DNA from: an uncultured Candidatus Saccharibacteria bacterium
GTDB taxonomy: Bacteria > Patescibacteriota > Doudnabacteria > UBA920
Assembly (NCBI GenBank): GCA_964473815.1
Contig: CAYYQK010000005.1
Coordinates: 3,847 to 67,846, forward strand
Reading direction: 5' to 3'
Length of the DNA stretch: 64,000 bases
Each line of letters begins with the position of its first letter. Position 1 is the stretch's first letter. The notes beneath the pieces were generated by a model that saw only the letters and a list, made by a program, of their open reading frames with translations, had not been told where the DNA came from and searched no databases. This document shows positions 1 through 64,000 of the stretch, piece after piece. A program made the position numbers and the translations under genes.

Positions 1-6
1 GATAAA

Positions 7-258
7 ATGAAGCCAATCCGTGACTTTGCTAATATTGGCATCGGCGTAATTTTCGGTATCGCCGTTCTCTACGCTGTGGTCATGGTTGCTTGGTACGGCA
101 TTAAACTCCAGTCCTCTGCCTCAGACCCGATAAAGTCTCAAGAAGCTAAAGCGGGTCTTAAATCCACTGTGGTCGGTGTAGGTATTACCTTTGCTGCCAT
201 CTTCATTATCGGAATAATCCTGTATGTCTTAGGTTTGATCGGTATTAGAGAAAACTAA
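7..258 (+). CDS. VirB2/TrbC-like T4SS pilin (small two-TM protein)
   Basis: 83 aa with two hydrophobic helices flanking a hydrophilic loop; located first in an operon with VirB6/VirB3/VirB4 homologs. Confidence 0.4.
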   Translation: MKPIRDFANIGIGVIFGIAVLYAVVMVAWYGIKLQSSASDPIKSQEAKAGLKSTVVGVGITFAAIFIIGIILYVLGLIGIREN

Positions 259-267
259 TTTAAAGTT

Positions 268-1185
268 ATGGAAACAGAAGATACGCCAAAGAAGCAAAAC
301 ATCTTACAGAAAATAGATGGCTTCTTTGGAAAATTTATTCCCAGTTTCAACGCCAGAGCAATTCTCTATTTCAGTCTGATTTTCGCAACGGCTCTTTACC
401 TGCAAATTTGGCGTATAGGATCACATACTCCGCCGCCGCAAAAGCAAACAGAAACAGTCATAGCAGATGACTCATATTGGAATGGTAGTGAATACCATGA
501 CCGGATAAAGAACCAAACTGTTGAGTCTTTCACTAAGGAATTACAAAATTGGCTCAGTGGAAATAGTCAAGAATTTTCACGCAGGAAATTCGAGGACATG
601 CTGTTTATCAATAGCGCTTCAACCCTTGATACTGGCGGCAGCGTTGCCACAATTGTACCCGAGAGTTTCAACTATCTGGAAAACCATGCTAGAGGCAGAT
701 ATCAGTACGCTAAACAAAATGGTTTTCTCAGCGACAGCCCTACTTTAATTTCTTACGGCAATCTAGTATGTGATATTGGCGACCGGACGGAAAAAGATAC
801 CGGCATCGACATTTATGAATGGCGGTATGCATCTATGCCGAAGCTGGCTGCATTTATGAACACAAAGCCGGATTGGAAGGTACAAATCAAGGATAGAATT
901 TTAGATGTTAGTGATCCGAGAATTGAAGACGCTGGCTTGCTCGCCACCAAAACGAGCCAAAGCCAGCCGCCAGGACTATTCTCCTTCCTTATCTTCCAGG
1001 ATAAAAGCAGTAACAGAATTTATCTAGCAGATAGCGAGATTTTAGAAATGAACAGCGTGGATGCAAGACAAACCTTTAGCAATTTAGTGGGATTAAAGAA
1101 GCAACCAAAGCTATATTACAAATACGGCTTTGAAGGCTGCAAGCAAATCAATAATTCAACTTCTTCCTATGAACAATTTGATTAA
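268..1185 (+). CDS. T4SS-associated membrane-anchored protein (possibly VirB8/VirB5-like), hypothetical
   Basis: 305 aa, single N-terminal TM helix followed by a soluble domain; operon context only. Confidence 0.3.
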   Translation: METEDTPKKQNILQKIDGFFGKFIPSFNARAILYFSLIFATALYLQIWRIGSHTPPPQKQTETVIADDSYWNGSEYHDRIKNQTVESFTKELQNWLSGNSQEFSRRKFEDMLFINSASTLDTGGSVATIVPESFNYLENHARGRYQYAKQNGFLSDSPTLISYGNLVCDIGDRTEKDTGIDIYEWRYASMPKLAAFMNTKPDWKVQIKDRILDVSDPRIEDAGLLATKTSQSQPPGLFSFLIFQDKSSNRIYLADSEILEMNSVDARQTFSNLVGLKKQPKLYYKYGFEGCKQINNSTSSYEQFD

Positions 1186-2479
1186 CGCCATACTCTCAAA
1201 CTACGTCCCAACGATTATTATCGTTAGTTTAGTTATTGGCATATTTGCTATGGCTATTGCCGGAGTGATTAGGAACTCGGGCAAAGCAGATGATATCGCC
1301 CGCTCGAACGCCATTATGCAAACCGTGATTATCGGCTTCATTATGCTGTTCATTTCCGGAGCTTTCGTGTTTGCTTTCCACCAAACCTATGTCAGCCAGG
1401 TTTACAACAACGTCCGCGAAGATGTGGAAAGAAAACTGCCCGCTAACAGCGATACCAATAACACTGAATTGCTCGGTAATGAAGTAAAAGACACCGGTAT
1501 TACCACAAATGATTCCCGCTGTATTTTAGTGGTGGTGGATACTATTGATTGTGTTAAAAAGACCATTAATGACATTATTGGCAGCATCATTGAAAAAGTC
1601 GTTAGAGGGTTCGGTGTTGCCATAAGCAAGATCGTTGAAAAATTTAACTTCAAATTCTTATTTAACCTCCCGGCAGAAATTTTTGATAACAGCGATAATC
1701 TCCCCGCAGACCAAATGCAGCGTATAATTAACTTTAATGCCCTGCTCAAAGTTAGCGAGATTATCGGCCTAGCCTTTGTTTATCTCCTCATAATTACCCA
1801 TTATTTCAAATCTATTATCTTTTCTTTAGATAATGATTATTCCAGTGACTTTGTCGGCGACATCGGCAAAATGCTCTTAGGTTTTGCCGGAGTATTCTTG
1901 GCCAGATATATCGCTGAAGCCGTTATTCTGACAGGACAAGCATTTGCCTCCTTTCTGTTTAACACGCCCTTAGCAAACGGCCTTATCACTGCTTTAAAGG
2001 CTTTGGTCACAGATGCCCTCTGGGGAGGATTCAGCGGCTTTAGTGTGGCTTTAGTTGGCCTGGCTATCTTTGTGCTAATTTATATAATCCTGTTTGCTTT
2101 TGTGGTCTTCCGTAATGCCAAACGCTACTTCATTCTCCTCTTGATGATTCTGCTTGCTCCAATTTTTACGCCCATGCTGTTTTTTGACATGACTCGAAAT
2201 ATGGGCACGATCTTTTGGCAAAAGTTTATGGTTACGAGTTTCTCTTTAATTTTCGACCTCTTGATTCTCTTAATGATGTTTGTGTTTCTAAGTAGCGGCG
2301 GCATCACCCTGAGCAACCTCATTTTAATTCTAATCGGTCTAGCCATAATTGCCGATAGTAATAATCTATTGCAACAAATTGCCAATGCCGCCGAAGTCGC
2401 CGGATTTAAATCAGTTGTCAGGAAAGGGTTATCCTCCGGAACCGGACTTTACTACAAACTCAAAAGTTTAAAACAATAA
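1130..2479 (+). CDS. VirB6/TrbL-like polytopic inner-membrane T4SS protein
   Basis: 449 aa with many TM helices, located between pilin-like and VirB3/VirB4-like genes. The true start is probably at an internal Met after the 1185 overlap. Confidence 0.4.
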   Translation: MKAASKSIIQLLPMNNLINAILSNYVPTIIIVSLVIGIFAMAIAGVIRNSGKADDIARSNAIMQTVIIGFIMLFISGAFVFAFHQTYVSQVYNNVREDVERKLPANSDTNNTELLGNEVKDTGITTNDSRCILVVVDTIDCVKKTINDIIGSIIEKVVRGFGVAISKIVEKFNFKFLFNLPAEIFDNSDNLPADQMQRIINFNALLKVSEIIGLAFVYLLIITHYFKSIIFSLDNDYSSDFVGDIGKMLLGFAGVFLARYIAEAVILTGQAFASFLFNTPLANGLITALKALVTDALWGGFSGFSVALVGLAIFVLIYIILFAFVVFRNAKRYFILLLMILLAPIFTPMLFFDMTRNMGTIFWQKFMVTSFSLIFDLLILLMMFVFLSSGGITLSNLILILIGLAIIADSNNLLQQIANAAEVAGFKSVVRKGLSSGTGLYYKLKSLKQ

Positions 2480-2480
2480 C

Positions 2481-2933
2481 ATGGACGACAAGCAAACCAA
2501 AATAGATATACCCGATTCTATTGAAAGTTACTCGGTAACTCTGTTTTGGGGTCTAACCATAAAGCAAATCGTTTTAATGTTTGTAGCTACGCTATTTGTA
2601 GGTTTTGGGGTATTTGCTGTTGTAGCTAGAAATTATGCCACGCTTCTGCTCATGCTTATTATGGCTAGCCTCACTATGCTCGGCATGGTCGAAGTTAAAG
2701 GCCGCAATTTCTTTCGCTATCTTCTGTTCATCTTCAGTTATTACAAAACTAAACCGCGGGTGCTAATTTATCACCATTATCAAATTAGCGGACAGCTTCC
2801 AAAACAAAGAAAACAATTAGTTTACCAAAAAGAAAATAACAATAAACTACTCATTATTATGTTCATCAGCTTAATTGTAGGAATTATCGTTTTAGTTCTT
2901 ACGGGAATCCACCTCTACCATGTCGCTCACTAA
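2481..2933 (+). CDS. VirB3-like small membrane protein
   Basis: 150 aa with an N-terminal TM pair, immediately upstream of VirB4 with a 14-bp overlap (typical VirB3-VirB4 coupling). Confidence 0.35.
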   Translation: MDDKQTKIDIPDSIESYSVTLFWGLTIKQIVLMFVATLFVGFGVFAVVARNYATLLLMLIMASLTMLGMVEVKGRNFFRYLLFIFSYYKTKPRVLIYHHYQISGQLPKQRKQLVYQKENNNKLLIIMFISLIVGIIVLVLTGIHLYHVAH

Positions 2934-5316
2934 CCTATTATTTAAAACAAAACCGAAATTTAAAACCCTGCTTAACTTTTGGCAGTTTAAAGACTTGAAT
3001 GACGGAGTCATCATTATGAAAAACGGCTCGTACCGAATGTGCCTTGAAGTTTTTCCGGCGAACTTCGGCCTTATGGACGAGGAAGAAAAGAAACGAGCTA
3101 TTACAGGCTTTGAGCAAGTCTTACGAGAAATTGATGCGAAGTACCCTTTAAGGGTTCTTATTCAAACCCGCAAGACCAATGCCGAGGATTATATCGACCA
3201 AATTGAATACGCATACAGTGTTCGTAATATTGGCACTTATGACTTATTTCAAAAATACGCTGATTTCATCAGAGAAATCAGCAAGGATTATGAGATTATT
3301 ACCAAAAAATTCTATCTCATACTTGAGTTCAGTGAATTAAAATATACCCTGTCTAAAGACATCATTAGCCGAGAGGATAAGAATGCTAAGAAGAAACGGA
3401 AAATTTCTGAGCAAGAAATTTTCCAAGAAGCTAGAACCAGCATGATAAGCATCTTAACAACTTTTAAATCCCAGCTTAAGGCCATAAACCTTGAAAGCCG
3501 CATCTTGGAATCCGGAGATATCGCTAAAGCTATGATGGCTTATTTAGATGAAGAAAAGTTCTTAAACAATAGAGACTTCTTTGACGGACTGGATAATTTC
3601 CGCAAACAAGCTAAAGAATACGAATTGCCTTTTTCAGTATTAAATAAAATCAGCCCTAATTTTATTGAAGAAGAAAATATTGATCTGTTAAGCATTAACG
3701 GCAAACAATATTTAAGATCAGAGTTTGTCAGCGAACTCGGCTCTTATGCCTACATTGATTGGTTTAAAGAAATTATCATGTTTCCTTATGCCTCGGATAT
3801 TATGTTTACCTTTACCAGCAAAGATCCCAAAGATACGGTGGCGAAAATAACAGAAAAGCGCCACCGGATTGAATCGAAAATCTTTGATGAAAAGAGCCAG
3901 CATAAGCCTAAGAATATTGCCGACAATCTAATTTTGGAAAGCACCGAACGAATTGAAAAACAATACCTCCGCTCCGAAATAAAACCGATTGATTTGAAAA
4001 TTGAAATGACTTTTCGCTCCGACACCATTCAAGCTCTCAACATGGTGCATATGAATATGGAGCGAGTTTTGCAGCGCAAAATGATGCAATCAAGGATTTA
4101 TCACTACGAACAGATTGAAGGACTGAAAGGCACTTTCATTGCCGGCAACAGCGAAACGGAAATTCGCAATCACAGAGACATCAATACTGATGTCGCTTCC
4201 TTCACTTTTCCGTTCATTACCCCGCAAATTTCCTCCAATACCGGCATTCTCTACGGGGTTGATGAAATTAACCGCTCACTTGTTACCATTGACCGCAAAG
4301 AACTGGAAAGCTATAACCGCTCAATTATTGCCTCCACCGGAGCCGGCAAATCCTATTTCATAAAACTCGATTTGATACGCTCGAGGATGATCGGTTATCA
4401 GTCATTCGTCCTTGATGTGGAAAACGAGTTTGAAATGGTTACCAGTTACCTAAAAGGTAAATACATTGAGCTAAGTGATAAATCTATTTACTACATTAAC
4501 CCCTTTAATTTAGCCGGCGAGGAGTATAAGGCGCAAAAGATTGAATTCGTCAGGCAATTATTCCAAACTTTGTACTCGGGAGAAAAAATCAGCGTTACGG
4601 ATATTACCCACATAGAAAAAGCTATTGGCAGTGTTTATGACCGTCATTTGATAAACGGTACTCAGCCTGTCTTAAAAGACTTCATTGCTGCCATAGATCA
4701 GCTAATAAAGACGGAGGCAATCTCAGGACTGCTGACCGTACTTCGCTCTTACAGTGAACCAACTCATCCGCAGTATTACCTGTTTAACAAACAGCAAAAT
4801 ATTGATTTCGCTACTGATGATCTTATAGTTTTTGCTTTAAAGTATGTGGATAAAAGAGATTTCGTAGTCGCAGTAATTTTGGAAAGTTACTGGAATTATA
4901 TTAACCACCCGAAGAATAAAACGAAATTCAAAAACTTAATCATTGATGAAGCCAGTCAATTATTCCAGTATGGGCTTATCGTAGAAAAGCTAGCCTCCCT
5001 AGCCCTCAGAGGCCGCAAGTACAACTCCGGTGTAACAACCATTGTACAGTCAATCAATCACTACTATAACAGCGGGTTTCCGAGAACGAGTGATTTATTT
5101 GACCAATCCTCGCTGACTTTAGTAATGAAACACAAAGTCAGCGACTCGTTCGATAAGCTCAACGAAAAAGTGCACATCAACAAACCGGAGCGCACTTACT
5201 TAGAAAAACTAGAAATAGGTAAAGGACTACTAATAGTTAATAATTCCAAAATCCCCCTGTCCATTGAAGCCAGCGAAGAAGAAGATAGAGTTTGCACCAC
5301 TAAGCCGCCCAGATAA
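2920..5316 (+). CDS. virB4: VirB4/TrbE/CagE-family conjugal transfer ATPase
   Basis: 798 aa; Walker A 'IIASTGAGKSYF', Walker B-like 'LIIDEASQLF'; size and architecture typical of VirB4. Confidence 0.8.
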   Translation: MSLTNLLFKTKPKFKTLLNFWQFKDLNDGVIIMKNGSYRMCLEVFPANFGLMDEEEKKRAITGFEQVLREIDAKYPLRVLIQTRKTNAEDYIDQIEYAYSVRNIGTYDLFQKYADFIREISKDYEIITKKFYLILEFSELKYTLSKDIISREDKNAKKKRKISEQEIFQEARTSMISILTTFKSQLKAINLESRILESGDIAKAMMAYLDEEKFLNNRDFFDGLDNFRKQAKEYELPFSVLNKISPNFIEEENIDLLSINGKQYLRSEFVSELGSYAYIDWFKEIIMFPYASDIMFTFTSKDPKDTVAKITEKRHRIESKIFDEKSQHKPKNIADNLILESTERIEKQYLRSEIKPIDLKIEMTFRSDTIQALNMVHMNMERVLQRKMMQSRIYHYEQIEGLKGTFIAGNSETEIRNHRDINTDVASFTFPFITPQISSNTGILYGVDEINRSLVTIDRKELESYNRSIIASTGAGKSYFIKLDLIRSRMIGYQSFVLDVENEFEMVTSYLKGKYIELSDKSIYYINPFNLAGEEYKAQKIEFVRQLFQTLYSGEKISVTDITHIEKAIGSVYDRHLINGTQPVLKDFIAAIDQLIKTEAISGLLTVLRSYSEPTHPQYYLFNKQQNIDFATDDLIVFALKYVDKRDFVVAVILESYWNYINHPKNKTKFKNLIIDEASQLFQYGLIVEKLASLALRGRKYNSGVTTIVQSINHYYNSGFPRTSDLFDQSSLTLVMKHKVSDSFDKLNEKVHINKPERTYLEKLEIGKGLLIVNNSKIPLSIEASEEEDRVCTTKPPR

Positions 5317-6077
5317 TGTCGCTACTTCAAGTTACTCAATTAGCGCATGGTGTATATACCAATAGACGAAGAATCTCACGGATTATCGCCGCATTGGTAA
5401 TTGGCTTTGGTATTCTGCTATTTCTACTCTACTTTGTTGTTGCCACGGCTTTTGCAGTGATACAAGGCCAGGGCAATGTTACTGACAACGACCCTGGTGA
5501 TAGCGGTATCCCATTTACGGAATTTGAATACTTTCGCTACAAAACTATCAATAGCGAAGTCTGGTATGAATACCACCATAAATACTACTTCCCAACTTTG
5601 GGAAGGCTAACGCAAGGAGTAATCTTAGACAGCTCTGCCGCAGTGGGACTTCGCCATATTGCCTGGGATATTGCCGATAGAGTGTCTCGCCGCACAGAAG
5701 TAAAAGCCTTTTCCGAAGGCAGTGTTGCCGCAGTAAAAGATAATACGCTCTACAACACCACGAGGCGGTGGCGGTTTTGTAGTAGTAGCCCAAATGGAAT
5801 TTGCTGGTATGAAGTAGCAGAGAGAGCAGATGTCCAATATGCCTGTGGTAATGAAATAATTATCCAGCATCCAGACTCTTTGAGAAGCCAGTATTGCCAC
5901 TTAGCCAGTCTACCTAGCTTTAACAGTGGTGATCCTATTCAAGGTGGCCAGACTATTGGTTATCAAGGACAGACCGGCTGGGCGACCGGCAAACATTTAC
6001 ACTTTGCCTTATGGCGTGGTGGGCAGCCGATTGATCCCTCTTATGCTTTTACTCAAACGCACTTAGATGATTGGTAG
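5316..6077 (+). CDS. M23 family metallopeptidase (LytM domain), membrane anchored; possible VirB1-like cell-wall remodeller
   Basis: N-terminal TM helix; C-terminal 'GYQGQTGWATGKHLHFAL' (HxH) and upstream HxxxD-like 'HPDSL' motifs; start overlaps the virB4 stop (ATGA). Confidence 0.75.
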   Translation: MSLLQVTQLAHGVYTNRRRISRIIAALVIGFGILLFLLYFVVATAFAVIQGQGNVTDNDPGDSGIPFTEFEYFRYKTINSEVWYEYHHKYYFPTLGRLTQGVILDSSAAVGLRHIAWDIADRVSRRTEVKAFSEGSVAAVKDNTLYNTTRRWRFCSSSPNGICWYEVAERADVQYACGNEIIIQHPDSLRSQYCHLASLPSFNSGDPIQGGQTIGYQGQTGWATGKHLHFALWRGGQPIDPSYAFTQTHLDDW

Positions 6078-6079
6078 CT

Positions 6080-7239
6080 TTAAATACGTTTTTCGATTTT
6101 AACTTTCGAAAAATTCTTGTCTGTTTTCACTTCCACACCCGCTTGAGGAAACCAATACTCCCCGGCCTGCTTTCGTAAGTTAAAACTATTGGCATGAATA
6201 AAATGACCTAAGTAAGAATTAATAATTGCCTCCACTATTCTATTATCCTGAGAAGATTGCTTCTGAAACTGCCAAAGGCACTGCTTGAATCTACATACTA
6301 CTTTACGGCGTACTAATACATAGCTTGGTTTAATAAAATAGCCCAAAAAATCCAGACCTTGAGCAGCCGGTCGCAGAATAATTTTTTTGCCATTCAAGCT
6401 AAGATTGAGCTTTTCTTTGAGAAAAGTGGCAATCGGCTGAATATATGACCGCAGCTTTTCTTTGTCAGCATCGAAAATAACAAAATCATCCACGTAACGA
6501 ATGTAGCGAGTCACCGCTAATTGATGGGTAATAAATTGATCTAATTCATTGAGGTAGATATTAGCAAAAAACTGGCTCGTCAAATTGCCAATAGGCAGAC
6601 CCTCACCTGCAGCTGAAAATAGCGATTTTGATTCTGGAATGAGAAATTTATCACTGCATAAGCCTTTGCGAAGATAATTCTTGGTCGGATCCTGAAAAAT
6701 AATTTTTTGGACTAGCCATAGCACTTGGTGTCGCCAAATTTCACTAGATAATTCGCCCCCCCCCCGACTGAAATTTTTTCGTTGATTAAAGAAAACAGAA
6801 TATGCTTATCAATCGAACGAAAAAAACTCTGAATGTCGAGCTTTAAGTAATAATTACCTTTTCTTTCTCTTCCGACCTCGGCAATAAACTGTCTGGCTTT
6901 TGTAACAGCCCGGTGAGTACCTTTGCCTTTGCGGTTAGCGAAAGAATTATAAATAAAATCTTGTTCAAACAAAGCGAAAATTTCATTACACAGTAAATGA
7001 TGCACGATTCGATCGCGAAAATCGGCGGCAAAAATTTCTCGAGGAGTCGGGTAAGCAATAATAAAACAAACGTGCCGCGAGATTTGATAACGGCCGCTTT
7101 GGAGTTCAGAAAGTAACTGAATTAAATTCTTCTCTCGATTTAGCTCAAACAACAGAGCATTGGCTGTTTTTTTCTTGCCTCGGTGACAGTCTTTATAGGC
7201 TCGGTAGAGATTTTGCAAAGTAAAAATTGATTCGCTCAT
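6080..7239 (-). CDS. DGR reverse transcriptase, reading frame interrupted at a G10 homopolymer (two ORFs 6712..7239 and 6080..6724)
   Basis: Upstream ORF carries RT motifs 1-3 ('FAADFRDRIVHHLL'). Downstream ORF carries 'GLPIGNLTSQ' (IGxxxSQ, DGR-diagnostic) and 'YVDDFVIF' (YxDD). The frames join if the G run (minus strand of 6756..6765) is 11 or 8 nt instead of 10. Confidence 0.8.
6756..6765. repeat. C10/G10 homopolymer tract inside the RT coding sequence at the frameshift site
   Basis: Direct count gives ten consecutive C on the + strand. The upstream-frame stop codon lies 14 codons after the tract. Confidence 0.9.
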
Positions 7240-7279
7240 AGAAGTTAAAATAAGCCCAGGGCTGGAGGCGGGAGTGCTG

Positions 7280-7409
7280 GGACACAGCGGACGTAGTTGC
7301 TATTATCCATATTGTCGTTGTTGGAATTGCCATTGTAGAAATTCGTTAACCACGCGTTGTTCGGATTGTCCTCATAGGCAGTAGACGACCAGTAGTTGTC
7401 AGACTGGGT
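7280..7409 (-). repeat. DGR template repeat (TR)
   Basis: 130-bp near-identical copy of the 3' end of gene 7960..8916. All 14 mismatches are T on the + strand (A on the coding strand) in TR versus A/C/G in VR. ORF 7245..7475 overlying it is spurious. Confidence 0.85.
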
Positions 7410-7563
7410 AGCAATTAAAAGATTTCCGACTAACTTAAAATAATCAATTTCATTTATTCTTCCCACTGACCGCATGCGATACCGAAATCAGTGCAAAGAG
7501 CGGAAATCTGGATTCCCAAAGCCCACACTTGAAAGGCTCGCGGCCCATCAATTCCGGGGAGCG

Positions 7564-7920
7564 TCATTTTGAAACGCTTTTCCTCCAGCCCTCGGCTTGT
7601 TTTGAAAGAGCGACAGCTTGCTGCAAAAGATACAAATAGCTTTTTTCACCGCCAAGCTGCTTAAGCTCATTGGCAATACGCAGAAAAATAATAATTGATT
7701 CGCTTTGCCAGATCAAGTCACCCAGGAGCTTTCGTCTGGTCGATAGATCGCTGCTGTTATTGATCTCCAAAATAAGTCGAATGGCTTCAATATTGGCAGC
7801 TAATATTCCACTGCCGAGCAGATATTTATACTGCTTGCCGAATTTAGGGACCCGCAAATACATTTCCCGAAGCAAGGCGAAAGCAGTATTGTAAATCGGT
7901 AGATGAGAATATAGCGCCAC
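7564..7920 (-). CDS. avd: Avd-like accessory variability determinant (small helical basic protein)
   Basis: 118 aa, predicted helical, positioned between VR and TR exactly as avd in canonical DGRs; no strong motif, so the call is positional. Confidence 0.5.
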   Translation of the reverse strand: MALYSHLPIYNTAFALLREMYLRVPKFGKQYKYLLGSGILAANIEAIRLILEINNSSDLSTRRKLLGDLIWQSESIIIFLRIANELKQLGGEKSYLYLLQQAVALSKQAEGWRKSVSK

Positions 7921-7959
7921 AAAAAAACCAAATGATCAAAGAATCAAATTACCAAATTA

Positions 7960-8916
7960 CTATCCTCGGACACAGCGGACGTAGTAGCTATTACCCATAC
8001 TGTCGTAGTAGGAATCGCCATAGTAGAAATCCGAGAACCACGCGTAGTACGGATAGTCCTCATAGGCAGTAGACGACCAGTAGTAGTCAGACTGGGTGTT
8101 AGGGAAATAAGTAGTGTTAATGCTAGGATTAACCCGTCCATAGTCCACTATGGAATTTAATTCTCTTATATTGGGCAGATGCCAGTCAGTATGGCCAGCC
8201 AGGCTAAGAGCCTGACAATAATCTATCGCCGGAAAATGGCCAGCTCCCTGGTCGCCGTTACCGTCATCAAAGACATACGTGTCTGCACTGCCACCGGAAC
8301 AATCGCTGCCGGTTTGACCAGCAGAGCATTGCTGCCACATCAGGCCTGTGGAATTATCAGTAATAGTGCCGTTACTGTTGTCGGTGTAGGACAAAGCTAC
8401 TCCGGTCTGGGATTCTCCATCTTGACCAGTCCCGCTGCACGGCACCTGGCTAGCCGAGCTGTAGTCATCGCTAAAGGCATTGCAGTGGGTTTGGCCAGTC
8501 AGCAGAGAGGCAGCAGAAGAACCCGAAGTAGCAGTACCGGCAACCCCTAAATATGTTGTGCCTGTTAACACCTTGGTCGGATCAATGGTGGGAATCGCGT
8601 TGTAAATATCAGCTAAAGTGTGGAAGGTGCCAGCCGGACTGCCGCCAGTAGTCAGGCTATGGTCGCCTTCGGTGACTGTGGCGTTGGTCGTCAGACGGTT
8701 GTAAATGTCAGTTAAGGTATAAAAAGTGGCGGCTGGAAGGCTGGAGGGCGAAAGATTGCCGGCATGGGCCACCCCTGCCAAAACTCCTACGGTAATGACT
8801 ACGCTCACACTGCTGTGGAGCACAGTTTTTAGCCAATTTCTTTTAGAGGATGGCTTCATGGCCGAGACCTGGATAATGCTCCTGATCTTTGGACCCTGAT
8901 TTTTTGAGTTATTCAT
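7960..8916 (-). CDS. DGR target protein: secreted or membrane-anchored protein with a C-terminal DUF1566/Lcl-like (C-type-lectin fold) variable domain
   Basis: Signal/TM peptide ('VVITVGVLAGVAHA'; the likely true start is Met at ~8859); 'TGLMWQQ', 'DWHLPNIRELNSI'; C-terminus 'QSDYYWSSTAYEDYPYYAWFSDFYYGDSYYDSMGNSYYVRCVRG' matches TR-encoded '...NYW...NPNNAWLTNFYNGNSNNDNMDNSNYVRCV' with N/T/L codons diversified. Confidence 0.85.
   Translation of the reverse strand: MNNSKNQGPKIRSIIQVSAMKPSSKRNWLKTVLHSSVSVVITVGVLAGVAHAGNLSPSSLPAATFYTLTDIYNRLTTNATVTEGDHSLTTGGSPAGTFHTLADIYNAIPTIDPTKVLTGTTYLGVAGTATSGSSAASLLTGQTHCNAFSDDYSSASQVPCSGTGQDGESQTGVALSYTDNSNGTITDNSTGLMWQQCSAGQTGSDCSGGSADTYVFDDGNGDQGAGHFPAIDYCQALSLAGHTDWHLPNIRELNSIVDYGRVNPSINTTYFPNTQSDYYWSSTAYEDYPYYAWFSDFYYGDSYYDSMGNSYYVRCVRG
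7969..8098 (-). repeat. DGR variable repeat (VR) at the 3' end of the target gene
   Basis: 130 bp; 116/130 identical to TR, with the 14 differences all at TR-adenine positions. Confidence 0.85.
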
Positions 8917-8968
8917 GTGTTTATTTTTTAATTATTTATATTAGCTATTAACGTAACGCTTAACCCTC

Positions 8969-9994
8969 TTAACGGATGACCCGACTGTCATTTGGCACCA
9001 GCACAGGCAAGCCGGGATGATTCTTTAAGACCAAAAGGTCATTGGCATTGGCCGGAACCAGGTACTGAGCCAAACCGCCGTTGCTTAAGAAGATGTCCCA
9101 GCTTGGCACGCCAATCAGTCCCTGGGAGCCGATGTAATAAACTGTCCCTCTGTTTATTACCCAGGAACTCCAGGGGTGGGACTGGGTCGGTGAAGATAGA
9201 AAGTAACTGTCGGCTAAACGGTAACCGGGTAAGTTATCGGAAATAACATTATCTAGTTTATATCCTAATCCGACAAACGCTGGCCAGGAAGTAAAGCCCA
9301 CGGCCACGTACGGTTCAGTAATTAAGTAAATGGTTCCCTGGTAATTAACCAAAGTGCTGGGCGGATAAGAAGGAGGCATAGTCAGCGGTGCTTGCAAGCC
9401 GGGCGGGTTCGCCGGTGGCGGGACATTGGGTTGGCTTGACGGCGGAATGTAACTCCCACCACTGCCTCCACTACCTCCGGTGCCGCCGGAAGCAGGCCGC
9501 CACGTTGTGATAACTTTATAATCCACAGTGCCGCAGGAAGCAGTATCCGCACAGTTAAAAACAATCCAGCCCACGTTTTCGCCGTAAGCCGCGCCGTGGA
9601 ACACACCGCTGCTGTCTATGGTCACGCCAGCTCCAGCAGGGTTAAAGTGAAGCCAGCCCACGTTTTCGCCGTAGGCATAGCCGGCAAGCGTGCCATTAGT
9701 GTTAGACACCTTATAATCCACAGTGCCGCAGGAGGAAGTATTGGCACAATTCAGCGAAAGCCAGCCCACGTTTTCGCCGTAGGCATAGCCTGTCAAGGCT
9801 GAATCGGTTACGGTAACGTTGCCGGCCGAGATGCCGAAGTCCAGCCAACCGATATTTTCACCGTAAGCGTAACGGTTGGCAGGCTCAATAGTGCCTGTAG
9901 AGGCATGGACGCTGGGTGGGGCGAAAAACAATGCGATCGTTAAAGCAGCAATAATCGCAGCGTATACCTGCCGTTTATAGTAGTATAATTTCAT
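8969..9994 (-). CDS. Secreted repeat protein (four ~38-aa 'GYAYGENVGWL...N' repeats, Gly/Pro-rich linker, C-terminal domain), hypothetical
   Basis: N-terminal signal peptide; repeats 'YAYGENIGWLDFG', 'YAYGENVGWLSLNC', 'YAYGENVGWLHFNP', 'AAYGENVGWIVFNC', each followed by 'SCGTVDYKV'-like segments; 'GGTGGSGGSGGS' and poly-Pro linker. Confidence 0.5.
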   Translation of the reverse strand: MKLYYYKRQVYAAIIAALTIALFFAPPSVHASTGTIEPANRYAYGENIGWLDFGISAGNVTVTDSALTGYAYGENVGWLSLNCANTSSCGTVDYKVSNTNGTLAGYAYGENVGWLHFNPAGAGVTIDSSGVFHGAAYGENVGWIVFNCADTASCGTVDYKVITTWRPASGGTGGSGGSGGSYIPPSSQPNVPPPANPPGLQAPLTMPPSYPPSTLVNYQGTIYLITEPYVAVGFTSWPAFVGLGYKLDNVISDNLPGYRLADSYFLSSPTQSHPWSSWVINRGTVYYIGSQGLIGVPSWDIFLSNGGLAQYLVPANANDLLVLKNHPGLPVLVPNDSRVIR

Positions 9995-10032
9995 TTGGTT
10001 TCTAGGTTATTGACTTTGCACTTATTATATCA

Positions 10033-10041
10033 CCCCCCCCC
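10033..10041. repeat. C9/G9 homopolymer tract about 40 bp upstream of the start codon of gene 8969..9994
   Basis: Direct count gives nine consecutive C on the + strand, in the intergenic leader. Confidence 0.9.
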
Positions 10042-10717
10042 TTGATTTACAAGAAACTAGCCTAAAAACAGGCCTTTCTGTAGTATCCAAACTTATGTTC
10101 TATTCAATTGACAAGTGCCTGTTAAAATATGTCGCTAAAGATACTCATGATTACAAAATACTTCCCATATCTTGGTTAATTAATCACGCAGCAATGAAGT
10201 TTTCTAGGTTTTCGCTCATTATATAAATAATGTAGCAAGGATAGCCAAAAATTTAAAAAATCAGCATCGAAGTACTGATACTTTTTAATAGTCGTATTAA
10301 CTGGACTTTATTTCTGTTTTGTATTCTTCTCCCATCTTTCTTTGGACTTTTGGTCTTGGTTTTGGTATTTAGTTTTGGGGTTTGTAGTTTTGGAATTAGT
10401 TCTTTTGGTGGTCTTTGGGTTTTAAGAGTGGTGTTGGTTTTTTTAGTTAGATATGTTGACCTTGTAGTACGGTGTCGTTCAGTGGATTCTCTGGTGAGAG
10501 TAATAGTCAACGGATTGGCTATTAACTTTGAGCAGTAAAACCAATGGTTTTAGCTTCTCAACTAGTTGAACCCTAGTTCAACTAGTTCTTCCACCAGTTC
10601 CTCATACACTGAACACCTCCATCATATCTCAAAAATAACCTTTGTCAAGCGGGAATTTCGGAATGTGGGTATGGCAGGAGTTAAACCTCTTTCCCAGCTT
10701 GACGGATATACAGGGTT

Positions 10718-11467
10718 TTAGTAAAGTTCAGGGTTGCCCACCAGTAAAACACCCTTATTTATGAGGTGTTTTTTTATTAAGCGGGTCTGTGTTCTTAATG
10801 GTAATATTTTAGTCAAAAAAAGGCGTCTCTTTAATGGATCGCCATGGCAAATCACTCCAAAGTTTGGAGATTTTACCGCTTGAATTACCTTGAAAGATTT
10901 ATCGAGCGATAAATACTCACGACCATTAATGATGACTGGCTTGGCCCAGAAATGGGCAAGCTTTTCACCAAAATAATCATTCTCGTACAAAGCTGAAGCA
11001 ACTCGTTCGTGACGGCTTGGTAAATAACGCGGGCAAGCAACCGGATCAAAGTCGTGCCTTGATTTCTCCCACATTGCCTGAAAAGTTTCAGTAACACTAT
11101 TCCACACATTCATCAGAATGGAGTATGGAATGTCACCGTTAAGTATTAAGGAATGCAAATTATGCAATCCCCGACACTCGGAAATCATAACCTCATAACC
11201 ATCCACTGTTTCTTCCCATAGCACTTTAGGCAAGTGTTCCTCTATATAAGGAGAGAGCTGAGCCTTTCGGACAGCCTCTTCTTTCAGTGAAATTCTGGAT
11301 TTGTCCACGCATTTCACAGCATAAAGAAAAAAAGTGCCAGGGTGCCGAAAGATCGACACCCGGGCACCAGAACTACCAGGATATGACATAAGGATTAAGT
11401 CGAGGTCAGAGTCTTCTTGCAGCATCAGCTTAACTGCCTTGCTGGCTACTCGAACAATCTCTAGCAT
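10718..11467 (-). CDS. Phosphotransferase (APH/choline-kinase-like) family protein
   Basis: 249 aa; 'VICHGDP' catalytic-loop-like motif; weak. Confidence 0.35.
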   Translation of the reverse strand: MLEIVRVASKAVKLMLQEDSDLDLILMSYPGSSGARVSIFRHPGTFFLYAVKCVDKSRISLKEEAVRKAQLSPYIEEHLPKVLWEETVDGYEVMISECRGLHNLHSLILNGDIPYSILMNVWNSVTETFQAMWEKSRHDFDPVACPRYLPSRHERVASALYENDYFGEKLAHFWAKPVIINGREYLSLDKSFKVIQAVKSPNFGVICHGDPLKRRLFLTKILPLRTQTRLIKKHLINKGVLLVGNPELY

Positions 11468-11489
11468 ACTACCTCCCTGACTTACTCGG

Positions 11490-12500
11490 TTAGAAGTAAT
11501 CGATGCGCATCGCGGCCTTAACTTCCGAAAGGGTTTGCTGAGCCACTTTTTCTGCAGCTGCAGTACCTTTCTTCAGCATAGCCATGACCTCACCGGGATC
11601 CTTGGCAAATTCTTCCCGCTTTTTACGAATCGGGTCGAGCTCTGCCATAAGAATTTCCAGCAATCTTTTCTTAACGGTCACGTCTCCGAGACCACCACGC
11701 TGATAATGCGCCTTGAGCTCTGTCACCTCATCGGTATTAGAGTCAAAAGCATCCAGATATGAAAACACCGTATTCCCTTTCAAGGAACCAGGATCTTCAA
11801 CTCGGATATGGTTTGGATCTGTGTACATTGACATGACCTTCTTCTTCAACTCATCGGGACCCTCGGATAAATAAATGGCATTCCCTAATGACTTGCCCAT
11901 CTTTGCCTTTCCGTCGATACCAGATAGACGAGTTACATCCGAAAGTAGAGATGTCGGTTTAACCAATACCTCGGTCTTGTAAGTGCGGTTAAAAGTCTGA
12001 ACGATTTCGCGGGTTTGTTCCAGCATTGGTAGCTGGTCCTCGCCCACAGGAACCAAGTCAGCTTTAAATGCTGTAATATCAGCGGCTTGACTGACAGGGT
12101 AACAGAGGAATCCAGCAGGGATACTAGCTCCGAACTCCTTTTGCTTTATCTCTTCTTTCACTGTAGGATTGCGTTGCAACCGAGCGACAGTTACGAGATT
12201 AAGATAGTACATTGTCAGCTCCGATAATTGCGGGATCAACGATTGAATAAAGATCGTGCTCTTCGTAGGATCAATGCCAACCGCCAAATAATCCAACGCG
12301 ACATCCAAAATACTCTTCCGGACTTTATCCGGATTAGAGAAATTGTCAGTCAACGCTTGAACATCGGCGATCATGACAAACTGTTTGTGGTCTTCTTGAA
12401 GCTCAACTCGCTTTTTAAGCGAGCCGAGAAAATGGCCAAGATGAAGCGCTCCTGTAGGGCGATCACCGGTTAATACAACTTTTCGCTTGGTATTTTTCAT
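11490..12500 (-). CDS. trpS: Tryptophan--tRNA ligase
   Basis: 336 aa; HIGH motif 'TGALHLGHF', KMSKS motif 'KMGKS'; size typical of TrpRS rather than TyrRS. Confidence 0.8.
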
Positions 12501-12896
12501 TTCTATATTCTCCCTACAGGATAACTATTTTAGAGCTGCACTGTCAAAATCTAACACCTTAGAATTCTGGATATCCCCCTTGGAATTAGCAAAGTGCAAT
12601 TGTAAAACAAGATATGTTTTACCTAATATTAAATCACAAACCAAACTTCTTGTAAACCCCCTAAACTGCACTCAAAGACATAATTTAAGGCCCTCTTCTT
12701 GCCGTATCGCTCCCTTTAGGCTATATTATGAAGTCTCCGAAATAACAGGATACCACCGCAAAATATAGTCCTTAATAGGTTCCAAGTTTTTTGAGATCAT
12801 GTCCCCCAAAAAATAAATACCATTTTTGTATCTTTGCTTCAAGGATGTAGAAGTGGTATTTATTTTAGAAACAAACCAGATACGGAGGATCAGTTA

Positions 12897-13427
12897 ATGT
12901 TTAAAAAAGTTTCCGTGTTGCTGATTTTAGTAACACTCTTTACGGGAGCGGTAGCAGCGGCTCCTACCGCTCTAACTGCAGCTATGAACCGAGCTGACCA
13001 AGCTGTTCAGCTCGTTAAAGTTAATCATGATCATTTGACCCTCAGCAATCAACAGCTCGCTGAGACAGTCAAGACATTTCCGTCGAGCAAGAAATTACTA
13101 CGAGCGATACTTGCCCGAAATTACTTTGACTCAACCGAATTCGGTTCGAGCAAAGAGTTAGCCGATAAGGCGATGACTGATCTGGGTCGCATGATTGAAG
13201 GATGCGGGTTCAATGGAACGGTCTGGTTCCTAAGAGAACCAACTTCCAACGGTTATACCTCGCTCGATCACCCTAACGTTTCATTTTGCTCTTCCGTTAA
13301 AACTGGCGAATTAGGCGAAGCTAACAAACTGCGCTCCAAGCTGGTTAGCGAGATGAAAGAAATGACAGTGCCCGAAAATTTTGCAAACAATATCAATGAA
13401 GGAATTCGGCTGTCAGCCTATCGGTAA
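12897..13427 (+). CDS. Secreted hypothetical protein
   Basis: Signal peptide 'MFKKVSVLLILVTLFTGAVAAAP'; no recognised domain. ORF track starts at 12834; the internal Met at 12897 is preferred. Confidence 0.4.
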   Translation: MFKKVSVLLILVTLFTGAVAAAPTALTAAMNRADQAVQLVKVNHDHLTLSNQQLAETVKTFPSSKKLLRAILARNYFDSTEFGSSKELADKAMTDLGRMIEGCGFNGTVWFLREPTSNGYTSLDHPNVSFCSSVKTGELGEANKLRSKLVSEMKEMTVPENFANNINEGIRLSAYR

Positions 13428-13500
13428 GGAAACCGATCGAACGCCGTCTTTTGGCCCAGAGATAATATCAACGGGTCTTTTTTTATTGTCTATTAATGGC

Positions 13501-13529
13501 TTGACTATACCATACTTATGTGGTATAAT
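13501..13529 (+). promoter_or_regulatory. Canonical sigma-70 promoter (TTGACT - 17 bp - TGgTATAAT extended -10) for the GC-rich island
   Basis: Exact TTGACT and TATAAT hexamers with a 17-bp spacer and TG at -15/-14, about 40 bp upstream of ATG 13570; an AAGGAG RBS precedes the ATG. Confidence 0.6.
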
Positions 13530-13569
13530 ATAGCAAATAAATTTCAATTTAAAGGAGACCTTATAAACT

Positions 13570-14370
13570 ATGGAAAAAACATCCAATAGCGCTTCATTGA
13601 GTGTATCTGTTCAAAATGAACTCACGATCACCTCCCCCGAGCTCTTAATAGGAGCGAAAGATATGGGTTACCGCCCTGAACTTCTTCTCAAAAGGATTCA
13701 GGAGCATCTCCCCAATCCGGTTGAGGCTCGCCTCTATCTCGCGACAGGAGCCAAACTCCGGCATAGACCGAGCACCTTCAGTACCTTATTGAGAGAGTTG
13801 CTGGGTGGAGATGAAATCCACGAGGCAGACTTACTCGCTCGGTACGAAAACAGCGCGCGCAAGTTCGACAAACTGTTGTCGGATTTAGAGATAGCTTTTA
13901 CCCTAATCCTGCGCGCTCCGATTGACTACAACGGATTGAGAATTGGCGCCCAAACCGCGGCTCGGCTGGTCATTGCATACAGCGATGAAACCGATTCCTT
14001 TTTGGCATCAATAGTCGAAAACATCCCGGATATCGGAGATCTTTTTGGCTACAAACCAATTCCCTCCTACAGGACGAGCAGGTATCGGGACGACAGCTAC
14101 GTGTTTTACCCGGCAGAGAAAATTACCGGGCACGCTTTGGGATTCTGGGGACAAGTGATTTACCCTGAATTCGTAAAAGAAGGCCGACCCTACCCGACCG
14201 AGTTTCTCGATTACTTCGACGACAACGAACAGTATCGCCACGAAGCTTTCGCCTCCATGCAGGATGTCGAAAGATATGTTGACGATGAGGAACTAATTCC
14301 GTCGGAACTGAAAACGGTGGGCGGCTATTTCAAACTCGGTCAACCGAGCAAACCCAACTCTGGAGGATAA
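13570..14370 (+). CDS. Hypothetical protein, island gene 1
   Basis: 266 aa, no recognisable motif; GC-elevated; strong RBS; 2-bp gap to the next gene. Confidence 0.5.
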   Translation: MEKTSNSASLSVSVQNELTITSPELLIGAKDMGYRPELLLKRIQEHLPNPVEARLYLATGAKLRHRPSTFSTLLRELLGGDEIHEADLLARYENSARKFDKLLSDLEIAFTLILRAPIDYNGLRIGAQTAARLVIAYSDETDSFLASIVENIPDIGDLFGYKPIPSYRTSRYRDDSYVFYPAEKITGHALGFWGQVIYPEFVKEGRPYPTEFLDYFDDNEQYRHEAFASMQDVERYVDDEELIPSELKTVGGYFKLGQPSKPNSGG

Positions 14371-14372
14371 CG

Positions 14373-15701
14373 ATGAGCGTTTTTAACACAGAGGATTTGA
14401 TGAAAGCCATGTTAGGTGATCAAAAGAATCCTCTTCGGACCATCGGGTTCAGCAGTGAGCTCCTCCGTTTGGGTTTGAGTGAAGACGAATTGTGGGGATT
14501 TGCAAAAAAGGTCGCTCGCGATCTAACTGCAATCCTTCACCCTGACGCTAATAACTCGGACGAACGGGAAGCAGCTGTTGAAATTACCACAGCATTTCAG
14601 TCCCTAAAAGACAGAAATACTTTCCTGCGATCACTACGGGAATTTAAACACACTTACAACGAGGATCGTTCTAACGAAAACTTGAAAAAGCGTTCGCATG
14701 ATGCACAGCAAACCCGCGTTGACGAGCTGTCGAGGAAACTAAGAAAGGCTAGCGAGGTAAACGAAAACCTCTCAAGGGAAATTGGGAACTTGAGAGGGAA
14801 ACTAATAACCAAAACAGGCTCTGACATAGTTTTGCTTACCAATCCCAAGGATATGTCCCGCAAGCCGTTGCAACAAATTCGTATGCTCCGGCAAGCGCGA
14901 TTGGCGATCGCCATGTTCGTGCACGTTGCTACGTGGCAAGGCGTACCGGAAAGCCCGGAACGGTTAGAGGAGATCTTGAATAAGTATCAACTTGACCGAA
15001 AACGGGCTCTGAAGCAAATTGCTAACTTCAACGAAACGCACAAATCCAAGCGCATACTTGGGGGCGTGAAGGGTGACTTAATGTCTGGACACGTTGAACA
15101 AGCCCACCATGATTTAATGAAAGGTGGATTTGCTTCCAAAGTGTTCCAAGAGATGGTCCAAGAAGCGAACAAGCAACCGATACCAACTCTGAACTGGGAC
15201 TTTAATCGCTGCTTGCAGCAGTACAGCATCGCGAAAGGCGGTACTTACAAACGCCCGGTTCCAGATCCGACAGAAGTGCTGCAGAAAAGTTGCTTTGATT
15301 TTGACACCATCAAGCAGGTGTACAAGTCGCAGTTCGAGCAAGTTACTAATTTTCTCAGTCCTCACCTGGACCGCATTTCTGAAGTTTACATCCATCCTGA
15401 AGTCATAGACCTCACAGGTGGTATGCTGAATGATAATGTGGTAGTCGGGAGCGCGTTTCTGGGTGACAGCAATGTAGACCTCGGGGATAACCGTGCGATA
15501 TTTAACCTCGGTTCATTCCCCCTCGATCTATCTCGCCGTTACCTTTGCGAAGGCGGCCTGGTCGCGGTTGCTAATCCCATAAAGATAGGTATTGTTGGAC
15601 AAACATCTGCTGAGCGTGCAGCGCAGGTATCAGTTAAGCTGGCGAACAAAATCACCAGCTCGAACATGTATAGCTCGCGCATTCTAATAGAGTTTCTCTA
15701 A
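14373..15701 (+). CDS. J-domain (DnaJ-like, HPD motif) protein with coiled-coil and an unknown C-terminal domain, island gene 2
   Basis: N-terminal 'LGLSEDELWGFAKKVARDLTAILHPDANNSDEREAAVEITTAFQSLKD' matches the J-domain helix II-HPD-helix III pattern; central charged coiled-coil; GGAGG RBS. Confidence 0.55.
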   Translation: MSVFNTEDLMKAMLGDQKNPLRTIGFSSELLRLGLSEDELWGFAKKVARDLTAILHPDANNSDEREAAVEITTAFQSLKDRNTFLRSLREFKHTYNEDRSNENLKKRSHDAQQTRVDELSRKLRKASEVNENLSREIGNLRGKLITKTGSDIVLLTNPKDMSRKPLQQIRMLRQARLAIAMFVHVATWQGVPESPERLEEILNKYQLDRKRALKQIANFNETHKSKRILGGVKGDLMSGHVEQAHHDLMKGGFASKVFQEMVQEANKQPIPTLNWDFNRCLQQYSIAKGGTYKRPVPDPTEVLQKSCFDFDTIKQVYKSQFEQVTNFLSPHLDRISEVYIHPEVIDLTGGMLNDNVVVGSAFLGDSNVDLGDNRAIFNLGSFPLDLSRRYLCEGGLVAVANPIKIGIVGQTSAERAAQVSVKLANKITSSNMYSSRILIEFL

Positions 15702-15729
15702 GAGATTCTGATTTATTCCATATTCAAGG

Positions 15730-15757
15730 CCCGTCGTTCAAATGACGGGTCTTTTTT
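15730..15757 (+). terminator. Rho-independent terminator
   Basis: Stem cccgtc/gacggg with an 8-nt loop followed by T6. Confidence 0.6.
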
Positions 15758-15839
15758 ATTTCCCAAATTTTAATTCCTTTACACTGAAAGCATTTAAATA
15801 TAGACTGATTGCAAGTTCCATAAGGAGGAAACTTTCAAA

Positions 15840-17438
15840 ATGAAACCAAAAACATTGGAGGTGGTCTTAGTAAAGCCTTCAAAATACCTGCCCAACGGCT
15901 TCGTCGAGCGGTATAGACGGGGCTTTCTACCAAACATAACGCCATATCATATAGAGAGTTTGACTCCGAAAATGATTGGTGACACCAAAGTCAGAACCCG
16001 GATCGTCGACGAATACACTGCTCCGGATCTCAATTACTTTCGTCTCTTGCAAGCACCGTACGAACGCGATGTTGAACGTTTGGTTGCTTTTGTGGGAACG
16101 CAAAGTCATCAGTTTCCAAGAGCCGCAGATCTTGCTGCTCTCGCAGCCAAAAACGGCGTTAAAGCTGTCATCGGCGGTCCGCATCCAATGACCTGTAACA
16201 CAGAGGCACACCAAGGCAAAGGCGTGAGTTTTGCCCTTGCTGAAGGTGAACTTGTGTGGGGTCAGATTCTAGCCGACGCAATCAATGGCGAACTACAACC
16301 AGTTTACGGTAAGGATCAACGGTGGCAACACGAGCTTGAATCGACCGTAGTGAAACCGCCTCCGCCACATGTTTTGGATCGTTCTTTGGTTCGCATGCAC
16401 GGCGCATATCCAGCCCGAGGCTGCCCTTTCAAATGCACTTACTGCTCAGTGACCCAAATCTCTGGGCATGTTGTCAGGAAGCAAAGCGTCGAAGCGACAA
16501 TGGCCAGTTTGCATCTCGCGAAGAAGGCCAAAATCCAACTGATCGTTTTTGGTTCTGATAACTTCAACAAATTCGAAGATGCTGTTGAGTTACTGCATGC
16601 GATGATCGAGGAAAAAATTAACATCCCGTTCTTTGTCCAATGCGATACCCAAATCGCGGATGATGAAGAATTGGTCGAGTTGCTTGGCCGAGCGGGATGC
16701 GAATTTATCTTCGTGGGCGTGGAAAGTTTTGATGTTGCGACCCTTCAGGCCGCGAAAAAAACGCAAAACAAACCAGAAAAGTACGCGAAGATTATTGAGT
16801 ACTGCCGGAAATACGGCATCGCCTCAACCTTCTCGAACATCATCGGGTTTCCCAATGACACCGTAGAAAGTGTCAAAGGCCATATTCGCCTGGTCACAGA
16901 GATGGCTCCGGGAATGGCTTGGTTTTACATCCTCACGCCGATCCCGGGAACCAGGGATTACGAACAATTCCTGCGCGACGGATTGATAACGGAAAAAAAT
17001 CTCGATCGGTTCGACTGCACTGTGCCGGTTTGGAATCATCCGAATCTATCTCACCAACAACTCCTCGACCTTCAGTTTGGTGCGTATCAGGAATTTTACG
17101 GAATTCGAAATTCGTTCAAGCGCGTAATGAACGAGTGGTGGAATAAGCATCTTTCTGGAACGCAAAGCTATCGTCTGCTGGGCTTCAATCAGCTGATGAA
17201 TATGGCTGCCGCTCGTCAAAGACATCCCATGTCTGGCGGGGTTGGTCGACGGAATCTCGACAGGAATGTCGACTTTGCCCACATTCGCAGATCGACTTAC
17301 GGATACGATCTGTTGCCCCTTCCGGACCGATTAGAAGTACCGGAAAAAGATCAGGCCTTCACGCAAATTCACTTGTCAGGATCTTTAAAGAACCTCAAGA
17401 AAAAGCGCGAAGAGCAAAACCTAAAAATTGCGGCCTAA
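15840..17438 (+). CDS. B12-binding-domain radical SAM enzyme (class B rSAM-like), island gene 3
   Basis: 532 aa; N-terminal Rossmann-like region; 'GCPFKCTYCSV' CxxxCxxC radical-SAM cluster motif; perfect AAGGAGG RBS. Confidence 0.7.
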   Translation: MKPKTLEVVLVKPSKYLPNGFVERYRRGFLPNITPYHIESLTPKMIGDTKVRTRIVDEYTAPDLNYFRLLQAPYERDVERLVAFVGTQSHQFPRAADLAALAAKNGVKAVIGGPHPMTCNTEAHQGKGVSFALAEGELVWGQILADAINGELQPVYGKDQRWQHELESTVVKPPPPHVLDRSLVRMHGAYPARGCPFKCTYCSVTQISGHVVRKQSVEATMASLHLAKKAKIQLIVFGSDNFNKFEDAVELLHAMIEEKINIPFFVQCDTQIADDEELVELLGRAGCEFIFVGVESFDVATLQAAKKTQNKPEKYAKIIEYCRKYGIASTFSNIIGFPNDTVESVKGHIRLVTEMAPGMAWFYILTPIPGTRDYEQFLRDGLITEKNLDRFDCTVPVWNHPNLSHQQLLDLQFGAYQEFYGIRNSFKRVMNEWWNKHLSGTQSYRLLGFNQLMNMAAARQRHPMSGGVGRRNLDRNVDFAHIRRSTYGYDLLPLPDRLEVPEKDQAFTQIHLSGSLKNLKKKREEQNLKIAA

Positions 17439-17460
17439 GAATCCGCATTGTTATAACCAT

Positions 17461-17489
17461 GAGCCGCTCCACGAGTCGGCTCCTTTTTT
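17461..17489 (+). terminator. Rho-independent terminator
   Basis: gagccg...cggctc hairpin followed by a T-run. Confidence 0.6.
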
Positions 17490-17502
17490 ATACATAGTTA
17501 AA

Positions 17503-17539
17503 GCCCGCCGCTACTTCAAGCGACGGGCCTTATTTTTTT
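17503..17539 (+). terminator. Second tandem rho-independent terminator
   Basis: gcccgccgct / agcgacgggc stem (1 mismatch) followed by tattttttt. Confidence 0.5.
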
Positions 17540-17570
17540 ATTTAAGTTTTAGAAAATTTTATTTTCTAAA

Positions 17571-18299
17571 TTAAGAGCGATCAATCTTATCTAACCATTT
17601 GGAAGCTTTGTCGCGGCCACCAAGGCCGAATGCCAAGCCACCAGCTAAGGCAACCATTGCTACGAAACCTGTGAATAGAATTTGAATCAAGCTGGAAGCA
17701 ATTCCCAATTGAACCAATGCAGCCATCAGGGCGAAGATGACTACTGCCCATTTAGAAATTGTGCTTAAAGCATCAACTGCGGCCTTAGACATCCCAGAAG
17801 CAGTAGCTGTTCCATTAACAACGTTATATACAAAGTTGCCAGCAATTACGCCAAGCGCCAAAATAATAATGGCAACAACAACATTTGGAATGTAAAGCAA
17901 AACCTGGTTCAAGAACGAGGTAACCTGCTCAATATTCAAAATATTTACTACAGCGAGTAAAGTAGCAATGATGAAAAACCATTTCACTACCCAGGCAATC
18001 AGTGCTGTAATACTGATATCTGTGCCCAACTGACGATTGATGCCGGTCTTGTCGACCAAATCATCAATTTTGCCCATATCAAGAACCTTTTTCACCAGCT
18101 TGCCCAAGAAAGAAGCAATGAGCACACCGATGATCAGAACGATAACAGCCGCAATAAATGTCGGCAAACCGTTCAAAAACTGTGACCAAACATTATGCAA
18201 TGATTGTGAAATTGCATCCCCCCAGTTTTGGAAATTTCCATTGGAATCCATGTTTTTATGGTTAATTCTCTTTGCCCCAATATTAACATAAATTTTCAT
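17571..18299 (-). CDS. Polytopic membrane protein with conserved TM-helix repeats (MscS-associated type), hypothetical
   Basis: 242 aa, four or more TM helices, repeated 'G.L..KVL' motifs. Confidence 0.35.
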   Translation of the reverse strand: MKIYVNIGAKRINHKNMDSNGNFQNWGDAISQSLHNVWSQFLNGLPTFIAAVIVLIIGVLIASFLGKLVKKVLDMGKIDDLVDKTGINRQLGTDISITALIAWVVKWFFIIATLLAVVNILNIEQVTSFLNQVLLYIPNVVVAIIILALGVIAGNFVYNVVNGTATASGMSKAAVDALSTISKWAVVIFALMAALVQLGIASSLIQILFTGFVAMVALAGGLAFGLGGRDKASKWLDKIDRS

Positions 18300-18343
18300 A
18301 TTTGGGTCAAAGTCGGTGGATAACTTTTAGCCTCAAAGAATAG

Positions 18344-18997
18344 CTACAAATATTTCATAACGTCTAAAAATCCGCTCAGTTCTGCCTGAGTTTGTACATA
18401 ACCTTTTACACTTGTTCCCTGACCAATAATAATTCCCAGGTGCAAGTGCTTGCGCTCGCCATCAGTCTCCTTTGAGTATCCAGTGCCGAGCACTGCTATT
18501 TGCTGGCCAGCTTTTAATTCTGCGCCTACTTGAGCAGATACACTAGCGAGACGAATGTGGCCGTAAATAATTTTTACGGCTTTGTTATCGATGGTGCAAT
18601 ACTGGGTCACAACACCGCCGTAACCACTAATTGTACTTTTTGATGCCAGCTTGCCGTTGCAAATTGCATACACTGCGACGTCGGCATTAGCTTCTTCGGG
18701 AAAAGTTTCAAAATCTGTGCCGCTATGGAAACCAGTAAAACGCTCTGGTCGCACTGGAGAGGTTTTTGGAGTGATATAAATCCCAAACGGCTTCTTAGTC
18801 ACTCGTTCTTTGGCCCGCGAGATTGGTGCTACTACCTCTGTATGAGTTTCTTTGGATTGAGACGATGTTTGGTTAGTATTAGCATTGTTTGTTGCAGAGG
18901 TAGAATTTACAGGCGAATTGGTATTAACCGATTTCCCACAACTTACGGCAAGCAAAACTAGCGCAGCTGTGGCTGCGAAAATCATTTTTATATTCAT
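18344..18997 (-). CDS. M23 family peptidase, secreted (second copy in window)
   Basis: Signal peptide; 'HSGTDFETF' (HxGxD) and 'HLHLGII' (HxH) motifs. Confidence 0.7.
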   Translation of the reverse strand: MNIKMIFAATAALVLLAVSCGKSVNTNSPVNSTSATNNANTNQTSSQSKETHTEVVAPISRAKERVTKKPFGIYITPKTSPVRPERFTGFHSGTDFETFPEEANADVAVYAICNGKLASKSTISGYGGVVTQYCTIDNKAVKIIYGHIRLASVSAQVGAELKAGQQIAVLGTGYSKETDGERKHLHLGIIIGQGTSVKGYVQTQAELSGFLDVMKYL

Positions 18998-19004
18998 AGT
19001 GTTA

Positions 19005-20405
19005 TCAATTTAACAACAAAGAGATGATAGCAGCGCCACCTGAAATCACCATGAGCCAAACCACTACCCATCCGATTGCCGTGGTGAAACGTCGATTGGT
19101 CCACCTACCCATCAGTTCTTTATTGCTACTGATGCGCACAACAAAAAATAAAATTACCGGAGCAATTACTCCGTTTAAAACGGCAGAATAAATTAAAGCT
19201 TTAATGGGATTAATGCCTGTGAAATTCATAAGCAAGCCCAAAACCATTGCGATAATAATTACTCCGTAAAAACTATGGGCGCTTTTTAATTTGCGGTACA
19301 AGCCTTCTTTCCAGCCAAATGTTTCAGCCATAGCATAAGCTGCACTACCAGCTAAAACTGGAGCTGCTAACATACCTGTACCAATGATTCCCAGCGCAAA
19401 GAGTATATAAGCCTGCTGACCTGCGATTGGCCTGAGGGCGATCGCTGCCTCTTCGGCCGAAGTAACCATAATTCCCGCTGGAAACAATGTGGCCGCACAG
19501 GTTACTACAATGAAAAACATTACTGAGTTGGACAAAAACATACCAAACCAAACATCAGTGCGCATCTTTTTAACTTGATTCTTAGTCAGATCGTTATGGC
19601 GCAATCGCGCATGGCCTTTATGTCCTAAAGAGGCTAAGTGGCGGTCTTCGACTTCCTGCGATGTTTGCCAAAAAAATAAATATGGCGAGATGGTGGTTCC
19701 TAAAATAGCACAAATTAGCAGCAATGAATCTTTGGAAAGAACAAAACTTGGTACCAGAGTTTGCTTCAAAATGACTTGCCAGTCTAAATTTGGTATTACA
19801 AAAGCTGTCGCTACATATAACAACAAGATGAACGACAAATATTTTAAATATTTAGCATATCGTGAGTAGCTAACAAAAATTTGCAGCCCCAAACTTATGA
19901 TCGTAAAGAATAAAATCGCCACTATAAAAGGTAAGCCATGAAAAATCAACTGTGAGGCCTTAGACATTGCTCCCAAATCTGCGCCTAAGTTGAAGGCATT
20001 GGCAATAAATAATAGTCCGGATACAAAGTACAAAACCTTCGCAGAGTACTGCCCACGAATATTTTTTGCTAGCCCTCGGCCTGTAGCCATACCAATACGA
20101 GCGCACATTTCCTGCACCGTAGCCATAAGGGGGAAAGTAAACAATGCTAACCAGGTTAACTGAAAACCAAATTGCGCTCCAGTTTGTGAGTATGTAGCAA
20201 TTCCTGATGGATCATCATCCGAAGCACCAGTGGTTAAACCAGGCCCTAAAGATTCCCAATAATTTTCCGCTTCCTGTAACAGGGGCTTTTTGCTAAATAC
20301 ATGCGTACTTAAAACTTTTGCATCTTTAATCGCCTCATCCAATGCTTTTGCAGGAGTTTCGGCGACTTCGGTAACTACTTCATCAATCTTTTTTGTATTC
20401 ATTTT
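19005..20405 (-). CDS. mntH: NRAMP-family divalent metal (Mn/Fe) transporter
   Basis: 'GPGLTTGASDDDPSGIATYSQTGAQFGF' matches the Nramp signature region; 11-12 TM helices. ORF track extends to 20576, but the start is probably 'MNTKK' at ~20405; the extension overlaps the infC leader. Confidence 0.7.
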   Translation of the reverse strand, partial: KMNTKKIDEVVTEVAETPAKALDEAIKDAKVLSTHVFSKKPLLQEAENYWESLGPGLTTGASDDDPSGIATYSQTGAQFGFQLTWLALFTFPLMATVQEMCARIGMATGRGLAKNIRGQYSAKVLYFVSGLLFIANAFNLGADLGAMSKASQLIFHGLPFIVAILFFTIISLGLQIFVSYSRYAKYLKYLSFILLLYVATAFVIPNLDWQVILKQTLVPSFVLSKDSLLLICAILGTTISPYLFFWQTSQEVEDRHLASLGHKGHARLRHNDLTKNQVKKMRTDVWFGMFLSNSVMFFIVVTCAATLFPAGIMVTSAEEAAIALRPIAGQQAYILFALGIIGTGMLAAPVLAGSAAYAMAETFGWKEGLYRKLKSAHSFYGVIIIAMVLGLLMNFTGINPIKALIYSAVLNGVIAPVILFFVVRISSNKELMGRWTNRRFTTAIGWVVVWLMVISGGAAIISLLLN

Positions 20406-20504
20406 GTTTTTGATATTGATTTCAATCAGACATTTACCTCTATATATTATGGCAACTGAGCACTTTTGACAAATTTGCCCATAAAAGCTATAATTAGGCC
20501 ACGA

Positions 20505-21014
20505 ATGCAAACAACTCGCGTTAATCACCAAATCACCGCACCCGAGCTCCGCCTCCTCAATGATGAAGGCGAGCAATTGGGTGTGATGTCGTTATCAGAG
20601 GCTTTAAAATTAGCTGAAGAACACGGCCTTGATTTAGTGGAAATTTCGCCTCAAGCCCGACCGCCGGTGGTCAAACTAATCAGTTATGATAAGTTTAAAT
20701 ACCAGCAGAAGAAGCTTGAGCAGCAGCAAAAAAAGAAAGTCAAAAAAGTGGAAGTGAAAACGGTCCGCCTTTCGGCTAAAATCGCGACGCATGATATTCT
20801 AACCAAAGCCCGTAAAGCCGACGAATTTCTCACCGACGGTGATTGGGTGAAGTTGGAACTTCGCATGCGCGGTCGCGAACAAGCTTTTCTTGACGTAGCG
20901 CAGCAACAGATTGAAGCATTCCGGCAAGCTTTAACCGTCCCCTATCGAGTTGAAGTCGAAGCCAAAAAGATGGGCAATACGTTAAGTATGATCATCGCTC
21001 CATCAACTAAGTAA
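20505..21014 (+). CDS. infC: Translation initiation factor IF-3
   Basis: '[34 protein letters not shown]' aligns with the E. coli IF3 N-domain; an in-frame AUU at 20493 is the alternative, canonical IF3 start. Confidence 0.85.
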
Positions 21015-21025
21015 TTACATTTCAA

Positions 21026-21220
21026 ATGCCTAAAGCAAAAACCCATAAAGGAACTACCAAGCGTTTGCGCAAGACTGGTACTGGCAAGTTGATGCGTCGC
21101 ACTGCTGGCCAAGACCACTACAACTCTCGCGAAAGCGGTAAGGTAACCAAGAATAAACGCCGTGATACAGAAATGAGCAGCGCAAATCGCCGCTTAAAAT
21201 CACTATTGGTTCATCAATAA
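21026..21220 (+). CDS. rpmI: 50S ribosomal protein L35
   Basis: '[25 protein letters not shown]'; infC-rpmI-rplT conserved operon. Confidence 0.85.
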
Positions 21221-21246
21221 TTTTCAAATTTAACTGATTTAAAGAC

Positions 21247-21594
21247 ATGACAAGAATTAAACGTGGTGTTGCTGCAAGCAAGCGCCGCAAAAATTTACTG
21301 AAGCGCGCGAAAGGATTCGACAACCGTCGTTCCACTAACTTTCGCCAAGCTCGTGAAGCTCTCTTAAAAGCTGATACCTATGCTTACCGTGATCGTCGCA
21401 ACAAAAAGCGTGATCAACGCGCTATCTGGTTGGTACGCCTTGGTGCTGCTCTCCGCGATAACGGAACTACTTGGAGCAAATTCGCAGCTGTACTGAAAAA
21501 AGAAGGTGTAACCTTAAACCGCAAAGTACTTTCTGAAATGGCCATTAAAGCTCCGGAAAGTTTCGACAAAATGGTTGCAGAGCTCGCAAAGTAA
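21247..21594 (+). CDS. rplT: 50S ribosomal protein L20
   Basis: 'MTRIKRGVAASKRRKNLLKRAKGF' typical L20 N-terminus; 115 aa. Confidence 0.9.
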   Translation: MTRIKRGVAASKRRKNLLKRAKGFDNRRSTNFRQAREALLKADTYAYRDRRNKKRDQRAIWLVRLGAALRDNGTTWSKFAAVLKKEGVTLNRKVLSEMAIKAPESFDKMVAELAK

Positions 21595-21610
21595 AATATA
21601 CTTTATAAAT

Positions 21611-21638
21611 TAAAAACTCCCCGGCTGGGGAGTTTTTT
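21611..21638. terminator. Bidirectional rho-independent terminator
   Basis: aaaaa-ctcccc-ggct-ggggag-ttttttt, between convergent rplT (+) and 21649..22224 (-). Confidence 0.65.
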
Positions 21639-21648
21639 TGAATCAGGT

Positions 21649-22224
21649 TTACTTGTTGGCGTTTGTGTTAGCAGCTGGAGTAGTATTTGCTGGAGTGTTT
21701 GCAGCTGGAGTATTGGTGTTCTCTGCTGGTGGATTAGCTTTGTACTCGTTAATCTTCTTCACTACCTGACCATCTGACTTCATGTCTTCGTAGAACAAAA
21801 TCTGATCACGATTAATCTTCATTTCGTCGACTGGACCATGCAATTCCTTACCTAGCTTAACCAAAAGCAATTGCTGATTCTGTTGATTCTGAGCTTGTTG
21901 TTGGTTCAAACTATTTGCTGCATCGGTTGGCGGTGGAGTTTGGGTAACCTGCAAGTAGTAGATATCCCGCAAAGTTGCATAAGAAGCTGTCATACCAGAT
22001 AGCTTACCAAAGTAAACTTGACCATTAGTCAAGAATACTGCCTGGTATCCTGAGTTTGATTCGGTTTGTTCTGTTCCCTTTACATTGCTCGATTGGCTTG
22101 GGAACAAGCGATTGCGGAATAGCACTCCAAGGACAACGATCACTAAGAGGACTACCGCCAAGATGACCCAAGGCATGGCATTAGCGCCGCCGCGTCGAGG
22201 CATCATGTTATTGTCATCAGACAT
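21649..22224 (-). CDS. Membrane-anchored hypothetical protein with low-complexity C-terminal tail
   Basis: N-terminal TM helix; C-terminal 'TPAANTPANTTPAANTNANK'. Confidence 0.35.
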   Translation of the reverse strand: MSDDNNMMPRRGGANAMPWVILAVVLLVIVVLGVLFRNRLFPSQSSNVKGTEQTESNSGYQAVFLTNGQVYFGKLSGMTASYATLRDIYYLQVTQTPPPTDAANSLNQQQAQNQQNQQLLLVKLGKELHGPVDEMKINRDQILFYEDMKSDGQVVKKINEYKANPPAENTNTPAANTPANTTPAANTNANK

Positions 22225-22273
22225 TTAAATTTCCCTTTCTTTTGTATTTGTTACTATTAGAGATTTAGTGTTT

Positions 22274-23131
22274 TTATTGTAGCACGTTTGGAGCTTGTCC
22301 AGAAGGCTGAACTGTGGATTCCCCGGCGACAGCTGGAGCGGGATTATAAAAGGTTTTAGGAGTGTAGTAAACAGTTTGGGATTCTTGTGGATGGCCCAAC
22401 AAGGTGCCACTGATAGCACTAATAATTAGAAACGCCACTGCTGCCAAAGCTGATGTTGCCGCGAGCCAAGTGATGACCGTGAATTCTGGCTTTGGTACTT
22501 TAAATGGAATAGATGGAGCTGGTTCCGGTACCGACTGGCTCGGTTCTGTTAAAAATTGAGGATTTAGATCAAAATTCGATACATATGAATGTTTCAGCGA
22601 ATGGTGCTTTTGCCATATATCCGAAAATTCCTGAGCTTTTAGGAGTTCTGAATGGCGAGAAACTTCGGTCATTAGACGGTTAAGCATTTCTCGTAGCTCG
22701 GTCACTTCTCTTTGCAAAGCCTGAATGCGCATATTGGTGGCAATACTTTGCACAGTATTTGATTTAACTACCGGAGTAGCCACAGTGCGAATGGAAATTG
22801 GCAAACCTTCTACTTCACTCACTGTGATGCTTGGGAAAAGGTCTGGTAAGGCTTGTGAAAGCGGATCATTTTCTACACTAGTTACTTCTTGTAATTCTGC
22901 TGTTGCTTCCTGGACTTCATCAGATGAATCGTTTGGATCGTTCATTACCAAGTTGCCAGATAAATTGTTTAGCGCTTCCTGAGAAGTAAACCAGTTACGC
23001 CCCACCTTCTTCGCTGGTAAACGGCCTAAACGACAAAGCTGCCCCAAATAATCTTGGTGGTAGCCAGTTAGTTCAGCTGCTTTAGAAAGTGAAATTAATG
23101 ATGGATTGTTTTGAATATTTGTTTCAAACAT
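22274..23131 (-). CDS. Helix-turn-helix (excisionase/MerR-like) domain protein with C-terminal TM anchor
   Basis: 'LSKAAELTGYHQDYLGQLCRLGRLPAKKVGRNWF' HTH; C-terminal hydrophobic helix. Confidence 0.4.
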   Translation of the reverse strand: MFETNIQNNPSLISLSKAAELTGYHQDYLGQLCRLGRLPAKKVGRNWFTSQEALNNLSGNLVMNDPNDSSDEVQEATAELQEVTSVENDPLSQALPDLFPSITVSEVEGLPISIRTVATPVVKSNTVQSIATNMRIQALQREVTELREMLNRLMTEVSRHSELLKAQEFSDIWQKHHSLKHSYVSNFDLNPQFLTEPSQSVPEPAPSIPFKVPKPEFTVITWLAATSALAAVAFLIISAISGTLLGHPQESQTVYYTPKTFYNPAPAVAGESTVQPSGQAPNVLQ

Positions 23132-23213
23132 GTTTGGAGGTTAGCAATATTATAACACATTTCCATACTTTTTACTCTTGACGCCGCGATTAAATTGTTA
23201 GTATGATAAAAAT

Positions 23214-23696
23214 ATGCCACGACCTCTCTCTGACTTGTCCCGTCATATTCTAATTTTGCTCAATGATAAGGGCCCTTTAATGCTGCACCAGTTGTATGAA
23301 TTCTGCCCTGATGACGCCAGCAAGAAAAAAGTTTACGACACTGTCTTCCGTTTAACCGGACAGAGTTTAGTCGATTTAGCCAATGACCGTTATTCAATTT
23401 CTGAGGAAGGCAAAATCTTAATCCACACTATCGACAAAAAACGTGACGGTGTGTGGAAAATTATTATTTTTGATATTCCCGAAACCAAGCGTTCGGTTCG
23501 GAATGTGCTGCGTTCTAAATTGACCTCGCTTGGTTTTAAAAAGTGGCAGAATAGCATTTGGATCTCGCCGTTTACTTTGGCTCCTGAAATCGAAGAAGAA
23601 TTGAATCAGTTGGCAAAACACTTCTTCATTCGCTTAATGAAAACTACAGAAATTAACGTCACTGATGACTTAGAAAAAATGTTCGCGGATGAGTAA
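23214..23696 (+). CDS. PaaX-family-like regulator (N-terminal winged helix + C-terminal Cas2-like fold)
   Basis: 'WKIIIFDIPETKRSVRNVLRSKLTSLGFKKWQNSIWISP' resembles the Cas2/PaaX C-domain pattern; no CRISPR array or cas1 nearby. Confidence 0.4.
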   Translation: MPRPLSDLSRHILILLNDKGPLMLHQLYEFCPDDASKKKVYDTVFRLTGQSLVDLANDRYSISEEGKILIHTIDKKRDGVWKIIIFDIPETKRSVRNVLRSKLTSLGFKKWQNSIWISPFTLAPEIEEELNQLAKHFFIRLMKTTEINVTDDLEKMFADE

Positions 23697-24462
23697 ACCA
23701 ACGGGCAAAATCGGTATTTTCGATTCTGGCCTTGGCGGACTCATTATTCTAAAATCAATTCGAAAGCTATTACCGCAATACGATTACGTGTTCTACGGTG
23801 ATACTAAAAATCTCCCGTATGGTACCAAAACCCAACGGGAGATTTTTGATTTAACAATTGCCGGCATTCAAGAGTTGCGTCGCCAGGGTTGTATTTTAAT
23901 TATCATTGCTTGCAATACTGCGTCAGCAAAGGCATTGCGAAAAATTCAACAACAGTGGCTACCGAAAAATGCCCCGGACACAAAAGTTCTGGGTGTAATT
24001 GTTCCAACGATTGAATCACTGAAAAAGAAAGACTTCCCTGCGATCTTAATGGCTACGGAAAGCACGGTGAAATCGAAAGTTTATCAGAAGGAATTAAGTA
24101 AGATTATTTCAAAACTTCACTTAATTGATTTACCTGCACCGAAGTTAGTCCCTTTGATAGAGGCTGGGAAAATTGCTGCCGCAGCTACTGAGGCGAAAAA
24201 AATGGTTTCGGGCAAAGCCGGTAAGGCCAAGACTTTAGTTTTGGGATGTACTCATTATCCCTTACTAAACAAACAACTAAGGGACGAATTTCCAAAACTT
24301 AAAATTATTGACCAAACGAAGATCATTCCAGCCGCATTGAATAAATATATAAGCAAACATCAAGAAATAAAAATACAGTTATCAAATTCGGGTAAGGTTA
24401 AAATTTTGTTTTCGGAAATTACCCCAACAAACACAAAACTAGCAAAAAAGTGGTTCAAATAA
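23689..24462 (+). CDS. murI: Glutamate racemase
   Basis: 'IGIFDSGLGGL', 'IIACNTAS', 'LGCTHYPLL' conserved MurI motifs. Confidence 0.85.
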   Translation: MSKPTGKIGIFDSGLGGLIILKSIRKLLPQYDYVFYGDTKNLPYGTKTQREIFDLTIAGIQELRRQGCILIIIACNTASAKALRKIQQQWLPKNAPDTKVLGVIVPTIESLKKKDFPAILMATESTVKSKVYQKELSKIISKLHLIDLPAPKLVPLIEAGKIAAAATEAKKMVSGKAGKAKTLVLGCTHYPLLNKQLRDEFPKLKIIDQTKIIPAALNKYISKHQEIKIQLSNSGKVKILFSEITPTNTKLAKKWFK

Positions 24463-24516
24463 TAAAGCCGATCCCAAATCTGGAATCGGCTTTTCATTTC
24501 GGAGTACTGAAAACAT

Positions 24517-24894
24517 TTAGACCGTTGCGTTTTTTGTCTCTGACCAAAAAGCTTGGATCAGGGAGACGTCAGGAGGAATGCTAAAATTAATCAGCGTCGC
24601 AGTTTTTTCCCTGAACCCCGTTGATAGGCACCGGGAGCTGTCCTCAAGTAGAAACAGTTTAGCCTTAGGATTCCTTCGCTGAACCGATTGTGCAATTTCG
24701 GCGCTATCCGGCGTGGTACCGTGGGCCTTCATTTCCTCAAATGCCACCATGTCGTAATCGAAATGGCGGGCTAAGACATCTGCCGACTGCAAGGTCGTCC
24801 CGACGTGAACTTCCTTGGTTAAGAAAAACTGCTGCAAACAATCTGATATAAAATCAGGGTTTGTGCTAATTACTAAAATTCTTTCGGAACTCAT
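24517..24894 (-). CDS. Receiver-domain-like (CheY-fold) hypothetical protein
   Basis: 125 aa, beta-alpha pattern 'ILVIS...DMVAFE...KLFLL'; weak. Confidence 0.3.
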   Translation of the reverse strand: MSSERILVISTNPDFISDCLQQFFLTKEVHVGTTLQSADVLARHFDYDMVAFEEMKAHGTTPDSAEIAQSVQRRNPKAKLFLLEDSSRCLSTGFREKTATLINFSIPPDVSLIQAFWSETKNATV

Positions 24895-25005
24895 ATTTCA
24901 CCTCGTGTTGGATTGTCGATTCTGAATCGTATCACAATTACTCAGATTATTCAACCCATCAAAAAAGAGCCTACGAAAGGCTCTTTTTATATTAAATTAT
25001 GCGGA

Positions 25006-26040
25006 TTACCAATCCAATGTTCCACCAGTCTGATACTCGGTCACGCGGGTTTCAAAGAAGTTCTTTTCTTTATTCAAGTCTACGGCTTCACTCATCCATG
25101 GGAATGGATTCGACACGTTAAACTGTGTTGGCAAACCAACGCTGGCCAAACGACGATCAGCAATGTGTTCGATGTACTGCTTAAAGCCCTCGGCATTCAT
25201 CCCAAAGATTCCCTTAGGGAAAACGGTCTGTGCAAAAGTGTATTCCAACTTCGCCGCTTCTTTAACCAGATCAATTACATGCTGCTGGAATTCCGGAGTC
25301 CAAACCTCTGGTTGTTCTTCTTTAATTGTATTGATCAAATAGATTCCAAAATTCAAGTGCATGGACTCATCGCGCATGATGTACTGAATCTGTTCAGCGC
25401 TTCCCACCATTTTCTTTTGACGCTGGAAACCGAACATTACGGCGAACGCGCTGTAGAAAAAGATGCCTTCCATAATCAAAGAGAATACAACGATATTTTC
25501 CAAAAACTTTTGATCAGCTTCTAAAGTTCCAGTCTTAAAGTTAGGATCGAAAATACCTTCGTTGAAAGTCAAAATGAAAGATGCCTTATTGTAAATCGCA
25601 TCAACTTCGCGGTACATGTTGAAGATCTTACCTTCATCCATAGCCAAAGATTCCACAATATATTGGTAGGAGTGCGTATGGATAGCTTCTTCGTAAGCTT
25701 GGCGAAGCAAGTACATGCGACATTCCGGCGAAGTGATGTGTTTATACGCTGCCATAACGATGTTGTTGGCAGCAATTGAATCACCGGTCGTGAAGAATCC
25801 TAAGACCGTTTCCAAAGCCTGGCGTTCGTCTGCATTCAAAACATTATTAGACTTCCACTGCTCAATATCCATCTGCATGGAAATTTCGGTTGGCAACCAG
25901 TGGTTAGCATTAGCAGCCAAATAACTTTCCCACGCATAAACATGCTTCATTGGGTAAAGCTGAATTACATCGGCATCTTCCCCGTTAATGACCCGGCGCT
26001 TGTTAATATTAACTCTCTGATCAGTTTTAGTGATTGGCAT
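25006..26040 (-). CDS. nrdB: Ribonucleotide reductase class I beta (R2) subunit
   Basis: Ferritin-like diiron motifs 'EAIHTHSYQYIVESL', 'RDESMHLNF'; 344 aa; downstream of nrdA. Confidence 0.85.
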   Translation of the reverse strand: MPITKTDQRVNINKRRVINGEDADVIQLYPMKHVYAWESYLAANANHWLPTEISMQMDIEQWKSNNVLNADERQALETVLGFFTTGDSIAANNIVMAAYKHITSPECRMYLLRQAYEEAIHTHSYQYIVESLAMDEGKIFNMYREVDAIYNKASFILTFNEGIFDPNFKTGTLEADQKFLENIVVFSLIMEGIFFYSAFAVMFGFQRQKKMVGSAEQIQYIMRDESMHLNFGIYLINTIKEEQPEVWTPEFQQHVIDLVKEAAKLEYTFAQTVFPKGIFGMNAEGFKQYIEHIADRRLASVGLPTQFNVSNPFPWMSEAVDLNKEKNFFETRVTEYQTGGTLDW

Positions 26041-26088
26041 CTCTTTTCTTTCTGATTAATTCTATTATTTCGTTCTGATTCGTCCTGA

Positions 26089-29000
26089 TTATTGGCAGGC
26101 TTCACATTCCGGGTCGTCTAGACGGCAAAGCTTGAATGCGGTTTGGTCGAGGGTTGCAGCGCCGCCGGTATTCATAGAGAACCCAGCACTCATCGGCGAA
26201 ATTGGGGTTGGTTCTACTTTGTAGCTCACAGATTCTGTGACTGCTTCTGTGACAGTTTCACTTACGGTTTCTTCTACAACAGCGGCCATCATTTGTTCGG
26301 CAGCCATAACTGGTTCTTGAACTTGTGGCTGTACAGGTGCAACAGGTTGCGGTACTGGGTCGATGGCACCGGAAGGAATTTGATCTTCAACACGTTGACC
26401 TAATTTTGATTCTCCGCTTCGCAAGTGAGTTTTGCCAAATTCAGCGGCATTCACAGTAGACTTTTCTACCTGCGATGCAGCCAATGAACGCAAGTAGTAT
26501 GTAGTCTTCACACCCATATCGTAAGCGTAAATGTAAATGTCATTGATATCTTTACCACTCTTACCGCCGTAGAACACATTCAAACTTTGTGACTGATCAA
26601 TCCACTTACCGCGGAATGCTGCCGCGCGAATTAACCATTTGGCATCAACTTCAAAAACTTCTTTGTACTTATCTTTCAATTCCTGTGGGATGCCGGCGAT
26701 TTCACCAACACGGCCATCGTTAAATTTGAGCTGGGCGATCATATCGTCGTTCCACATACCGATCTTCTTCAAATCTTCCACCAAGTATTGATTAATAACC
26801 ACGAAGTCACCAGAGATATTGGCTTTTACATAAATGTTTTTGTAAATCGGTTCAATTGAAGGAATGGCACCAGAAATATTGGAAATAGTTGCAGTTGGAG
26901 CAATCGCCATGGTGTTTGAGTTACGCATGCCGTATTCAGCCACATGCTGACGAACTGGTGTCCAGTCCAAACGACCAGTGCGGGACACTGGAATTTCTTC
27001 ACCACGCTCTTGTTCCAGCAAAGCGATGGTGTCGACCGGGAAAATGCCCCGATCCCATTTACTGCCTCGGTAAGAAGAGTAAGCACCGCGTTCTTTGGCG
27101 AGCAAGCTTGAACCCATAATTGCGTAGTAAGACACTGCTTCCATGCTGTAGTCAGCAAATTCAACCATGGCTTCTGAATCAAAATTGATTCCTTGCTGGT
27201 AAAGCGCGTCGTGGAATCCCATGATACCCAAACCAACTGGACGGTGACGCAAATTTGAATTTTTTGCTTCAGGGGTTGGATAGAAATTTAAGTCGATAAC
27301 ATTATCGAGCATGCGCATTGCTGTGGTAACAGTGTACTGCAATTTTTCGACGTCAAACTGACCGCGGGCAATGTGACGGGCCAAGTTGATGGAACCCAAG
27401 TTACATACCGCAATTTCATCTTTGGAGGTGTTCAGCGTGATTTCAGTACAAAGGTTGGAGCTGTGAACTACACCAACGTGATCTTGTGGCGAACGAATAT
27501 TGCTTGGGTCTTTGAAAGTAATCCATGGGTGACCTGTTTCGAATAACATTGTGAGCATTTTCTTCCAAAGGTCACGCGCTTTCATTTGCTTGAAAAGCTT
27601 CAATTCACCAGCCATGCCTTTTTGTTCGTAGCGTTCGTACATGCGCTTGAATTCGCGGCCGTACAAGTCGTGCAGTTCCGGGGTTTCGTCGGGAGAGAAC
27701 AAAGACCACATCCCATCAGCTTTAACACGCTGCATGAACAAATCTGGAATCCAGTTGGAAGTGTTCATGTCATGAGTGCGGCGGCGTTCGTCACCAGTGT
27801 TTTTGCGAAGTTCCAAGAAATCTTCAATGTCATAGTGCCAAGTTTCAAGGTATGCGCAAGTCGCGCCGCGCTTGCGACCGCTGCGCGAAATTGCCACAGT
27901 TACGTCATTTGCAATTTTTAAGAATGGAATTACACCCTGGCTTTCAATACCGGCTTGCTTAATTAACGCACCAGTCGCGCGAAGCTTGCTCCAGTCATTA
28001 CCAAGCCCACCGCTCCATTTGGAGAGTTGAGCGTTGTCCCCGTAGGCTTTGAAAATATTTGCCAAATCATCTTCTACAGTTGTTAAATAACAAGATGATA
28101 GCTGGGAGTGGATCATACCCGAGTTAAACAAAGTTGGTGATGATGGCACAAAGTGCAAAGTCGAAATAACCCGGTAAAATTCTACGGCGCGGGCTTCTTT
28201 ATTTTCTTCGTTCAAAGACAAACCCATAGCGACACGCATCCAGAACATCTGTGGGGTTTCGAGTAATTCCTTGGTTTCTGGGATACGAGTAAAGTAGCGG
28301 TCGTTCAAAGTTTGTACAGCCAAGTAAGACAAAAGACTATCGCGATCGCGAACCAACTCAGAGGCAATATACTCTAAATTAAAAGTCAGCATGCGAGGGT
28401 CTAAACGACGGGCGGATACACCCTTGCTCACACAGCGGACAAACGCTTCTCGCAATTGTTCGTCTAACCGGTTGAAGTCAATGACATCTTGACCAATAAC
28501 TTCTTTGTAGAGTTTATTAGAAAGCGCGCGAGCAGCAACCGTTGAGTATGCTGGGTCACGTTCGATGAATGAGCGCAAAACCATGATAAGCGCTCGTTCA
28601 ATATCTGAAGTCTTAATGTCTTCATGAATTTCCAAACGCAATTGATTCATTACCATAGGTACGTCAATGCTGGCAGCTTCATCACCCAAAATCTTTTCCA
28701 AACTATTTTGCACTTTTGCAAGTGCAAAGGCTTCGGTCTTGCCATTGCGCTTGTGAACCATAATTTCCGCTTTGTCGATCTTCTCCAAAACTTCCTGCTT
28801 CTTTTCTTCGCGAACTTTGGTGTGCTCGTAGCGGTAAATAATATAAGCTTTGGCAACATCAAAAAGCTGAGCTTCCATCAGTTTCTTTTCAACAACGTTT
28901 TGCACGTCTTCTACCCCTGGCACACGCCCTTCGAACACAGTTTCGATTTCAGCAACAACCGCATCAGCAATTTGGTCGGTTAGCAAAGTATTGGCTTTGT

Positions 29001-29091
29001 AATTAACTTCTACGTAAGCGTGGTTGAGTGCGGATTTAATTTTCGCGGGATCAAACGGAACGGTCTCTCCGCTTCTTTTTTTAATTTCCAT
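26089..29091 (-). CDS. nrdA: Ribonucleotide reductase class I alpha subunit with two N-terminal ATP-cone domains
   Basis: 1000 aa; ATP cones 'KRSGETVPFDPAKIKSAL' and 'KRNGKTEAFALAKVQNSL'; catalytic core 'NLCTEI'; C-terminal Cys pair 'ECEACQ'. Confidence 0.9.
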   Translation of the reverse strand: MEIKKRSGETVPFDPAKIKSALNHAYVEVNYKANTLLTDQIADAVVAEIETVFEGRVPGVEDVQNVVEKKLMEAQLFDVAKAYIIYRYEHTKVREEKKQEVLEKIDKAEIMVHKRNGKTEAFALAKVQNSLEKILGDEAASIDVPMVMNQLRLEIHEDIKTSDIERALIMVLRSFIERDPAYSTVAARALSNKLYKEVIGQDVIDFNRLDEQLREAFVRCVSKGVSARRLDPRMLTFNLEYIASELVRDRDSLLSYLAVQTLNDRYFTRIPETKELLETPQMFWMRVAMGLSLNEENKEARAVEFYRVISTLHFVPSSPTLFNSGMIHSQLSSCYLTTVEDDLANIFKAYGDNAQLSKWSGGLGNDWSKLRATGALIKQAGIESQGVIPFLKIANDVTVAISRSGRKRGATCAYLETWHYDIEDFLELRKNTGDERRRTHDMNTSNWIPDLFMQRVKADGMWSLFSPDETPELHDLYGREFKRMYERYEQKGMAGELKLFKQMKARDLWKKMLTMLFETGHPWITFKDPSNIRSPQDHVGVVHSSNLCTEITLNTSKDEIAVCNLGSINLARHIARGQFDVEKLQYTVTTAMRMLDNVIDLNFYPTPEAKNSNLRHRPVGLGIMGFHDALYQQGINFDSEAMVEFADYSMEAVSYYAIMGSSLLAKERGAYSSYRGSKWDRGIFPVDTIALLEQERGEEIPVSRTGRLDWTPVRQHVAEYGMRNSNTMAIAPTATISNISGAIPSIEPIYKNIYVKANISGDFVVINQYLVEDLKKIGMWNDDMIAQLKFNDGRVGEIAGIPQELKDKYKEVFEVDAKWLIRAAAFRGKWIDQSQSLNVFYGGKSGKDINDIYIYAYDMGVKTTYYLRSLAASQVEKSTVNAAEFGKTHLRSGESKLGQRVEDQIPSGAIDPVPQPVAPVQPQVQEPVMAAEQMMAAVVEETVSETVTEAVTESVSYKVEPTPISPMSAGFSMNTGGAATLDQTAFKLCRLDDPECEACQ

Positions 29092-29135
29092 GGTTTCTTT
29101 GTTTCTAAATTATTGATATGAGTAAAATTTCGTTT

Positions 29136-29582
29136 CTAGAGTTTCAGAATCGCTTCCTTAAACTCTTCGATGTCTTCAAACTGTCGATACACACTGGCGA
29201 ACCTGATGTAAGCAACTTTGTCTACTTTTCGAATTGCCTTCATGATGATCTCGCCAATTGCATTACTGGTGATCTCTCCTCCGGAAGCTTTCTTCTGGAT
29301 TTCCTGTTCGACCGTGCCCAGGATTTTTTGGAAAGTTTGGTCAGTGTGCGGTCTTTTTTCAAAAGCCCGTCTCAGGCCCCGCTCTAGCTTTTCACGGCTA
29401 TACACCTGGCGAGTACCGTCACGTTTTAGCACAGTCAGATCGAGAATTTCGATTTGTTCATAAGTACTAAACCGGAACTCGCATTTCTCACATTCGCGAC
29501 GTCTTCGGATGGCTGCCGAATCTTCAGCTGGCCGGGAATCTACCACTTTTGTGTCACAATTTAAGCATTTGGGGCATTTCAT
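29136..29582 (-). CDS. nrdR: Transcriptional repressor NrdR
   Basis: 'MKCPKCLNCDTKVVDSRP...RRRECEKCEFRFSTYE' zinc ribbon plus ATP cone; 148 aa; heads the nrd operon. Confidence 0.9.
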   Translation of the reverse strand: MKCPKCLNCDTKVVDSRPAEDSAAIRRRRECEKCEFRFSTYEQIEILDLTVLKRDGTRQVYSREKLERGLRRAFEKRPHTDQTFQKILGTVEQEIQKKASGGEITSNAIGEIIMKAIRKVDKVAYIRFASVYRQFEDIEEFKEAILKL

Positions 29583-29718
29583 TGGGTTTTTGAAAATTAC
29601 TAAATATAGTATGCGCTTCCTAATTATACCGCTACATGTAGGGTTTCTCCAAAAATCAAAATTCCCTCGGAAATGAAATACTTTTTATTTTTTTGACGTT
29701 TTGCGACGGCAGTTATCC

Positions 29719-29754
29719 ACAAAAAACCTGCCAGGCAGTAAATTGCTGGCAGGT
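29719..29754 (-). terminator. Rho-independent terminator (minus strand) after the pilin operon / small ORF
   Basis: Perfect 9-bp arms acctgccag...ctggcaggt with an 11-nt loop, and an A7 run on + (T-run on minus). Confidence 0.55.
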
Positions 29755-29782
29755 ATTGTTAAGTTAAAAAATTAGGAAAATT

Positions 29783-30109
29783 TTATAAGAACTTGGGAGT
29801 GGATTTCCGGGGTTTTTTGGAACTATTTTTTTCAGATTTCATCAGGTAGATCGCTACTCCGATGGCGATGAGCAACAGGATAATGCCACCTAGGCCGTAA
29901 ATCACACTGCTACTGGCCTGCTGCTGTGTGGCCTGCTCCAAAGTAGTCTCTCCTACCGGCTTATTGGTATGAGGATCAATTTCTTCTATGGTTCTTTGCA
30001 GAGGAGCCCGCTCGACTCCCTGGGCAGCCGACTGTGAATATGATGAAGATTGATTATTCATAATTCTATTTATTCCAAAATTATATATGTTCCCTTTAAA
30101 GGCGCCCAC
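29783..30109 (-). CDS. Small membrane protein, hypothetical
   Basis: 108 aa, one TM helix, last gene of the minor-pilin operon. Confidence 0.3.
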   Translation of the reverse strand: MGAFKGNIYNFGINRIMNNQSSSYSQSAAQGVERAPLQRTIEEIDPHTNKPVGETTLEQATQQQASSSVIYGLGGIILLLIAIGVAIYLMKSEKNSSKKPRKSTPKFL

Positions 30110-31902
30110 GAACCGCCTGGTCCGCTGTAAAATGCTTCGCTAATCAATCCGCTGTCATAAGTCAGTGTTGCCCCGCCATCCATAGTGATTTGTTTTGCCG
30201 TTAGCGCTTTTAAAACACTGCCCCCACTTATATGCACATTTCCATCTTGGGCAATTAAAGCTACGGTGCCGGCTCCACCGGAAAGATAAATTGCATCATT
30301 CCCTGAGCAATTTGGGCCTGCGGGACAAGAGCTTGTTGTTATGACAAAAGGATAACTTCCAACGGCTCCTGAACCGGCAAAATTAGAGCCCCCTGTAAGA
30401 GTTACGTATCCATCCGTAACCAATACGCCACTATTACTTCCATAACTTGAATCAAGCTGAACTTTTCCACCATTACTTATGGTAATATTCCCATCCACCC
30501 AAACAGTTCCTGTCATTATCAAAGTGCCGCCGCCATTAACAGTTAAGTTACCCGTGATATGAGTAGGCCCCAATGTCGCCCCCGCAAATCCAACCGTAAC
30601 ATTACCGCTGGTCACTCCTCCAGCAGCTGCATCATTTTTCCAATCAGTGATGTTGTTGTCCGACAAAGGTAGAGGGGTTTGGGGAGGATCGCCTTGGGTG
30701 GTGTCACAACTCTTGTTAGTAAAGCTTGAGGTTTGGCAATATAAATACCCGGATAGTGTTGCTCCCATTACATTATGCCCCCAACCCTGATCATTTGAAG
30801 ATGTACCTATATACACGCCAGTATTGTATGAGTTCCCTCCAATATAGGAATATCCACCCCCTAAACTCAATCGGAAATATCCATCTAATCCGTTTGGTGA
30901 GGTATTAGACCATGCTCCCGTGCTTTGACGACCAATTTTTGCTGTCCCGTTTGCATAACCGTTAGAATTTGCGCCAATAATGTAGTAATTACTGGAATTA
31001 GAGCTCCCATCGATTACAAGCCAATAAGTTAAACTTGGATCCAGAACTGGAGTAGTTGGTAAAGACACCGTAACCCATCCAAAACTGGTAGTGACCGAGG
31101 ACGATGACAAAGTCGCCGATAGCAAAGTAGTTGAACCAGGCGAACCTGAGTTGTCCGTCACTATTCGAACCGTTTCATTCCCAGGATTCCCATTCTTCTT
31201 CATGAAGAATTGTACATTGGAAGTCGGGATTGAATCGGAGATTTTGAAACTTTGGGCAAAGTCTTCTGTCGCGCTTGCATTCCCAAAAGTAACACAGCTA
31301 GTGGAACTACACGAAGAAATACTTGCTGGTTGGTCATTGCTCTGGTCAACCGTTAAAGCAGAAGGATTTGCCGCAATGGCGCTACCTGTAATATGAACTC
31401 CCGTAGTAGCACTAATATTACCGTTAGAATACACACTCCCATTTATTGTTGACCCACCTGTTAAACTAAAGCCACCTGCCCCAGCCTGTACGCCATATCT
31501 AAATGAGATAACATTTGAGTTAATACCCACCTGAGTTTTTATTGTAATCTGAGAGGTTGGATTTGTGCTGTTTGGAATGTAAGCGGTGGAAGTAATTAAT
31601 TTATTTGTTGAATTAATATTTGAGATGGTTGTTGTGTAGGTTCCAGCACCCACAGCCACATTTGATTCTCCTGAAAAAGAAGAGCCTTGATTTAACTGAT
31701 AAATAGCTTTATCTAAACCCGCCTCCGCTATATTGAGTAACTGCACTTTCGCAACAGTATTGCGACTGGCTTTTATTTGAACAAACGTAGTTCCCCACAC
31801 TGCAACTGATAAAACAACCAGTACAGACATGACTATAATGCCAATGATCATTAAAGCACCGGATTCTGAGTTGATATTCAATTTATGTTTTTGAATAGTC
31901 AT
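30070..31902 (-). CDS. Large PilX-like type IV minor pilin / pilus-tip-associated protein
   Basis: N-terminal hydrophobic pilin-like segment 'GALMIIGIIVMSVLVVLSVAVWG'; Ser/Thr/Gly/Asn-rich beta-rich body; operon with two prepilins. Confidence 0.45.
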   Translation of the reverse strand: MTIQKHKLNINSESGALMIIGIIVMSVLVVLSVAVWGTTFVQIKASRNTVAKVQLLNIAEAGLDKAIYQLNQGSSFSGESNVAVGAGTYTTTISNINSTNKLITSTAYIPNSTNPTSQITIKTQVGINSNVISFRYGVQAGAGGFSLTGGSTINGSVYSNGNISATTGVHITGSAIAANPSALTVDQSNDQPASISSCSSTSCVTFGNASATEDFAQSFKISDSIPTSNVQFFMKKNGNPGNETVRIVTDNSGSPGSTTLLSATLSSSSVTTSFGWVTVSLPTTPVLDPSLTYWLVIDGSSNSSNYYIIGANSNGYANGTAKIGRQSTGAWSNTSPNGLDGYFRLSLGGGYSYIGGNSYNTGVYIGTSSNDQGWGHNVMGATLSGYLYCQTSSFTNKSCDTTQGDPPQTPLPLSDNNITDWKNDAAAGGVTSGNVTVGFAGATLGPTHITGNLTVNGGGTLIMTGTVWVDGNITISNGGKVQLDSSYGSNSGVLVTDGYVTLTGGSNFAGSGAVGSYPFVITTSSCPAGPNCSGNDAIYLSGGAGTVALIAQDGNVHISGGSVLKALTAKQITMDGGATLTYDSGLISEAFYSGPGGSWAPLKGTYIILE

Positions 31903-31904
31903 AA

Positions 31905-32462
31905 TTATTGATTTCTCAAAAAGATCACATCGTTTAAATGACTAGTTACTGTTGAAACATTTCGTACCGAGGCTTGCGTCTGCAAATCGACAGTTACTGT
32001 ATCGGCTGCAGCAGGGCTGGCATTATTGTAGGTGAAACTTAAAGAACTAACATTTTCACTAAGTAATTTTGTACCAGCATGTCGGGCACTGCTACCATTG
32101 GTTTGAATAAGTTGGTAAAGGGAGTTATTTGCTAAATAATAAATGACGTAATCACTGCCGTTGCTTATAATATTTCCATTACTGTCAAAAGCTGGAAGTT
32201 GTAGAACCAAAGTATGATTATCTGTAGTATAATTGGTACTACCAAAAGTTATGCTGCTTAATATATGGGAAGCCTGTGCAATGTACTTAGTCATGCTATT
32301 AAAAGCCTGGCGGGTACCGTCGGTTGTCTGTACCTCTGCCCTTTCCTGAAAATATACTTTGTTGTGCCATTCAAAAAGATTAAGCAACGCCACCATCAAA
32401 AAGGAAAAAATTCCTATGACAATAATAACTTCAATGAGTGTAAAACCTTTTTGGGATCTCAT
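31905..32462 (-). CDS. Type IV prepilin-like protein (N-terminal cleavage/methylation motif)
   Basis: 'KGFTLIEVIIVIGIF' prepilin peptidase site (G/FTLIE). Confidence 0.6.
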   Translation of the reverse strand: MRSQKGFTLIEVIIVIGIFSFLMVALLNLFEWHNKVYFQERAEVQTTDGTRQAFNSMTKYIAQASHILSSITFGSTNYTTDNHTLVLQLPAFDSNGNIISNGSDYVIYYLANNSLYQLIQTNGSSARHAGTKLLSENVSSLSFTYNNASPAAADTVTVDLQTQASVRNVSTVTSHLNDVIFLRNQ

Positions 32463-32860
32463 TGTCCGATCCCTCCTTGAGTGATGTAAGTTTCCAAATC
32501 TACGCTTTGAGTTTGGTTAGTCTGTTGATTCAAATAAGTAACTGTGACTTTGACATCTTTGGTTTTAGAATTTAAATCTGTCACAGTAATATTTCCGGCC
32601 CCATTTGGAATTTCTGACATTTGTGAATCTGTGAATGAGCCTGTGGACGGTAACGAAGCGAAGCTGGTCGTGCGTAAGCTTTGCATTTTTTTATCAGCAA
32701 TCCTTAAAGCCGACTCGCGATAGCGATTCATTCTATTAGTCACGACGGTTTTGGAGGTAGCTTCATACAAAACCAAAGACACTCCGATTAAAAAAACCGT
32801 GACCAAGACTTCTATCAAAGTGAAGCCATTTTGAATTGGAGTATTTTTATTTGCCTGCAC
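32459..32860 (-). CDS. Type IV prepilin-like protein (PilV-like)
   Basis: 'QNGFTLIEVLVTVFLIG' prepilin motif. Confidence 0.6.
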   Translation of the reverse strand: MQANKNTPIQNGFTLIEVLVTVFLIGVSLVLYEATSKTVVTNRMNRYRESALRIADKKMQSLRTTSFASLPSTGSFTDSQMSEIPNGAGNITVTDLNSKTKDVKVTVTYLNQQTNQTQSVDLETYITQGGIGQ

Positions 32861-33001
32861 TTTTCCTTATTTTGTTTCTATTTGCCGCCGATCGCCCATT
32901 GTCTACTTTTATATATAGTAGCATATTTAGGTGATAATCGGGGTTTGAAGGCTTGATTTTTTGGCCTAGATTTGCTAAAATGCCTGAGTACAATTTCATA
33001 T

Positions 33002-33299
33002 TCGGGAGTAGCTCAGTGGTAGAGCAATCGGCTGTGTCACAAACCATACGCAGCCCTGAATGGTAACATTTAGGTGATAACGAGGTGAATTGCTGGAAGC
33101 CTGTTTGCCGAAAGGCAATGGTAATCAGCAGCCAAGCTACTTAGTAGAAGGTTCAGAGACTATCCGCAAGGAGTACTGCGACTAGTTCGCGGGAAGCGCC
33201 TCGCATCCTAAGGGATGATGATATAGTCCACCCCTTTTCGAAAGATTAGGATAATGTGTAACCGATCGGTCCTGGGTTCGAATCCCAGCTCCCGAGCCA
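33002..33299 (+). tRNA. tRNA gene (Asn-GUU favoured by G73 discriminator, or Thr-UGU) interrupted by a group I intron in the anticodon loop
   Basis: 5' exon TCGGGAG-TA-GCTC-AGTGGTA-GAGC-A-ATCGG-CU; 3' exon ...AA-CCGAU-CGGUC-CUGGG-UUCGAAU-CCCAG-CUCCCGA-G-CCA. Acceptor, D, anticodon and T stems all pair. Confidence 0.8.
33034..33258 (+). ncRNA. Group I self-splicing intron (~223 nt) within the tRNA anticodon loop
   Basis: Contains group I core elements: P 'AATTGCTGGAA', Q 'AATCAGCAG', R 'GGTTCAGAGACTA', S 'GATATAGTCC'. The 5' exon ends in U and the intron ends in G; boundaries are uncertain by ~2 nt. Confidence 0.75.
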
Positions 33300-33301
33300 A
33301 C

Positions 33302-33335
33302 AAAAAACCACTAACTTGTTTAGCGGTTTTTTTGT
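33302..33335. terminator. Hairpin terminator following the tRNA, possibly bidirectional
   Basis: aaaaaaccactaa-cttgt-ttagcggttttttt. Confidence 0.45.
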
Positions 33336-33349
33336 TATTAAACTCTAGC

Positions 33350-33775
33350 TTAAGCTTTCTCTCGGCAATCAATCATCCATTCGATTCCGTATTTGTCTCG
33401 GAAGGAACCAAAGTAAGAACCCCAAGGGCTTTGGTTCATTGGTGATTCAACTTCTCCATCAGCAGACAACCCCTCGAACAAGCGATCTGCTTCTTCGCGG
33501 CTCTCCGCGCCAATTAAAATTTTGCTTCGGTTCTCGCGCTCGTTGGTCTTGCCCATAAACGCAGGAACATCGTTTCCCATCAACATAGTTGGTCCAATGG
33601 GTAAGGCAATGTGCATCAGTTTTTCTTTTTCTTCTTCTGGAACTTCAAATCCTGGATTTGGAATATCTTTAAAGCGAGTGAGGTCTACAAGTTCGCCACC
33701 GAAAACAGATTTGTAAAACTCAAATGCTTCTTCGGCATTGCCGTTAAAGTTCACATGCGGATGTATTGTTATCAT
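33350..33775 (-). CDS. VOC (glyoxalase/bleomycin-resistance/PhnB-like) family protein
   Basis: 'MITIHPHVNFNGNAEEAFEFYKSVFGG' typical PhnB-like N-terminus. Confidence 0.6.
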   Translation of the reverse strand: MITIHPHVNFNGNAEEAFEFYKSVFGGELVDLTRFKDIPNPGFEVPEEEKEKLMHIALPIGPTMLMGNDVPAFMGKTNERENRSKILIGAESREEADRLFEGLSADGEVESPMNQSPWGSYFGSFRDKYGIEWMIDCREKA

Positions 33776-33868
33776 AATTTAGCTTTTAATATTATATTGA
33801 TATTACCATTTTCTACATGATATTTCTATTATGCCTGATTCTCTAGTTTAGTTATTTTTTGTTATAGT

Positions 33869-34201
33869 ATGTACATGTCTACCCACATCTCAAAGATTTC
33901 CGGCGGCACTGCCCACAAATTACCACCCGACTTAAAAACTGCATTATCCAAAGACAAAAAATCTTTAGCTATTTGGGAAACTCTTACCCCACTCGCCCGC
34001 AACGAATGGATCTGTTGGGATATTTTTCCTAAACAAGAAAAAACGAGAAACGAACATATTAAGCGCACTGTTACGGAACTCAAACAAGGAAAGCGCCGAC
34101 CCTGCTGCTGGATTGGCTGTATTCACCGAAAGGACAAAGAAATTTCTCCGTCAATAAAAGCGGTACTCGCCGGGACGCTCGGCAAGGCAAAGAAAAAATA
34201 A
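33869..34201 (+). CDS. YdeI/OmpD-associated (bacteriocin-protection-like) family small protein
   Basis: 'LAIWETLTPLARNEWICW...KQEKTRNEHIKRTV' pattern; weak. Confidence 0.35.
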   Translation: MYMSTHISKISGGTAHKLPPDLKTALSKDKKSLAIWETLTPLARNEWICWDIFPKQEKTRNEHIKRTVTELKQGKRRPCCWIGCIHRKDKEISPSIKAVLAGTLGKAKKK

Positions 34202-34246
34202 AAATCGCCAGAACGGCGACTTTTTATTTATATGCGTTTAGGCACT

Positions 34247-35320
34247 TTAAATATTCAACTGAGTTACCATGCGTTTCGTAGAAAGATCCTGACTTGGCAA
34301 GGCGCGATCAAAAGAATTGGCCGGGACCTGCTCTTCAATCCAATAGCCATACGAATTAAATACATCCATATTAGAAAATGTGTATCGCCCACCAGCCTTA
34401 ACAACGAATAACGTCCCATGATCATTCACCAAAGTGCCCGATGGATGGGCCTGTTCAGTACTACCAATATTTTGTTCGTTGACCATAAATGAAGTATCAC
34501 CCGGATAAACATTTTTAAACTGATATCCTAGTTTCAAAAATACATCAGATGAAGTAAACCCAGCCCGTAATCCGTTGGTGATTAAATACACGGTGCCGTG
34601 GTCGTTTATTAATGCACCATCACGCGGCGGAATATAATAGGTCACTGGTGCACTGGCTCCATTTGGTGTGTAGTTAGTCAGTGGTAAATTCATATCAGCC
34701 TGATTCGCCTTCTTGACCTCTGACCATTTATTAAATCGGTAGGATAAAAATGCGCCTGCAGAAGTGTAAGGGCTACGACGGCCGCCAGTTTCAATATGAT
34801 AAACCGTGCCATCTGTTCCTAAAATATTTGTCCCAGGATCATGCGCGCCAGTATTCTGATCGGGTATATTTGGCGTCGCAGGATCAGTAGTTTTGTTTGC
34901 GCCACTCACTGTAAAGTACCCATCAGAAATTCCCTGGGCACTAAAATCAGGGGCTTTGTATACTACAAACTTATAATAATTTGCCTGAACGGCGTTTCCG
35001 CCATCACTCTTTGAAACATCAACAGTCCAAGTGTAAGTACCATTATTTGAAATTGGGGTTGGGGTTAAATTGAAAAATGCCTGATTCACGTCATCATAAA
35101 CCGAAGTGTTATCCTTATAACCCAAAACTGCTAAGTAAACTTGCGGGATTGTCCCATTTGTAGTCCAAGTGACCGTGACTTGCTGTCCTTGTGAAAAATT
35201 CTTTCCACCCATCAGACTAGTGATGGTAAAAGACTCTCCGGACGCAGCTATGGCTGGTTGAGGAAATAATACAACCAAAGCGAATAAACCAATTGCAAGT
35301 TTTGAAATTATATTTCTCAT
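34247..35320 (-). CDS. Secreted hypothetical protein
   Basis: Signal peptide 'LFALVVLFPQPAIAAS'; beta-rich, Thr/Gly/Asn-rich. Confidence 0.4.
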   Translation of the reverse strand: MRNIISKLAIGLFALVVLFPQPAIAASGESFTITSLMGGKNFSQGQQVTVTWTTNGTIPQVYLAVLGYKDNTSVYDDVNQAFFNLTPTPISNNGTYTWTVDVSKSDGGNAVQANYYKFVVYKAPDFSAQGISDGYFTVSGANKTTDPATPNIPDQNTGAHDPGTNILGTDGTVYHIETGGRRSPYTSAGAFLSYRFNKWSEVKKANQADMNLPLTNYTPNGASAPVTYYIPPRDGALINDHGTVYLITNGLRAGFTSSDVFLKLGYQFKNVYPGDTSFMVNEQNIGSTEQAHPSGTLVNDHGTLFVVKAGGRYTFSNMDVFNSYGYWIEEQVPANSFDRALPSQDLSTKRMVTQLNI

Positions 35321-35638
35321 AAAAGTTAAATAATGTTAGTTATATTATATCACCTTTTAAGTCAATTTGTGCTAGAATAGGCTTATGGAACACGAAACAT
35401 TCTGGAGCCTGCTCAGAGATCCCGCGCATTGGTATTTTGAACTTTTCCTAATTCTGATTTTCGACATTCTGATCGGTGCCTTAATTTGGCCCCGACTCAG
35501 GAAATCTTTTACTCATCATAAAGAAGATGATGAGCGCATCGACGAATTAGAAAAGCGCATCAAACAACTCGAAGACTCCCAGCGATAATTATATCGCTCA
35601 CAATACCGCCGGAAGGCGGTTTTTGTTATACTACCCCT

Positions 35639-35998
35639 ATGGACGCCCTAAAAGATCAGATCTACATACTCGAAACCCAGCTTTTACATGCTGATGTACG
35701 CAATTCACGCACTGCTCTTGATGAACTTCTTTCGGAAGATTTTTTGGAGTTCGCCGGAAGTGGAAATATTTTCGACAAGAAAAAAATCCTCGATAGCCTG
35801 CCTGGCGCCCCGACACCGCATTTCATCATGCATGACTTTGCTATCCATGAACTGTCACCGGTTTTAATTCTTGCTACCTATAAAATGGAAAAACAAGATA
35901 ACGACAGCGAATTTTCACTGCGCAGTTCGATTTGGCAAAAGGAACAAAATGCCTGGAAAATGCGTTTCCACCAAGGGACAATTTTAACTAAACAATAA
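35639..35998 (+). CDS. DUF4440 / NTF2-like (SnoaL-like) protein
   Basis: 'LDELLSEDFLEFAGSGNIFDKKKILDSL' resembles DUF4440. Confidence 0.4.
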   Translation: MDALKDQIYILETQLLHADVRNSRTALDELLSEDFLEFAGSGNIFDKKKILDSLPGAPTPHFIMHDFAIHELSPVLILATYKMEKQDNDSEFSLRSSIWQKEQNAWKMRFHQGTILTKQ

Positions 35999-36016
35999 TT
36001 ATTAATCACTACTTTT

Positions 36017-36433
36017 ATGAATCCCGTAGTACATTTTGAACTGCCAGTCGAAGATCGCGACCGCGCCAGCGAATTTTATAACAAAGCTTTTGGCTGGAAC
36101 GCAAATAAACTGGGTGAAGACATGGGCAACTACACTGTTGTGCAAACCACTGACACCGACGAAAATCGCATGCCAAAAACCCCCGGCCAAATTAATGGCG
36201 GGCTGTACATGAAAACTAAAGATGATCAATTCCCCACTGTTGTAATTGCCGTAGATGACATCCACGAGTCAATGAAAAAAGTTGAAGAAGCGGGTGGTCA
36301 AATTATTGGTGGTGGCCATGCTGCTGGTGAACCAGATGATATTCCTGGTGTTGGCCTCTACATTGCTGTTCGCGATTCCGAAGGCAATCGCATTGCGATC
36401 CTACAACCTAAAGGCATGGGCCCGCAAAATTAA
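36017..36433 (+). CDS. VOC/glyoxalase family protein
   Basis: 'VVHFELPVEDRDRASEFYNKAFGW' glyoxalase-like beta-alpha-beta-beta-beta start. Confidence 0.55.
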   Translation: MNPVVHFELPVEDRDRASEFYNKAFGWNANKLGEDMGNYTVVQTTDTDENRMPKTPGQINGGLYMKTKDDQFPTVVIAVDDIHESMKKVEEAGGQIIGGGHAAGEPDDIPGVGLYIAVRDSEGNRIAILQPKGMGPQN

Positions 36434-36485
36434 GTCAGAAATATTAGACGCTTTCGGCGTCTTTTATTTTTGATATAATAAAGTC

Positions 36486-37055
36486 ATGAATAAGAAAAAT
36501 TTTTGGCCATTTTTTATCTTTGCCATTATTCTGATCGTAATGGCCGCGATCGAACACTTCCAAGGCCGCCTCACCTATTGTGCTTGCGGATACATTAAAG
36601 TGTGGCACGGCATCGTTAATGATTCTGGCGACTCGCAGCACTTGTTTGACTGGTACTCTTTCACACATGTCTTACATGGTGTTCTTTTTTACTTTGGCCT
36701 GTGGTTAATAGACAGAAAAAAGAAACTCACTCTAACAACAAAATTTTTAATCGCCATTGGCCTAGCCGCTGGCTGGGAGATCTTAGAAAATTCTTCTTAC
36801 ATTATTGATCGTTACCGCACCGCCACATTTTCACTCAATTATTACGGTGACACAGTAATTAATTCTGTGGGTGACGTCATTTCCGCAGCGATCGGTTTCT
36901 TTATTACCTCGCGTGTGCGCTGGTGGATGTCACTCATTTTATTTATCGCCATCGAAACAATGCTCGCACTTGTAATTCGCGACAACCTGACCATCAACAT
37001 CATCATGTTGATTCACCCAATCGAAGCAATCAAAACCTGGCAGCAAGGTTTGTAA
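36486..37055 (+). CDS. Polytopic membrane protein, hypothetical
   Basis: 189 aa, 4-5 TM helices. Confidence 0.35.
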   Translation: MNKKNFWPFFIFAIILIVMAAIEHFQGRLTYCACGYIKVWHGIVNDSGDSQHLFDWYSFTHVLHGVLFYFGLWLIDRKKKLTLTTKFLIAIGLAAGWEILENSSYIIDRYRTATFSLNYYGDTVINSVGDVISAAIGFFITSRVRWWMSLILFIAIETMLALVIRDNLTINIIMLIHPIEAIKTWQQGL

Positions 37056-37517
37056 CTCATTTTATAGAAAAAATAAAAAGCGGCGAGTCCTGAACACAAA
37101 TAGTTATTCATTTCTCGCCCCAGTTTTTGATGTGTCTTGCCTTCATCTCTTCAAGCTCAGCTTCATCTGAGATGATGTCGAACTCGCCCATGAACCACTC
37201 TTTGGGGAAGGATCGCTTACATGTGCTCTCCTTATAACTTTTACACAATCTCTTTTGAGTAGCGTGGGTCATGCATTGGCAAAACATCCGTAAAGTATAC
37301 ATCTCAAAGCGATCGTCAATTTCGACCACCTGGCCGAATGAATGATCTGGTCAGTCGAACGGGTCTTTATCCGCTATTGGGAAGGGTCTTCTGCGAACCC
37401 AATTGCCTATCTTCGGAACATCAGACATAATACACCTCCTTCATTACTTATCCGTTTCAGGATATACTAATATAAACTTTTTACAATTAAATTGCAACTG
37501 TTAAATAAATAAAATAT

Positions 37518-38033
37518 ATGCAAAAAATTACTCCATTTCTGTGGTTTAATACCGAGGCCGAAGAAGCTATGAACTTCTACACCAGTGTATTCGCCAGTCG
37601 TCCTGGCACTGCAAACGGCGAATCAAAAGTTGCCAGCATTAAAAGATACCCAGATGGTCCACTGGAAGGCCCGATGAAAGGCATGGAAGGCAAAGTCCTT
37701 ACTGCTGAATTCTTACTCGATGGCCAGCGCTTTCTTTGCTTAGACGGCGGTCCAATCTTTAAACCAACTGCGGCGATGTCACTTTACGTAGAATGCGAAG
37801 ATCAAGCAGAAGTCGATCATTTTTGGACAAAGTTAAGCGAAGGTGGTAATCCAGAAATGCAACAATGCGGCTGGCTGCAAGACCGTTTTGGTTTCTCCTG
37901 GCAGATTATTCCAAAAGCACTTCCCCAACTTCTCACAGACCCAGACAAAGCAAAAGCAGACCGTGTTCTCGCGGCCATGATGCAAATGAAAAAAATTGAT
38001 GTCGCTGGCTTGGAAGCCGCGGCAGGCGTATAA
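37518..38033 (+). CDS. VOC family protein (PhnB/YjdN-like)
   Basis: 'MQKITPFLWFNTEAEEAMNFYTSVF' characteristic PhnB-like start. Confidence 0.55.
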   Translation: MQKITPFLWFNTEAEEAMNFYTSVFASRPGTANGESKVASIKRYPDGPLEGPMKGMEGKVLTAEFLLDGQRFLCLDGGPIFKPTAAMSLYVECEDQAEVDHFWTKLSEGGNPEMQQCGWLQDRFGFSWQIIPKALPQLLTDPDKAKADRVLAAMMQMKKIDVAGLEAAAGV

Positions 38034-38205
38034 TAAAAGTATGAAAATTAAGATTGAGCAACACACAATTTCAGGGGCAACCTGGATTGCTGCATGGTTA
38101 TTCACCATCGGCTTTCTGCACTTGTCCTTCTGGGCTGGTGTTTTGGCCATTCTAATTTGGCCATACTACTTAGGCGCACACTTCGCCCACTAATCTAAAT
38201 CCAAA

Positions 38206-38715
38206 ATGGATCACGATCACTCGCAACACGAGCTCGAGGCCACGCCTTTAGAGTACCTAAAATTTTGCGGAGTAATTTTAGGAATTATTCTTCTGTCATA
38301 CGCAGTCTCGACTTTCGGACAAACTTTCTCTTGGCAAAACTTCTTCCCAAAATTTATGGGAATGTTTTTCTTGGTGTTCGCGTTATTTAAATTTCTCGAC
38401 CTGCTCGGCTTTGCCACTTCTTACATTGGCTACGATGTCATCGCCAAACGTTCAATTACTTACGCTTACATCTACCCGTTCATAGAATTAGCAATGGCAC
38501 TTGGTTACTTATTTAAAATCCCTTACACAGAAGGGGTCACTTTGGTGTTCATGGCAATCGGTTCAATTGGAGTCCTTCGCGAACTGATGCGCCACAGCAA
38601 CATCAAATGCGCTTGCCTCGGCACTTACATTAAATTACCACTCACCACGGTGAGTTTAATAGAAGATGTGGTCATGGGGATAATGGCCTTGCTAATGATC
38701 CTCAAAATCTTCTAA
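38206..38715 (+). CDS. MauE/DoxX-like membrane protein
   Basis: 169 aa, 4 TM helices; weak family guess. Confidence 0.35.
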   Translation: MDHDHSQHELEATPLEYLKFCGVILGIILLSYAVSTFGQTFSWQNFFPKFMGMFFLVFALFKFLDLLGFATSYIGYDVIAKRSITYAYIYPFIELAMALGYLFKIPYTEGVTLVFMAIGSIGVLRELMRHSNIKCACLGTYIKLPLTTVSLIEDVVMGIMALLMILKIF

Positions 38716-38724
38716 ACTAAAACT

Positions 38725-38991
38725 ATGACCGAACAAGAAGCCATTACCAAACTTGAACAACTGGGATACACCGATGTTCACATCGTGCGTTTTGAGGCTG
38801 GCCACCAACTCGGCCAACACACTCACGACCTCATGACCGGTCACATTATTCTCACCGGAGAAATGTTTGTAACCGATGAAGATGGTACAGACGTGATCGA
38901 AAAAGGAGACTTGTTTGAAGTCCCTGCCGGAACTACTCATTCAGTTTCCGTTGGTACCGAGCCGTGCGCCATGGCCATGGGCACGAAGTAG
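38725..38991 (+). CDS. Cupin domain protein
   Basis: 88 aa 'GQHTHDLMTGHIILTGE...GDLFEVPAGTTHSV' two-His cupin motifs. Confidence 0.5.
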   Translation: MTEQEAITKLEQLGYTDVHIVRFEAGHQLGQHTHDLMTGHIILTGEMFVTDEDGTDVIEKGDLFEVPAGTTHSVSVGTEPCAMAMGTK

Positions 38992-39007
38992 CTATTGCTA
39001 CTGCCAG

Positions 39008-40504
39008 CTATTGCTGCCGCGCCAACTGCAACGCTTTTTCTCTTGCAATATTATAGGACTGCCAACTTTCAGTTTTTGGCAGTTTTTGTTTAGACTTTTC
39101 GATGTAATCGCGCTGCAACTGCTTATCTTCTTCAGTAGTTGGATTAAACTTTTCCAAAATTACCGGTGTTGCATCTGCTGACAAAGACAGTAAATATTTC
39201 GCGTCCAATTTGTCGGTACCAGCAAACTGCGTAAGATTTTTCTGAGCTACGTATTTATCCGGATTCAAAATATCCATTCCAACAAAAAAACAAATCAATA
39301 TTATTATTGTCCCAAGTGCAAAGAATGCATGTGGTTTGTTTTGAATTAACTTGATAGCCAACAGCACAAAAATTGCAGCAAGGAAAGTAATAAACCCAAA
39401 AACATACAAACGCATTTCGGTCATACCATATGCGGCCTGATATAAGGCCAGTCTTTGGAATGCTGAAATGATGATCACCATAACCTCTGCTGCAATTAGC
39501 AATGCCGGCAATATAAACCATTTTGTACGAGCTGCAAGTTTGCTAGTATAGTGATCAACACTCAATAAAATCAATAGCGTGCTAAAAGCCACGATCAACA
39601 ATTCCCAAAAACCCTTGCGGGCATATTCGGCGTAGGTGTATCCGGCAAAAGAAATATTTATTGCGCCTCCGAACATGTAATGCATCTGGAACAAGATGAA
39701 CAATAAAAACAAAGCAGCAATCAAAAATAAGAACACCGCGATTTCTATTTTCCGGTTTTCACCATTTTCATTTCCTAGCGGGCTAGCTATGTTTAGCAAT
39801 TCAGAAAGTTCCCCACTGATTTTATCTGAAGGATTAAATAGGTAGGCAAACAAACCCATGCACAAAATAAAAATTATAATGATAACTACAACTTGCGGGA
39901 TTAGTGTATCAGGAAGATGCCATGCAAAAGTGTTAGCAATAAACTGACGAAAGGCTAAATCTGCAGCAGCAAACAAAATTCCAAAAAATACTAGCACTGG
40001 TAAAGCAGTTAGAACTCCGATAAGTACCTGTCGGCTTTTCCCAAGTTGTACATTTTGAGCGCCCCGCAGCAAACTAAACAATGCGCCAAATCCGCGGCCC
40101 AAAAATTTAAATGGCCACAGTACTGCAGTAAAAAAATAATCAGCTAACGAAAAATTATTAATATTATCTAAAGTTACTGCTCGGACCATGAGCAAATACA
40201 TACCGAGGGCACCCAATGCATTTAAGAAGTCTACAAAACCATTGGCGCGCAGCATGGGCACAAAAATAAAAATCAAATATGGGAGTACAAACCACTGAGC
40301 AGGTTTAAAATTTAATTGACGACTACGCGTAAACCAAAACAGCATCCCCAAAACAAGCACACCATAAATAGTTACCGACACTCCCCAAATTTTGTTGAAA
40401 AATAAGTAATCAAATATAACCGCCAAAAAGCCGGCTACTAGAGGCCAGGGCCAGAACGAACTCATTTTTATATTAGTATCTTTGGTTTCAGCTGTAGTAT
40501 CCAT
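39008..40504 (-). CDS. Large polytopic membrane protein, hypothetical
   Basis: 498 aa with more than 10 TM helices. Confidence 0.4.
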   Translation of the reverse strand: MDTTAETKDTNIKMSSFWPWPLVAGFLAVIFDYLFFNKIWGVSVTIYGVLVLGMLFWFTRSRQLNFKPAQWFVLPYLIFIFVPMLRANGFVDFLNALGALGMYLLMVRAVTLDNINNFSLADYFFTAVLWPFKFLGRGFGALFSLLRGAQNVQLGKSRQVLIGVLTALPVLVFFGILFAAADLAFRQFIANTFAWHLPDTLIPQVVVIIIIFILCMGLFAYLFNPSDKISGELSELLNIASPLGNENGENRKIEIAVFLFLIAALFLLFILFQMHYMFGGAINISFAGYTYAEYARKGFWELLIVAFSTLLILLSVDHYTSKLAARTKWFILPALLIAAEVMVIIISAFQRLALYQAAYGMTEMRLYVFGFITFLAAIFVLLAIKLIQNKPHAFFALGTIIILICFFVGMDILNPDKYVAQKNLTQFAGTDKLDAKYLLSLSADATPVILEKFNPTTEEDKQLQRDYIEKSKQKLPKTESWQSYNIAREKALQLARQQ

Positions 40505-40606
40505 ATATTTATTATACGCCTCTGATTAGTGAAAGTAACTTGAAATTTTCCCGCTTACTCATGCGAAAACTGGATTTTTTTGTCAGAGTGTGCTATAATA
40601 ATAAAG

Positions 40607-41047
40607 ATGAAGTCTAAATTGAAACCAAAACGCAACTTTTTGCACACTTTATTCGAAGCCAGCGTGATTATCAAGGCTATTAATGGTACTTGGGAAACAA
40701 TCAGCGGGCTTGGTTTGTTATTATTCAGCCATGTGACAGTTGCTCACGCTTTTTCTGGAATCGCTAAACACGACATGACTCGCGGTACCCAAGACTTTGC
40801 CGGCATATATATATTAAGCCATGGGGTTGTGAATATTTTCTTAGCCTACTATTTGTACAAACAAAAACTGTGGGCCTTCTGGGTCTCTATTAGCTTCTTT
40901 GGTGCCTCCATGCTGTATCTGGGTTACCGCGCCATGAATCACCCATCGCTAATTCTCTACTGGTTAATTTTGTTTGATGCGATTTGCATTTATCTAACTA
41001 TTCACGAATACAACTATCGCAAAACTTTAGCCGCTACCGCAAAATAG
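40607..41047 (+). CDS. Membrane protein (DUF2127-like), hypothetical
   Basis: 4 TM helices; the start is probably 'MKSKLKPK' rather than the ORF-track 40580. Confidence 0.3.
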   Translation: MKSKLKPKRNFLHTLFEASVIIKAINGTWETISGLGLLLFSHVTVAHAFSGIAKHDMTRGTQDFAGIYILSHGVVNIFLAYYLYKQKLWAFWVSISFFGASMLYLGYRAMNHPSLILYWLILFDAICIYLTIHEYNYRKTLAATAK

Positions 41048-41087
41048 TTTTCAATAATTTTAAAAGCCGACATTGCTGTCGGCTTTT

Positions 41088-42158
41088 TTATTCTCCCTGG
41101 TCGTAGTTCTCCAGGTAAGTGGTCAATTGTTTGTTTACCCGAATGAATGTCGCGCATTTAGAAAATTCTTTTAATCGGCGAGCGCCAATGTAAGTTCCAG
41201 TACTACGCAGAGCACCAAACAGATCTTGCAAGAAATTGGCAATCGGTCCTTTGTAAGGCATTAAAACATAACGGCCTTCGCTTGCCCGATGAGTTTCTTT
41301 TTTACCATAAAATTCTTGTAACGCTTTATTCGAAGAGGATCCAAAATATTCTTTAAATTTCTTGCCATCTTTTTCGATTAAAGCGCCGGCGCTTTCATCA
41401 AAACCGGAAAATAGCGAACCGCACATATTGAAATCTGCGCCAGCGCAGAAAGCTTTGGCAATACATGACGGATATTGCTGGCCGCCGTCCGCAATAACTA
41501 ACCCCACGCCCTGGTCGTTAGCAATACCGTGAGCTGCGTCTGCGCATTCAATTACTGCAGAGAGTTGAGGGTAACCAACCCCGGTCATGCGACGGGTTGT
41601 GCAACTCGAACCAGGGCCAATTCCAACCTTTACTATGTCTGCGCCTGATAAAATAATTTCTTCAGTCATTTCGTTGGTTACAACATTACCGGCAATAATG
41701 ATATGTTCAGGCAAAAGCGCACGGACTTCCTTAATGGCAGCCATGAATCTTTCCAAATAACCATTCGGGACATCAATACAGACAAAAGAAAAGTGTTTCA
41801 TTAGATCTGCTGCCAACATTTCTTTAAGTTTTTCAATATCTTCGTCGCGGATCCCTAAAGTGTATGCAATGTAATCGGGATCATTAAAGTCTTCGAAAAA
41901 CTTTTTATAATCTTCAACCTTGTAATACTTATGGAAAGTGGTGATCATTTTGTGCGGCGATAAAACCTTCGCCATCTCGAAGGTGCCGCAGGTAGCCATA
42001 TTGGCAGTCATAATCGGTACGCCTTTCCATCGCTTGGGTGAGTGGTAAAAACGAAACTCACGCTCGAGATCAACTTCTTTGCGTGAGTTTAAAGTGCTTC
42101 GCTTGGGGCGTAGCAATACATCAGAATAGTCTAATTTTATTTCACTTTCGAGTCTCAT
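41088..42158 (-). CDS. guaC: GMP reductase / IMPDH-family enzyme without CBS insert
   Basis: 356 aa TIM-barrel; '[11 protein letters not shown]' catalytic Cys loop of the IMPDH/GMPR family. Confidence 0.65.
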
Positions 42159-42200
42159 TTGTGATTCTATGATCGGAGGATTTTAACCTTCGATATAGTA

Positions 42201-42446
42201 TCACTGATCGGCAATCGCTGCAATACGCCGGAAGGCTTCATCGACCACAGCTTCGTCTTTAGTTAAAACTAACAAGCCGCTGCGAATGCGGATCGCTAAA
42301 ATGTGAATATCGCCTTTATCGATCTTTTTAACTTCTTTACGTAGGTGAGTGGTAGTCTGCCGCGCCAAAAAGCGATCCGCGGCAGGACCTAAATAGTCTT
42401 TTACGATTTCTAAAATTTGGTCATATAAATGATCTTCTGGGGTCAT
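42201..42446 (-). CDS. Small hypothetical protein
   Basis: 81 aa, translationally coupled to the upstream membrane gene. Confidence 0.3.
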   Translation of the reverse strand: MTPEDHLYDQILEIVKDYLGPAADRFLARQTTTHLRKEVKKIDKGDIHILAIRIRSGLLVLTKDEAVVDEAFRRIAAIADQ

Positions 42447-43423
42447 TTAACCTCCTCGATTTCCACCAGTTTGCGGGCTCCCCTAGCGATCAATAAATAT
42501 CCAATTGCGATTGCTAACAGAATCAGGTAAATGATTATTAAAACGATTTTAATTGTAGCGTGATTCAATGACTGAGTAGCTTGGCTTAAAAATTGCAAAC
42601 CAATCAATAACGAAATCGTGGCAGTTAAACCAGTTGCTAGTGATAGAAAACTTTTTCGGTAAATAATGCCTGTGACAGTTTTTGCATAGGACCAAAAATT
42701 CAAAATTGCTAAACCACCGAAAAACCAAATCAACACATACGGCACTATGACAGTCAACACAATTAACCAGTCAGGTAAAGCATAAGTTGGCTGAATGAGT
42801 GGATCTGTTGAAATACTACGGAACGGATTTTGGAAAACTAACCAGACATAAATAAAAGTTAAAATTGCCAGAGCTGCCAAAACTACAGGACGATACACCC
42901 CAGCCCATTCCACTCCCCCAATACTATGGATCAGGCTTCTGGATGCCTGGTACAAATACCAAAAACCAGTTCCATACAATACAATGGTCAAATAATTTCT
43001 TAAAATAATATTAAAAATTTGAGCAGTATGTGAATGAGGGAAATAAGTAAAGATTGTCGCAATTACAGAAGGAACAACAACTACCAACAACAGCATAAAT
43101 AGCCCTAAGGTAATAGTGAGAAAACCTTTGTGCTCCGGAGCATCTTTTATGAGCCTGCTGTACCGTCGAAACCAAACAACGCCAAACAGGGCCGCGGACC
43201 ATATCAAAAAATATGGCACTACAATGGTCAGGCGCAGTAAATTGGTCTGAGCAAGCGTTAAACCATATCGACTGACGGCTTCAGCCGCCGGGGCCAGCAA
43301 AGTCAGGGCTACATAACCGATCCAGACTACCGTGAGCCAGGCAAATGCGTGCCGCATATCGCTATAAGCGCGGATTTTGGTGTTATTCATAATAATAGGG
43401 TATGACGTGCTTATGAAAATCAT
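42443..43423 (-). CDS. Polytopic membrane protein, hypothetical
   Basis: 326 aa, 8 or more TM helices. Confidence 0.35.
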   Translation of the reverse strand: MIFISTSYPIIMNNTKIRAYSDMRHAFAWLTVVWIGYVALTLLAPAAEAVSRYGLTLAQTNLLRLTIVVPYFLIWSAALFGVVWFRRYSRLIKDAPEHKGFLTITLGLFMLLLVVVVPSVIATIFTYFPHSHTAQIFNIILRNYLTIVLYGTGFWYLYQASRSLIHSIGGVEWAGVYRPVVLAALAILTFIYVWLVFQNPFRSISTDPLIQPTYALPDWLIVLTVIVPYVLIWFFGGLAILNFWSYAKTVTGIIYRKSFLSLATGLTATISLLIGLQFLSQATQSLNHATIKIVLIIIYLILLAIAIGYLLIARGARKLVEIEEVK

Positions 43424-43452
43424 CTGAAATTCCCATCATCTAATTTTAACAT

Positions 43453-45642
43453 TTGGTTTATAATGTAAGTAATATGGATACGGAGCAATTTCTGAACGCG
43501 ATTGCCGACCACGCCCCTGGCATCGTTGCAATCCACGATATTCAGACTGGAAAATATCTTTATATGAACCGAGCCATCACTAAGATTCTAGGGTATCAGC
43601 CTGAGGATTTTATTAATGGCGGCTTAGAATTTGCGGTTTCACTGATGCATCCGGATGATTTAGAAAAAACCATGGCAGCTAACCAAAGTGCTTTAGAAGA
43701 AGCAAATTCCCGACCTGAAACAAAAAAAGAAGATGAACCATTTGTGAGTTTTGAATACCGCTTGCGCCATAAAAATGGCGAGTGGGTTTGGTTGCGCACG
43801 GAAGGAACGGTTTACGAGCGAGATGACAAGGGACAAGTTAAGCTAATTTTAAACATCTCCCTCGATATTAATGAGCGCAAAAAAAATGAAGACCAGCTTC
43901 ATAACCTTCGCCGAACCTTTGAGCAACAACTGAGCAAACAAACTAAAAAACTCAGCGACAGTGAAAAAATGTTTCGCCGAATTGTAGAAGTAGTTGAAGA
44001 CTACGCAATTTTCCATTTGGACAATGAAGGGCGCGTAACTAGTTGGAACGAAGGGATTGGTAATATTCTTGGCTACTCAGCCGAAGAAATTATGGGGAAG
44101 CCAATCCGAATCTTTTTTACCGAAGAAGGCCAAAAGCAAGGTGAACATCTCAGAGAACTTGAAGATGCCAAATCTAAAGGCACTGTGGTGCAGGAAGGAA
44201 TTCGGGTACGCAAAGATGGCACCACCTTTTTTGCAGTGGCAACAACCACTCCTATTTGGGATGAAAAGGGTGAGCTTCAGGGTTTTTCAAAAATTATGCG
44301 TGATGTAACAGAACTAAAAGAGGCGGAAGAAACAATTCGTTACCACGCCTTACATGACACTCTAACAGGCTTGGCTAACCGTAAAGCTTTAGATGATCAT
44401 TTTCAGTTAACTAAGTCTTCGGCCATTCGTAACGGGCATAAAATCGCTTTAATTTTCCTCGACTTAGACCGGTTTAAGACGATTAATGATACGCTTGGGC
44501 ATGGTATTGGGGATTTGATTTTGAAAGAAATGGCGCAGCGCCTTAAAGGTGCTGTGCGTAAAATTGACACCGTAGCGCGTCTCGGTGGTGATGAATTTAT
44601 TATTCTTGTAAACGAAGTTCATACCGCACAAAGCATTGCCCGAGTGGCTGAAAAAATATTAAAAGCTGTTGCGCCTATTACCCGCGTGCAAGATCACAGT
44701 TTACACGTGACTGCCAGCATGGGGATTGCTATGTTCCCTGATGACGGCCAGGATATTTACTCCTTGTTAAAAAACGCGGACACAGCTTTGTATCGTGCAA
44801 AAGACGCAGGCCGTAATCGGTATCAATTTTACGATTACAGTATGAATATGCAGTCGGTGTCGCAGTTGTCTTTAGAGCAAGATTTGCGAACATCGGTTTC
44901 TAATGACCAGATGCAGGTTTATTACCAACCATTTGTAAATTTGCAAACTGGTGAAGTCGCTGGAGTGGAAGCTTTGGTGCGCTGGAATCACCCCCAGCTG
45001 GGAACATTGTTGCCGTTTAACTTCATCCCTTTGGCAGAAGAAACTGGCATGATTGTCCCTCTAGGAAAATGGATTTTAGATACTGTTTGCAAACAAGGTA
45101 AAGAACTACAAGACTTAGGGCAAAACTTTAAGGTCAGTTTAAACCTGTCTGGTCGCCAATTTGCAGAAACCGAGTTGGTTGATACAATCAACATTGCCCT
45201 CTTGGAGACGGGCTTTAAAGCGGAGAATTTGGAACTGGAAATTACCGAAAGCGTGGCAATGGAAAATATCGCCCGCACCAGCAACAAACTAAACGCGTTA
45301 AAAGAAGCTGGTATGTCTATTGCTATTGATGACTTTGGTACAGGATATTCATCGTTAAGTTATTTGAAAAAATTCCCTGTTCAAAAATTAAAAATTGATA
45401 AGTCTTTTGTAAAGCACGCCATTACTGACCCACAAGATTCGACTATCATTCGCGCGATTATTTCGATGGGACAAAGTTTGGGTTTAAGTATTTGCGCAGA
45501 GGGCGTTGAAACTGAAGGCCAATACGAACTCTTAAAAATGATGGGCTGTGATTACGCCCAAGGCTATTTAATAGCTAAGCCATTATCTAGTGAGCAGTTA
45601 AAAAAATGGTTGCTCAAACGTGAATCAGTAGAGCTCAACTAA
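43453..45642 (+). CDS. PAS-PAS-GGDEF-EAL cyclic-di-GMP signalling protein
   Basis: 'RLGGDEFIIL' (GGDEF), 'EALVRW' (EAL), two PAS-like regions ('NERK', 'RKDGTTFF'). Confidence 0.85.
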   Translation: MVYNVSNMDTEQFLNAIADHAPGIVAIHDIQTGKYLYMNRAITKILGYQPEDFINGGLEFAVSLMHPDDLEKTMAANQSALEEANSRPETKKEDEPFVSFEYRLRHKNGEWVWLRTEGTVYERDDKGQVKLILNISLDINERKKNEDQLHNLRRTFEQQLSKQTKKLSDSEKMFRRIVEVVEDYAIFHLDNEGRVTSWNEGIGNILGYSAEEIMGKPIRIFFTEEGQKQGEHLRELEDAKSKGTVVQEGIRVRKDGTTFFAVATTTPIWDEKGELQGFSKIMRDVTELKEAEETIRYHALHDTLTGLANRKALDDHFQLTKSSAIRNGHKIALIFLDLDRFKTINDTLGHGIGDLILKEMAQRLKGAVRKIDTVARLGGDEFIILVNEVHTAQSIARVAEKILKAVAPITRVQDHSLHVTASMGIAMFPDDGQDIYSLLKNADTALYRAKDAGRNRYQFYDYSMNMQSVSQLSLEQDLRTSVSNDQMQVYYQPFVNLQTGEVAGVEALVRWNHPQLGTLLPFNFIPLAEETGMIVPLGKWILDTVCKQGKELQDLGQNFKVSLNLSGRQFAETELVDTINIALLETGFKAENLELEITESVAMENIARTSNKLNALKEAGMSIAIDDFGTGYSSLSYLKKFPVQKLKIDKSFVKHAITDPQDSTIIRAIISMGQSLGLSICAEGVETEGQYELLKMMGCDYAQGYLIAKPLSSEQLKKWLLKRESVELN

Positions 45643-46364
45643 TATTCGGTGAGCTTACCGGCTTTAATTTCGATTTTATCTGCCTTTCGTAAAGTTTTAA
45701 TTTGTGTCGGACTTAAAATTTGGTTATGTGGGGAATCGGCCAGTTTTTGAATTAGTTCCATAATCCCCTGTTGAGAGGTTAACCAATTTAGTCTTGCGAT
45801 ACTCGGTTTGGAAAGATCAAATGGTTTTGAAAAAGTTCGCAATGTTTTTTGCCCTGTAGAGTTCAAAAAATATTCGTGAAAGTAAGACATTGCTAGTTCC
45901 CGCACGCCTGAGTAAACTGGTTCACGGTAACGCAAAACTGCGTGATTAGTTTTGCTAATTGCGCCCCAAAACTTATTTTTCGGACCACCACGAAATATTG
46001 CTACAACATGGTCTTCGTCATTTGGTGTGGTAGTAAGGTCGAGCAATAGCGGTTTGCGCCCGTGGTACCACAGTGCTGCCGCGGCTAATAAAGCGCCTTC
46101 AAAACAGTGCGCTGTTTGTTTATGCAACACTTGCTGTACGCAAAAACAGGGATCATCATCCGAAAAATTCATAGGAAGAGAGTTGAGATAATCCTGAATT
46201 TTTGCAGGAGAATTTAAACGTGCTAAAGTTTTCCGATCTGCTTTACTCAGATGCAAAAAAGCCGCAGCAGATTTTTTAATCTTGTGCGGCATTGTTAAAC
46301 CCTTTTTCAAATGCATCTTTGATTGGAATAATGTAACCATCCTGAAAAGATTCATCTGTATCAC
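45639..46364 (-). CDS. Hypothetical protein with possible Cys-protease/transglutaminase-like core
   Basis: 'CFEGALLAAAALWYHG' Cys...His arrangement; weak. Confidence 0.3.
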   Translation of the reverse strand: MIQMNLFRMVTLFQSKMHLKKGLTMPHKIKKSAAAFLHLSKADRKTLARLNSPAKIQDYLNSLPMNFSDDDPCFCVQQVLHKQTAHCFEGALLAAAALWYHGRKPLLLDLTTTPNDEDHVVAIFRGGPKNKFWGAISKTNHAVLRYREPVYSGVRELAMSYFHEYFLNSTGQKTLRTFSKPFDLSKPSIARLNWLTSQQGIMELIQKLADSPHNQILSPTQIKTLRKADKIEIKAGKLTEY

Positions 46365-46827
46365 CTGACATCATCGATGGAGCAACGTAATAAATTCCTT
46401 TGAAATTATACTTTGCATATTTTTCAAATTTGTCATCACTAAACACATGCTGAGCAGTTTTGTGATTCATATACCCTTGTACCACAAGGATAATCTGCGA
46501 CAGATCCTCACCCTGATTAGTCAGCCGCTCATTTTTATGCTCAATAGCGTTAATAGTGGGCTCTTCGGTGTAGTCAGCGCTTTGGGTTTGTTCATAGGCC
46601 ATAAAGGGCAATTCTACAGCATGAGTAAGTTGCAATTTTAGTTCTGGGAGATTGCCACTCTTGGAAATTGCGTACATATCGACCGGAGAGTTTTCTGTAC
46701 GTTCTGGCACCAGGTCATAATCAAAACCGTATTGCTTGTTTATTGAGCGCACGAAAACTGAGGCCCAAACATGTTCATCATTTCGTTTGTTGGTTTCGGA
46801 ATCCATAAAGTTATGCTGTCTATTCAA
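46276..46827 (-). CDS. Hypothetical protein
   Basis: 183 aa ORF; overlaps its neighbour, so one of the two starts is shorter. Confidence 0.3.
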   Translation of the reverse strand: MNRQHNFMDSETNKRNDEHVWASVFVRSINKQYGFDYDLVPERTENSPVDMYAISKSGNLPELKLQLTHAVELPFMAYEQTQSADYTEEPTINAIEHKNERLTNQGEDLSQIILVVQGYMNHKTAQHVFSDDKFEKYAKYNFKGIYYVAPSMMSGDTDESFQDGYIIPIKDAFEKGFNNAAQD

Positions 46828-47722
46828 TGCTGCTGCGACGAACGGGTTTTTTCTTCTTCGGTTTCTGCTTTGATAATCGGGCTGAATGACGAGTCATAAT
46901 AACTCCTTCGCGGTGGAAACCTAAATGCAAAGTTTCGCGGGAATGTTTTAGCTTGTCCTGCTTTAACATTTTATTAACCAAGTGCATGGCTTCATCAGCG
47001 TTGTCGACAATTTGGAAAAGATTTACATCCTGTCGGCCTATGGCTTTGTTGTGTCCATAAATAGTTTTATTGATCCAGTCGCTAAGCGGTGTCCAAAACT
47101 TTCTGTTCACTAAAATGACTTTGATCGGCGCAACTTTTTTGGTTTGAATTAAAGTGAGCATTTCGAACAGCTCATCCATGGTGCCGAACCCGCCGGGGAA
47201 GAAAACGTAAACTTGAGATACAGAAGCCAGCATTACCTTGCGAGTAAAGAAATAATGGAACGAGGTTGATTCGTTTACAAATGGGTTAATGCGTTGCTCG
47301 CTCGGCAGTTGAATGTTTAAACCAACTGATTCACCACCATATTTTAGAGCGCCTTCATTGGCTGCTTGCATAATTCCTGGGCCGCCGCCGGTAATTACTG
47401 CAAATCCGGCCTTGGCCAACTCAAAGCCGAGCTTATAGGCTTCTTTGTAAACACCTTTGTCTAAAGTTTCGCGCGCTGAGCCAAAGACAGTGACAGCTTT
47501 TCGGTAATGACGAATAAATTTGTAGCCATTTACAAACTCATTCATGATTTTTATCATCCGGCGGGACGAAAATCCCCCGCGGGCAATGCTAAAAATTGAT
47601 TCTAACTGTCCGGTTGACCAGGCAATATCTTCTTCATTAACATTGGCTGGCAAAACAGCACAAACCTGATGCATGTGCTGGTCTTTGGGGTTGTGAGGAT
47701 TTTTTGGAATTTTGTTACGCAT
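46820..47722 (-). CDS. LOG family (TIGR00730) nucleotide-binding protein
   Basis: 'ITGGGPGIMQAANEGA' and 'PGGFGTMDELFE' LOG signature motifs. Confidence 0.7.
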   Translation of the reverse strand: MRNKIPKNPHNPKDQHMHQVCAVLPANVNEEDIAWSTGQLESIFSIARGGFSSRRMIKIMNEFVNGYKFIRHYRKAVTVFGSARETLDKGVYKEAYKLGFELAKAGFAVITGGGPGIMQAANEGALKYGGESVGLNIQLPSEQRINPFVNESTSFHYFFTRKVMLASVSQVYVFFPGGFGTMDELFEMLTLIQTKKVAPIKVILVNRKFWTPLSDWINKTIYGHNKAIGRQDVNLFQIVDNADEAMHLVNKMLKQDKLKHSRETLHLGFHREGVIMTRHSARLSKQKPKKKKPVRRSSIE

Positions 47723-47742
47723 AACTATAGTATACTACAACT

Positions 47743-48264
47743 ATGAAGAAACAAGTTTTCAAGCGCGTCAATGTCAATGATCTGATGCAAAGAAATTATG
47801 TTTATGAGTTAGTCGCGCCTGTAGGTCGGCAATTTGCAGACAATTTTGCACCCGAGCTCACGCCAAAGCAAATGTTAGAGCTGGGTGTGTTCGGCGGAAA
47901 ATATATGACGGACTGCAAAAAAGAATTTCCTGCTAGTTGGTTTAAAAATGCAAAACTCAACCACGACACACATGACAAAGAATTAAATTATTTTAAAATT
48001 AACGCGTCGCAGCCACTGAGTGAGTGGGAACGCAAAGGTTGGATCAATAAACATCATGACCCGCGGGGTTGGTTTCAATGGTACTGTCGATATTATATGG
48101 GGCGCCGTGTTGAAAATTACGATGACATTCAAATCAAAAGGTGGCGCGCTATTCGCCGTCACATTGGGCAAATTAAGAAGCACTGCCATGTTCGCGACCT
48201 CTCTTGCCGCCGCAGACAACGCCAAGCACTCCTGCATTGGGCATATGACAGCCGCAAGATTTGA
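47743..48264 (+). CDS. Hypothetical protein
   Basis: 173 aa, Trp/Arg-rich; no recognised motif. Confidence 0.3.
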   Translation: MKKQVFKRVNVNDLMQRNYVYELVAPVGRQFADNFAPELTPKQMLELGVFGGKYMTDCKKEFPASWFKNAKLNHDTHDKELNYFKINASQPLSEWERKGWINKHHDPRGWFQWYCRYYMGRRVENYDDIQIKRWRAIRRHIGQIKKHCHVRDLSCRRRQRQALLHWAYDSRKI

Positions 48265-48379
48265 GCATTGACCAAACCGCCAAAAACTGCTAAACTAAGC
48301 ATGCAAGTGAAACTCGTTTTGTGTCAACGTAAGTGGTACCAAATATCGAGCCTATAATAAAAGTCGCCTTGCTCAATAT

Positions 48380-48691
48380 TTGAAAGATAGTATGAATAAC
48401 AAACTTTACGTTGGCAATTTGCCATACTCTACCACTGATGCTTCTTTGGGTGATTTGTTCGCTCAAGCTGGCACAGTTACATCTTCTTCTGTAATCACAG
48501 ATAAGATGTCTGGTCGTAGCAAAGGTTTCGGATTCGTAGAAATGTCTACTCCTGAAGAAGCTCAAGCTGCTATCACTAAGTTCCATGGCCAGGAATTCGA
48601 AGGTCGCGCTCTTACTGTAAGTGAAGCTCGTCCAAAAGAAGACCGTCCACGCCGTGACTTCGGTGGCGACCGCGGTGGTAACAACTGGTAA
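48380..48691 (+). CDS. RRM-type RNA-binding protein
   Basis: RNP-2 'LYVGNL' and RNP-1 'KGFGFVEM' motifs; RGG-like C-terminal tail. Confidence 0.8.
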   Translation: MKDSMNNKLYVGNLPYSTTDASLGDLFAQAGTVTSSSVITDKMSGRSKGFGFVEMSTPEEAQAAITKFHGQEFEGRALTVSEARPKEDRPRRDFGGDRGGNNW

Positions 48692-48766
48692 GCTACTTGC
48701 TTAACGCAAAATTTAAAGCCGTTCCGAAAGGAGCGGCTTTTGTTATTAAAATGCTACAATATATAC

Positions 48767-49642
48767 ATGACTTTGAATGAACTTGGCTGGAACAGATATT
48801 CGCGCAAACAGAAAGATGCAGCGCAAACAAAGACCCACGACAACGTGGGTCGTATTGGCGTTGAGAACAAAACCAATTTTGTTTTACACACTGAACATGG
48901 CGAACTAGCCGGAATCATTCAGGGAAAGTTTCGTCATACCACCAAAACTCAAAGCGACTTCCCCAAAGTTGGCGACTGGGTCACATTCAAAAAACTTCAA
49001 GGCGAAGACAAATGCGTCATCGAAAAGGTTTTACCACGGTATTCAATTATTGGTCGGCAAGCTGCTGGTGAAAAAGATAAATTTGATAAAGTATCCAAAA
49101 CTGACAAAAAAATCTATCAAAAATCTCAAAAGAAAAAACTGTACCGTGAACCAGAAATGCAAATTATTGCCGCCAACGTGGACTTGCTATTCATTGTTTT
49201 TGGCCTAGACCAAAGCTACAACGCGCCCTTAATTTCCCGCTACATTACTATGGCTTATGAAGGCGGAGTGGAACCAATTGTAATTTTAAACAAAACTGAC
49301 AAAGCCAAACTAAGTAGTAAGCTCGTCCGTGAGACCGAACAACTTTCGCCTGGTCTGGAAGTGCACGCACTGTCTGCAAAAACCACTATAGGTTTACACA
49401 AACTCGAAGCGCTTATTGAACCAGGACGAACAATTGCGTTCGTTGGGCCAAGCGGCGCAGGCAAATCAACTTTAATTAATGCGCTAATTGGTAGCAAAGT
49501 ACAGGCCACTGGCGAAGTTCGACTCGTAGATGCCAAAGGTCGCCACACCACCACGCGCCGCGAAATGTTCATTCTACCTCACGGTGGCATCTTAATAGAC
49601 ACACCCGGAATCCGCGAACTAGAAAACATTTCTTTAAAGTAA
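48767..49642 (+). CDS. rsgA: Ribosome small-subunit-dependent GTPase A (YjeQ/RsgA-like), lacking C-terminal zinc knuckle
   Basis: N-terminal OB fold; circularly permuted GTPase 'ILNKTD' (G4) preceding 'VGPSGAGKSTLINAL' (G1). Confidence 0.65.
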   Translation: MTLNELGWNRYSRKQKDAAQTKTHDNVGRIGVENKTNFVLHTEHGELAGIIQGKFRHTTKTQSDFPKVGDWVTFKKLQGEDKCVIEKVLPRYSIIGRQAAGEKDKFDKVSKTDKKIYQKSQKKKLYREPEMQIIAANVDLLFIVFGLDQSYNAPLISRYITMAYEGGVEPIVILNKTDKAKLSSKLVRETEQLSPGLEVHALSAKTTIGLHKLEALIEPGRTIAFVGPSGAGKSTLINALIGSKVQATGEVRLVDAKGRHTTTRREMFILPHGGILIDTPGIRELENISLK

Positions 49643-49693
49643 AGTTGATACGAGCTTAGATTGACAACTTCATCAATATACATTAAGCTATAT

Positions 49694-50125
49694 TTACAAA
49701 TTGCCATATGGCACTCGAGGAGCCCTTACGGGCTCCGTTTTTATTGAATTAAAAAATTGAAATTTTATATTTTCAAATTCTTTAGTATTCATTTTTCTTA
49801 TTCTTCTTAAAAACCGCTTTGTACTTAAAACTCGGGCTTGAGACAATAAAATTGATGTCCTCAATTTATTATGAATTGTGGGTAAATAGTACTTATTTAT
49901 TTTATTTTTAGAACTCAAAGGTAATATTAAAACCAAATCAGCACTATATTTTTTCAAAACCAAAACCGGCCTTTCGTACAAATTATTCTTCCCATCCTGT
50001 TCAAAACCTATATTTAAACCTAGTGAACACCACCAAATTTCTCTTTCTCTAAATTTTGGGCTAACGCGGTTGGTATAATGCAACTTTTTCTTAAGAGTAT
50101 TCCATTTGTCAAAATCTTTTCGCAT
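49694..50125 (-). CDS. MazF/PemK-family toxin-like protein
   Basis: 'REIWWCSLGLNIGFEQDGKNNLYERPVLVLKK...LVLILPLSSKN' matches the PemK/MazF pattern (G-IWWV-LG...G-EQ...RPVLVL...PLTS). Confidence 0.45.
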   Translation of the reverse strand: MRKDFDKWNTLKKKLHYTNRVSPKFREREIWWCSLGLNIGFEQDGKNNLYERPVLVLKKYSADLVLILPLSSKNKINKYYLPTIHNKLRTSILLSQARVLSTKRFLRRIRKMNTKEFENIKFQFFNSIKTEPVRAPRVPYGNL

Positions 50126-50248
50126 TTCTTAAACATAGCATGATCATACTCAAGAAAACTTAAAGTCTAGATAAAGTTTTCCTGAATTTCATAATAATAA
50201 ACAGCGCTAGCATTACACAGCGCTGCTTTCAATTTAATCTTTTTTCAA

Positions 50249-50710
50249 CTAACCCCGATACTTTTGCTCGCCTTTCGTACCCTTATGCTTGGGACACTGA
50301 CAAACTCCCTTGATAAATTCATCCCAATACTCTTTACCGTAATCGTAGAATAATTCTTCGCCTGGTTTAATATTGCGGGTGCAGCGAATTTTTATGCGCA
50401 TCCCGTATTGCACTGGCTCGCAATTTGTCTTTACACAAGAGTGATTAATGTATCGCGCAATGTTATCGCGTGCGTCACCACTAATTGTCCAGTCTTTACC
50501 CAGAGCAAATAGATACTTGCCGCCCTTGCGGTCAACTTCGTCATCATTTAATAATGGGCCGGTATACTCAATAATAAAGCTCCCTTTCTTGATAGGTGCT
50601 GTGGCGAATAATCCCAGGCCGGCAATAGATTTTTTGACTTCTAATTTATCGCGCTGGTCTTTTTCTTTGATTTTTGGCCGGCGCGGAACTTTAAATTTTT
50701 TTTGTGGCAT
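50249..50710 (-). CDS. SET-domain protein (putative protein-lysine methyltransferase)
   Basis: 'GLGLFATAPIKKGSFIIEYTG', 'INHSCVKTNCEP' (NHSCxPN) and 'EELFYDYG' (ELxxDY) SET motifs. Confidence 0.7.
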   Translation of the reverse strand: MPQKKFKVPRRPKIKEKDQRDKLEVKKSIAGLGLFATAPIKKGSFIIEYTGPLLNDDEVDRKGGKYLFALGKDWTISGDARDNIARYINHSCVKTNCEPVQYGMRIKIRCTRNIKPGEELFYDYGKEYWDEFIKGVCQCPKHKGTKGEQKYRG

Positions 50711-50716
50711 TAACTG

Positions 50717-51091
50717 TTATTCTTCCTTCTCTTCTTCTGACTCTTCAGGTTCTTCCTCAGAATCTTCTTGCATTGTAGATGCGAGTGGTTTTTTACCAAC
50801 GCTGTGCATCAATTTGTTAACTGGTACGACTACAAAATAGTAAACTACTAAAGCGACAATTAAGAAAGTGATGGCTGCGTTTAGAAAATTACCATACATT
50901 ATTTTACTGCCATTGATAGTTAGCACCCAATTAGAAAAATCGGGTTGTTTAAAAATGGCAGCAATAACCGGGGTGATGATGTCCTTAACCAATGAGTTTA
51001 CAATCGAAGTAAACGCTGCACCAATGACCACACCAATCGCCAAGTCCACCACATTCCCCCGCATTATAAAAGTTTTGAATCCTTTGTCCAT
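50717..51091 (-). CDS. mscL: Large-conductance mechanosensitive channel
   Basis: 'FIMRGNVVDLAIGVVIGAAF' MscL TM1 signature; 124 aa. Confidence 0.85.
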   Translation of the reverse strand: MDKGFKTFIMRGNVVDLAIGVVIGAAFTSIVNSLVKDIITPVIAAIFKQPDFSNWVLTINGSKIMYGNFLNAAITFLIVALVVYYFVVVPVNKLMHSVGKKPLASTMQEDSEEEPEESEEEKEE

Positions 51092-51103
51092 ATACTTTTT
51101 AAA

Positions 51104-51760
51104 TTATTTATTAAGGGCTTCGTCTATCAATTTTTTTAGATCTTCTTTTGAAGGCACGCTTTGGCTATCAACTTTAACTCCGTTAACATAGAAAGTTGGG
51201 GTACCGTTTAAACCAAGCGAGTCAGCATCTTTTAAGTCAGCATTAATTATATCTTTTGACAGGTGCTGAGACATTTCCACTTTAAATTTGTCAGTATCAA
51301 GTCCCAAGCTTCCTGCGTAAGCAATTAGAGTATCTGTAGGGTCTGGCATAGTACTCCATTCACTCTGTTTGTCATACAACAGGTCATGCATTTCCCAGAA
51401 CTTCCCTTGCTTCGCTGCAGCTTCAGCTGCTTCTGCACCAACACGGGCATTAGGGTGAATACTTTCCAGCGGAAATTCTCGCCAGACAAAGTTCACATCT
51501 TTATCTTTATACTCTTCCATTAATTGCTTAAATTCTGGGTAAGCTTTTTCACAAGCCGGACACTCAAAGTCTCCAAACTCAACTACATTCACTTTTGCGC
51601 TGGAAGATTTTGTCATGTGGCTAGTGTCACGGATGAGTGATTGCGAATCTACCGCCTTCCCAGGTTCAGCGCTGCGCGGATTGGCAAAAATAGCCAAGGC
51701 CACTCCAGCTGCCACTACTACAATCGCAATGGCAATAATAATTTTTGCTTCTTTAGACAT
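51104..51760 (-). CDS. DsbA-family thiol:disulfide oxidoreductase
   Basis: 'FGDFECPACEK' CPxC active site in a thioredoxin fold; N-terminal membrane anchor. Confidence 0.7.
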   Translation of the reverse strand: MSKEAKIIIAIAIVVVAAGVALAIFANPRSAEPGKAVDSQSLIRDTSHMTKSSSAKVNVVEFGDFECPACEKAYPEFKQLMEEYKDKDVNFVWREFPLESIHPNARVGAEAAEAAAKQGKFWEMHDLLYDKQSEWSTMPDPTDTLIAYAGSLGLDTDKFKVEMSQHLSKDIINADLKDADSLGLNGTPTFYVNGVKVDSQSVPSKEDLKKLIDEALNK

Positions 51761-51761
51761 T

Positions 51762-52190
51762 TTATTCAGCTCCTTTGGAAGATTTCCAATAAATAATTAA
51801 TGCGATACCAATTGCTGTGAACCCTGCGAATGACAAAAATGGAATTGTAATGAAATGAAACCACTCAATAAATTTTGTTGTGCAAGATACACCAGCTAAA
51901 CATGGCGCTGCAGCTTCTGGTAAAATTTTGTAATAAAGCAGGTTGTGATAGACAGCGATTACCCACCCTATTGGCAATAAAATAAATGCCGGCAAGATCA
52001 TGTCGCGGCTTTTTTTATAAATAGAAAAGCCCAAAATTGCCACTAAAGGATACATGCACACCCGCTGATACCAACATAAAACGCACGGGGGAAAATGCGC
52101 GATTTGGCTAAAATACAAACTCCCTAACGTAGCTATTAAGGCAATCGCAAATGCTCCATATAAAGCATTTTCTTTTATAAAGTTTTTCAT
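51762..52190 (-). CDS. Disulfide bond formation protein B-like (DsbB/BdbC)
   Basis: 4 TM helices; Cys pairs 'CVLCWYQRVC' and 'CLAGVSC'; adjacent to dsbA-like. Confidence 0.6.
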   Translation of the reverse strand: MKNFIKENALYGAFAIALIATLGSLYFSQIAHFPPCVLCWYQRVCMYPLVAILGFSIYKKSRDMILPAFILLPIGWVIAVYHNLLYYKILPEAAAPCLAGVSCTTKFIEWFHFITIPFLSFAGFTAIGIALIIYWKSSKGAE

Positions 52191-52220
52191 AAATCAATTA
52201 TATCATGTTAGGATAAGCTT

Positions 52221-53540
52221 ATGAAGAAGGTCTTTTTGTACATAGTTCTGGCGGGATTTACCATCGGAATTATTGGCGCATGGTGGCATGGGGCTCAAGA
52301 TTTGTTAGCTGCCGGTGACATTAATAGTGATTTAATAGTTCTAGGACGATTGCTTGGTTTAACGGCGGCTTTCTTATTGCCATTGCAATTAATCCTGATT
52401 GGTCGGGTAAAATGGGTTGAAACTGTTTTTGGTTTAGATAAGTTGTCGCGCCTGCATCGTACAAATGGTTTAATTATTCTGGCTCTAATTCTAGCTCACC
52501 CAATCATAATTATTTGGGCTTATTCAAAATTTGCTCAGGTTAGTTTTGTTGGACAGTATTTGCAATTTTTAAGTGGTCATATTGGTCAAATCTTACAAGC
52601 TACAATTGGGGTAGGAATTCTTCTTGCCACTATTATTTTGTCATTAACCATCGTTCGCAAAAAATTAAAATATGAGTGGTGGTATTATGTTCATGTTTTC
52701 AATTACGTAGCGATTTTTTTCATTTTTTTGCATGTAAAATATCAGACTAGCACTTCGCAATATTGGGAATGGCCAGCGCTCTGGATTGCTATTTATATTT
52801 TAACTGCTTTGAACGTAATTTGGTTTCGTTTTACTCGGCCAATTTTGCTAACCCTGCAGCATCAGTTTGCAGTTGGCCGTGTTGAAGACTTGGGTCTGGC
52901 GACCTCTATATATATTACTGGAAAAAATATGGAAAAATTTCATATTGATGCCGGACAATTTATGATTTTCCGTTTTTTGCAAAATGGATTTTGGTTGCAA
53001 GCACATCCATTTTCCATGTCAGAGGCACCTAACGGACATGAAATTCGATTGACCGCGAAGAAACTAGGAGATTTTACTAAAACGTTGCCACAAATTAAAG
53101 TTGGCACTCGGGTTATTATTGATGGGCCGCACGGTGTCTTCACCGAAAAACTCGCCACCAAAGAAAAGTTGTTGTTCATTGCCGGCGGAATTGGGATCAC
53201 TCCAATTCGTTCCATGTTTGAGGATATGGGCACGCGGCATCCAGACAAAATATTATTGTTCAGCAACAAGTCGCCGAGTGAACGAATTTTAGGAAATGAA
53301 GTAGACGCCTTAAGTTCGCAAAATAATTTTAAAATAATTGATATTTTTTCAGACACCAAAGTTCCTGACAAGGAATATGGTCGTCTCGACAAAGATATAC
53401 TCGCCCGACTTGTGCCTGACATTAAGGACCGAGATATTTTCTTGTGTGGTCCTCCGCCAATGTTAAAGGCCATACGCGCTGCGCTATCTGAACTCGGCGT
53501 GCCAAAATCACAGATACATTTTGAACGCTTTGCTCTTTGA
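52221..53540 (+). CDS. Ferric-reductase/NOX-like protein (transmembrane heme domain + FAD/NAD-binding domain)
   Basis: 6 TM helices with His residues; 'HPFSMS' FAD-binding motif; 'GGIGITP' NAD-binding motif. Confidence 0.6.
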   Translation: MKKVFLYIVLAGFTIGIIGAWWHGAQDLLAAGDINSDLIVLGRLLGLTAAFLLPLQLILIGRVKWVETVFGLDKLSRLHRTNGLIILALILAHPIIIIWAYSKFAQVSFVGQYLQFLSGHIGQILQATIGVGILLATIILSLTIVRKKLKYEWWYYVHVFNYVAIFFIFLHVKYQTSTSQYWEWPALWIAIYILTALNVIWFRFTRPILLTLQHQFAVGRVEDLGLATSIYITGKNMEKFHIDAGQFMIFRFLQNGFWLQAHPFSMSEAPNGHEIRLTAKKLGDFTKTLPQIKVGTRVIIDGPHGVFTEKLATKEKLLFIAGGIGITPIRSMFEDMGTRHPDKILLFSNKSPSERILGNEVDALSSQNNFKIIDIFSDTKVPDKEYGRLDKDILARLVPDIKDRDIFLCGPPPMLKAIRAALSELGVPKSQIHFERFAL

Positions 53541-53606
53541 CAAATACCACTCTCTGTGGTATTTTTCATCAAAATCAAACTATCAAAACTTAGAGGGAGG
53601 GAAAAT

Positions 53607-54033
53607 GGATATATTCAAAAATCTGATTTTTAATGCTGTGTTTTCTGGTTTGCTATTCGGGTCCTGGCCGCTCATCAACAAAGAATCAGGGCTGAATTCT
53701 TACGCATCGGCTACGGTTTATTGCTTTATTGTGCTTTGCTTTGTTGGCGGACTTACTCTGATCAACGGCGTGGGCGACTTAAGCGAAGTAAAGTGGCGGT
53801 ATTCACTTGCTGCTGGTTTGGTTGGTGGGGTCGCGCTTGCATCGTTTGCATATGCGATCACTCACGCCACAAAATCAGAGGCTGGAAATTTTTTTCTCAT
53901 TACACTGTTGTGTCAAATGTTGAGCCCAACCATTTATACGATAGTTGTAAACTGGGAACGTGATGGATTCCCGTCGGCTAAAAAGACGGCCGGGATTATT
54001 GGTGTGTTTGTGGTAGCATATCTGTTGGGGTAA
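53607..54033 (+). CDS. Small polytopic membrane protein (EamA/DMT-like half-transporter?)
   Basis: About 140 aa with 4 TM helices; start 'MDIFKNLIF' preceded by GGAGGG. Confidence 0.3.
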
Positions 54034-54258
54034 TACCTGTTGTGTCGACTGAGACCGGACTTTCTTACGAAAGTCCGGTTATTTTTTCTTAAGTTTTTCT
54101 TTATCTTTCCTTTATATTTTCTTAAGGAAAACTTGTCCCCTGCTTGTCCACATTTCCGCATTGACATGCGGAAAAGATATGCTTATCATAATTCCTTACC
54201 CAATATTTTTTAACTGTGTCATCGGGTGTAGGATGACACTGCTTGGAGTAACACAAGT

Positions 54259-54930
54259 ATGCGAATGTTAATTATTTCTAACGATGAAGTTGCGGCTTCA
54301 GAATTATTACGCGGGTTTAGGTCTGCAGGGTTCAGTGTTGACCATGCTCTGGAAAGTGAACAAGGTTCATTCTGGGCCCGCACTACAGATTATGATTTAG
54401 TTTTAATTGATGATCAGGAAGAAGAACGCGCCATTAATGTTTGTAAACACATTCGTTCATTGCGTAAGACTATGCCAATCGTGGTAATTTCCGATCATGC
54501 CGAAGCGCCGCGTAAAGTTGCAATGCTTAATGCCGGTGCCGATGACTGCGTAAGCAAAGATTGTTCTTTAGTCGAACTGAATGCACGCGTACGTGCAATA
54601 ATGCGCAGGCCAAAAAATATCGCTGATGATGTTCTTCGGGTTGATGATCTGCAAATGAACATCAATGCTTACGAGGTTACGCGTGCGCGCAAATCTGTTC
54701 GCCTTACCCGCAAAGAGTTTGGTTTGCTGGAATATTTATTGCGTAACAAAGGCCGTGTCATTCCCCGCACCGCATTAATTGAGCATGTCTGGGACATCCA
54801 TGCTGATTTATTTTCCAACACTTTAGAAACACACATTTTAAACTTAAGAAGAAAAATTGAAGCTCAAGGGAAGCGGAAACTAATTCATACTATCAATGGC
54901 CGCGGATACAAGCTGGCGGTAAGGCGTTGA
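54259..54930 (+). CDS. OmpR-family DNA-binding response regulator
   Basis: Receiver domain followed by winged-helix 'LTRKEFGLLEYLLRNKGRVIPRTALIEHVW'. Confidence 0.8.
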   Translation: MRMLIISNDEVAASELLRGFRSAGFSVDHALESEQGSFWARTTDYDLVLIDDQEEERAINVCKHIRSLRKTMPIVVISDHAEAPRKVAMLNAGADDCVSKDCSLVELNARVRAIMRRPKNIADDVLRVDDLQMNINAYEVTRARKSVRLTRKEFGLLEYLLRNKGRVIPRTALIEHVWDIHADLFSNTLETHILNLRRKIEAQGKRKLIHTINGRGYKLAVRR

Positions 54931-54977
54931 CCGGTCAACATTAGGAGCGTATACTTATTTATTAAGTATGCCTCTTT

Positions 54978-55550
54978 ATGAGAAAAATAATCGACGAAAT
55001 CAAACGAATCTGGACTAATTTTACCCCTGCAGGACAACGCACTTTTGGTGTAATTTTGCTGTGTTTCCTCGTCTTGGGGACTTATGCGGTTTACAAAAAC
55101 AGTCGGGAAAATGATAATAATCCGAAACCCACCATTGAAGAATTGCACCCAGATATTGGCGAAGCATTACCCCCTGATGTACAAGCACCACCGGAAAAAT
55201 CTGGTGTAAAAGTAGGTGCGACTGTTCCCGATGACAAGGGTACTGTTGCCGGTGAAAGTACAAATGATAAAGTCGCGACAAATTATTTAGCGCCCACCAC
55301 AGGCTCTGACTCTCTACCGTTTACTGTTTCCTCTTACGAAGCAGGTAATGAAACTCTTGCCACTTTAAATGCGCAACTAAAACTAAGTCTAGATGTATCA
55401 GAAATTACGGAAACAAATTTTGACAGTAATCTAGCTTTACAATTTAAAACCAAGCAGTCTGGTGACGGCCTGGTCTTTATATCAAACAATAAAATTTTCT
55501 ACCTTTACGGAAACAGTAAAGATTTTTCTAAATTTCAACTTCCCCGTTAG
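54978..55550 (+). CDS. Membrane-anchored hypothetical protein
   Basis: N-terminal TM helix; no motifs. Confidence 0.3.
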   Translation: MRKIIDEIKRIWTNFTPAGQRTFGVILLCFLVLGTYAVYKNSRENDNNPKPTIEELHPDIGEALPPDVQAPPEKSGVKVGATVPDDKGTVAGESTNDKVATNYLAPTTGSDSLPFTVSSYEAGNETLATLNAQLKLSLDVSEITETNFDSNLALQFKTKQSGDGLVFISNNKIFYLYGNSKDFSKFQLPR

Positions 55551-56265
55551 CCGAAATTTTGACAGTATAAACTGGCAAGTCTTTTGCTAATCGCTGCAAA
55601 GTTTCTGTTAACTGCTTACCAAACGCATCATCTAACGCTTTTCGAACTTGCGGTTCTTCTACAACGACTCCTTGTTCAGCAAGAACAGCTTGAGTTGTTT
55701 TGGCAATTTTGCTAAGCTGGTCGTCATGTAAAGTTTTTTGATACACAAATACTTCCTGCACTTCTTCGCCATTTCGCAATAATGGTTTTATTCCGTAATC
55801 TTCTGAGTCTATAACTATTACTCCCTGCTCGGCGTGATCCCCATGTACAGTTTCTTGCTGTGCACCTTTTTTAATTAAGTGAGGCAAGGCTTCAAAAATT
55901 GAATCAATTTGCTCTTGCTGCAAACCATAAGCAGCCGGATAAAATTTCGCTTGTTTTAAATGACCGCAACCGAGCCCCGGAACAGAATTTTCAGCATGCT
56001 CATCAGTATGGAAACGAAAATTTTGTTCACCACCAATACTGTCAGCAATAATTTTTACAACTTCATCGCTAGCTAAACTTTGGCCGAGCAAATTTAAAGC
56101 AGCAAACAAAGCCATCACATCACCGGCATCGCCACCCGGCTTAGCAGCCAAAGGCATGTCCGGGATGTTTTCGTAACGGCCATCAACGCAGCGAGCCAGT
56201 TTATTAGTTTCAGAAATTGGAAGTTTGGCAGATTCTACAAATTTTAACGCTTGTTCTTCAGACAT
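55528..56265 (-). CDS. Hypothetical protein with CxDxR and GCGH motifs (divergent beta-carbonic-anhydrase-like?)
   Basis: 'CVDGR' and 'FHTDEH...GLGCGH'; weak. Confidence 0.3.
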   Translation of the reverse strand: MSEEQALKFVESAKLPISETNKLARCVDGRYENIPDMPLAAKPGGDAGDVMALFAALNLLGQSLASDEVVKIIADSIGGEQNFRFHTDEHAENSVPGLGCGHLKQAKFYPAAYGLQQEQIDSIFEALPHLIKKGAQQETVHGDHAEQGVIVIDSEDYGIKPLLRNGEEVQEVFVYQKTLHDDQLSKIAKTTQAVLAEQGVVVEEPQVRKALDDAFGKQLTETLQRLAKDLPVYTVKISANGEVEI

Positions 56266-56383
56266 AAAAAATAAAATTATTAGTTGTGTTCCATCAAATC
56301 TTAAGGAATTTTTAGGTTTGAGTCAATAAAAAAAGCCCATCGCAAGACAGGCTCTAAAAAAGCATTTTGCTATATTTCGAAGT

Positions 56384-57043
56384 TCAGGCCGACGCGCCGC
56401 TGACTTGATCGACGTGTGAAATCGGTAACGGGTAAGCCGAGTTAAGCTCGTCCCACTCCATTTCCTTGTCCGAAACCAGTTCGACCAGCGGTATGCCGCC
56501 TTCTGCGGCGTTTACAAGATCTAACACGTAAGCTTTGGCAAGCACCGGCGTTAGATTCGCCTCAGAGAACTCCCTAATCTTCGCCACGGCCCTTGTGAGT
56601 TTTTCCTCCTGGAAATCACAGTCGTGATCCGGGTGGCTAAACGTGTTCTTGTTGGCCATGTCGCCGGCGCAGCCGGTATGACTGAGGAAGTAAAATGAGG
56701 TGATGCCGTTTTCGATCATTATTTTTACGGCACTCATGGCGTTACACCTCACCGACTCATTCGGGCTTATCAGGTCATTAACTGAGCCTGCTACCCTGTG
56801 AGGATAGTACTGCCCGGGTTTGAGCCCCAGGATGTTCTCGGCGAAATTCCTGTGGGCCAAGGTCAGCCGTCTATCCATACATCCATAAATGATTGCTGTC
56901 GGCTGAACCGAATCATCGACCATAGGTAATAAAGCAATTTGTTTTCGTTGCATCTGTCCTCCGTGGGTTGTAATTAAACATGGGATGTTGCCGCCAAAAT
57001 TAGCGACAGATCTAAAAATAACAAATTTTGCATTGTCTGTCAA
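56384..57043 (-). CDS. Beta-class carbonic-anhydrase-like protein
   Basis: 'GCMDRRL' (CxDxR) and 'SHTGCAGD' (HxxCG) zinc-ligand motifs; GC content of the gene is visibly above the window average. Confidence 0.45.
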   Translation of the reverse strand: MTDNAKFVIFRSVANFGGNIPCLITTHGGQMQRKQIALLPMVDDSVQPTAIIYGCMDRRLTLAHRNFAENILGLKPGQYYPHRVAGSVNDLISPNESVRCNAMSAVKIMIENGITSFYFLSHTGCAGDMANKNTFSHPDHDCDFQEEKLTRAVAKIREFSEANLTPVLAKAYVLDLVNAAEGGIPLVELVSDKEMEWDELNSAYPLPISHVDQVSGASA

Positions 57044-57087
57044 CGATGTTAGAATAAAGAAAACAATCGTGATAATTTTAAAAATTT

Positions 57088-57705
57088 ATGATCAAAACTT
57101 TAATTCTCAATGCTTCATTGAAGCACAAAGATAATGCAGCGCCATCAAATACCGAGGAGCTCGCTCAGTTAGTTATCGACAATATGAAAAAATATGCTGG
57201 CGACGAGGAAGTTGATGCCGAAATTATTCGTTTAGCAGATTACAAAATTGATGTTGGTTTAGGTTTTCAAGAAAGCGATGATGACCAATGGCCGGAAATC
57301 GTAAACAAAATTCGCGAAGCAGATATAGTAATTTTTGCAACGCCAGTTTGGTGGGGACAACGAAGTAGCTTGATGCAGCGCGCCATCGAACGCATGGACG
57401 CTTTCGATGAAGAAGTAATTGCCGGTGGTCGTAAAGAGTTACTAAACAAAGTGGCAGCCGTAGTAGTAACAGGCAGCGAAGACGGCGCCCAGCAAGTCAT
57501 CGCCTCTATATTAGAGGTGCTAACCTTCATGAACTTTACTATTCCCCCTCAAGCTGGATGCTACTGGGTCGGTGAAGTTGGTGATGATCCAAAAAATGAA
57601 CGTGAACAAAGGCTGCAAAGCAAAGCCGCTCCTCACATGGCTGAAGTTACAGCTAAAAACCTTGTACAGATGGTAAAAATTTTAAAAACTAACCCGTTAG
57701 CGTAA
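57088..57705 (+). CDS. NAD(P)H-dependent FMN reductase / flavodoxin-like fold protein
   Basis: 'ILNASLK...TPVWWGQRSSLMQRAIER' flavodoxin-like motifs. Confidence 0.55.
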   Translation: MIKTLILNASLKHKDNAAPSNTEELAQLVIDNMKKYAGDEEVDAEIIRLADYKIDVGLGFQESDDDQWPEIVNKIREADIVIFATPVWWGQRSSLMQRAIERMDAFDEEVIAGGRKELLNKVAAVVVTGSEDGAQQVIASILEVLTFMNFTIPPQAGCYWVGEVGDDPKNEREQRLQSKAAPHMAEVTAKNLVQMVKILKTNPLA

Positions 57706-58473
57706 ATGCCGTTAGCAAAAATTCACACACATAGAACAAGATTAGGGAAAGATATAGTTGCTGAGTTTATGCCTTCACAACGGCAAAACAAAAAGCAGCG
57801 AGTCATTATTTTTTGTGATGGCGCCCCTACAATTCCAAACAAACGCAACCTAATGCTTGAATTTAGCAGATTAGGTTTTTGGGTTTTTCACCCTCGCTAT
57901 CGTGGAACTTGGGAAAGCGATGGTAAATTTTTACAACAGTCCCCTCATCTAGACGTTCTTGATTCAATCACCGCTATTTCTCATGGATTCAAAGATTTGT
58001 GGGATAACAAAAAGTACAAATTAAATCCCGATCAAATTATTTTGGTTGGCGGTAGTTTCGGAGGACCTGCCCAACTTCTTGCCGCTAAAGATGAGCGCGT
58101 TAGTAAAGCAGTGGTTTTCGCTCCTGTTATAGATTGGAAAAAATTAGGTAGCGATGAACCAATTAGTTTTATGAAGAAATTTTTTCCCGAAGCATTTGGG
58201 AATGGATACAGAGTCGCAAAAAACGGTTGGGAAAAACTTCAAACCGGAAAATTTTACAATCCAATGTACGAGAGTGATACCATCCCTGGAGAAAAAATTA
58301 TTATTTTCCACGCAAAAGACGACAAAAGTTGCCCTTACGGATTATCTAAAAAGTTTGCTGAAAAAATAGGCTGTAAATTTGTCCCTATAAACAAAGGTGG
58401 GCACCAAGGGACTTCTTTATTATTTGAACCGAGATACTTCAAAATTTTCAAAAAGTTTATTGATCAAATTTAA
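57706..58473 (+). CDS. Alpha/beta hydrolase (dienelactone hydrolase / peptidase S9-like)
   Basis: 'LVGGSFGG' nucleophile elbow GxSxG; C-terminal His. Confidence 0.5.
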   Translation: MPLAKIHTHRTRLGKDIVAEFMPSQRQNKKQRVIIFCDGAPTIPNKRNLMLEFSRLGFWVFHPRYRGTWESDGKFLQQSPHLDVLDSITAISHGFKDLWDNKKYKLNPDQIILVGGSFGGPAQLLAAKDERVSKAVVFAPVIDWKKLGSDEPISFMKKFFPEAFGNGYRVAKNGWEKLQTGKFYNPMYESDTIPGEKIIIFHAKDDKSCPYGLSKKFAEKIGCKFVPINKGGHQGTSLLFEPRYFKIFKKFIDQI

Positions 58474-58484
58474 TCAAAATAATT

Positions 58485-59510
58485 ATGAAAAATAAAATTA
58501 TCATTGCTATTGTGATTATTATTGCTTCATTGGGAACTGTAGTGTTTTGGAAGTATCAAAACAAGCAAAAGGAAGTAAAACGTCAACAGCAAGAACAAGC
58601 CAAGGCTGATGTTCCAGCAATAAACGGTTTACCGGTCAACGAAGGTGTAGCCACTACCAGACCTTTGGCTGTGGTTATTGAGAATCACCCTGATGCCCGC
58701 CCGCAGTCCGGATTGTACTTCGCAGACATTGTGTACGAAACACTCGCCGAAGGTGGTATTACTCGCCTGTTGGCTATTTTTCAAACTCAAACTCCAAAAG
58801 AGATCGGGCCAGTTCGCTCAGCCCGACCTTACTTTAACAACATCGCAGACCAGTGGCACGCTGCCTTCGCGCACGTGGGCGGCAGCGAACTGGCCCTTAG
58901 CGAACTCGACTCAGACGTCTACAAAAACTTAACAGACATTAATCAATTTTCTTTTGGTGATTATTTTTACCGCAGCAAAGAACGCGTCGCCCCACACAAC
59001 GCCTACACAACCACAGAATTAATGCGCACGCTGCTCACCAAAAAGAAGTGGGACAAATGGGAGCAGCGCCATCTCGGCGATTTCGAAACCATCCCAACCG
59101 AAAAACTGCAAACTACCGTCACACAAATTAACGCCAAATTCTTCAGCCCTGCCTTCAATGTTGAATTCGACTTCGACCCTAGCACCGGCCTCTACAACAG
59201 AATCAACGGCGCCAAGCCGTTCGTGGATGCAATCAATAACACACAAATTGCGCCGCGCAATGTGCTTATAGAATTTGTTGATGATTACTCTGTACCCATG
59301 ACCCCAGCAAACGGACTTGGTTTGCACCTAGACGAAGATGGTCGCGCCTTGCTGTTCACCGGCGGCGGTGTCACCGAAGGAACCTGGCGCTACAAAGACG
59401 GCTTCACTCAGTATATGGGTGCAAACAACCAAACAATGAAGTTCCAACCTGGCCAAACTTGGATCATCCTCATGCCAAAAAGTTTAACTAACAATGTAAC
59501 TTGGAAATAA
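58485..59510 (+). CDS. DUF3048-like secreted protein
   Basis: N-terminal TM/signal; 'SARPYFNNIADQWHAAFAHVGGS' typical of DUF3048. Confidence 0.4.
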   Translation: MKNKIIIAIVIIIASLGTVVFWKYQNKQKEVKRQQQEQAKADVPAINGLPVNEGVATTRPLAVVIENHPDARPQSGLYFADIVYETLAEGGITRLLAIFQTQTPKEIGPVRSARPYFNNIADQWHAAFAHVGGSELALSELDSDVYKNLTDINQFSFGDYFYRSKERVAPHNAYTTTELMRTLLTKKKWDKWEQRHLGDFETIPTEKLQTTVTQINAKFFSPAFNVEFDFDPSTGLYNRINGAKPFVDAINNTQIAPRNVLIEFVDDYSVPMTPANGLGLHLDEDGRALLFTGGGVTEGTWRYKDGFTQYMGANNQTMKFQPGQTWIILMPKSLTNNVTWK

Positions 59511-59511
59511 T

Positions 59512-59982
59512 ATGAAAATTAAAGTAAACCAAAAAGCTCCTGACTTCAAATTGCCAGACCAAAATGGCGACATGCACAAACTTGCTGACTACAAAGGTCA
59601 GTGGGTGTTAATTTATTTCTATCCAAAAGATGATACGTCCGGTTGCACCACCGAAGCTTGCGCCTTGCGCGACACATTCCCCAAATTTGGAAAGCTCAAG
59701 GCCAAAGTTTTAGGTGTGAGCATTGACTCAGTAGCAAGTCACAAAAAATTCGCAACCAAATACAAACTTCCCTTCACATTGTTAGCAGATGAAGATAAAA
59801 AGATGGTCGAAAAGTATGGTGTGTGGCAAGAAAAAAGTATGTACGGCCGCAAGTACATGGGCACCATTCGCAACTCTTACCTAGTTGACCCGAGTGGCAA
59901 AATTGTGCGAATATACGAGAAGGTCAAACCTGCAGACCACGCTGAGCAAGTTTTGACTGACCTCAAAGAACTCCAGAAATAA
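59512..59982 (+). CDS. bcp: Peroxiredoxin Bcp (thiol peroxidase)
   Basis: 'FYPKDDTSGCTTEACALRD' peroxiredoxin active site. Confidence 0.8.
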   Translation: MKIKVNQKAPDFKLPDQNGDMHKLADYKGQWVLIYFYPKDDTSGCTTEACALRDTFPKFGKLKAKVLGVSIDSVASHKKFATKYKLPFTLLADEDKKMVEKYGVWQEKSMYGRKYMGTIRNSYLVDPSGKIVRIYEKVKPADHAEQVLTDLKELQK

Positions 59983-59984
59983 CT

Positions 59985-60260
59985 ATGAACAAACACGTAA
60001 ACATTACAATTCACGGCAAAGTCCAAAAGGTGGGATTCCGATTTGCCGCTATTGAACAAGCTATAGACCTCGAGCTAACCGGCCTAGTCAAAAACTACGA
60101 AGATAACAAAGTTGTCATCGAAGTGGAAGGCGAAGTCGACCAACTCAAAAGATTCCTGCAATGGTGTCACGTTGGTCCGAAAGGCGCCAAAGTCGATAAA
60201 GTCGACTATGAGTCAACAGAAAATTTACAAAACTACGAAAAGTTTACCGCGGAAACCTAA
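59985..60260 (+). CDS. acyP: Acylphosphatase
   Basis: 'ITIHGKVQKVGFRF' and 'GLVKNYEDNKVVIEVEG' acylphosphatase signatures; 91 aa. Confidence 0.75.
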   Translation: MNKHVNITIHGKVQKVGFRFAAIEQAIDLELTGLVKNYEDNKVVIEVEGEVDQLKRFLQWCHVGPKGAKVDKVDYESTENLQNYEKFTAET

Positions 60261-60333
60261 GGCTGGGTCCGCGGTTTTAGTATTGACATTTCGCAAAAAT
60301 AAGCGCAAAATAGGGCCAAAGGAGGCTACTGCC

Positions 60334-60594
60334 ATGAAAACCTATTGGTTTGCAAAGGTGTCGTTCTTCTACCTCAGTTTCGCTTTGTTTGTTTCTGGTG
60401 TTATCCTGCCAATTTACGGTTTGTGGCAAGTCTATGCTGGGTTCAAAGATAAAAAGCATCTGGATGTCCAAATCCTGATGGATCGGTCAATGTTCCTCAC
60501 CGCGATCGGATCTATACTCATTATCCTGGGAATGTTGATCTACAAGATCGTAATGCATTTCGACAACTCCAGTGTCGCAAGCCGCGACAACTAA
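60334..60594 (+). CDS. Small two-TM membrane protein, hypothetical
   Basis: Start 'MKTYWFAKV' preceded by AAGGAGG; the ORF track's longer frame from 60112 is unlikely. Confidence 0.3.
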   Translation: MKTYWFAKVSFFYLSFALFVSGVILPIYGLWQVYAGFKDKKHLDVQILMDRSMFLTAIGSILIILGMLIYKIVMHFDNSSVASRDN

Positions 60595-60638
60595 AAAGCA
60601 CCGACTCTCCTGCCGGTGCTTTCGCTTTTCTATTTAAC

Positions 60639-61967
60639 TTAGTAATCTCGCAACTTATGAATGTCGCCGTGCTCTTTAATGCGTTCAAGAGCTTTAGCTT
60701 CAATCTGACGAATACGTTCGCGTGTTACGCCGAACTCTTCGCCCACTTCTTCCAATGTGTGAGTCACGCCGTCTTCCAAACCAAAACGCATCTTCAAAAT
60801 TTTCTGTTCGCGTGGGTCTAGGTCGCGCAAAATATTTTGCACATATTCTTTTAACAACTGGCGGCCTGCTTGTTCGGTTGGCTTTGGACGATCTTCATCT
60901 TCAATGAAATCTTGAAGGTAAGAACCTTCGTCATCTGGACCGTCATCGCCTACTGGGGCATCTATAGAAACAGTTTCCTGGGAAATTTTCTTTAAATGAT
61001 AGACTTTATCTACGTCGATTCCCATTTCGGCAGCAATTTCTTCTGGTAAGGGTTCGCGTCCCAAGTCTTGTACAAGAGAACGTTCAGCCTGGGCATACTT
61101 ATTCAAAGTTTCTACCATGTGCACTGGAATACGAATGGTGCGGGACTGGTCAGCCAAAGCACGAGTGATAGCCTGACGAATCCACCAAGTTGCATATGTC
61201 GAAAATTTAAAACCTTTGGTCCAATCGAACTTTTCTACAGCGCGGAACAAACCTAAGTTCCCTTCTTGAATCAAGTCGAGCAAACCAAGGTTACGGCCCA
61301 TGTACTTTTTCGCAATAGATACAACCAAACGCAAGTTCGCTTCGGTTAAACGCTTACGAGCGGCTTCATCACCTTTCAAAATTCTTTTTGCGAGTTCAAT
61401 TTCCTCTTCACTCTTCAAAAGTGGCACTTTACCGATTTCACGCAAGTACATTTGAATGCTGTCATCGTAAATATCGCCAAGGTCAAAACCTTCGAGCAGC
61501 TCATCTTTCTTTTTCTTACCAGCAGCTTCTTGCGCTGTTTCTTCACCACCACTCTTTTGTTCCCAAACGCTGGCTACTTCCTGATCAACAAGTTCAATCC
61601 CTTGCGCTTCCAAAGCATCCATAACGTGTTCAATTGTAGAAATATCATTTTCTAGAGTTGGGAACACGTGCAAAATTTCGGCTTCTGTAACGAAACCGCG
61701 AGCCTTACCTTTGTGCATCAACTCTGCGAGTTGTGCGTCCAGCTTAGCCTGTTCTGCTGGTTCGAGAAGTGGCTTCTTTATTTTCGCAATTGGCTTGTGA
61801 GCCGGCTTAACTACTTTCTTCACGCTCTTTTTAGCGACCACTTTTTTAATCGGCTTTGCAGGCTTGTGAGCCGGCTTCTTTGCCGCAGTCTTTGGACGCT
61901 TTGAAACAGCCACCTTTCGAGCTGGCTTGGTTGCCTTCTTATTCAATTTTTTGAGATTCTTTGCCAT
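60639..61967 (-). CDS. rpoD: RNA polymerase primary sigma factor (sigma-70)
   Basis: '[13 protein letters not shown]' region 2.4/2.3, region 4 HTH '[24 protein letters not shown]'; Lys-rich N-terminus. Confidence 0.9.
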
Positions 61968-62078
61968 TAAAAATATTAATTACTAACCAAACAAACATCT
62001 AACAAAAACAAACGTGGCAAAACAGAAACCCGCAGGTCTGTTCTGCTATATAATTACATATTAAAATGATTTTTATTT

Positions 62079-63884
62079 CTAACTTTCGAGTTTTTGCTCG
62101 AGAGCATATCGATCACTGCTTAATTCAGTAAATTTCTCGGTAAATTGTTTTACCGCTGAATCGTCGTGCAGGGACTCGGCTTTCTTGATGGCTGTCGTGG
62201 TATCTTGCAGTTGCTTATTGATACCAGCCTTCTTAAATAGATAAAAGCTCTTTTTTAGCTCACGCATTAGCGCCAGCTCATTGCCGTTTAGATTTTCTAA
62301 ACTAGATTCTACCATAAACTGAGCTTCGTTGGCAAGTGCCTCATTGGCCGGGGTTCGGTCTACTTCTGGCAGCGGTTCATTGATGAGTTTGGCGTTCATG
62401 AGTGGTCTGAGAGGCGGGGAAATGTATTCTGTGGGCAAACCCTCTTCAGCGACGAACGCGCGGTACTCCGAGTAAGTCATTAAGCCTCCCAAAATCTCCT
62501 TTTCGTGGATGCTTTCTTGGGTAACTTGGACCGGTTTTGGTAATGGATCGCGACGATTTGGTTGTTGATTAGGATTGATGTTCGGCTGCCCTAACGGTTT
62601 TAATGTAGCGCGGAGTTCGTTTTCGGTAACTGCAAATCGTTCGCTAATTAAACGTATGTAGTGGCCTTGCTCCAAGGGATTGGAAAGGTATCTGAGCAGT
62701 GGCACAACTTGTTCGGTTAAATATTGTTTTTGCTCTAAACTTCCAAACTGATGTTGGTGCTCAGCCAAGTCCAAATAGTAATCAATGAACCAAACTGCAT
62801 CGCCAACTGCTTTGCGCCATGAGCCGGGGTTTTTTGGGATTAGTTCGCCAGCGTCTTTGGCATCTTTTAATACGATGACTTTGATACGGAAGCCCATAGC
62901 GAGAGCAATTTCACCTGCGCGGCGCAGGGCTTGAATACCAGCTAAGTCTGCATCAAAACAAAACTTTAAATTTTTAGTCATTCGGCCAATGAGACGCAAG
63001 TGGTCATCAGTCATAGCCGTGCCGCTTGTGGCAACTGTGTTTTCAAATCCTGCCTGATGAGCCAAAATACAATCCATCTGACCTTCTACTATTACCGCTT
63101 CGTCGGCTTTACGGATTGCGAGCTTCGCGGTGTCGAGCCCAAACAAAAGTTTGCTTTTATTATAGACTGCTGTTTCTGGACTATTGATATACTTGGCTTG
63201 TGTTTGTCCGTCTTTAGTTGTCTCCGCACTCGGCATCACGCGTGCAGTGAATGCGACGGTTTCACCATAAAAATTGCGAATGGGGAAAGTTATTCTGTTG
63301 CGGAAACGATCGAAAATATTCCCACGGTCATTTTTGGCCACGACGCCCGCCGCAAGCGCTGCTTGTGATGTTACTTTTTTGGTTTGCAATGCTTTGCAGA
63401 GCGCATCGAAACTGTCTGGCGCAAACCCAATTTCCCATTTGGCAATTGTTTGGTCGTTAAGACCGCGGTCATTTAAATATTGCTTAGCTAGTTTGCCGGC
63501 TTCTGTGTTTAACTGCGCATGATAAAACTTCGCAGTAAAATTATTAATGCGAATTAAATCTTCAGTTTGCTTTTTATCTTCTTTGGCTTCGAAACTTCTT
63601 TCGGGTAAAGTCACGCCGGCTCGCGCTGCAAGTTGCTGTAATGCTTCCCGGAATTCTAAATTTTCGTAGCGCATCACAAAACCAAACACATCACCACCTT
63701 CGCCGCAACCAAAGCAATGCCAAATTTGCTTTTGCGGGGAGATCATCAGGCTGGCAGTTTTTTCATTATGGAAAGGGCAGGTAGCTTTAAAATTAGCCCC
63801 TGACTTTTTTACAGGAATGTACGATGAAATCACCTCAACAATGTCGAGTCTATCCTTAATATCTTGTAAAGTATTATCTGCCAT
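62079..63884 (-). CDS. dnaG: DNA primase
   Basis: Zinc-binding 'CPFHNEKTASL...WHCFGCGEGGD'; TOPRIM 'VIVEGQMDCI'; immediately upstream of rpoD (conserved dnaG-rpoD operon). Confidence 0.9.
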   Translation of the reverse strand: MADNTLQDIKDRLDIVEVISSYIPVKKSGANFKATCPFHNEKTASLMISPQKQIWHCFGCGEGGDVFGFVMRYENLEFREALQQLAARAGVTLPERSFEAKEDKKQTEDLIRINNFTAKFYHAQLNTEAGKLAKQYLNDRGLNDQTIAKWEIGFAPDSFDALCKALQTKKVTSQAALAAGVVAKNDRGNIFDRFRNRITFPIRNFYGETVAFTARVMPSAETTKDGQTQAKYINSPETAVYNKSKLLFGLDTAKLAIRKADEAVIVEGQMDCILAHQAGFENTVATSGTAMTDDHLRLIGRMTKNLKFCFDADLAGIQALRRAGEIALAMGFRIKVIVLKDAKDAGELIPKNPGSWRKAVGDAVWFIDYYLDLAEHQHQFGSLEQKQYLTEQVVPLLRYLSNPLEQGHYIRLISERFAVTENELRATLKPLGQPNINPNQQPNRRDPLPKPVQVTQESIHEKEILGGLMTYSEYRAFVAEEGLPTEYISPPLRPLMNAKLINEPLPEVDRTPANEALANEAQFMVESSLENLNGNELALMRELKKSFYLFKKAGINKQLQDTTTAIKKAESLHDDSAVKQFTEKFTELSSDRYALEQKLES

Positions 63885-64000
63885 ATCACTTTAATTTAAC
63901 AGTAAAAGGGCTGCTTTAGCAACTCGACAAAAGGGCAAATAAGTGTTAAAATAAACTGTATTTTGGAGGTTTATTCTAATTTTAGAAATAGGGAGAGGTC

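Follow-up and report, generated by a model that had tools for sequence, protein, structure and literature searches.

Positions 33002..33299 (+) of the window, by which we mean the whole 64,000-nt stretch of DNA that was analysed, very probably hold a single tRNA-Asn(GUU) gene in which U35 and U36 are separated by a 223-nt group I intron lacking an ORF (33036..33258, +) and predicted to leave the precursor by group I splicing. Sequence and covariation together point to catalysis of this splicing by the intron.

Exons and predicted intron fold

The 5' exon (33002..33035, +) consists of the acceptor 5' strand TCGGGAG (33002-33008), the D arm (33011-33025), the anticodon stem 5' strand ATCGG (33027-33031) and C32, U33, G34 and U35, with C32 and U33 at 33032-33033. 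The 3' exon (33259..33299, +) opens with U36, A37 and A38, reads AA-CCGAT from 33260 into the anticodon stem 3' strand, and continues through the variable loop CGGUC, the T arm, the acceptor 3' strand CTCCCGA, G73 and an encoded CCA that ends at 33299. Both tRNA halves described in the original prediction are thus present in full, with one correction: the prediction closed the 5' half at C32-U33, whereas the true 5' exon is two bases longer and runs through G34-U35. When the intron is removed at these junctions, ARAGORN identifies the product as tRNA-Asn(gtt) of 75 nt with a 7-nt anticodon loop. Scanners had been expected to miss or mis-type the gene, and they did: default ARAGORN reported 0 tRNAs in the window, while its intron-aware mode called tRNA-Thr(tgt) i(33,223), the wrong register.

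The intron was characterised by Rfam RF00028, fold covariation and an ORF check. The RF00028 search, which the prediction of a group I intron had called for, returned a full-length match at 33026..33250 (+; model positions 1-253 of 253, E = 9.9e-18) with 76.7 bits against a gathering score of 50 bits. This is the sole Rfam match within the 64-kb window, and the same threshold was passed by 9 of 10 homologous loci tested (56-100 bits). The four core elements follow one another on the plus strand in the order claimed for them, P (AATTGCTGGAA, 33088-33098), Q (AATCAGCAG, 33123-33131), R (GGTTCAGAGACTA, 33150-33162) and S (GATATAGTCC, 33220-33229), an arrangement far beyond chance. The longest open frame inside the intron has 35 codons, and the endonuclease ORF expected of a mobile intron is absent.

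We evaluated the fold by covariation in a MAFFT alignment of 55 homologs, using 67 pairs, 500 shuffles and five measures. Of the cells, 89.1% were paired; shuffling lowered this share to 71.1%, and sliding the partners to 35-43%. Both sides changed in 48 of the 67 pairs, the covariation score was 0.443 against 0.143, and on each of the five measures the observed value was matched by 0 of 500 shuffles. The MAFFT alignment is wrong for the intron side of P1 (21% paired) and for P5a (44% paired), and P1 was assessed separately. As judged from these data, a canonical group I core can form in the primary transcript. The P3-P7 core, on whose folding the original prediction was staked, holds together, with the pairing of P3, P4, P6 and P8 backed by compensatory changes and P7 fully paired.

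All elements of the predicted fold lie on the plus strand. P1 (33030..33055) pairs GGCUGU and, across the 5' splice site, GU (33030-33037) with the internal guide ACGCAGCC (33048-33055) around the loop L1 (33038-33047), and the wobble pair at the splice site is U33035.G33050. Since G30 and G31 serve both P1 and the anticodon stem, formation of P1 is in competition with the complete stem, and P1 may in reality be shorter than this. P2 (33056..33073) is a 7-bp hairpin with a GUAA (GNRA) tetraloop, in which 7 of 7 pairs change on both sides and the loop L2 is GNAA in 55 of 55 aligned sequences. The P3 5' strand (33081..33087) pairs with the 3' strand (33197..33203), which was placed by the RF00028 match and covariation; P3 is 93% paired, and 4 of its 7 pairs change on both sides. 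Between 33088 and 33130, J3/4 (AAU), P4, P5 and a putative P5a hold the P and Q elements: P4 (33091-33096 with 33125-33130) is 98-99% paired with compensatory changes, and P5 and P5a (33100-33121, GAAA loop) are 97% and 44% paired, the latter value reflecting a region poorly aligned by MAFFT. P6 (100% paired) and P6a (91%) occupy 33131..33152 and show both-side changes.

The P7 5' strand (33156..33162), within the R element and with A33157 bulged, pairs with 33224-33229 in a pseudoknot with P3. Its 6 pairs do not vary among the 55 sequences (100% paired), so that covariation neither supports nor contradicts them; we take G33158-C33228 to be the guanosine-binding pair from general knowledge of group I introns. 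P8 (33205..33216), a short 4-bp hairpin, is 93% paired, and 3 of its 4 pairs change on both sides. J8/7 and the P7 3' strand (33217..33229; S element, GAUGAUAUAGUCC) are identical in 44 of 55 sequences, and the core AUAUAGUCC is invariant. P9 (33233-33250, GAAA loop) covaries, and its loop L9 is GNAA in 51 of 55 sequences. It is enclosed by P9.0 (A33230-U33257 and C33231-G33256, spanning 33230..33257), directly 3' of which G33258, the last intron base, is the predicted terminal guanosine (omega-G). P10 was not found: the 3' exon starts with UAA, and an A able to pair with U36 occurs at the guide in just 6 of 105 homologs, the window having C33049 there. P10 is dispensable in other tRNA introns, and its absence is therefore compatible with group I membership. 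Folding P1 and P10 had been proposed as the way to fix the junctions; P1 places the wobble at U35, as the Asn anticodon requires.

An additional domain (33163..33192) occupies the P7.1/P7.2 position between P7 and P3'. It consists of a UCC-GCAA-GGA hairpin (33163-33172), GUAC and a 6-bp hairpin (33176-33192), and shows up as an insertion of 32 nt against the Rfam consensus. Both hairpins covary, the first being 97% paired and the second 84% with both-side changes in 6 of 6 pairs, and the motif GRGTAC of this domain was found in 45 of the 111 homologs listed. The intron otherwise displays IC3-type traits, namely insertion in a tRNA anticodon loop, a compact core, and GNRA loops on P2 (GUAA) and P9 (GAAA). 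In the Michel-Westhof scheme, however, subgroup IC3 has a short J7/3 joining the P7 5' strand to P3', and no P7.1/P7.2. Because the two-hairpin domain breaks with the short J7/3, we do not assign the intron to IC3.

Proposed splicing of the precursor

In the predicted fold, P1 presents the 5' splice site through the U35.G wobble against the guide, P3 to P8 with the invariant P7 make up the catalytic core, and P9.0 sets G33258 as the terminal guanosine. The standard group I mechanism would then apply: P7 would bind a free guanosine, which would attack after U35, omega-G would next take over the same binding site, and the 3'-OH of U35 would attack after G33258. CUGU and UAA would thereby be joined, giving a 75-nt tRNA-Asn with the 7-nt anticodon loop CUGUUAA. 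With P10 missing, the exons would presumably be kept in register by the tRNA body and the anticodon stem, as reported for Anabaena pre-tRNA-Leu. For the tRNA-Leu intron, Zaug et al. (1993), a paper listed in PMC3984707, reportedly assign exon alignment to the anticodon stem and not to a strong P10.

Dependence on protein cofactors in vivo is frequent among group I introns (review PMC3984707), and the intron could be a genuine group I element that is inefficient alone and depends in the cell on a maturase-like protein or chaperone, possibly the HNH protein of its relatives or a host factor. The missing P10, the short P8 and the competition between the anticodon stem and P1 are in keeping with such a requirement. 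We nevertheless consider it improbable. Small bacterial tRNA introns such as those of Azoarcus and Anabaena self-splice robustly (PMC13168695), and for the former this has been demonstrated; the GNRA loops L2 and L9 are kept, and the additional covarying P7.1/P7.2-like domain would stabilise the core. Furthermore, no candidate cofactor gene is linked to the intron within the window.

Decay of the element offers a still less probable explanation, in which a remnant unable to splice sits in a tRNA pseudogene and a second, intact tRNA-Asn gene elsewhere does the work. Loss of the endonuclease ORF and the minimal P8 could be read as signs of such decay, but the core is intact in all its elements and agrees with the family consensus, conserved homologs have identical P7, J8/7 and GNRA loops, the window shows flawless P1 and P9.0 helices, and the exons make up an undamaged cloverleaf with its CCA encoded. 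CPR genomes, moreover, usually have one gene per tRNA species. The gene is also flanked by promoter-like and terminator-like signals. Upstream, a promoter-like site (TTGATT-17-TAAAAT with a TG extension, 32953..32981, +) lies ~20 nt before tRNA position 1; a consensus scan found 1 such site against 1.3 expected in shuffles, which makes it only suggestive, while its position suits a short leader. Downstream, an A-rich/T-rich hairpin (33299..33336, not assigned to a strand; RNAfold -10.9 kcal/mol) separates the tRNA from the convergent ORF 33350-33775(-). A scan with a strict terminator consensus did not call this hairpin, which we interpret as terminator-like and possibly bidirectional. The neighbourhood of the gene in the window includes a pilin-like cluster, NrdR and RNR.

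Choice of splice register

Two splice registers had been predicted to agree with the rules for group I intron ends, and both do. Removal of 223 nt in either one leaves a 75-nt cloverleaf that ARAGORN accepts, and in each the 5' exon has U and the intron G as its last base. The second register would place the intron at 33034..33256, end the 5' exon at U33 and yield tRNA-Thr(UGU), which is the reading chosen by intron-aware ARAGORN. The original prediction leaned towards Asn on account of discriminator G73, and comparative data settled the matter in that direction.

For this comparison, species-representative genomes were scanned, giving at least 120 loci, of which at least 108 are the same split tRNA-Asn (109 with the window), mostly from CPR/Patescibacteria. 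A parser based on stem complementarity, which assumes no loop sequence, resolved 111 loci. Positions 32-35 read CUGU (CTGT in DNA) and are followed by a variable base in 109 of the 111 parsed loci listed, and the 3' exon begins with UAA in 109 of 109 listed split genes. The guide GCAG, found in 105 of 109 listed homologs, sets G opposite U35 as a wobble and A opposite U33, so that P1 has its wobble where the Asn register needs it and an ordinary U-A pair at the end of the Thr exon. The invariance of G34-U35 in the 109 homologs, next to following bases that vary, likewise places the exon end at U35, and the pair just 3' of this splice site covaries among the listed homologs (G:C 49, C:G 22, A:U 13, G:U 12). 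At the other end of the intron, the two P9.0 pairs of the Asn register are canonical in 109/109 and 108/109 homologs with compensatory changes (C:G 80, U:A 14, A:U 9), compared with just 16/109 and 18/109 for those of the Thr register. The proposed omega-G is G in all 111 parsed loci listed, whereas the position at which the Thr register requires a terminal G is A, T or C in ~25 of the homologs listed.

The tRNA body leads to the same result. Bacterial tRNA-Asn is marked by a U1-A72 pair with discriminator G73, while tRNA-Thr normally has G1-C72 and A/U73. The window has T33002 (U1), A33295 (A72) and G33296 (G73), and U1, A72 and G73 recur in 109 of the 111 parsed loci listed. In addition, 113 natural intron-less tRNA-Asn genes from metagenome contigs read ...AATCGGCTGT-TAACCGAT, exactly the ligated anticodon arm of the window in the Asn register; these genes have unrelated acceptor stems only, and they are silent on presence/absence polymorphism among close relatives. 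Metagenome contigs with the same 26-nt 5' half were uninterrupted in 119 of the 119 evaluable cases. Because the CUGU/UAA exon ends, the U35.G wobble and the P9.0 pairs hold across homologs, the register is assigned as Asn(GUU), with the intron at 33036..33258; the Thr register is refuted by the comparative data and retains only a very slight probability.

Two automated approaches were rejected in the course of this analysis. Intron-aware ARAGORN placed introns arbitrarily in the homologs, assigning one and the same gene to Asn, Thr, Tyr, His, Asp or Lys. P1 finders using a fixed 9-nt window or a longest-helix heuristic returned spurious helices, which in 34 and 11 cases, respectively, set A against U35; the P1 results given here come from a guide-motif search and a covariation table.

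The least probable explanation, a chimeric assembly that joins two tRNA fragments to an unrelated intron between them, can be set aside: a metagenome assembly is probable and the NrdR of the window is found on metagenome-run contigs, but over 100 independent assemblies, produced by different studies, show the same architecture and junctions, and the exon halves complement each other perfectly.

Related introns and biological meaning

The homologs indicate that this intron lineage occupies the exact tRNA-Asn site in many CPR/Patescibacteria genomes. The closest exon matches among those listed are L097 (Doudnabacteria), L018 and L118. A syntenic relative, L049, has upstream pilin-like genes in common with the window (39-49% amino acid identity) and near-identical exons, with ~92% identity over the aligned pre-tRNA (exons and ribozyme), and it carries a ~340-nt ORF insertion in L1, the P1 loop. 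The host of the window is most likely a CPR bacterium: a cyanobacterial origin was considered and rejected in view of the neighbouring pilin-like cluster, NrdR and RNR, the synteny with L049 and the exon matches just named. The locus is also carried by the sequencing run ERR4682891, from a CPR-rich sample. HNH-like ORFs of ~100-135 aa are present in L1 of ~30 listed relatives; they score 19-20 bits with Pfam HNH (cutoff 21.4) and contain a CxxC..HH..CxxC..H motif. The window intron is the form of this lineage without an ORF, while other members encode an HNH-like homing endonuclease in the P1 loop. L020, L096, L032, L008 and L037 form a minority subfamily at the Asn site and have an Azoarcus-like core, ..GUAGAGACUAGA...

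Among known systems, the Azoarcus tRNA-Ile intron is similar in being small (~205 nt), ORF-less, bacterial and located in a tRNA anticodon loop, in building P1 from the anticodon loop and the 5' strand of the stem, and in combining GNRA loops at P2 and P9 with a P9.0 that precedes omega-G. It is inserted after position 36 of tRNA-Ile rather than at 35/36 of tRNA-Asn, and its P7 leads straight into P3', where the window has the 32-nt two-hairpin insertion. Anabaena-type tRNA-Leu introns share the anticodon-loop location and a vertical and horizontal spread within one phylum, but they have no P7.1/P7.2-like domain, are inserted between positions 34 and 35, and belong to Cyanobacteria and plastids instead of CPR. 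The cyanobacterial tRNA-fMet intron, which encodes I-Ssp6803I, represents another anticodon-loop family with ORF-containing and ORF-less members; I-Ssp6803I is of the PD-(D/E)XK type, whereas the ORF of the Asn lineage is HNH-like, lies in the P1 loop and is missing from the window copy. Bonocora and Shub (2001), a paper listed in PMC3984707, reportedly describe I-Ssp6803I as targeting the intron-less tRNA gene at its anticodon region.

Some CPR tRNAs bear group I introns and are difficult to detect (Lui et al. 2021, PMC8172020), the phylum and the kind of element being the same as here; that study gives no isotype. In a phage collection, the sole match was to the P3-P7 core of DNA polymerase introns and not to the exons or periphery: blastn found this core (window 33079-33177) 78-81% identical in Felix-O1-like phages, whose introns lie in protein-coding genes and whose match is limited to the universally conserved core. 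A plasmid collection contained no match to the split tRNA-Asn or its intron. A 2025 preprint by Nakagawa et al. is said to treat tRNA introns of Patescibacteria and may already cover the split tRNA-Asn. On group I introns in bacterial tRNA-Asn, the literature searched yielded only organelle papers or misuse of the term, and the 2014 review never mentions Asn (PMC3984707). The original view of Asn as a less common host thus describes the classical literature well and nature poorly, given at least 108 split tRNA-Asn genes among at least 120 loci. It is possible, though on balance doubtful, that the 35/36 site of tRNA-Asn(GUU), the IA-like P7.1/P7.2 on an IC-like core and the HNH endonuclease in the P1 loop together define an uncatalogued, phylum-wide intron lineage.

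The split tRNA-Asn looks unusual but is common in CPR/Patescibacteria and fairly ordinary there, and it overturns nothing known of group I introns. Its consequences for annotation are direct: because standard tRNA finders miss or mis-type the gene, CPR genomes can seem to be without tRNA-Asn or to have an extra tRNA-Thr, which distorts completeness checks and inferences about the genetic code and translation. A comparative rule that could be incorporated into annotation settles the anticodon without ambiguity: the U.G wobble opposite the GCAG guide together with the 2-bp P9.0 before omega-G. With one tRNA site filled in more than 100 species-level genomes by ORF-containing and ORF-less introns of more than one core type, tRNA-Asn is well suited as a natural system in which to study how homing introns are gained, decay and persist in minimal genomes. 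If the reading as an uncatalogued, phylum-wide lineage is correct, reduced CPR genomes that have just one tRNA-Asn gene would rely on ribozyme splicing to decode every asparagine codon, and translation could be coupled to the availability of guanosine/GTP.

The split tRNA gene

All stems of a tRNA are present at 33002..33299 (+), with the anticodon loop interrupted by 223 nt, as the original prediction had described. The insert contains the P (33088-98), Q (33123-31), R (33150-62) and S (33220-29) elements, all on the + strand and in the order claimed. Running the group I covariance model returned a full-length Rfam match at 33026..33250 (76.7 bits, E 9.9e-18; gathering threshold 50), and the Rfam search of the 64-kb window found no family other than the group I intron. 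ARAGORN reported zero tRNA genes across the 64-kb window under default settings and, with introns allowed, typed the gene as tRNA-Thr(tgt), while excision of 223 nt in either register yielded a 75-nt cloverleaf (ARAGORN). Together, the group I match, the cloverleaf and the scanner results indicate that the feature is real and non-random and that, as had been anticipated, a standard scanner misses or mis-types it. The split tRNA-Asn is the sole tRNA gene detected in the window (1..64000).

Splice register and tRNA identity

The rule that the 5' exon ends in U and the intron in G is satisfied, in the window sequence alone, by two registers on the + strand: intron 33036..33258, giving tRNA-Asn(GUU), and intron 33034..33256, giving tRNA-Thr(UGU). 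We scanned GTDB representatives (one genome per species) with a pattern that favours neither register (S element, variable gap, G-TAA, fixed spacing, T arm), and at least 120 loci matched. The 5' halves were parsed solely by acceptor, D and anticodon stem complementarity, giving 111 loci, including the window, among the matches listed. Across these parsed loci among the matches listed, CUGU occupies loop positions 32-35 and precedes a variable base in 109 of 111, UAA after a G begins the 3' exon in every case, and the triplet before UAA is GUG in 83, AUG in 14, UUG in 8 and another in 6; therefore, about 25 genes lack the G required by the Thr register.

The guide GCAG, present in 105 of 109 introns among the matches listed, pairs C32-G, U33-A, G34-C and U35.G, so that the hallmark wobble pair falls at U35. 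The pair 3' of the splice site, which joins the opening base of the intron to the one preceding GCAG, covaries and is canonical in 98/105 among the matches listed (G:C 49, C:G 22, A:U 13, G:U 12). P9.0, in which the two bases before the proposed omega-G (the terminal guanosine of the intron) pair with the two bases after P7', is canonical among the matches listed in 109/109 introns at one pair (A:U 101, G:C 4, G:U 3, U:A 1) and in 108/109 at the other (C:G 80, U:A 14, A:U 9, U:G 5), whereas the corresponding pairs for the Thr register are canonical in only 16/109 and 18/109. The tRNA-Thr(UGU) register was thus rejected on the homologs without its G, these P9.0 counts and the placement of the wobble at U35 instead.

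U1, A72 and G73, a signature of bacterial tRNA-Asn and not of tRNA-Thr, occur in 109 of the 111 parsed loci among the matches listed. Furthermore, all 119 evaluable metagenome contigs retrieved with the window's 26-nt 5' half are uninterrupted, and 113 of them read ...AATCGGCTGT-TAACCGAT, the exact ligation product of the Asn register. These nucleotides and the uninterrupted genes give two independent supports for Asn identity. Judged from sequence, the gene is tRNA-Asn(GUU), with its predicted intron (33036..33258) between positions 35 and 36 and G33258 as omega-G. The original prediction had leaned toward Asn without deciding, a preference upheld by the conserved exon ends, P1 guide, P9.0 and U1/A72/G73.

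Intron fold and proposed splicing

The structure was drawn from the Rfam alignment, an MFE fold and inspection. On the + strand, P1 (33030-37 with 33048-55) carries the splice-site wobble U33035.G33050, and the remaining elements are P2 (33056-73; loop GUAA), P3 (33081-87 with 33197-203), P4 (33091-96 with 33125-130), P5/P5a (33100-121; loop GAAA), P6/P6a (33131-152), P7 (33156-162 with 33224-229; A33157 bulged), two extra hairpins between P7 and P3' (33163-172 and 33176-192), P8 (33205-216; 4 bp), P9.0 (33230-31 with 33256-57) and P9 (33233-250; loop GAAA). Projected on a MAFFT alignment of 55 homologs, this structure places standard pairs in 89.1% of cells, compared with 71.1% in column shuffles and 35-43% with partners slid 1-3 columns; both sides change in 48 of 67 pairs, and the covariation score is 0.443 versus 0.143 for shuffles, and slid partners score no higher than 0.106. 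None of 500 shuffles reached the observed values on any measure. In these 55 homologs, covariation occurs in P2, P3, P4, P6, P8, P9.0, P9 and the two extra hairpins, and P7 is 100% paired and invariant. MAFFT misaligns P5a and the intron side of P1; P1 was assessed separately through guide pairing. GNAA loops cap L2 in 55/55 and L9 in 51/55 aligned sequences, which would fit tetraloop-receptor contacts as in the Azoarcus intron. The extra hairpins form a covarying 32-nt insertion at the position of P7.1/P7.2 in subgroup IA; because this insertion distinguishes the window intron from the Azoarcus/Anabaena IC3 type, we do not file it under IC3.

These comparisons show a canonical group I core with covariation, a 5' splice-site wobble pair and a terminal G positioned by P9.0. 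By the established group I mechanism, splicing would proceed through guanosine-initiated two-step transesterification, with a predicted 75-nt tRNA-Asn product bearing the anticodon loop CUGUUAA. P10 is absent: among the matches listed, the complementary A occurs in only 6/105 guides though the 3' exon starts UAA everywhere. Hence, it is probably the tRNA body with its anticodon stem that aligns the exons, as Zaug et al. reportedly described in 1993 for Anabaena pre-tRNA-Leu (listed in PMC3984707). Since P1 takes G30 and G31 of the anticodon stem, the two partly compete. On weak evidence, a promoter-like site (32953-32981, +) lies upstream of the gene and an A/T-flanked hairpin (33299-33336, -10.9 kcal/mol) downstream.

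Related introns, neighbourhood and significance

Intron lengths in the 111 parsed loci among the matches listed are bimodal (180-345 nt versus about 510-630 nt). About 30 of these 111 tRNA-Asn introns are long, each encoding a protein of ~100-135 aa in the P1 loop (L004, L009, L027, L029-L031, L033, L034, L049, L050, L066, L069, L071-L073, L084, L086, L091, L093, L100, L118, L119 and others). The ORFs carry the motif CxxC..HH..CxxC..H (more fully, CxxCGY..(E/D)(F/L)HH..CANCH.E.H), score 19-20 bits against Pfam HNH, just under the 21.4 cutoff, and likely encode a homing endonuclease that targets the anticodon region of tRNA-Asn. Locus L049 has exons near-identical to those of the window and ~92% identity across the aligned pre-tRNA, a span that takes in the ribozyme from P3 on, and its intron differs by a ~340-nt ORF insertion in L1. 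By this comparison, the window intron, whose longest open frame is just 35 codons, represents a homing-intron lineage in its ORF-less form.

A minority of tRNA-Asn introns among the matches listed (L020, L096, L032, L008, L037) lacks the P7.1/P7.2-like insertion and has an Azoarcus-like core (GGGAUAAC ... CCGUAGAGACUAGAUAC), with insertion again between 35 and 36. Introns with more than one type of core therefore occupy this position, which suggests that independent invasions or core replacement may have occurred. Locus L242, on a predicted viral contig (IMGVR_UViG_3300028299_000003, 76.6 kb; 141-206, minus strand; locus GC 29%), has G1-C72, G73 and a CTGT loop followed by a 226-nt group I-like intron and TAA. 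If true, a phage would carry a split gene resembling tRNA-Asn; phage tRNA genes had no introns known at the time of a 2014 review (PMC3984707). Locus L247 (IMGVR_UViG_3300019776_000919, 170 kb; 1858-1939, minus strand), with loop CTTT, 657 nt, TAA and discriminator A, looks like a tRNA-Lys(UUU) split at 35/36 by a long intron, which, if true, would place the site in another isotype.

The window (GC 42.5%) places the split tRNA beside a pilin-like cluster (GFTLIEV N-termini), NrdR and ribonucleotide reductase. Three consecutive ORFs (610, 185 and 133 aa; 30070..32860, -) lie directly upstream; two have N-termini of the prepilin type (GFTLIEV...), and L049 shares this pilin-like arrangement at 39-49% aa identity. 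NrdR (148 aa; Zn-ribbon and ATP-cone) adjoins a 1000-aa ribonucleotide reductase large subunit with ATP-cone (26089..29582, -); an identical NrdR protein occurs on contigs of metagenome run ERR4682891. Among the matches listed, split-gene loci are labelled overwhelmingly as Patescibacteria/CPR MAGs and in a few cases as Omnitrophota, Elusimicrobia or other, and the exons most like those of the window belong to L097 (Candidatus Doudnabacteria), L018 and L118. With the pilin-like genes shared by L049, these exon matches point to a CPR bacterium as the most likely host. Some labels of loci from co-assembly bins look unreliable. Contigs labelled 'uncultured Gammaproteobacteria' (co-assembly bins; L008, L033, L053, L054, L064, L071, L078, L088, L099, L107, L112, L119) have tRNA-Asn exons that agree exactly or almost exactly with those of Patescibacteria MAGs; for example, L054 and L099 match L011, L025, L036, L056 and L061. 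Near its split tRNA-Asn, the CPR-labelled contig of L011 also has a match to Rfam LOOT RNA (RF03000; 7814-7918, -; 50.7 bits, gathering 46.4).

The classical bacterial tRNA hosts of group I introns are Leu(UAA), fMet, Ile(CAU) and Arg(CCU). The tRNA-Asn host and its insertion site are missing from such lists yet very common in nature; the expectation that an Asn host would be less common thus holds for the lists and fails against at least 120 matched loci, with CUGU in 109 of 111 parsed. The 2014 review does not mention Asn (PMC3984707), and we found no paper in the open literature that reports a bacterial tRNA-Asn with a genuine group I intron. The tRNAscan-SE 2.0 paper gives manual finds in fMet and Ile2 only, the program not being meant for detecting such introns; Lui et al. 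2021 briefly mention group I introns in some CPR tRNAs (PMC8172020), and a 2025 preprint, by its title, concerns those of Patescibacteria tRNA genes. Nothing in the mechanism is out of the ordinary, and such introns have already been reported from the phylum. The finding and its interpretation stand overall, with the register resolved to Asn(GUU), and their main value lies in annotation and in a natural system that shows how minimal genomes gain introns and how these decay.
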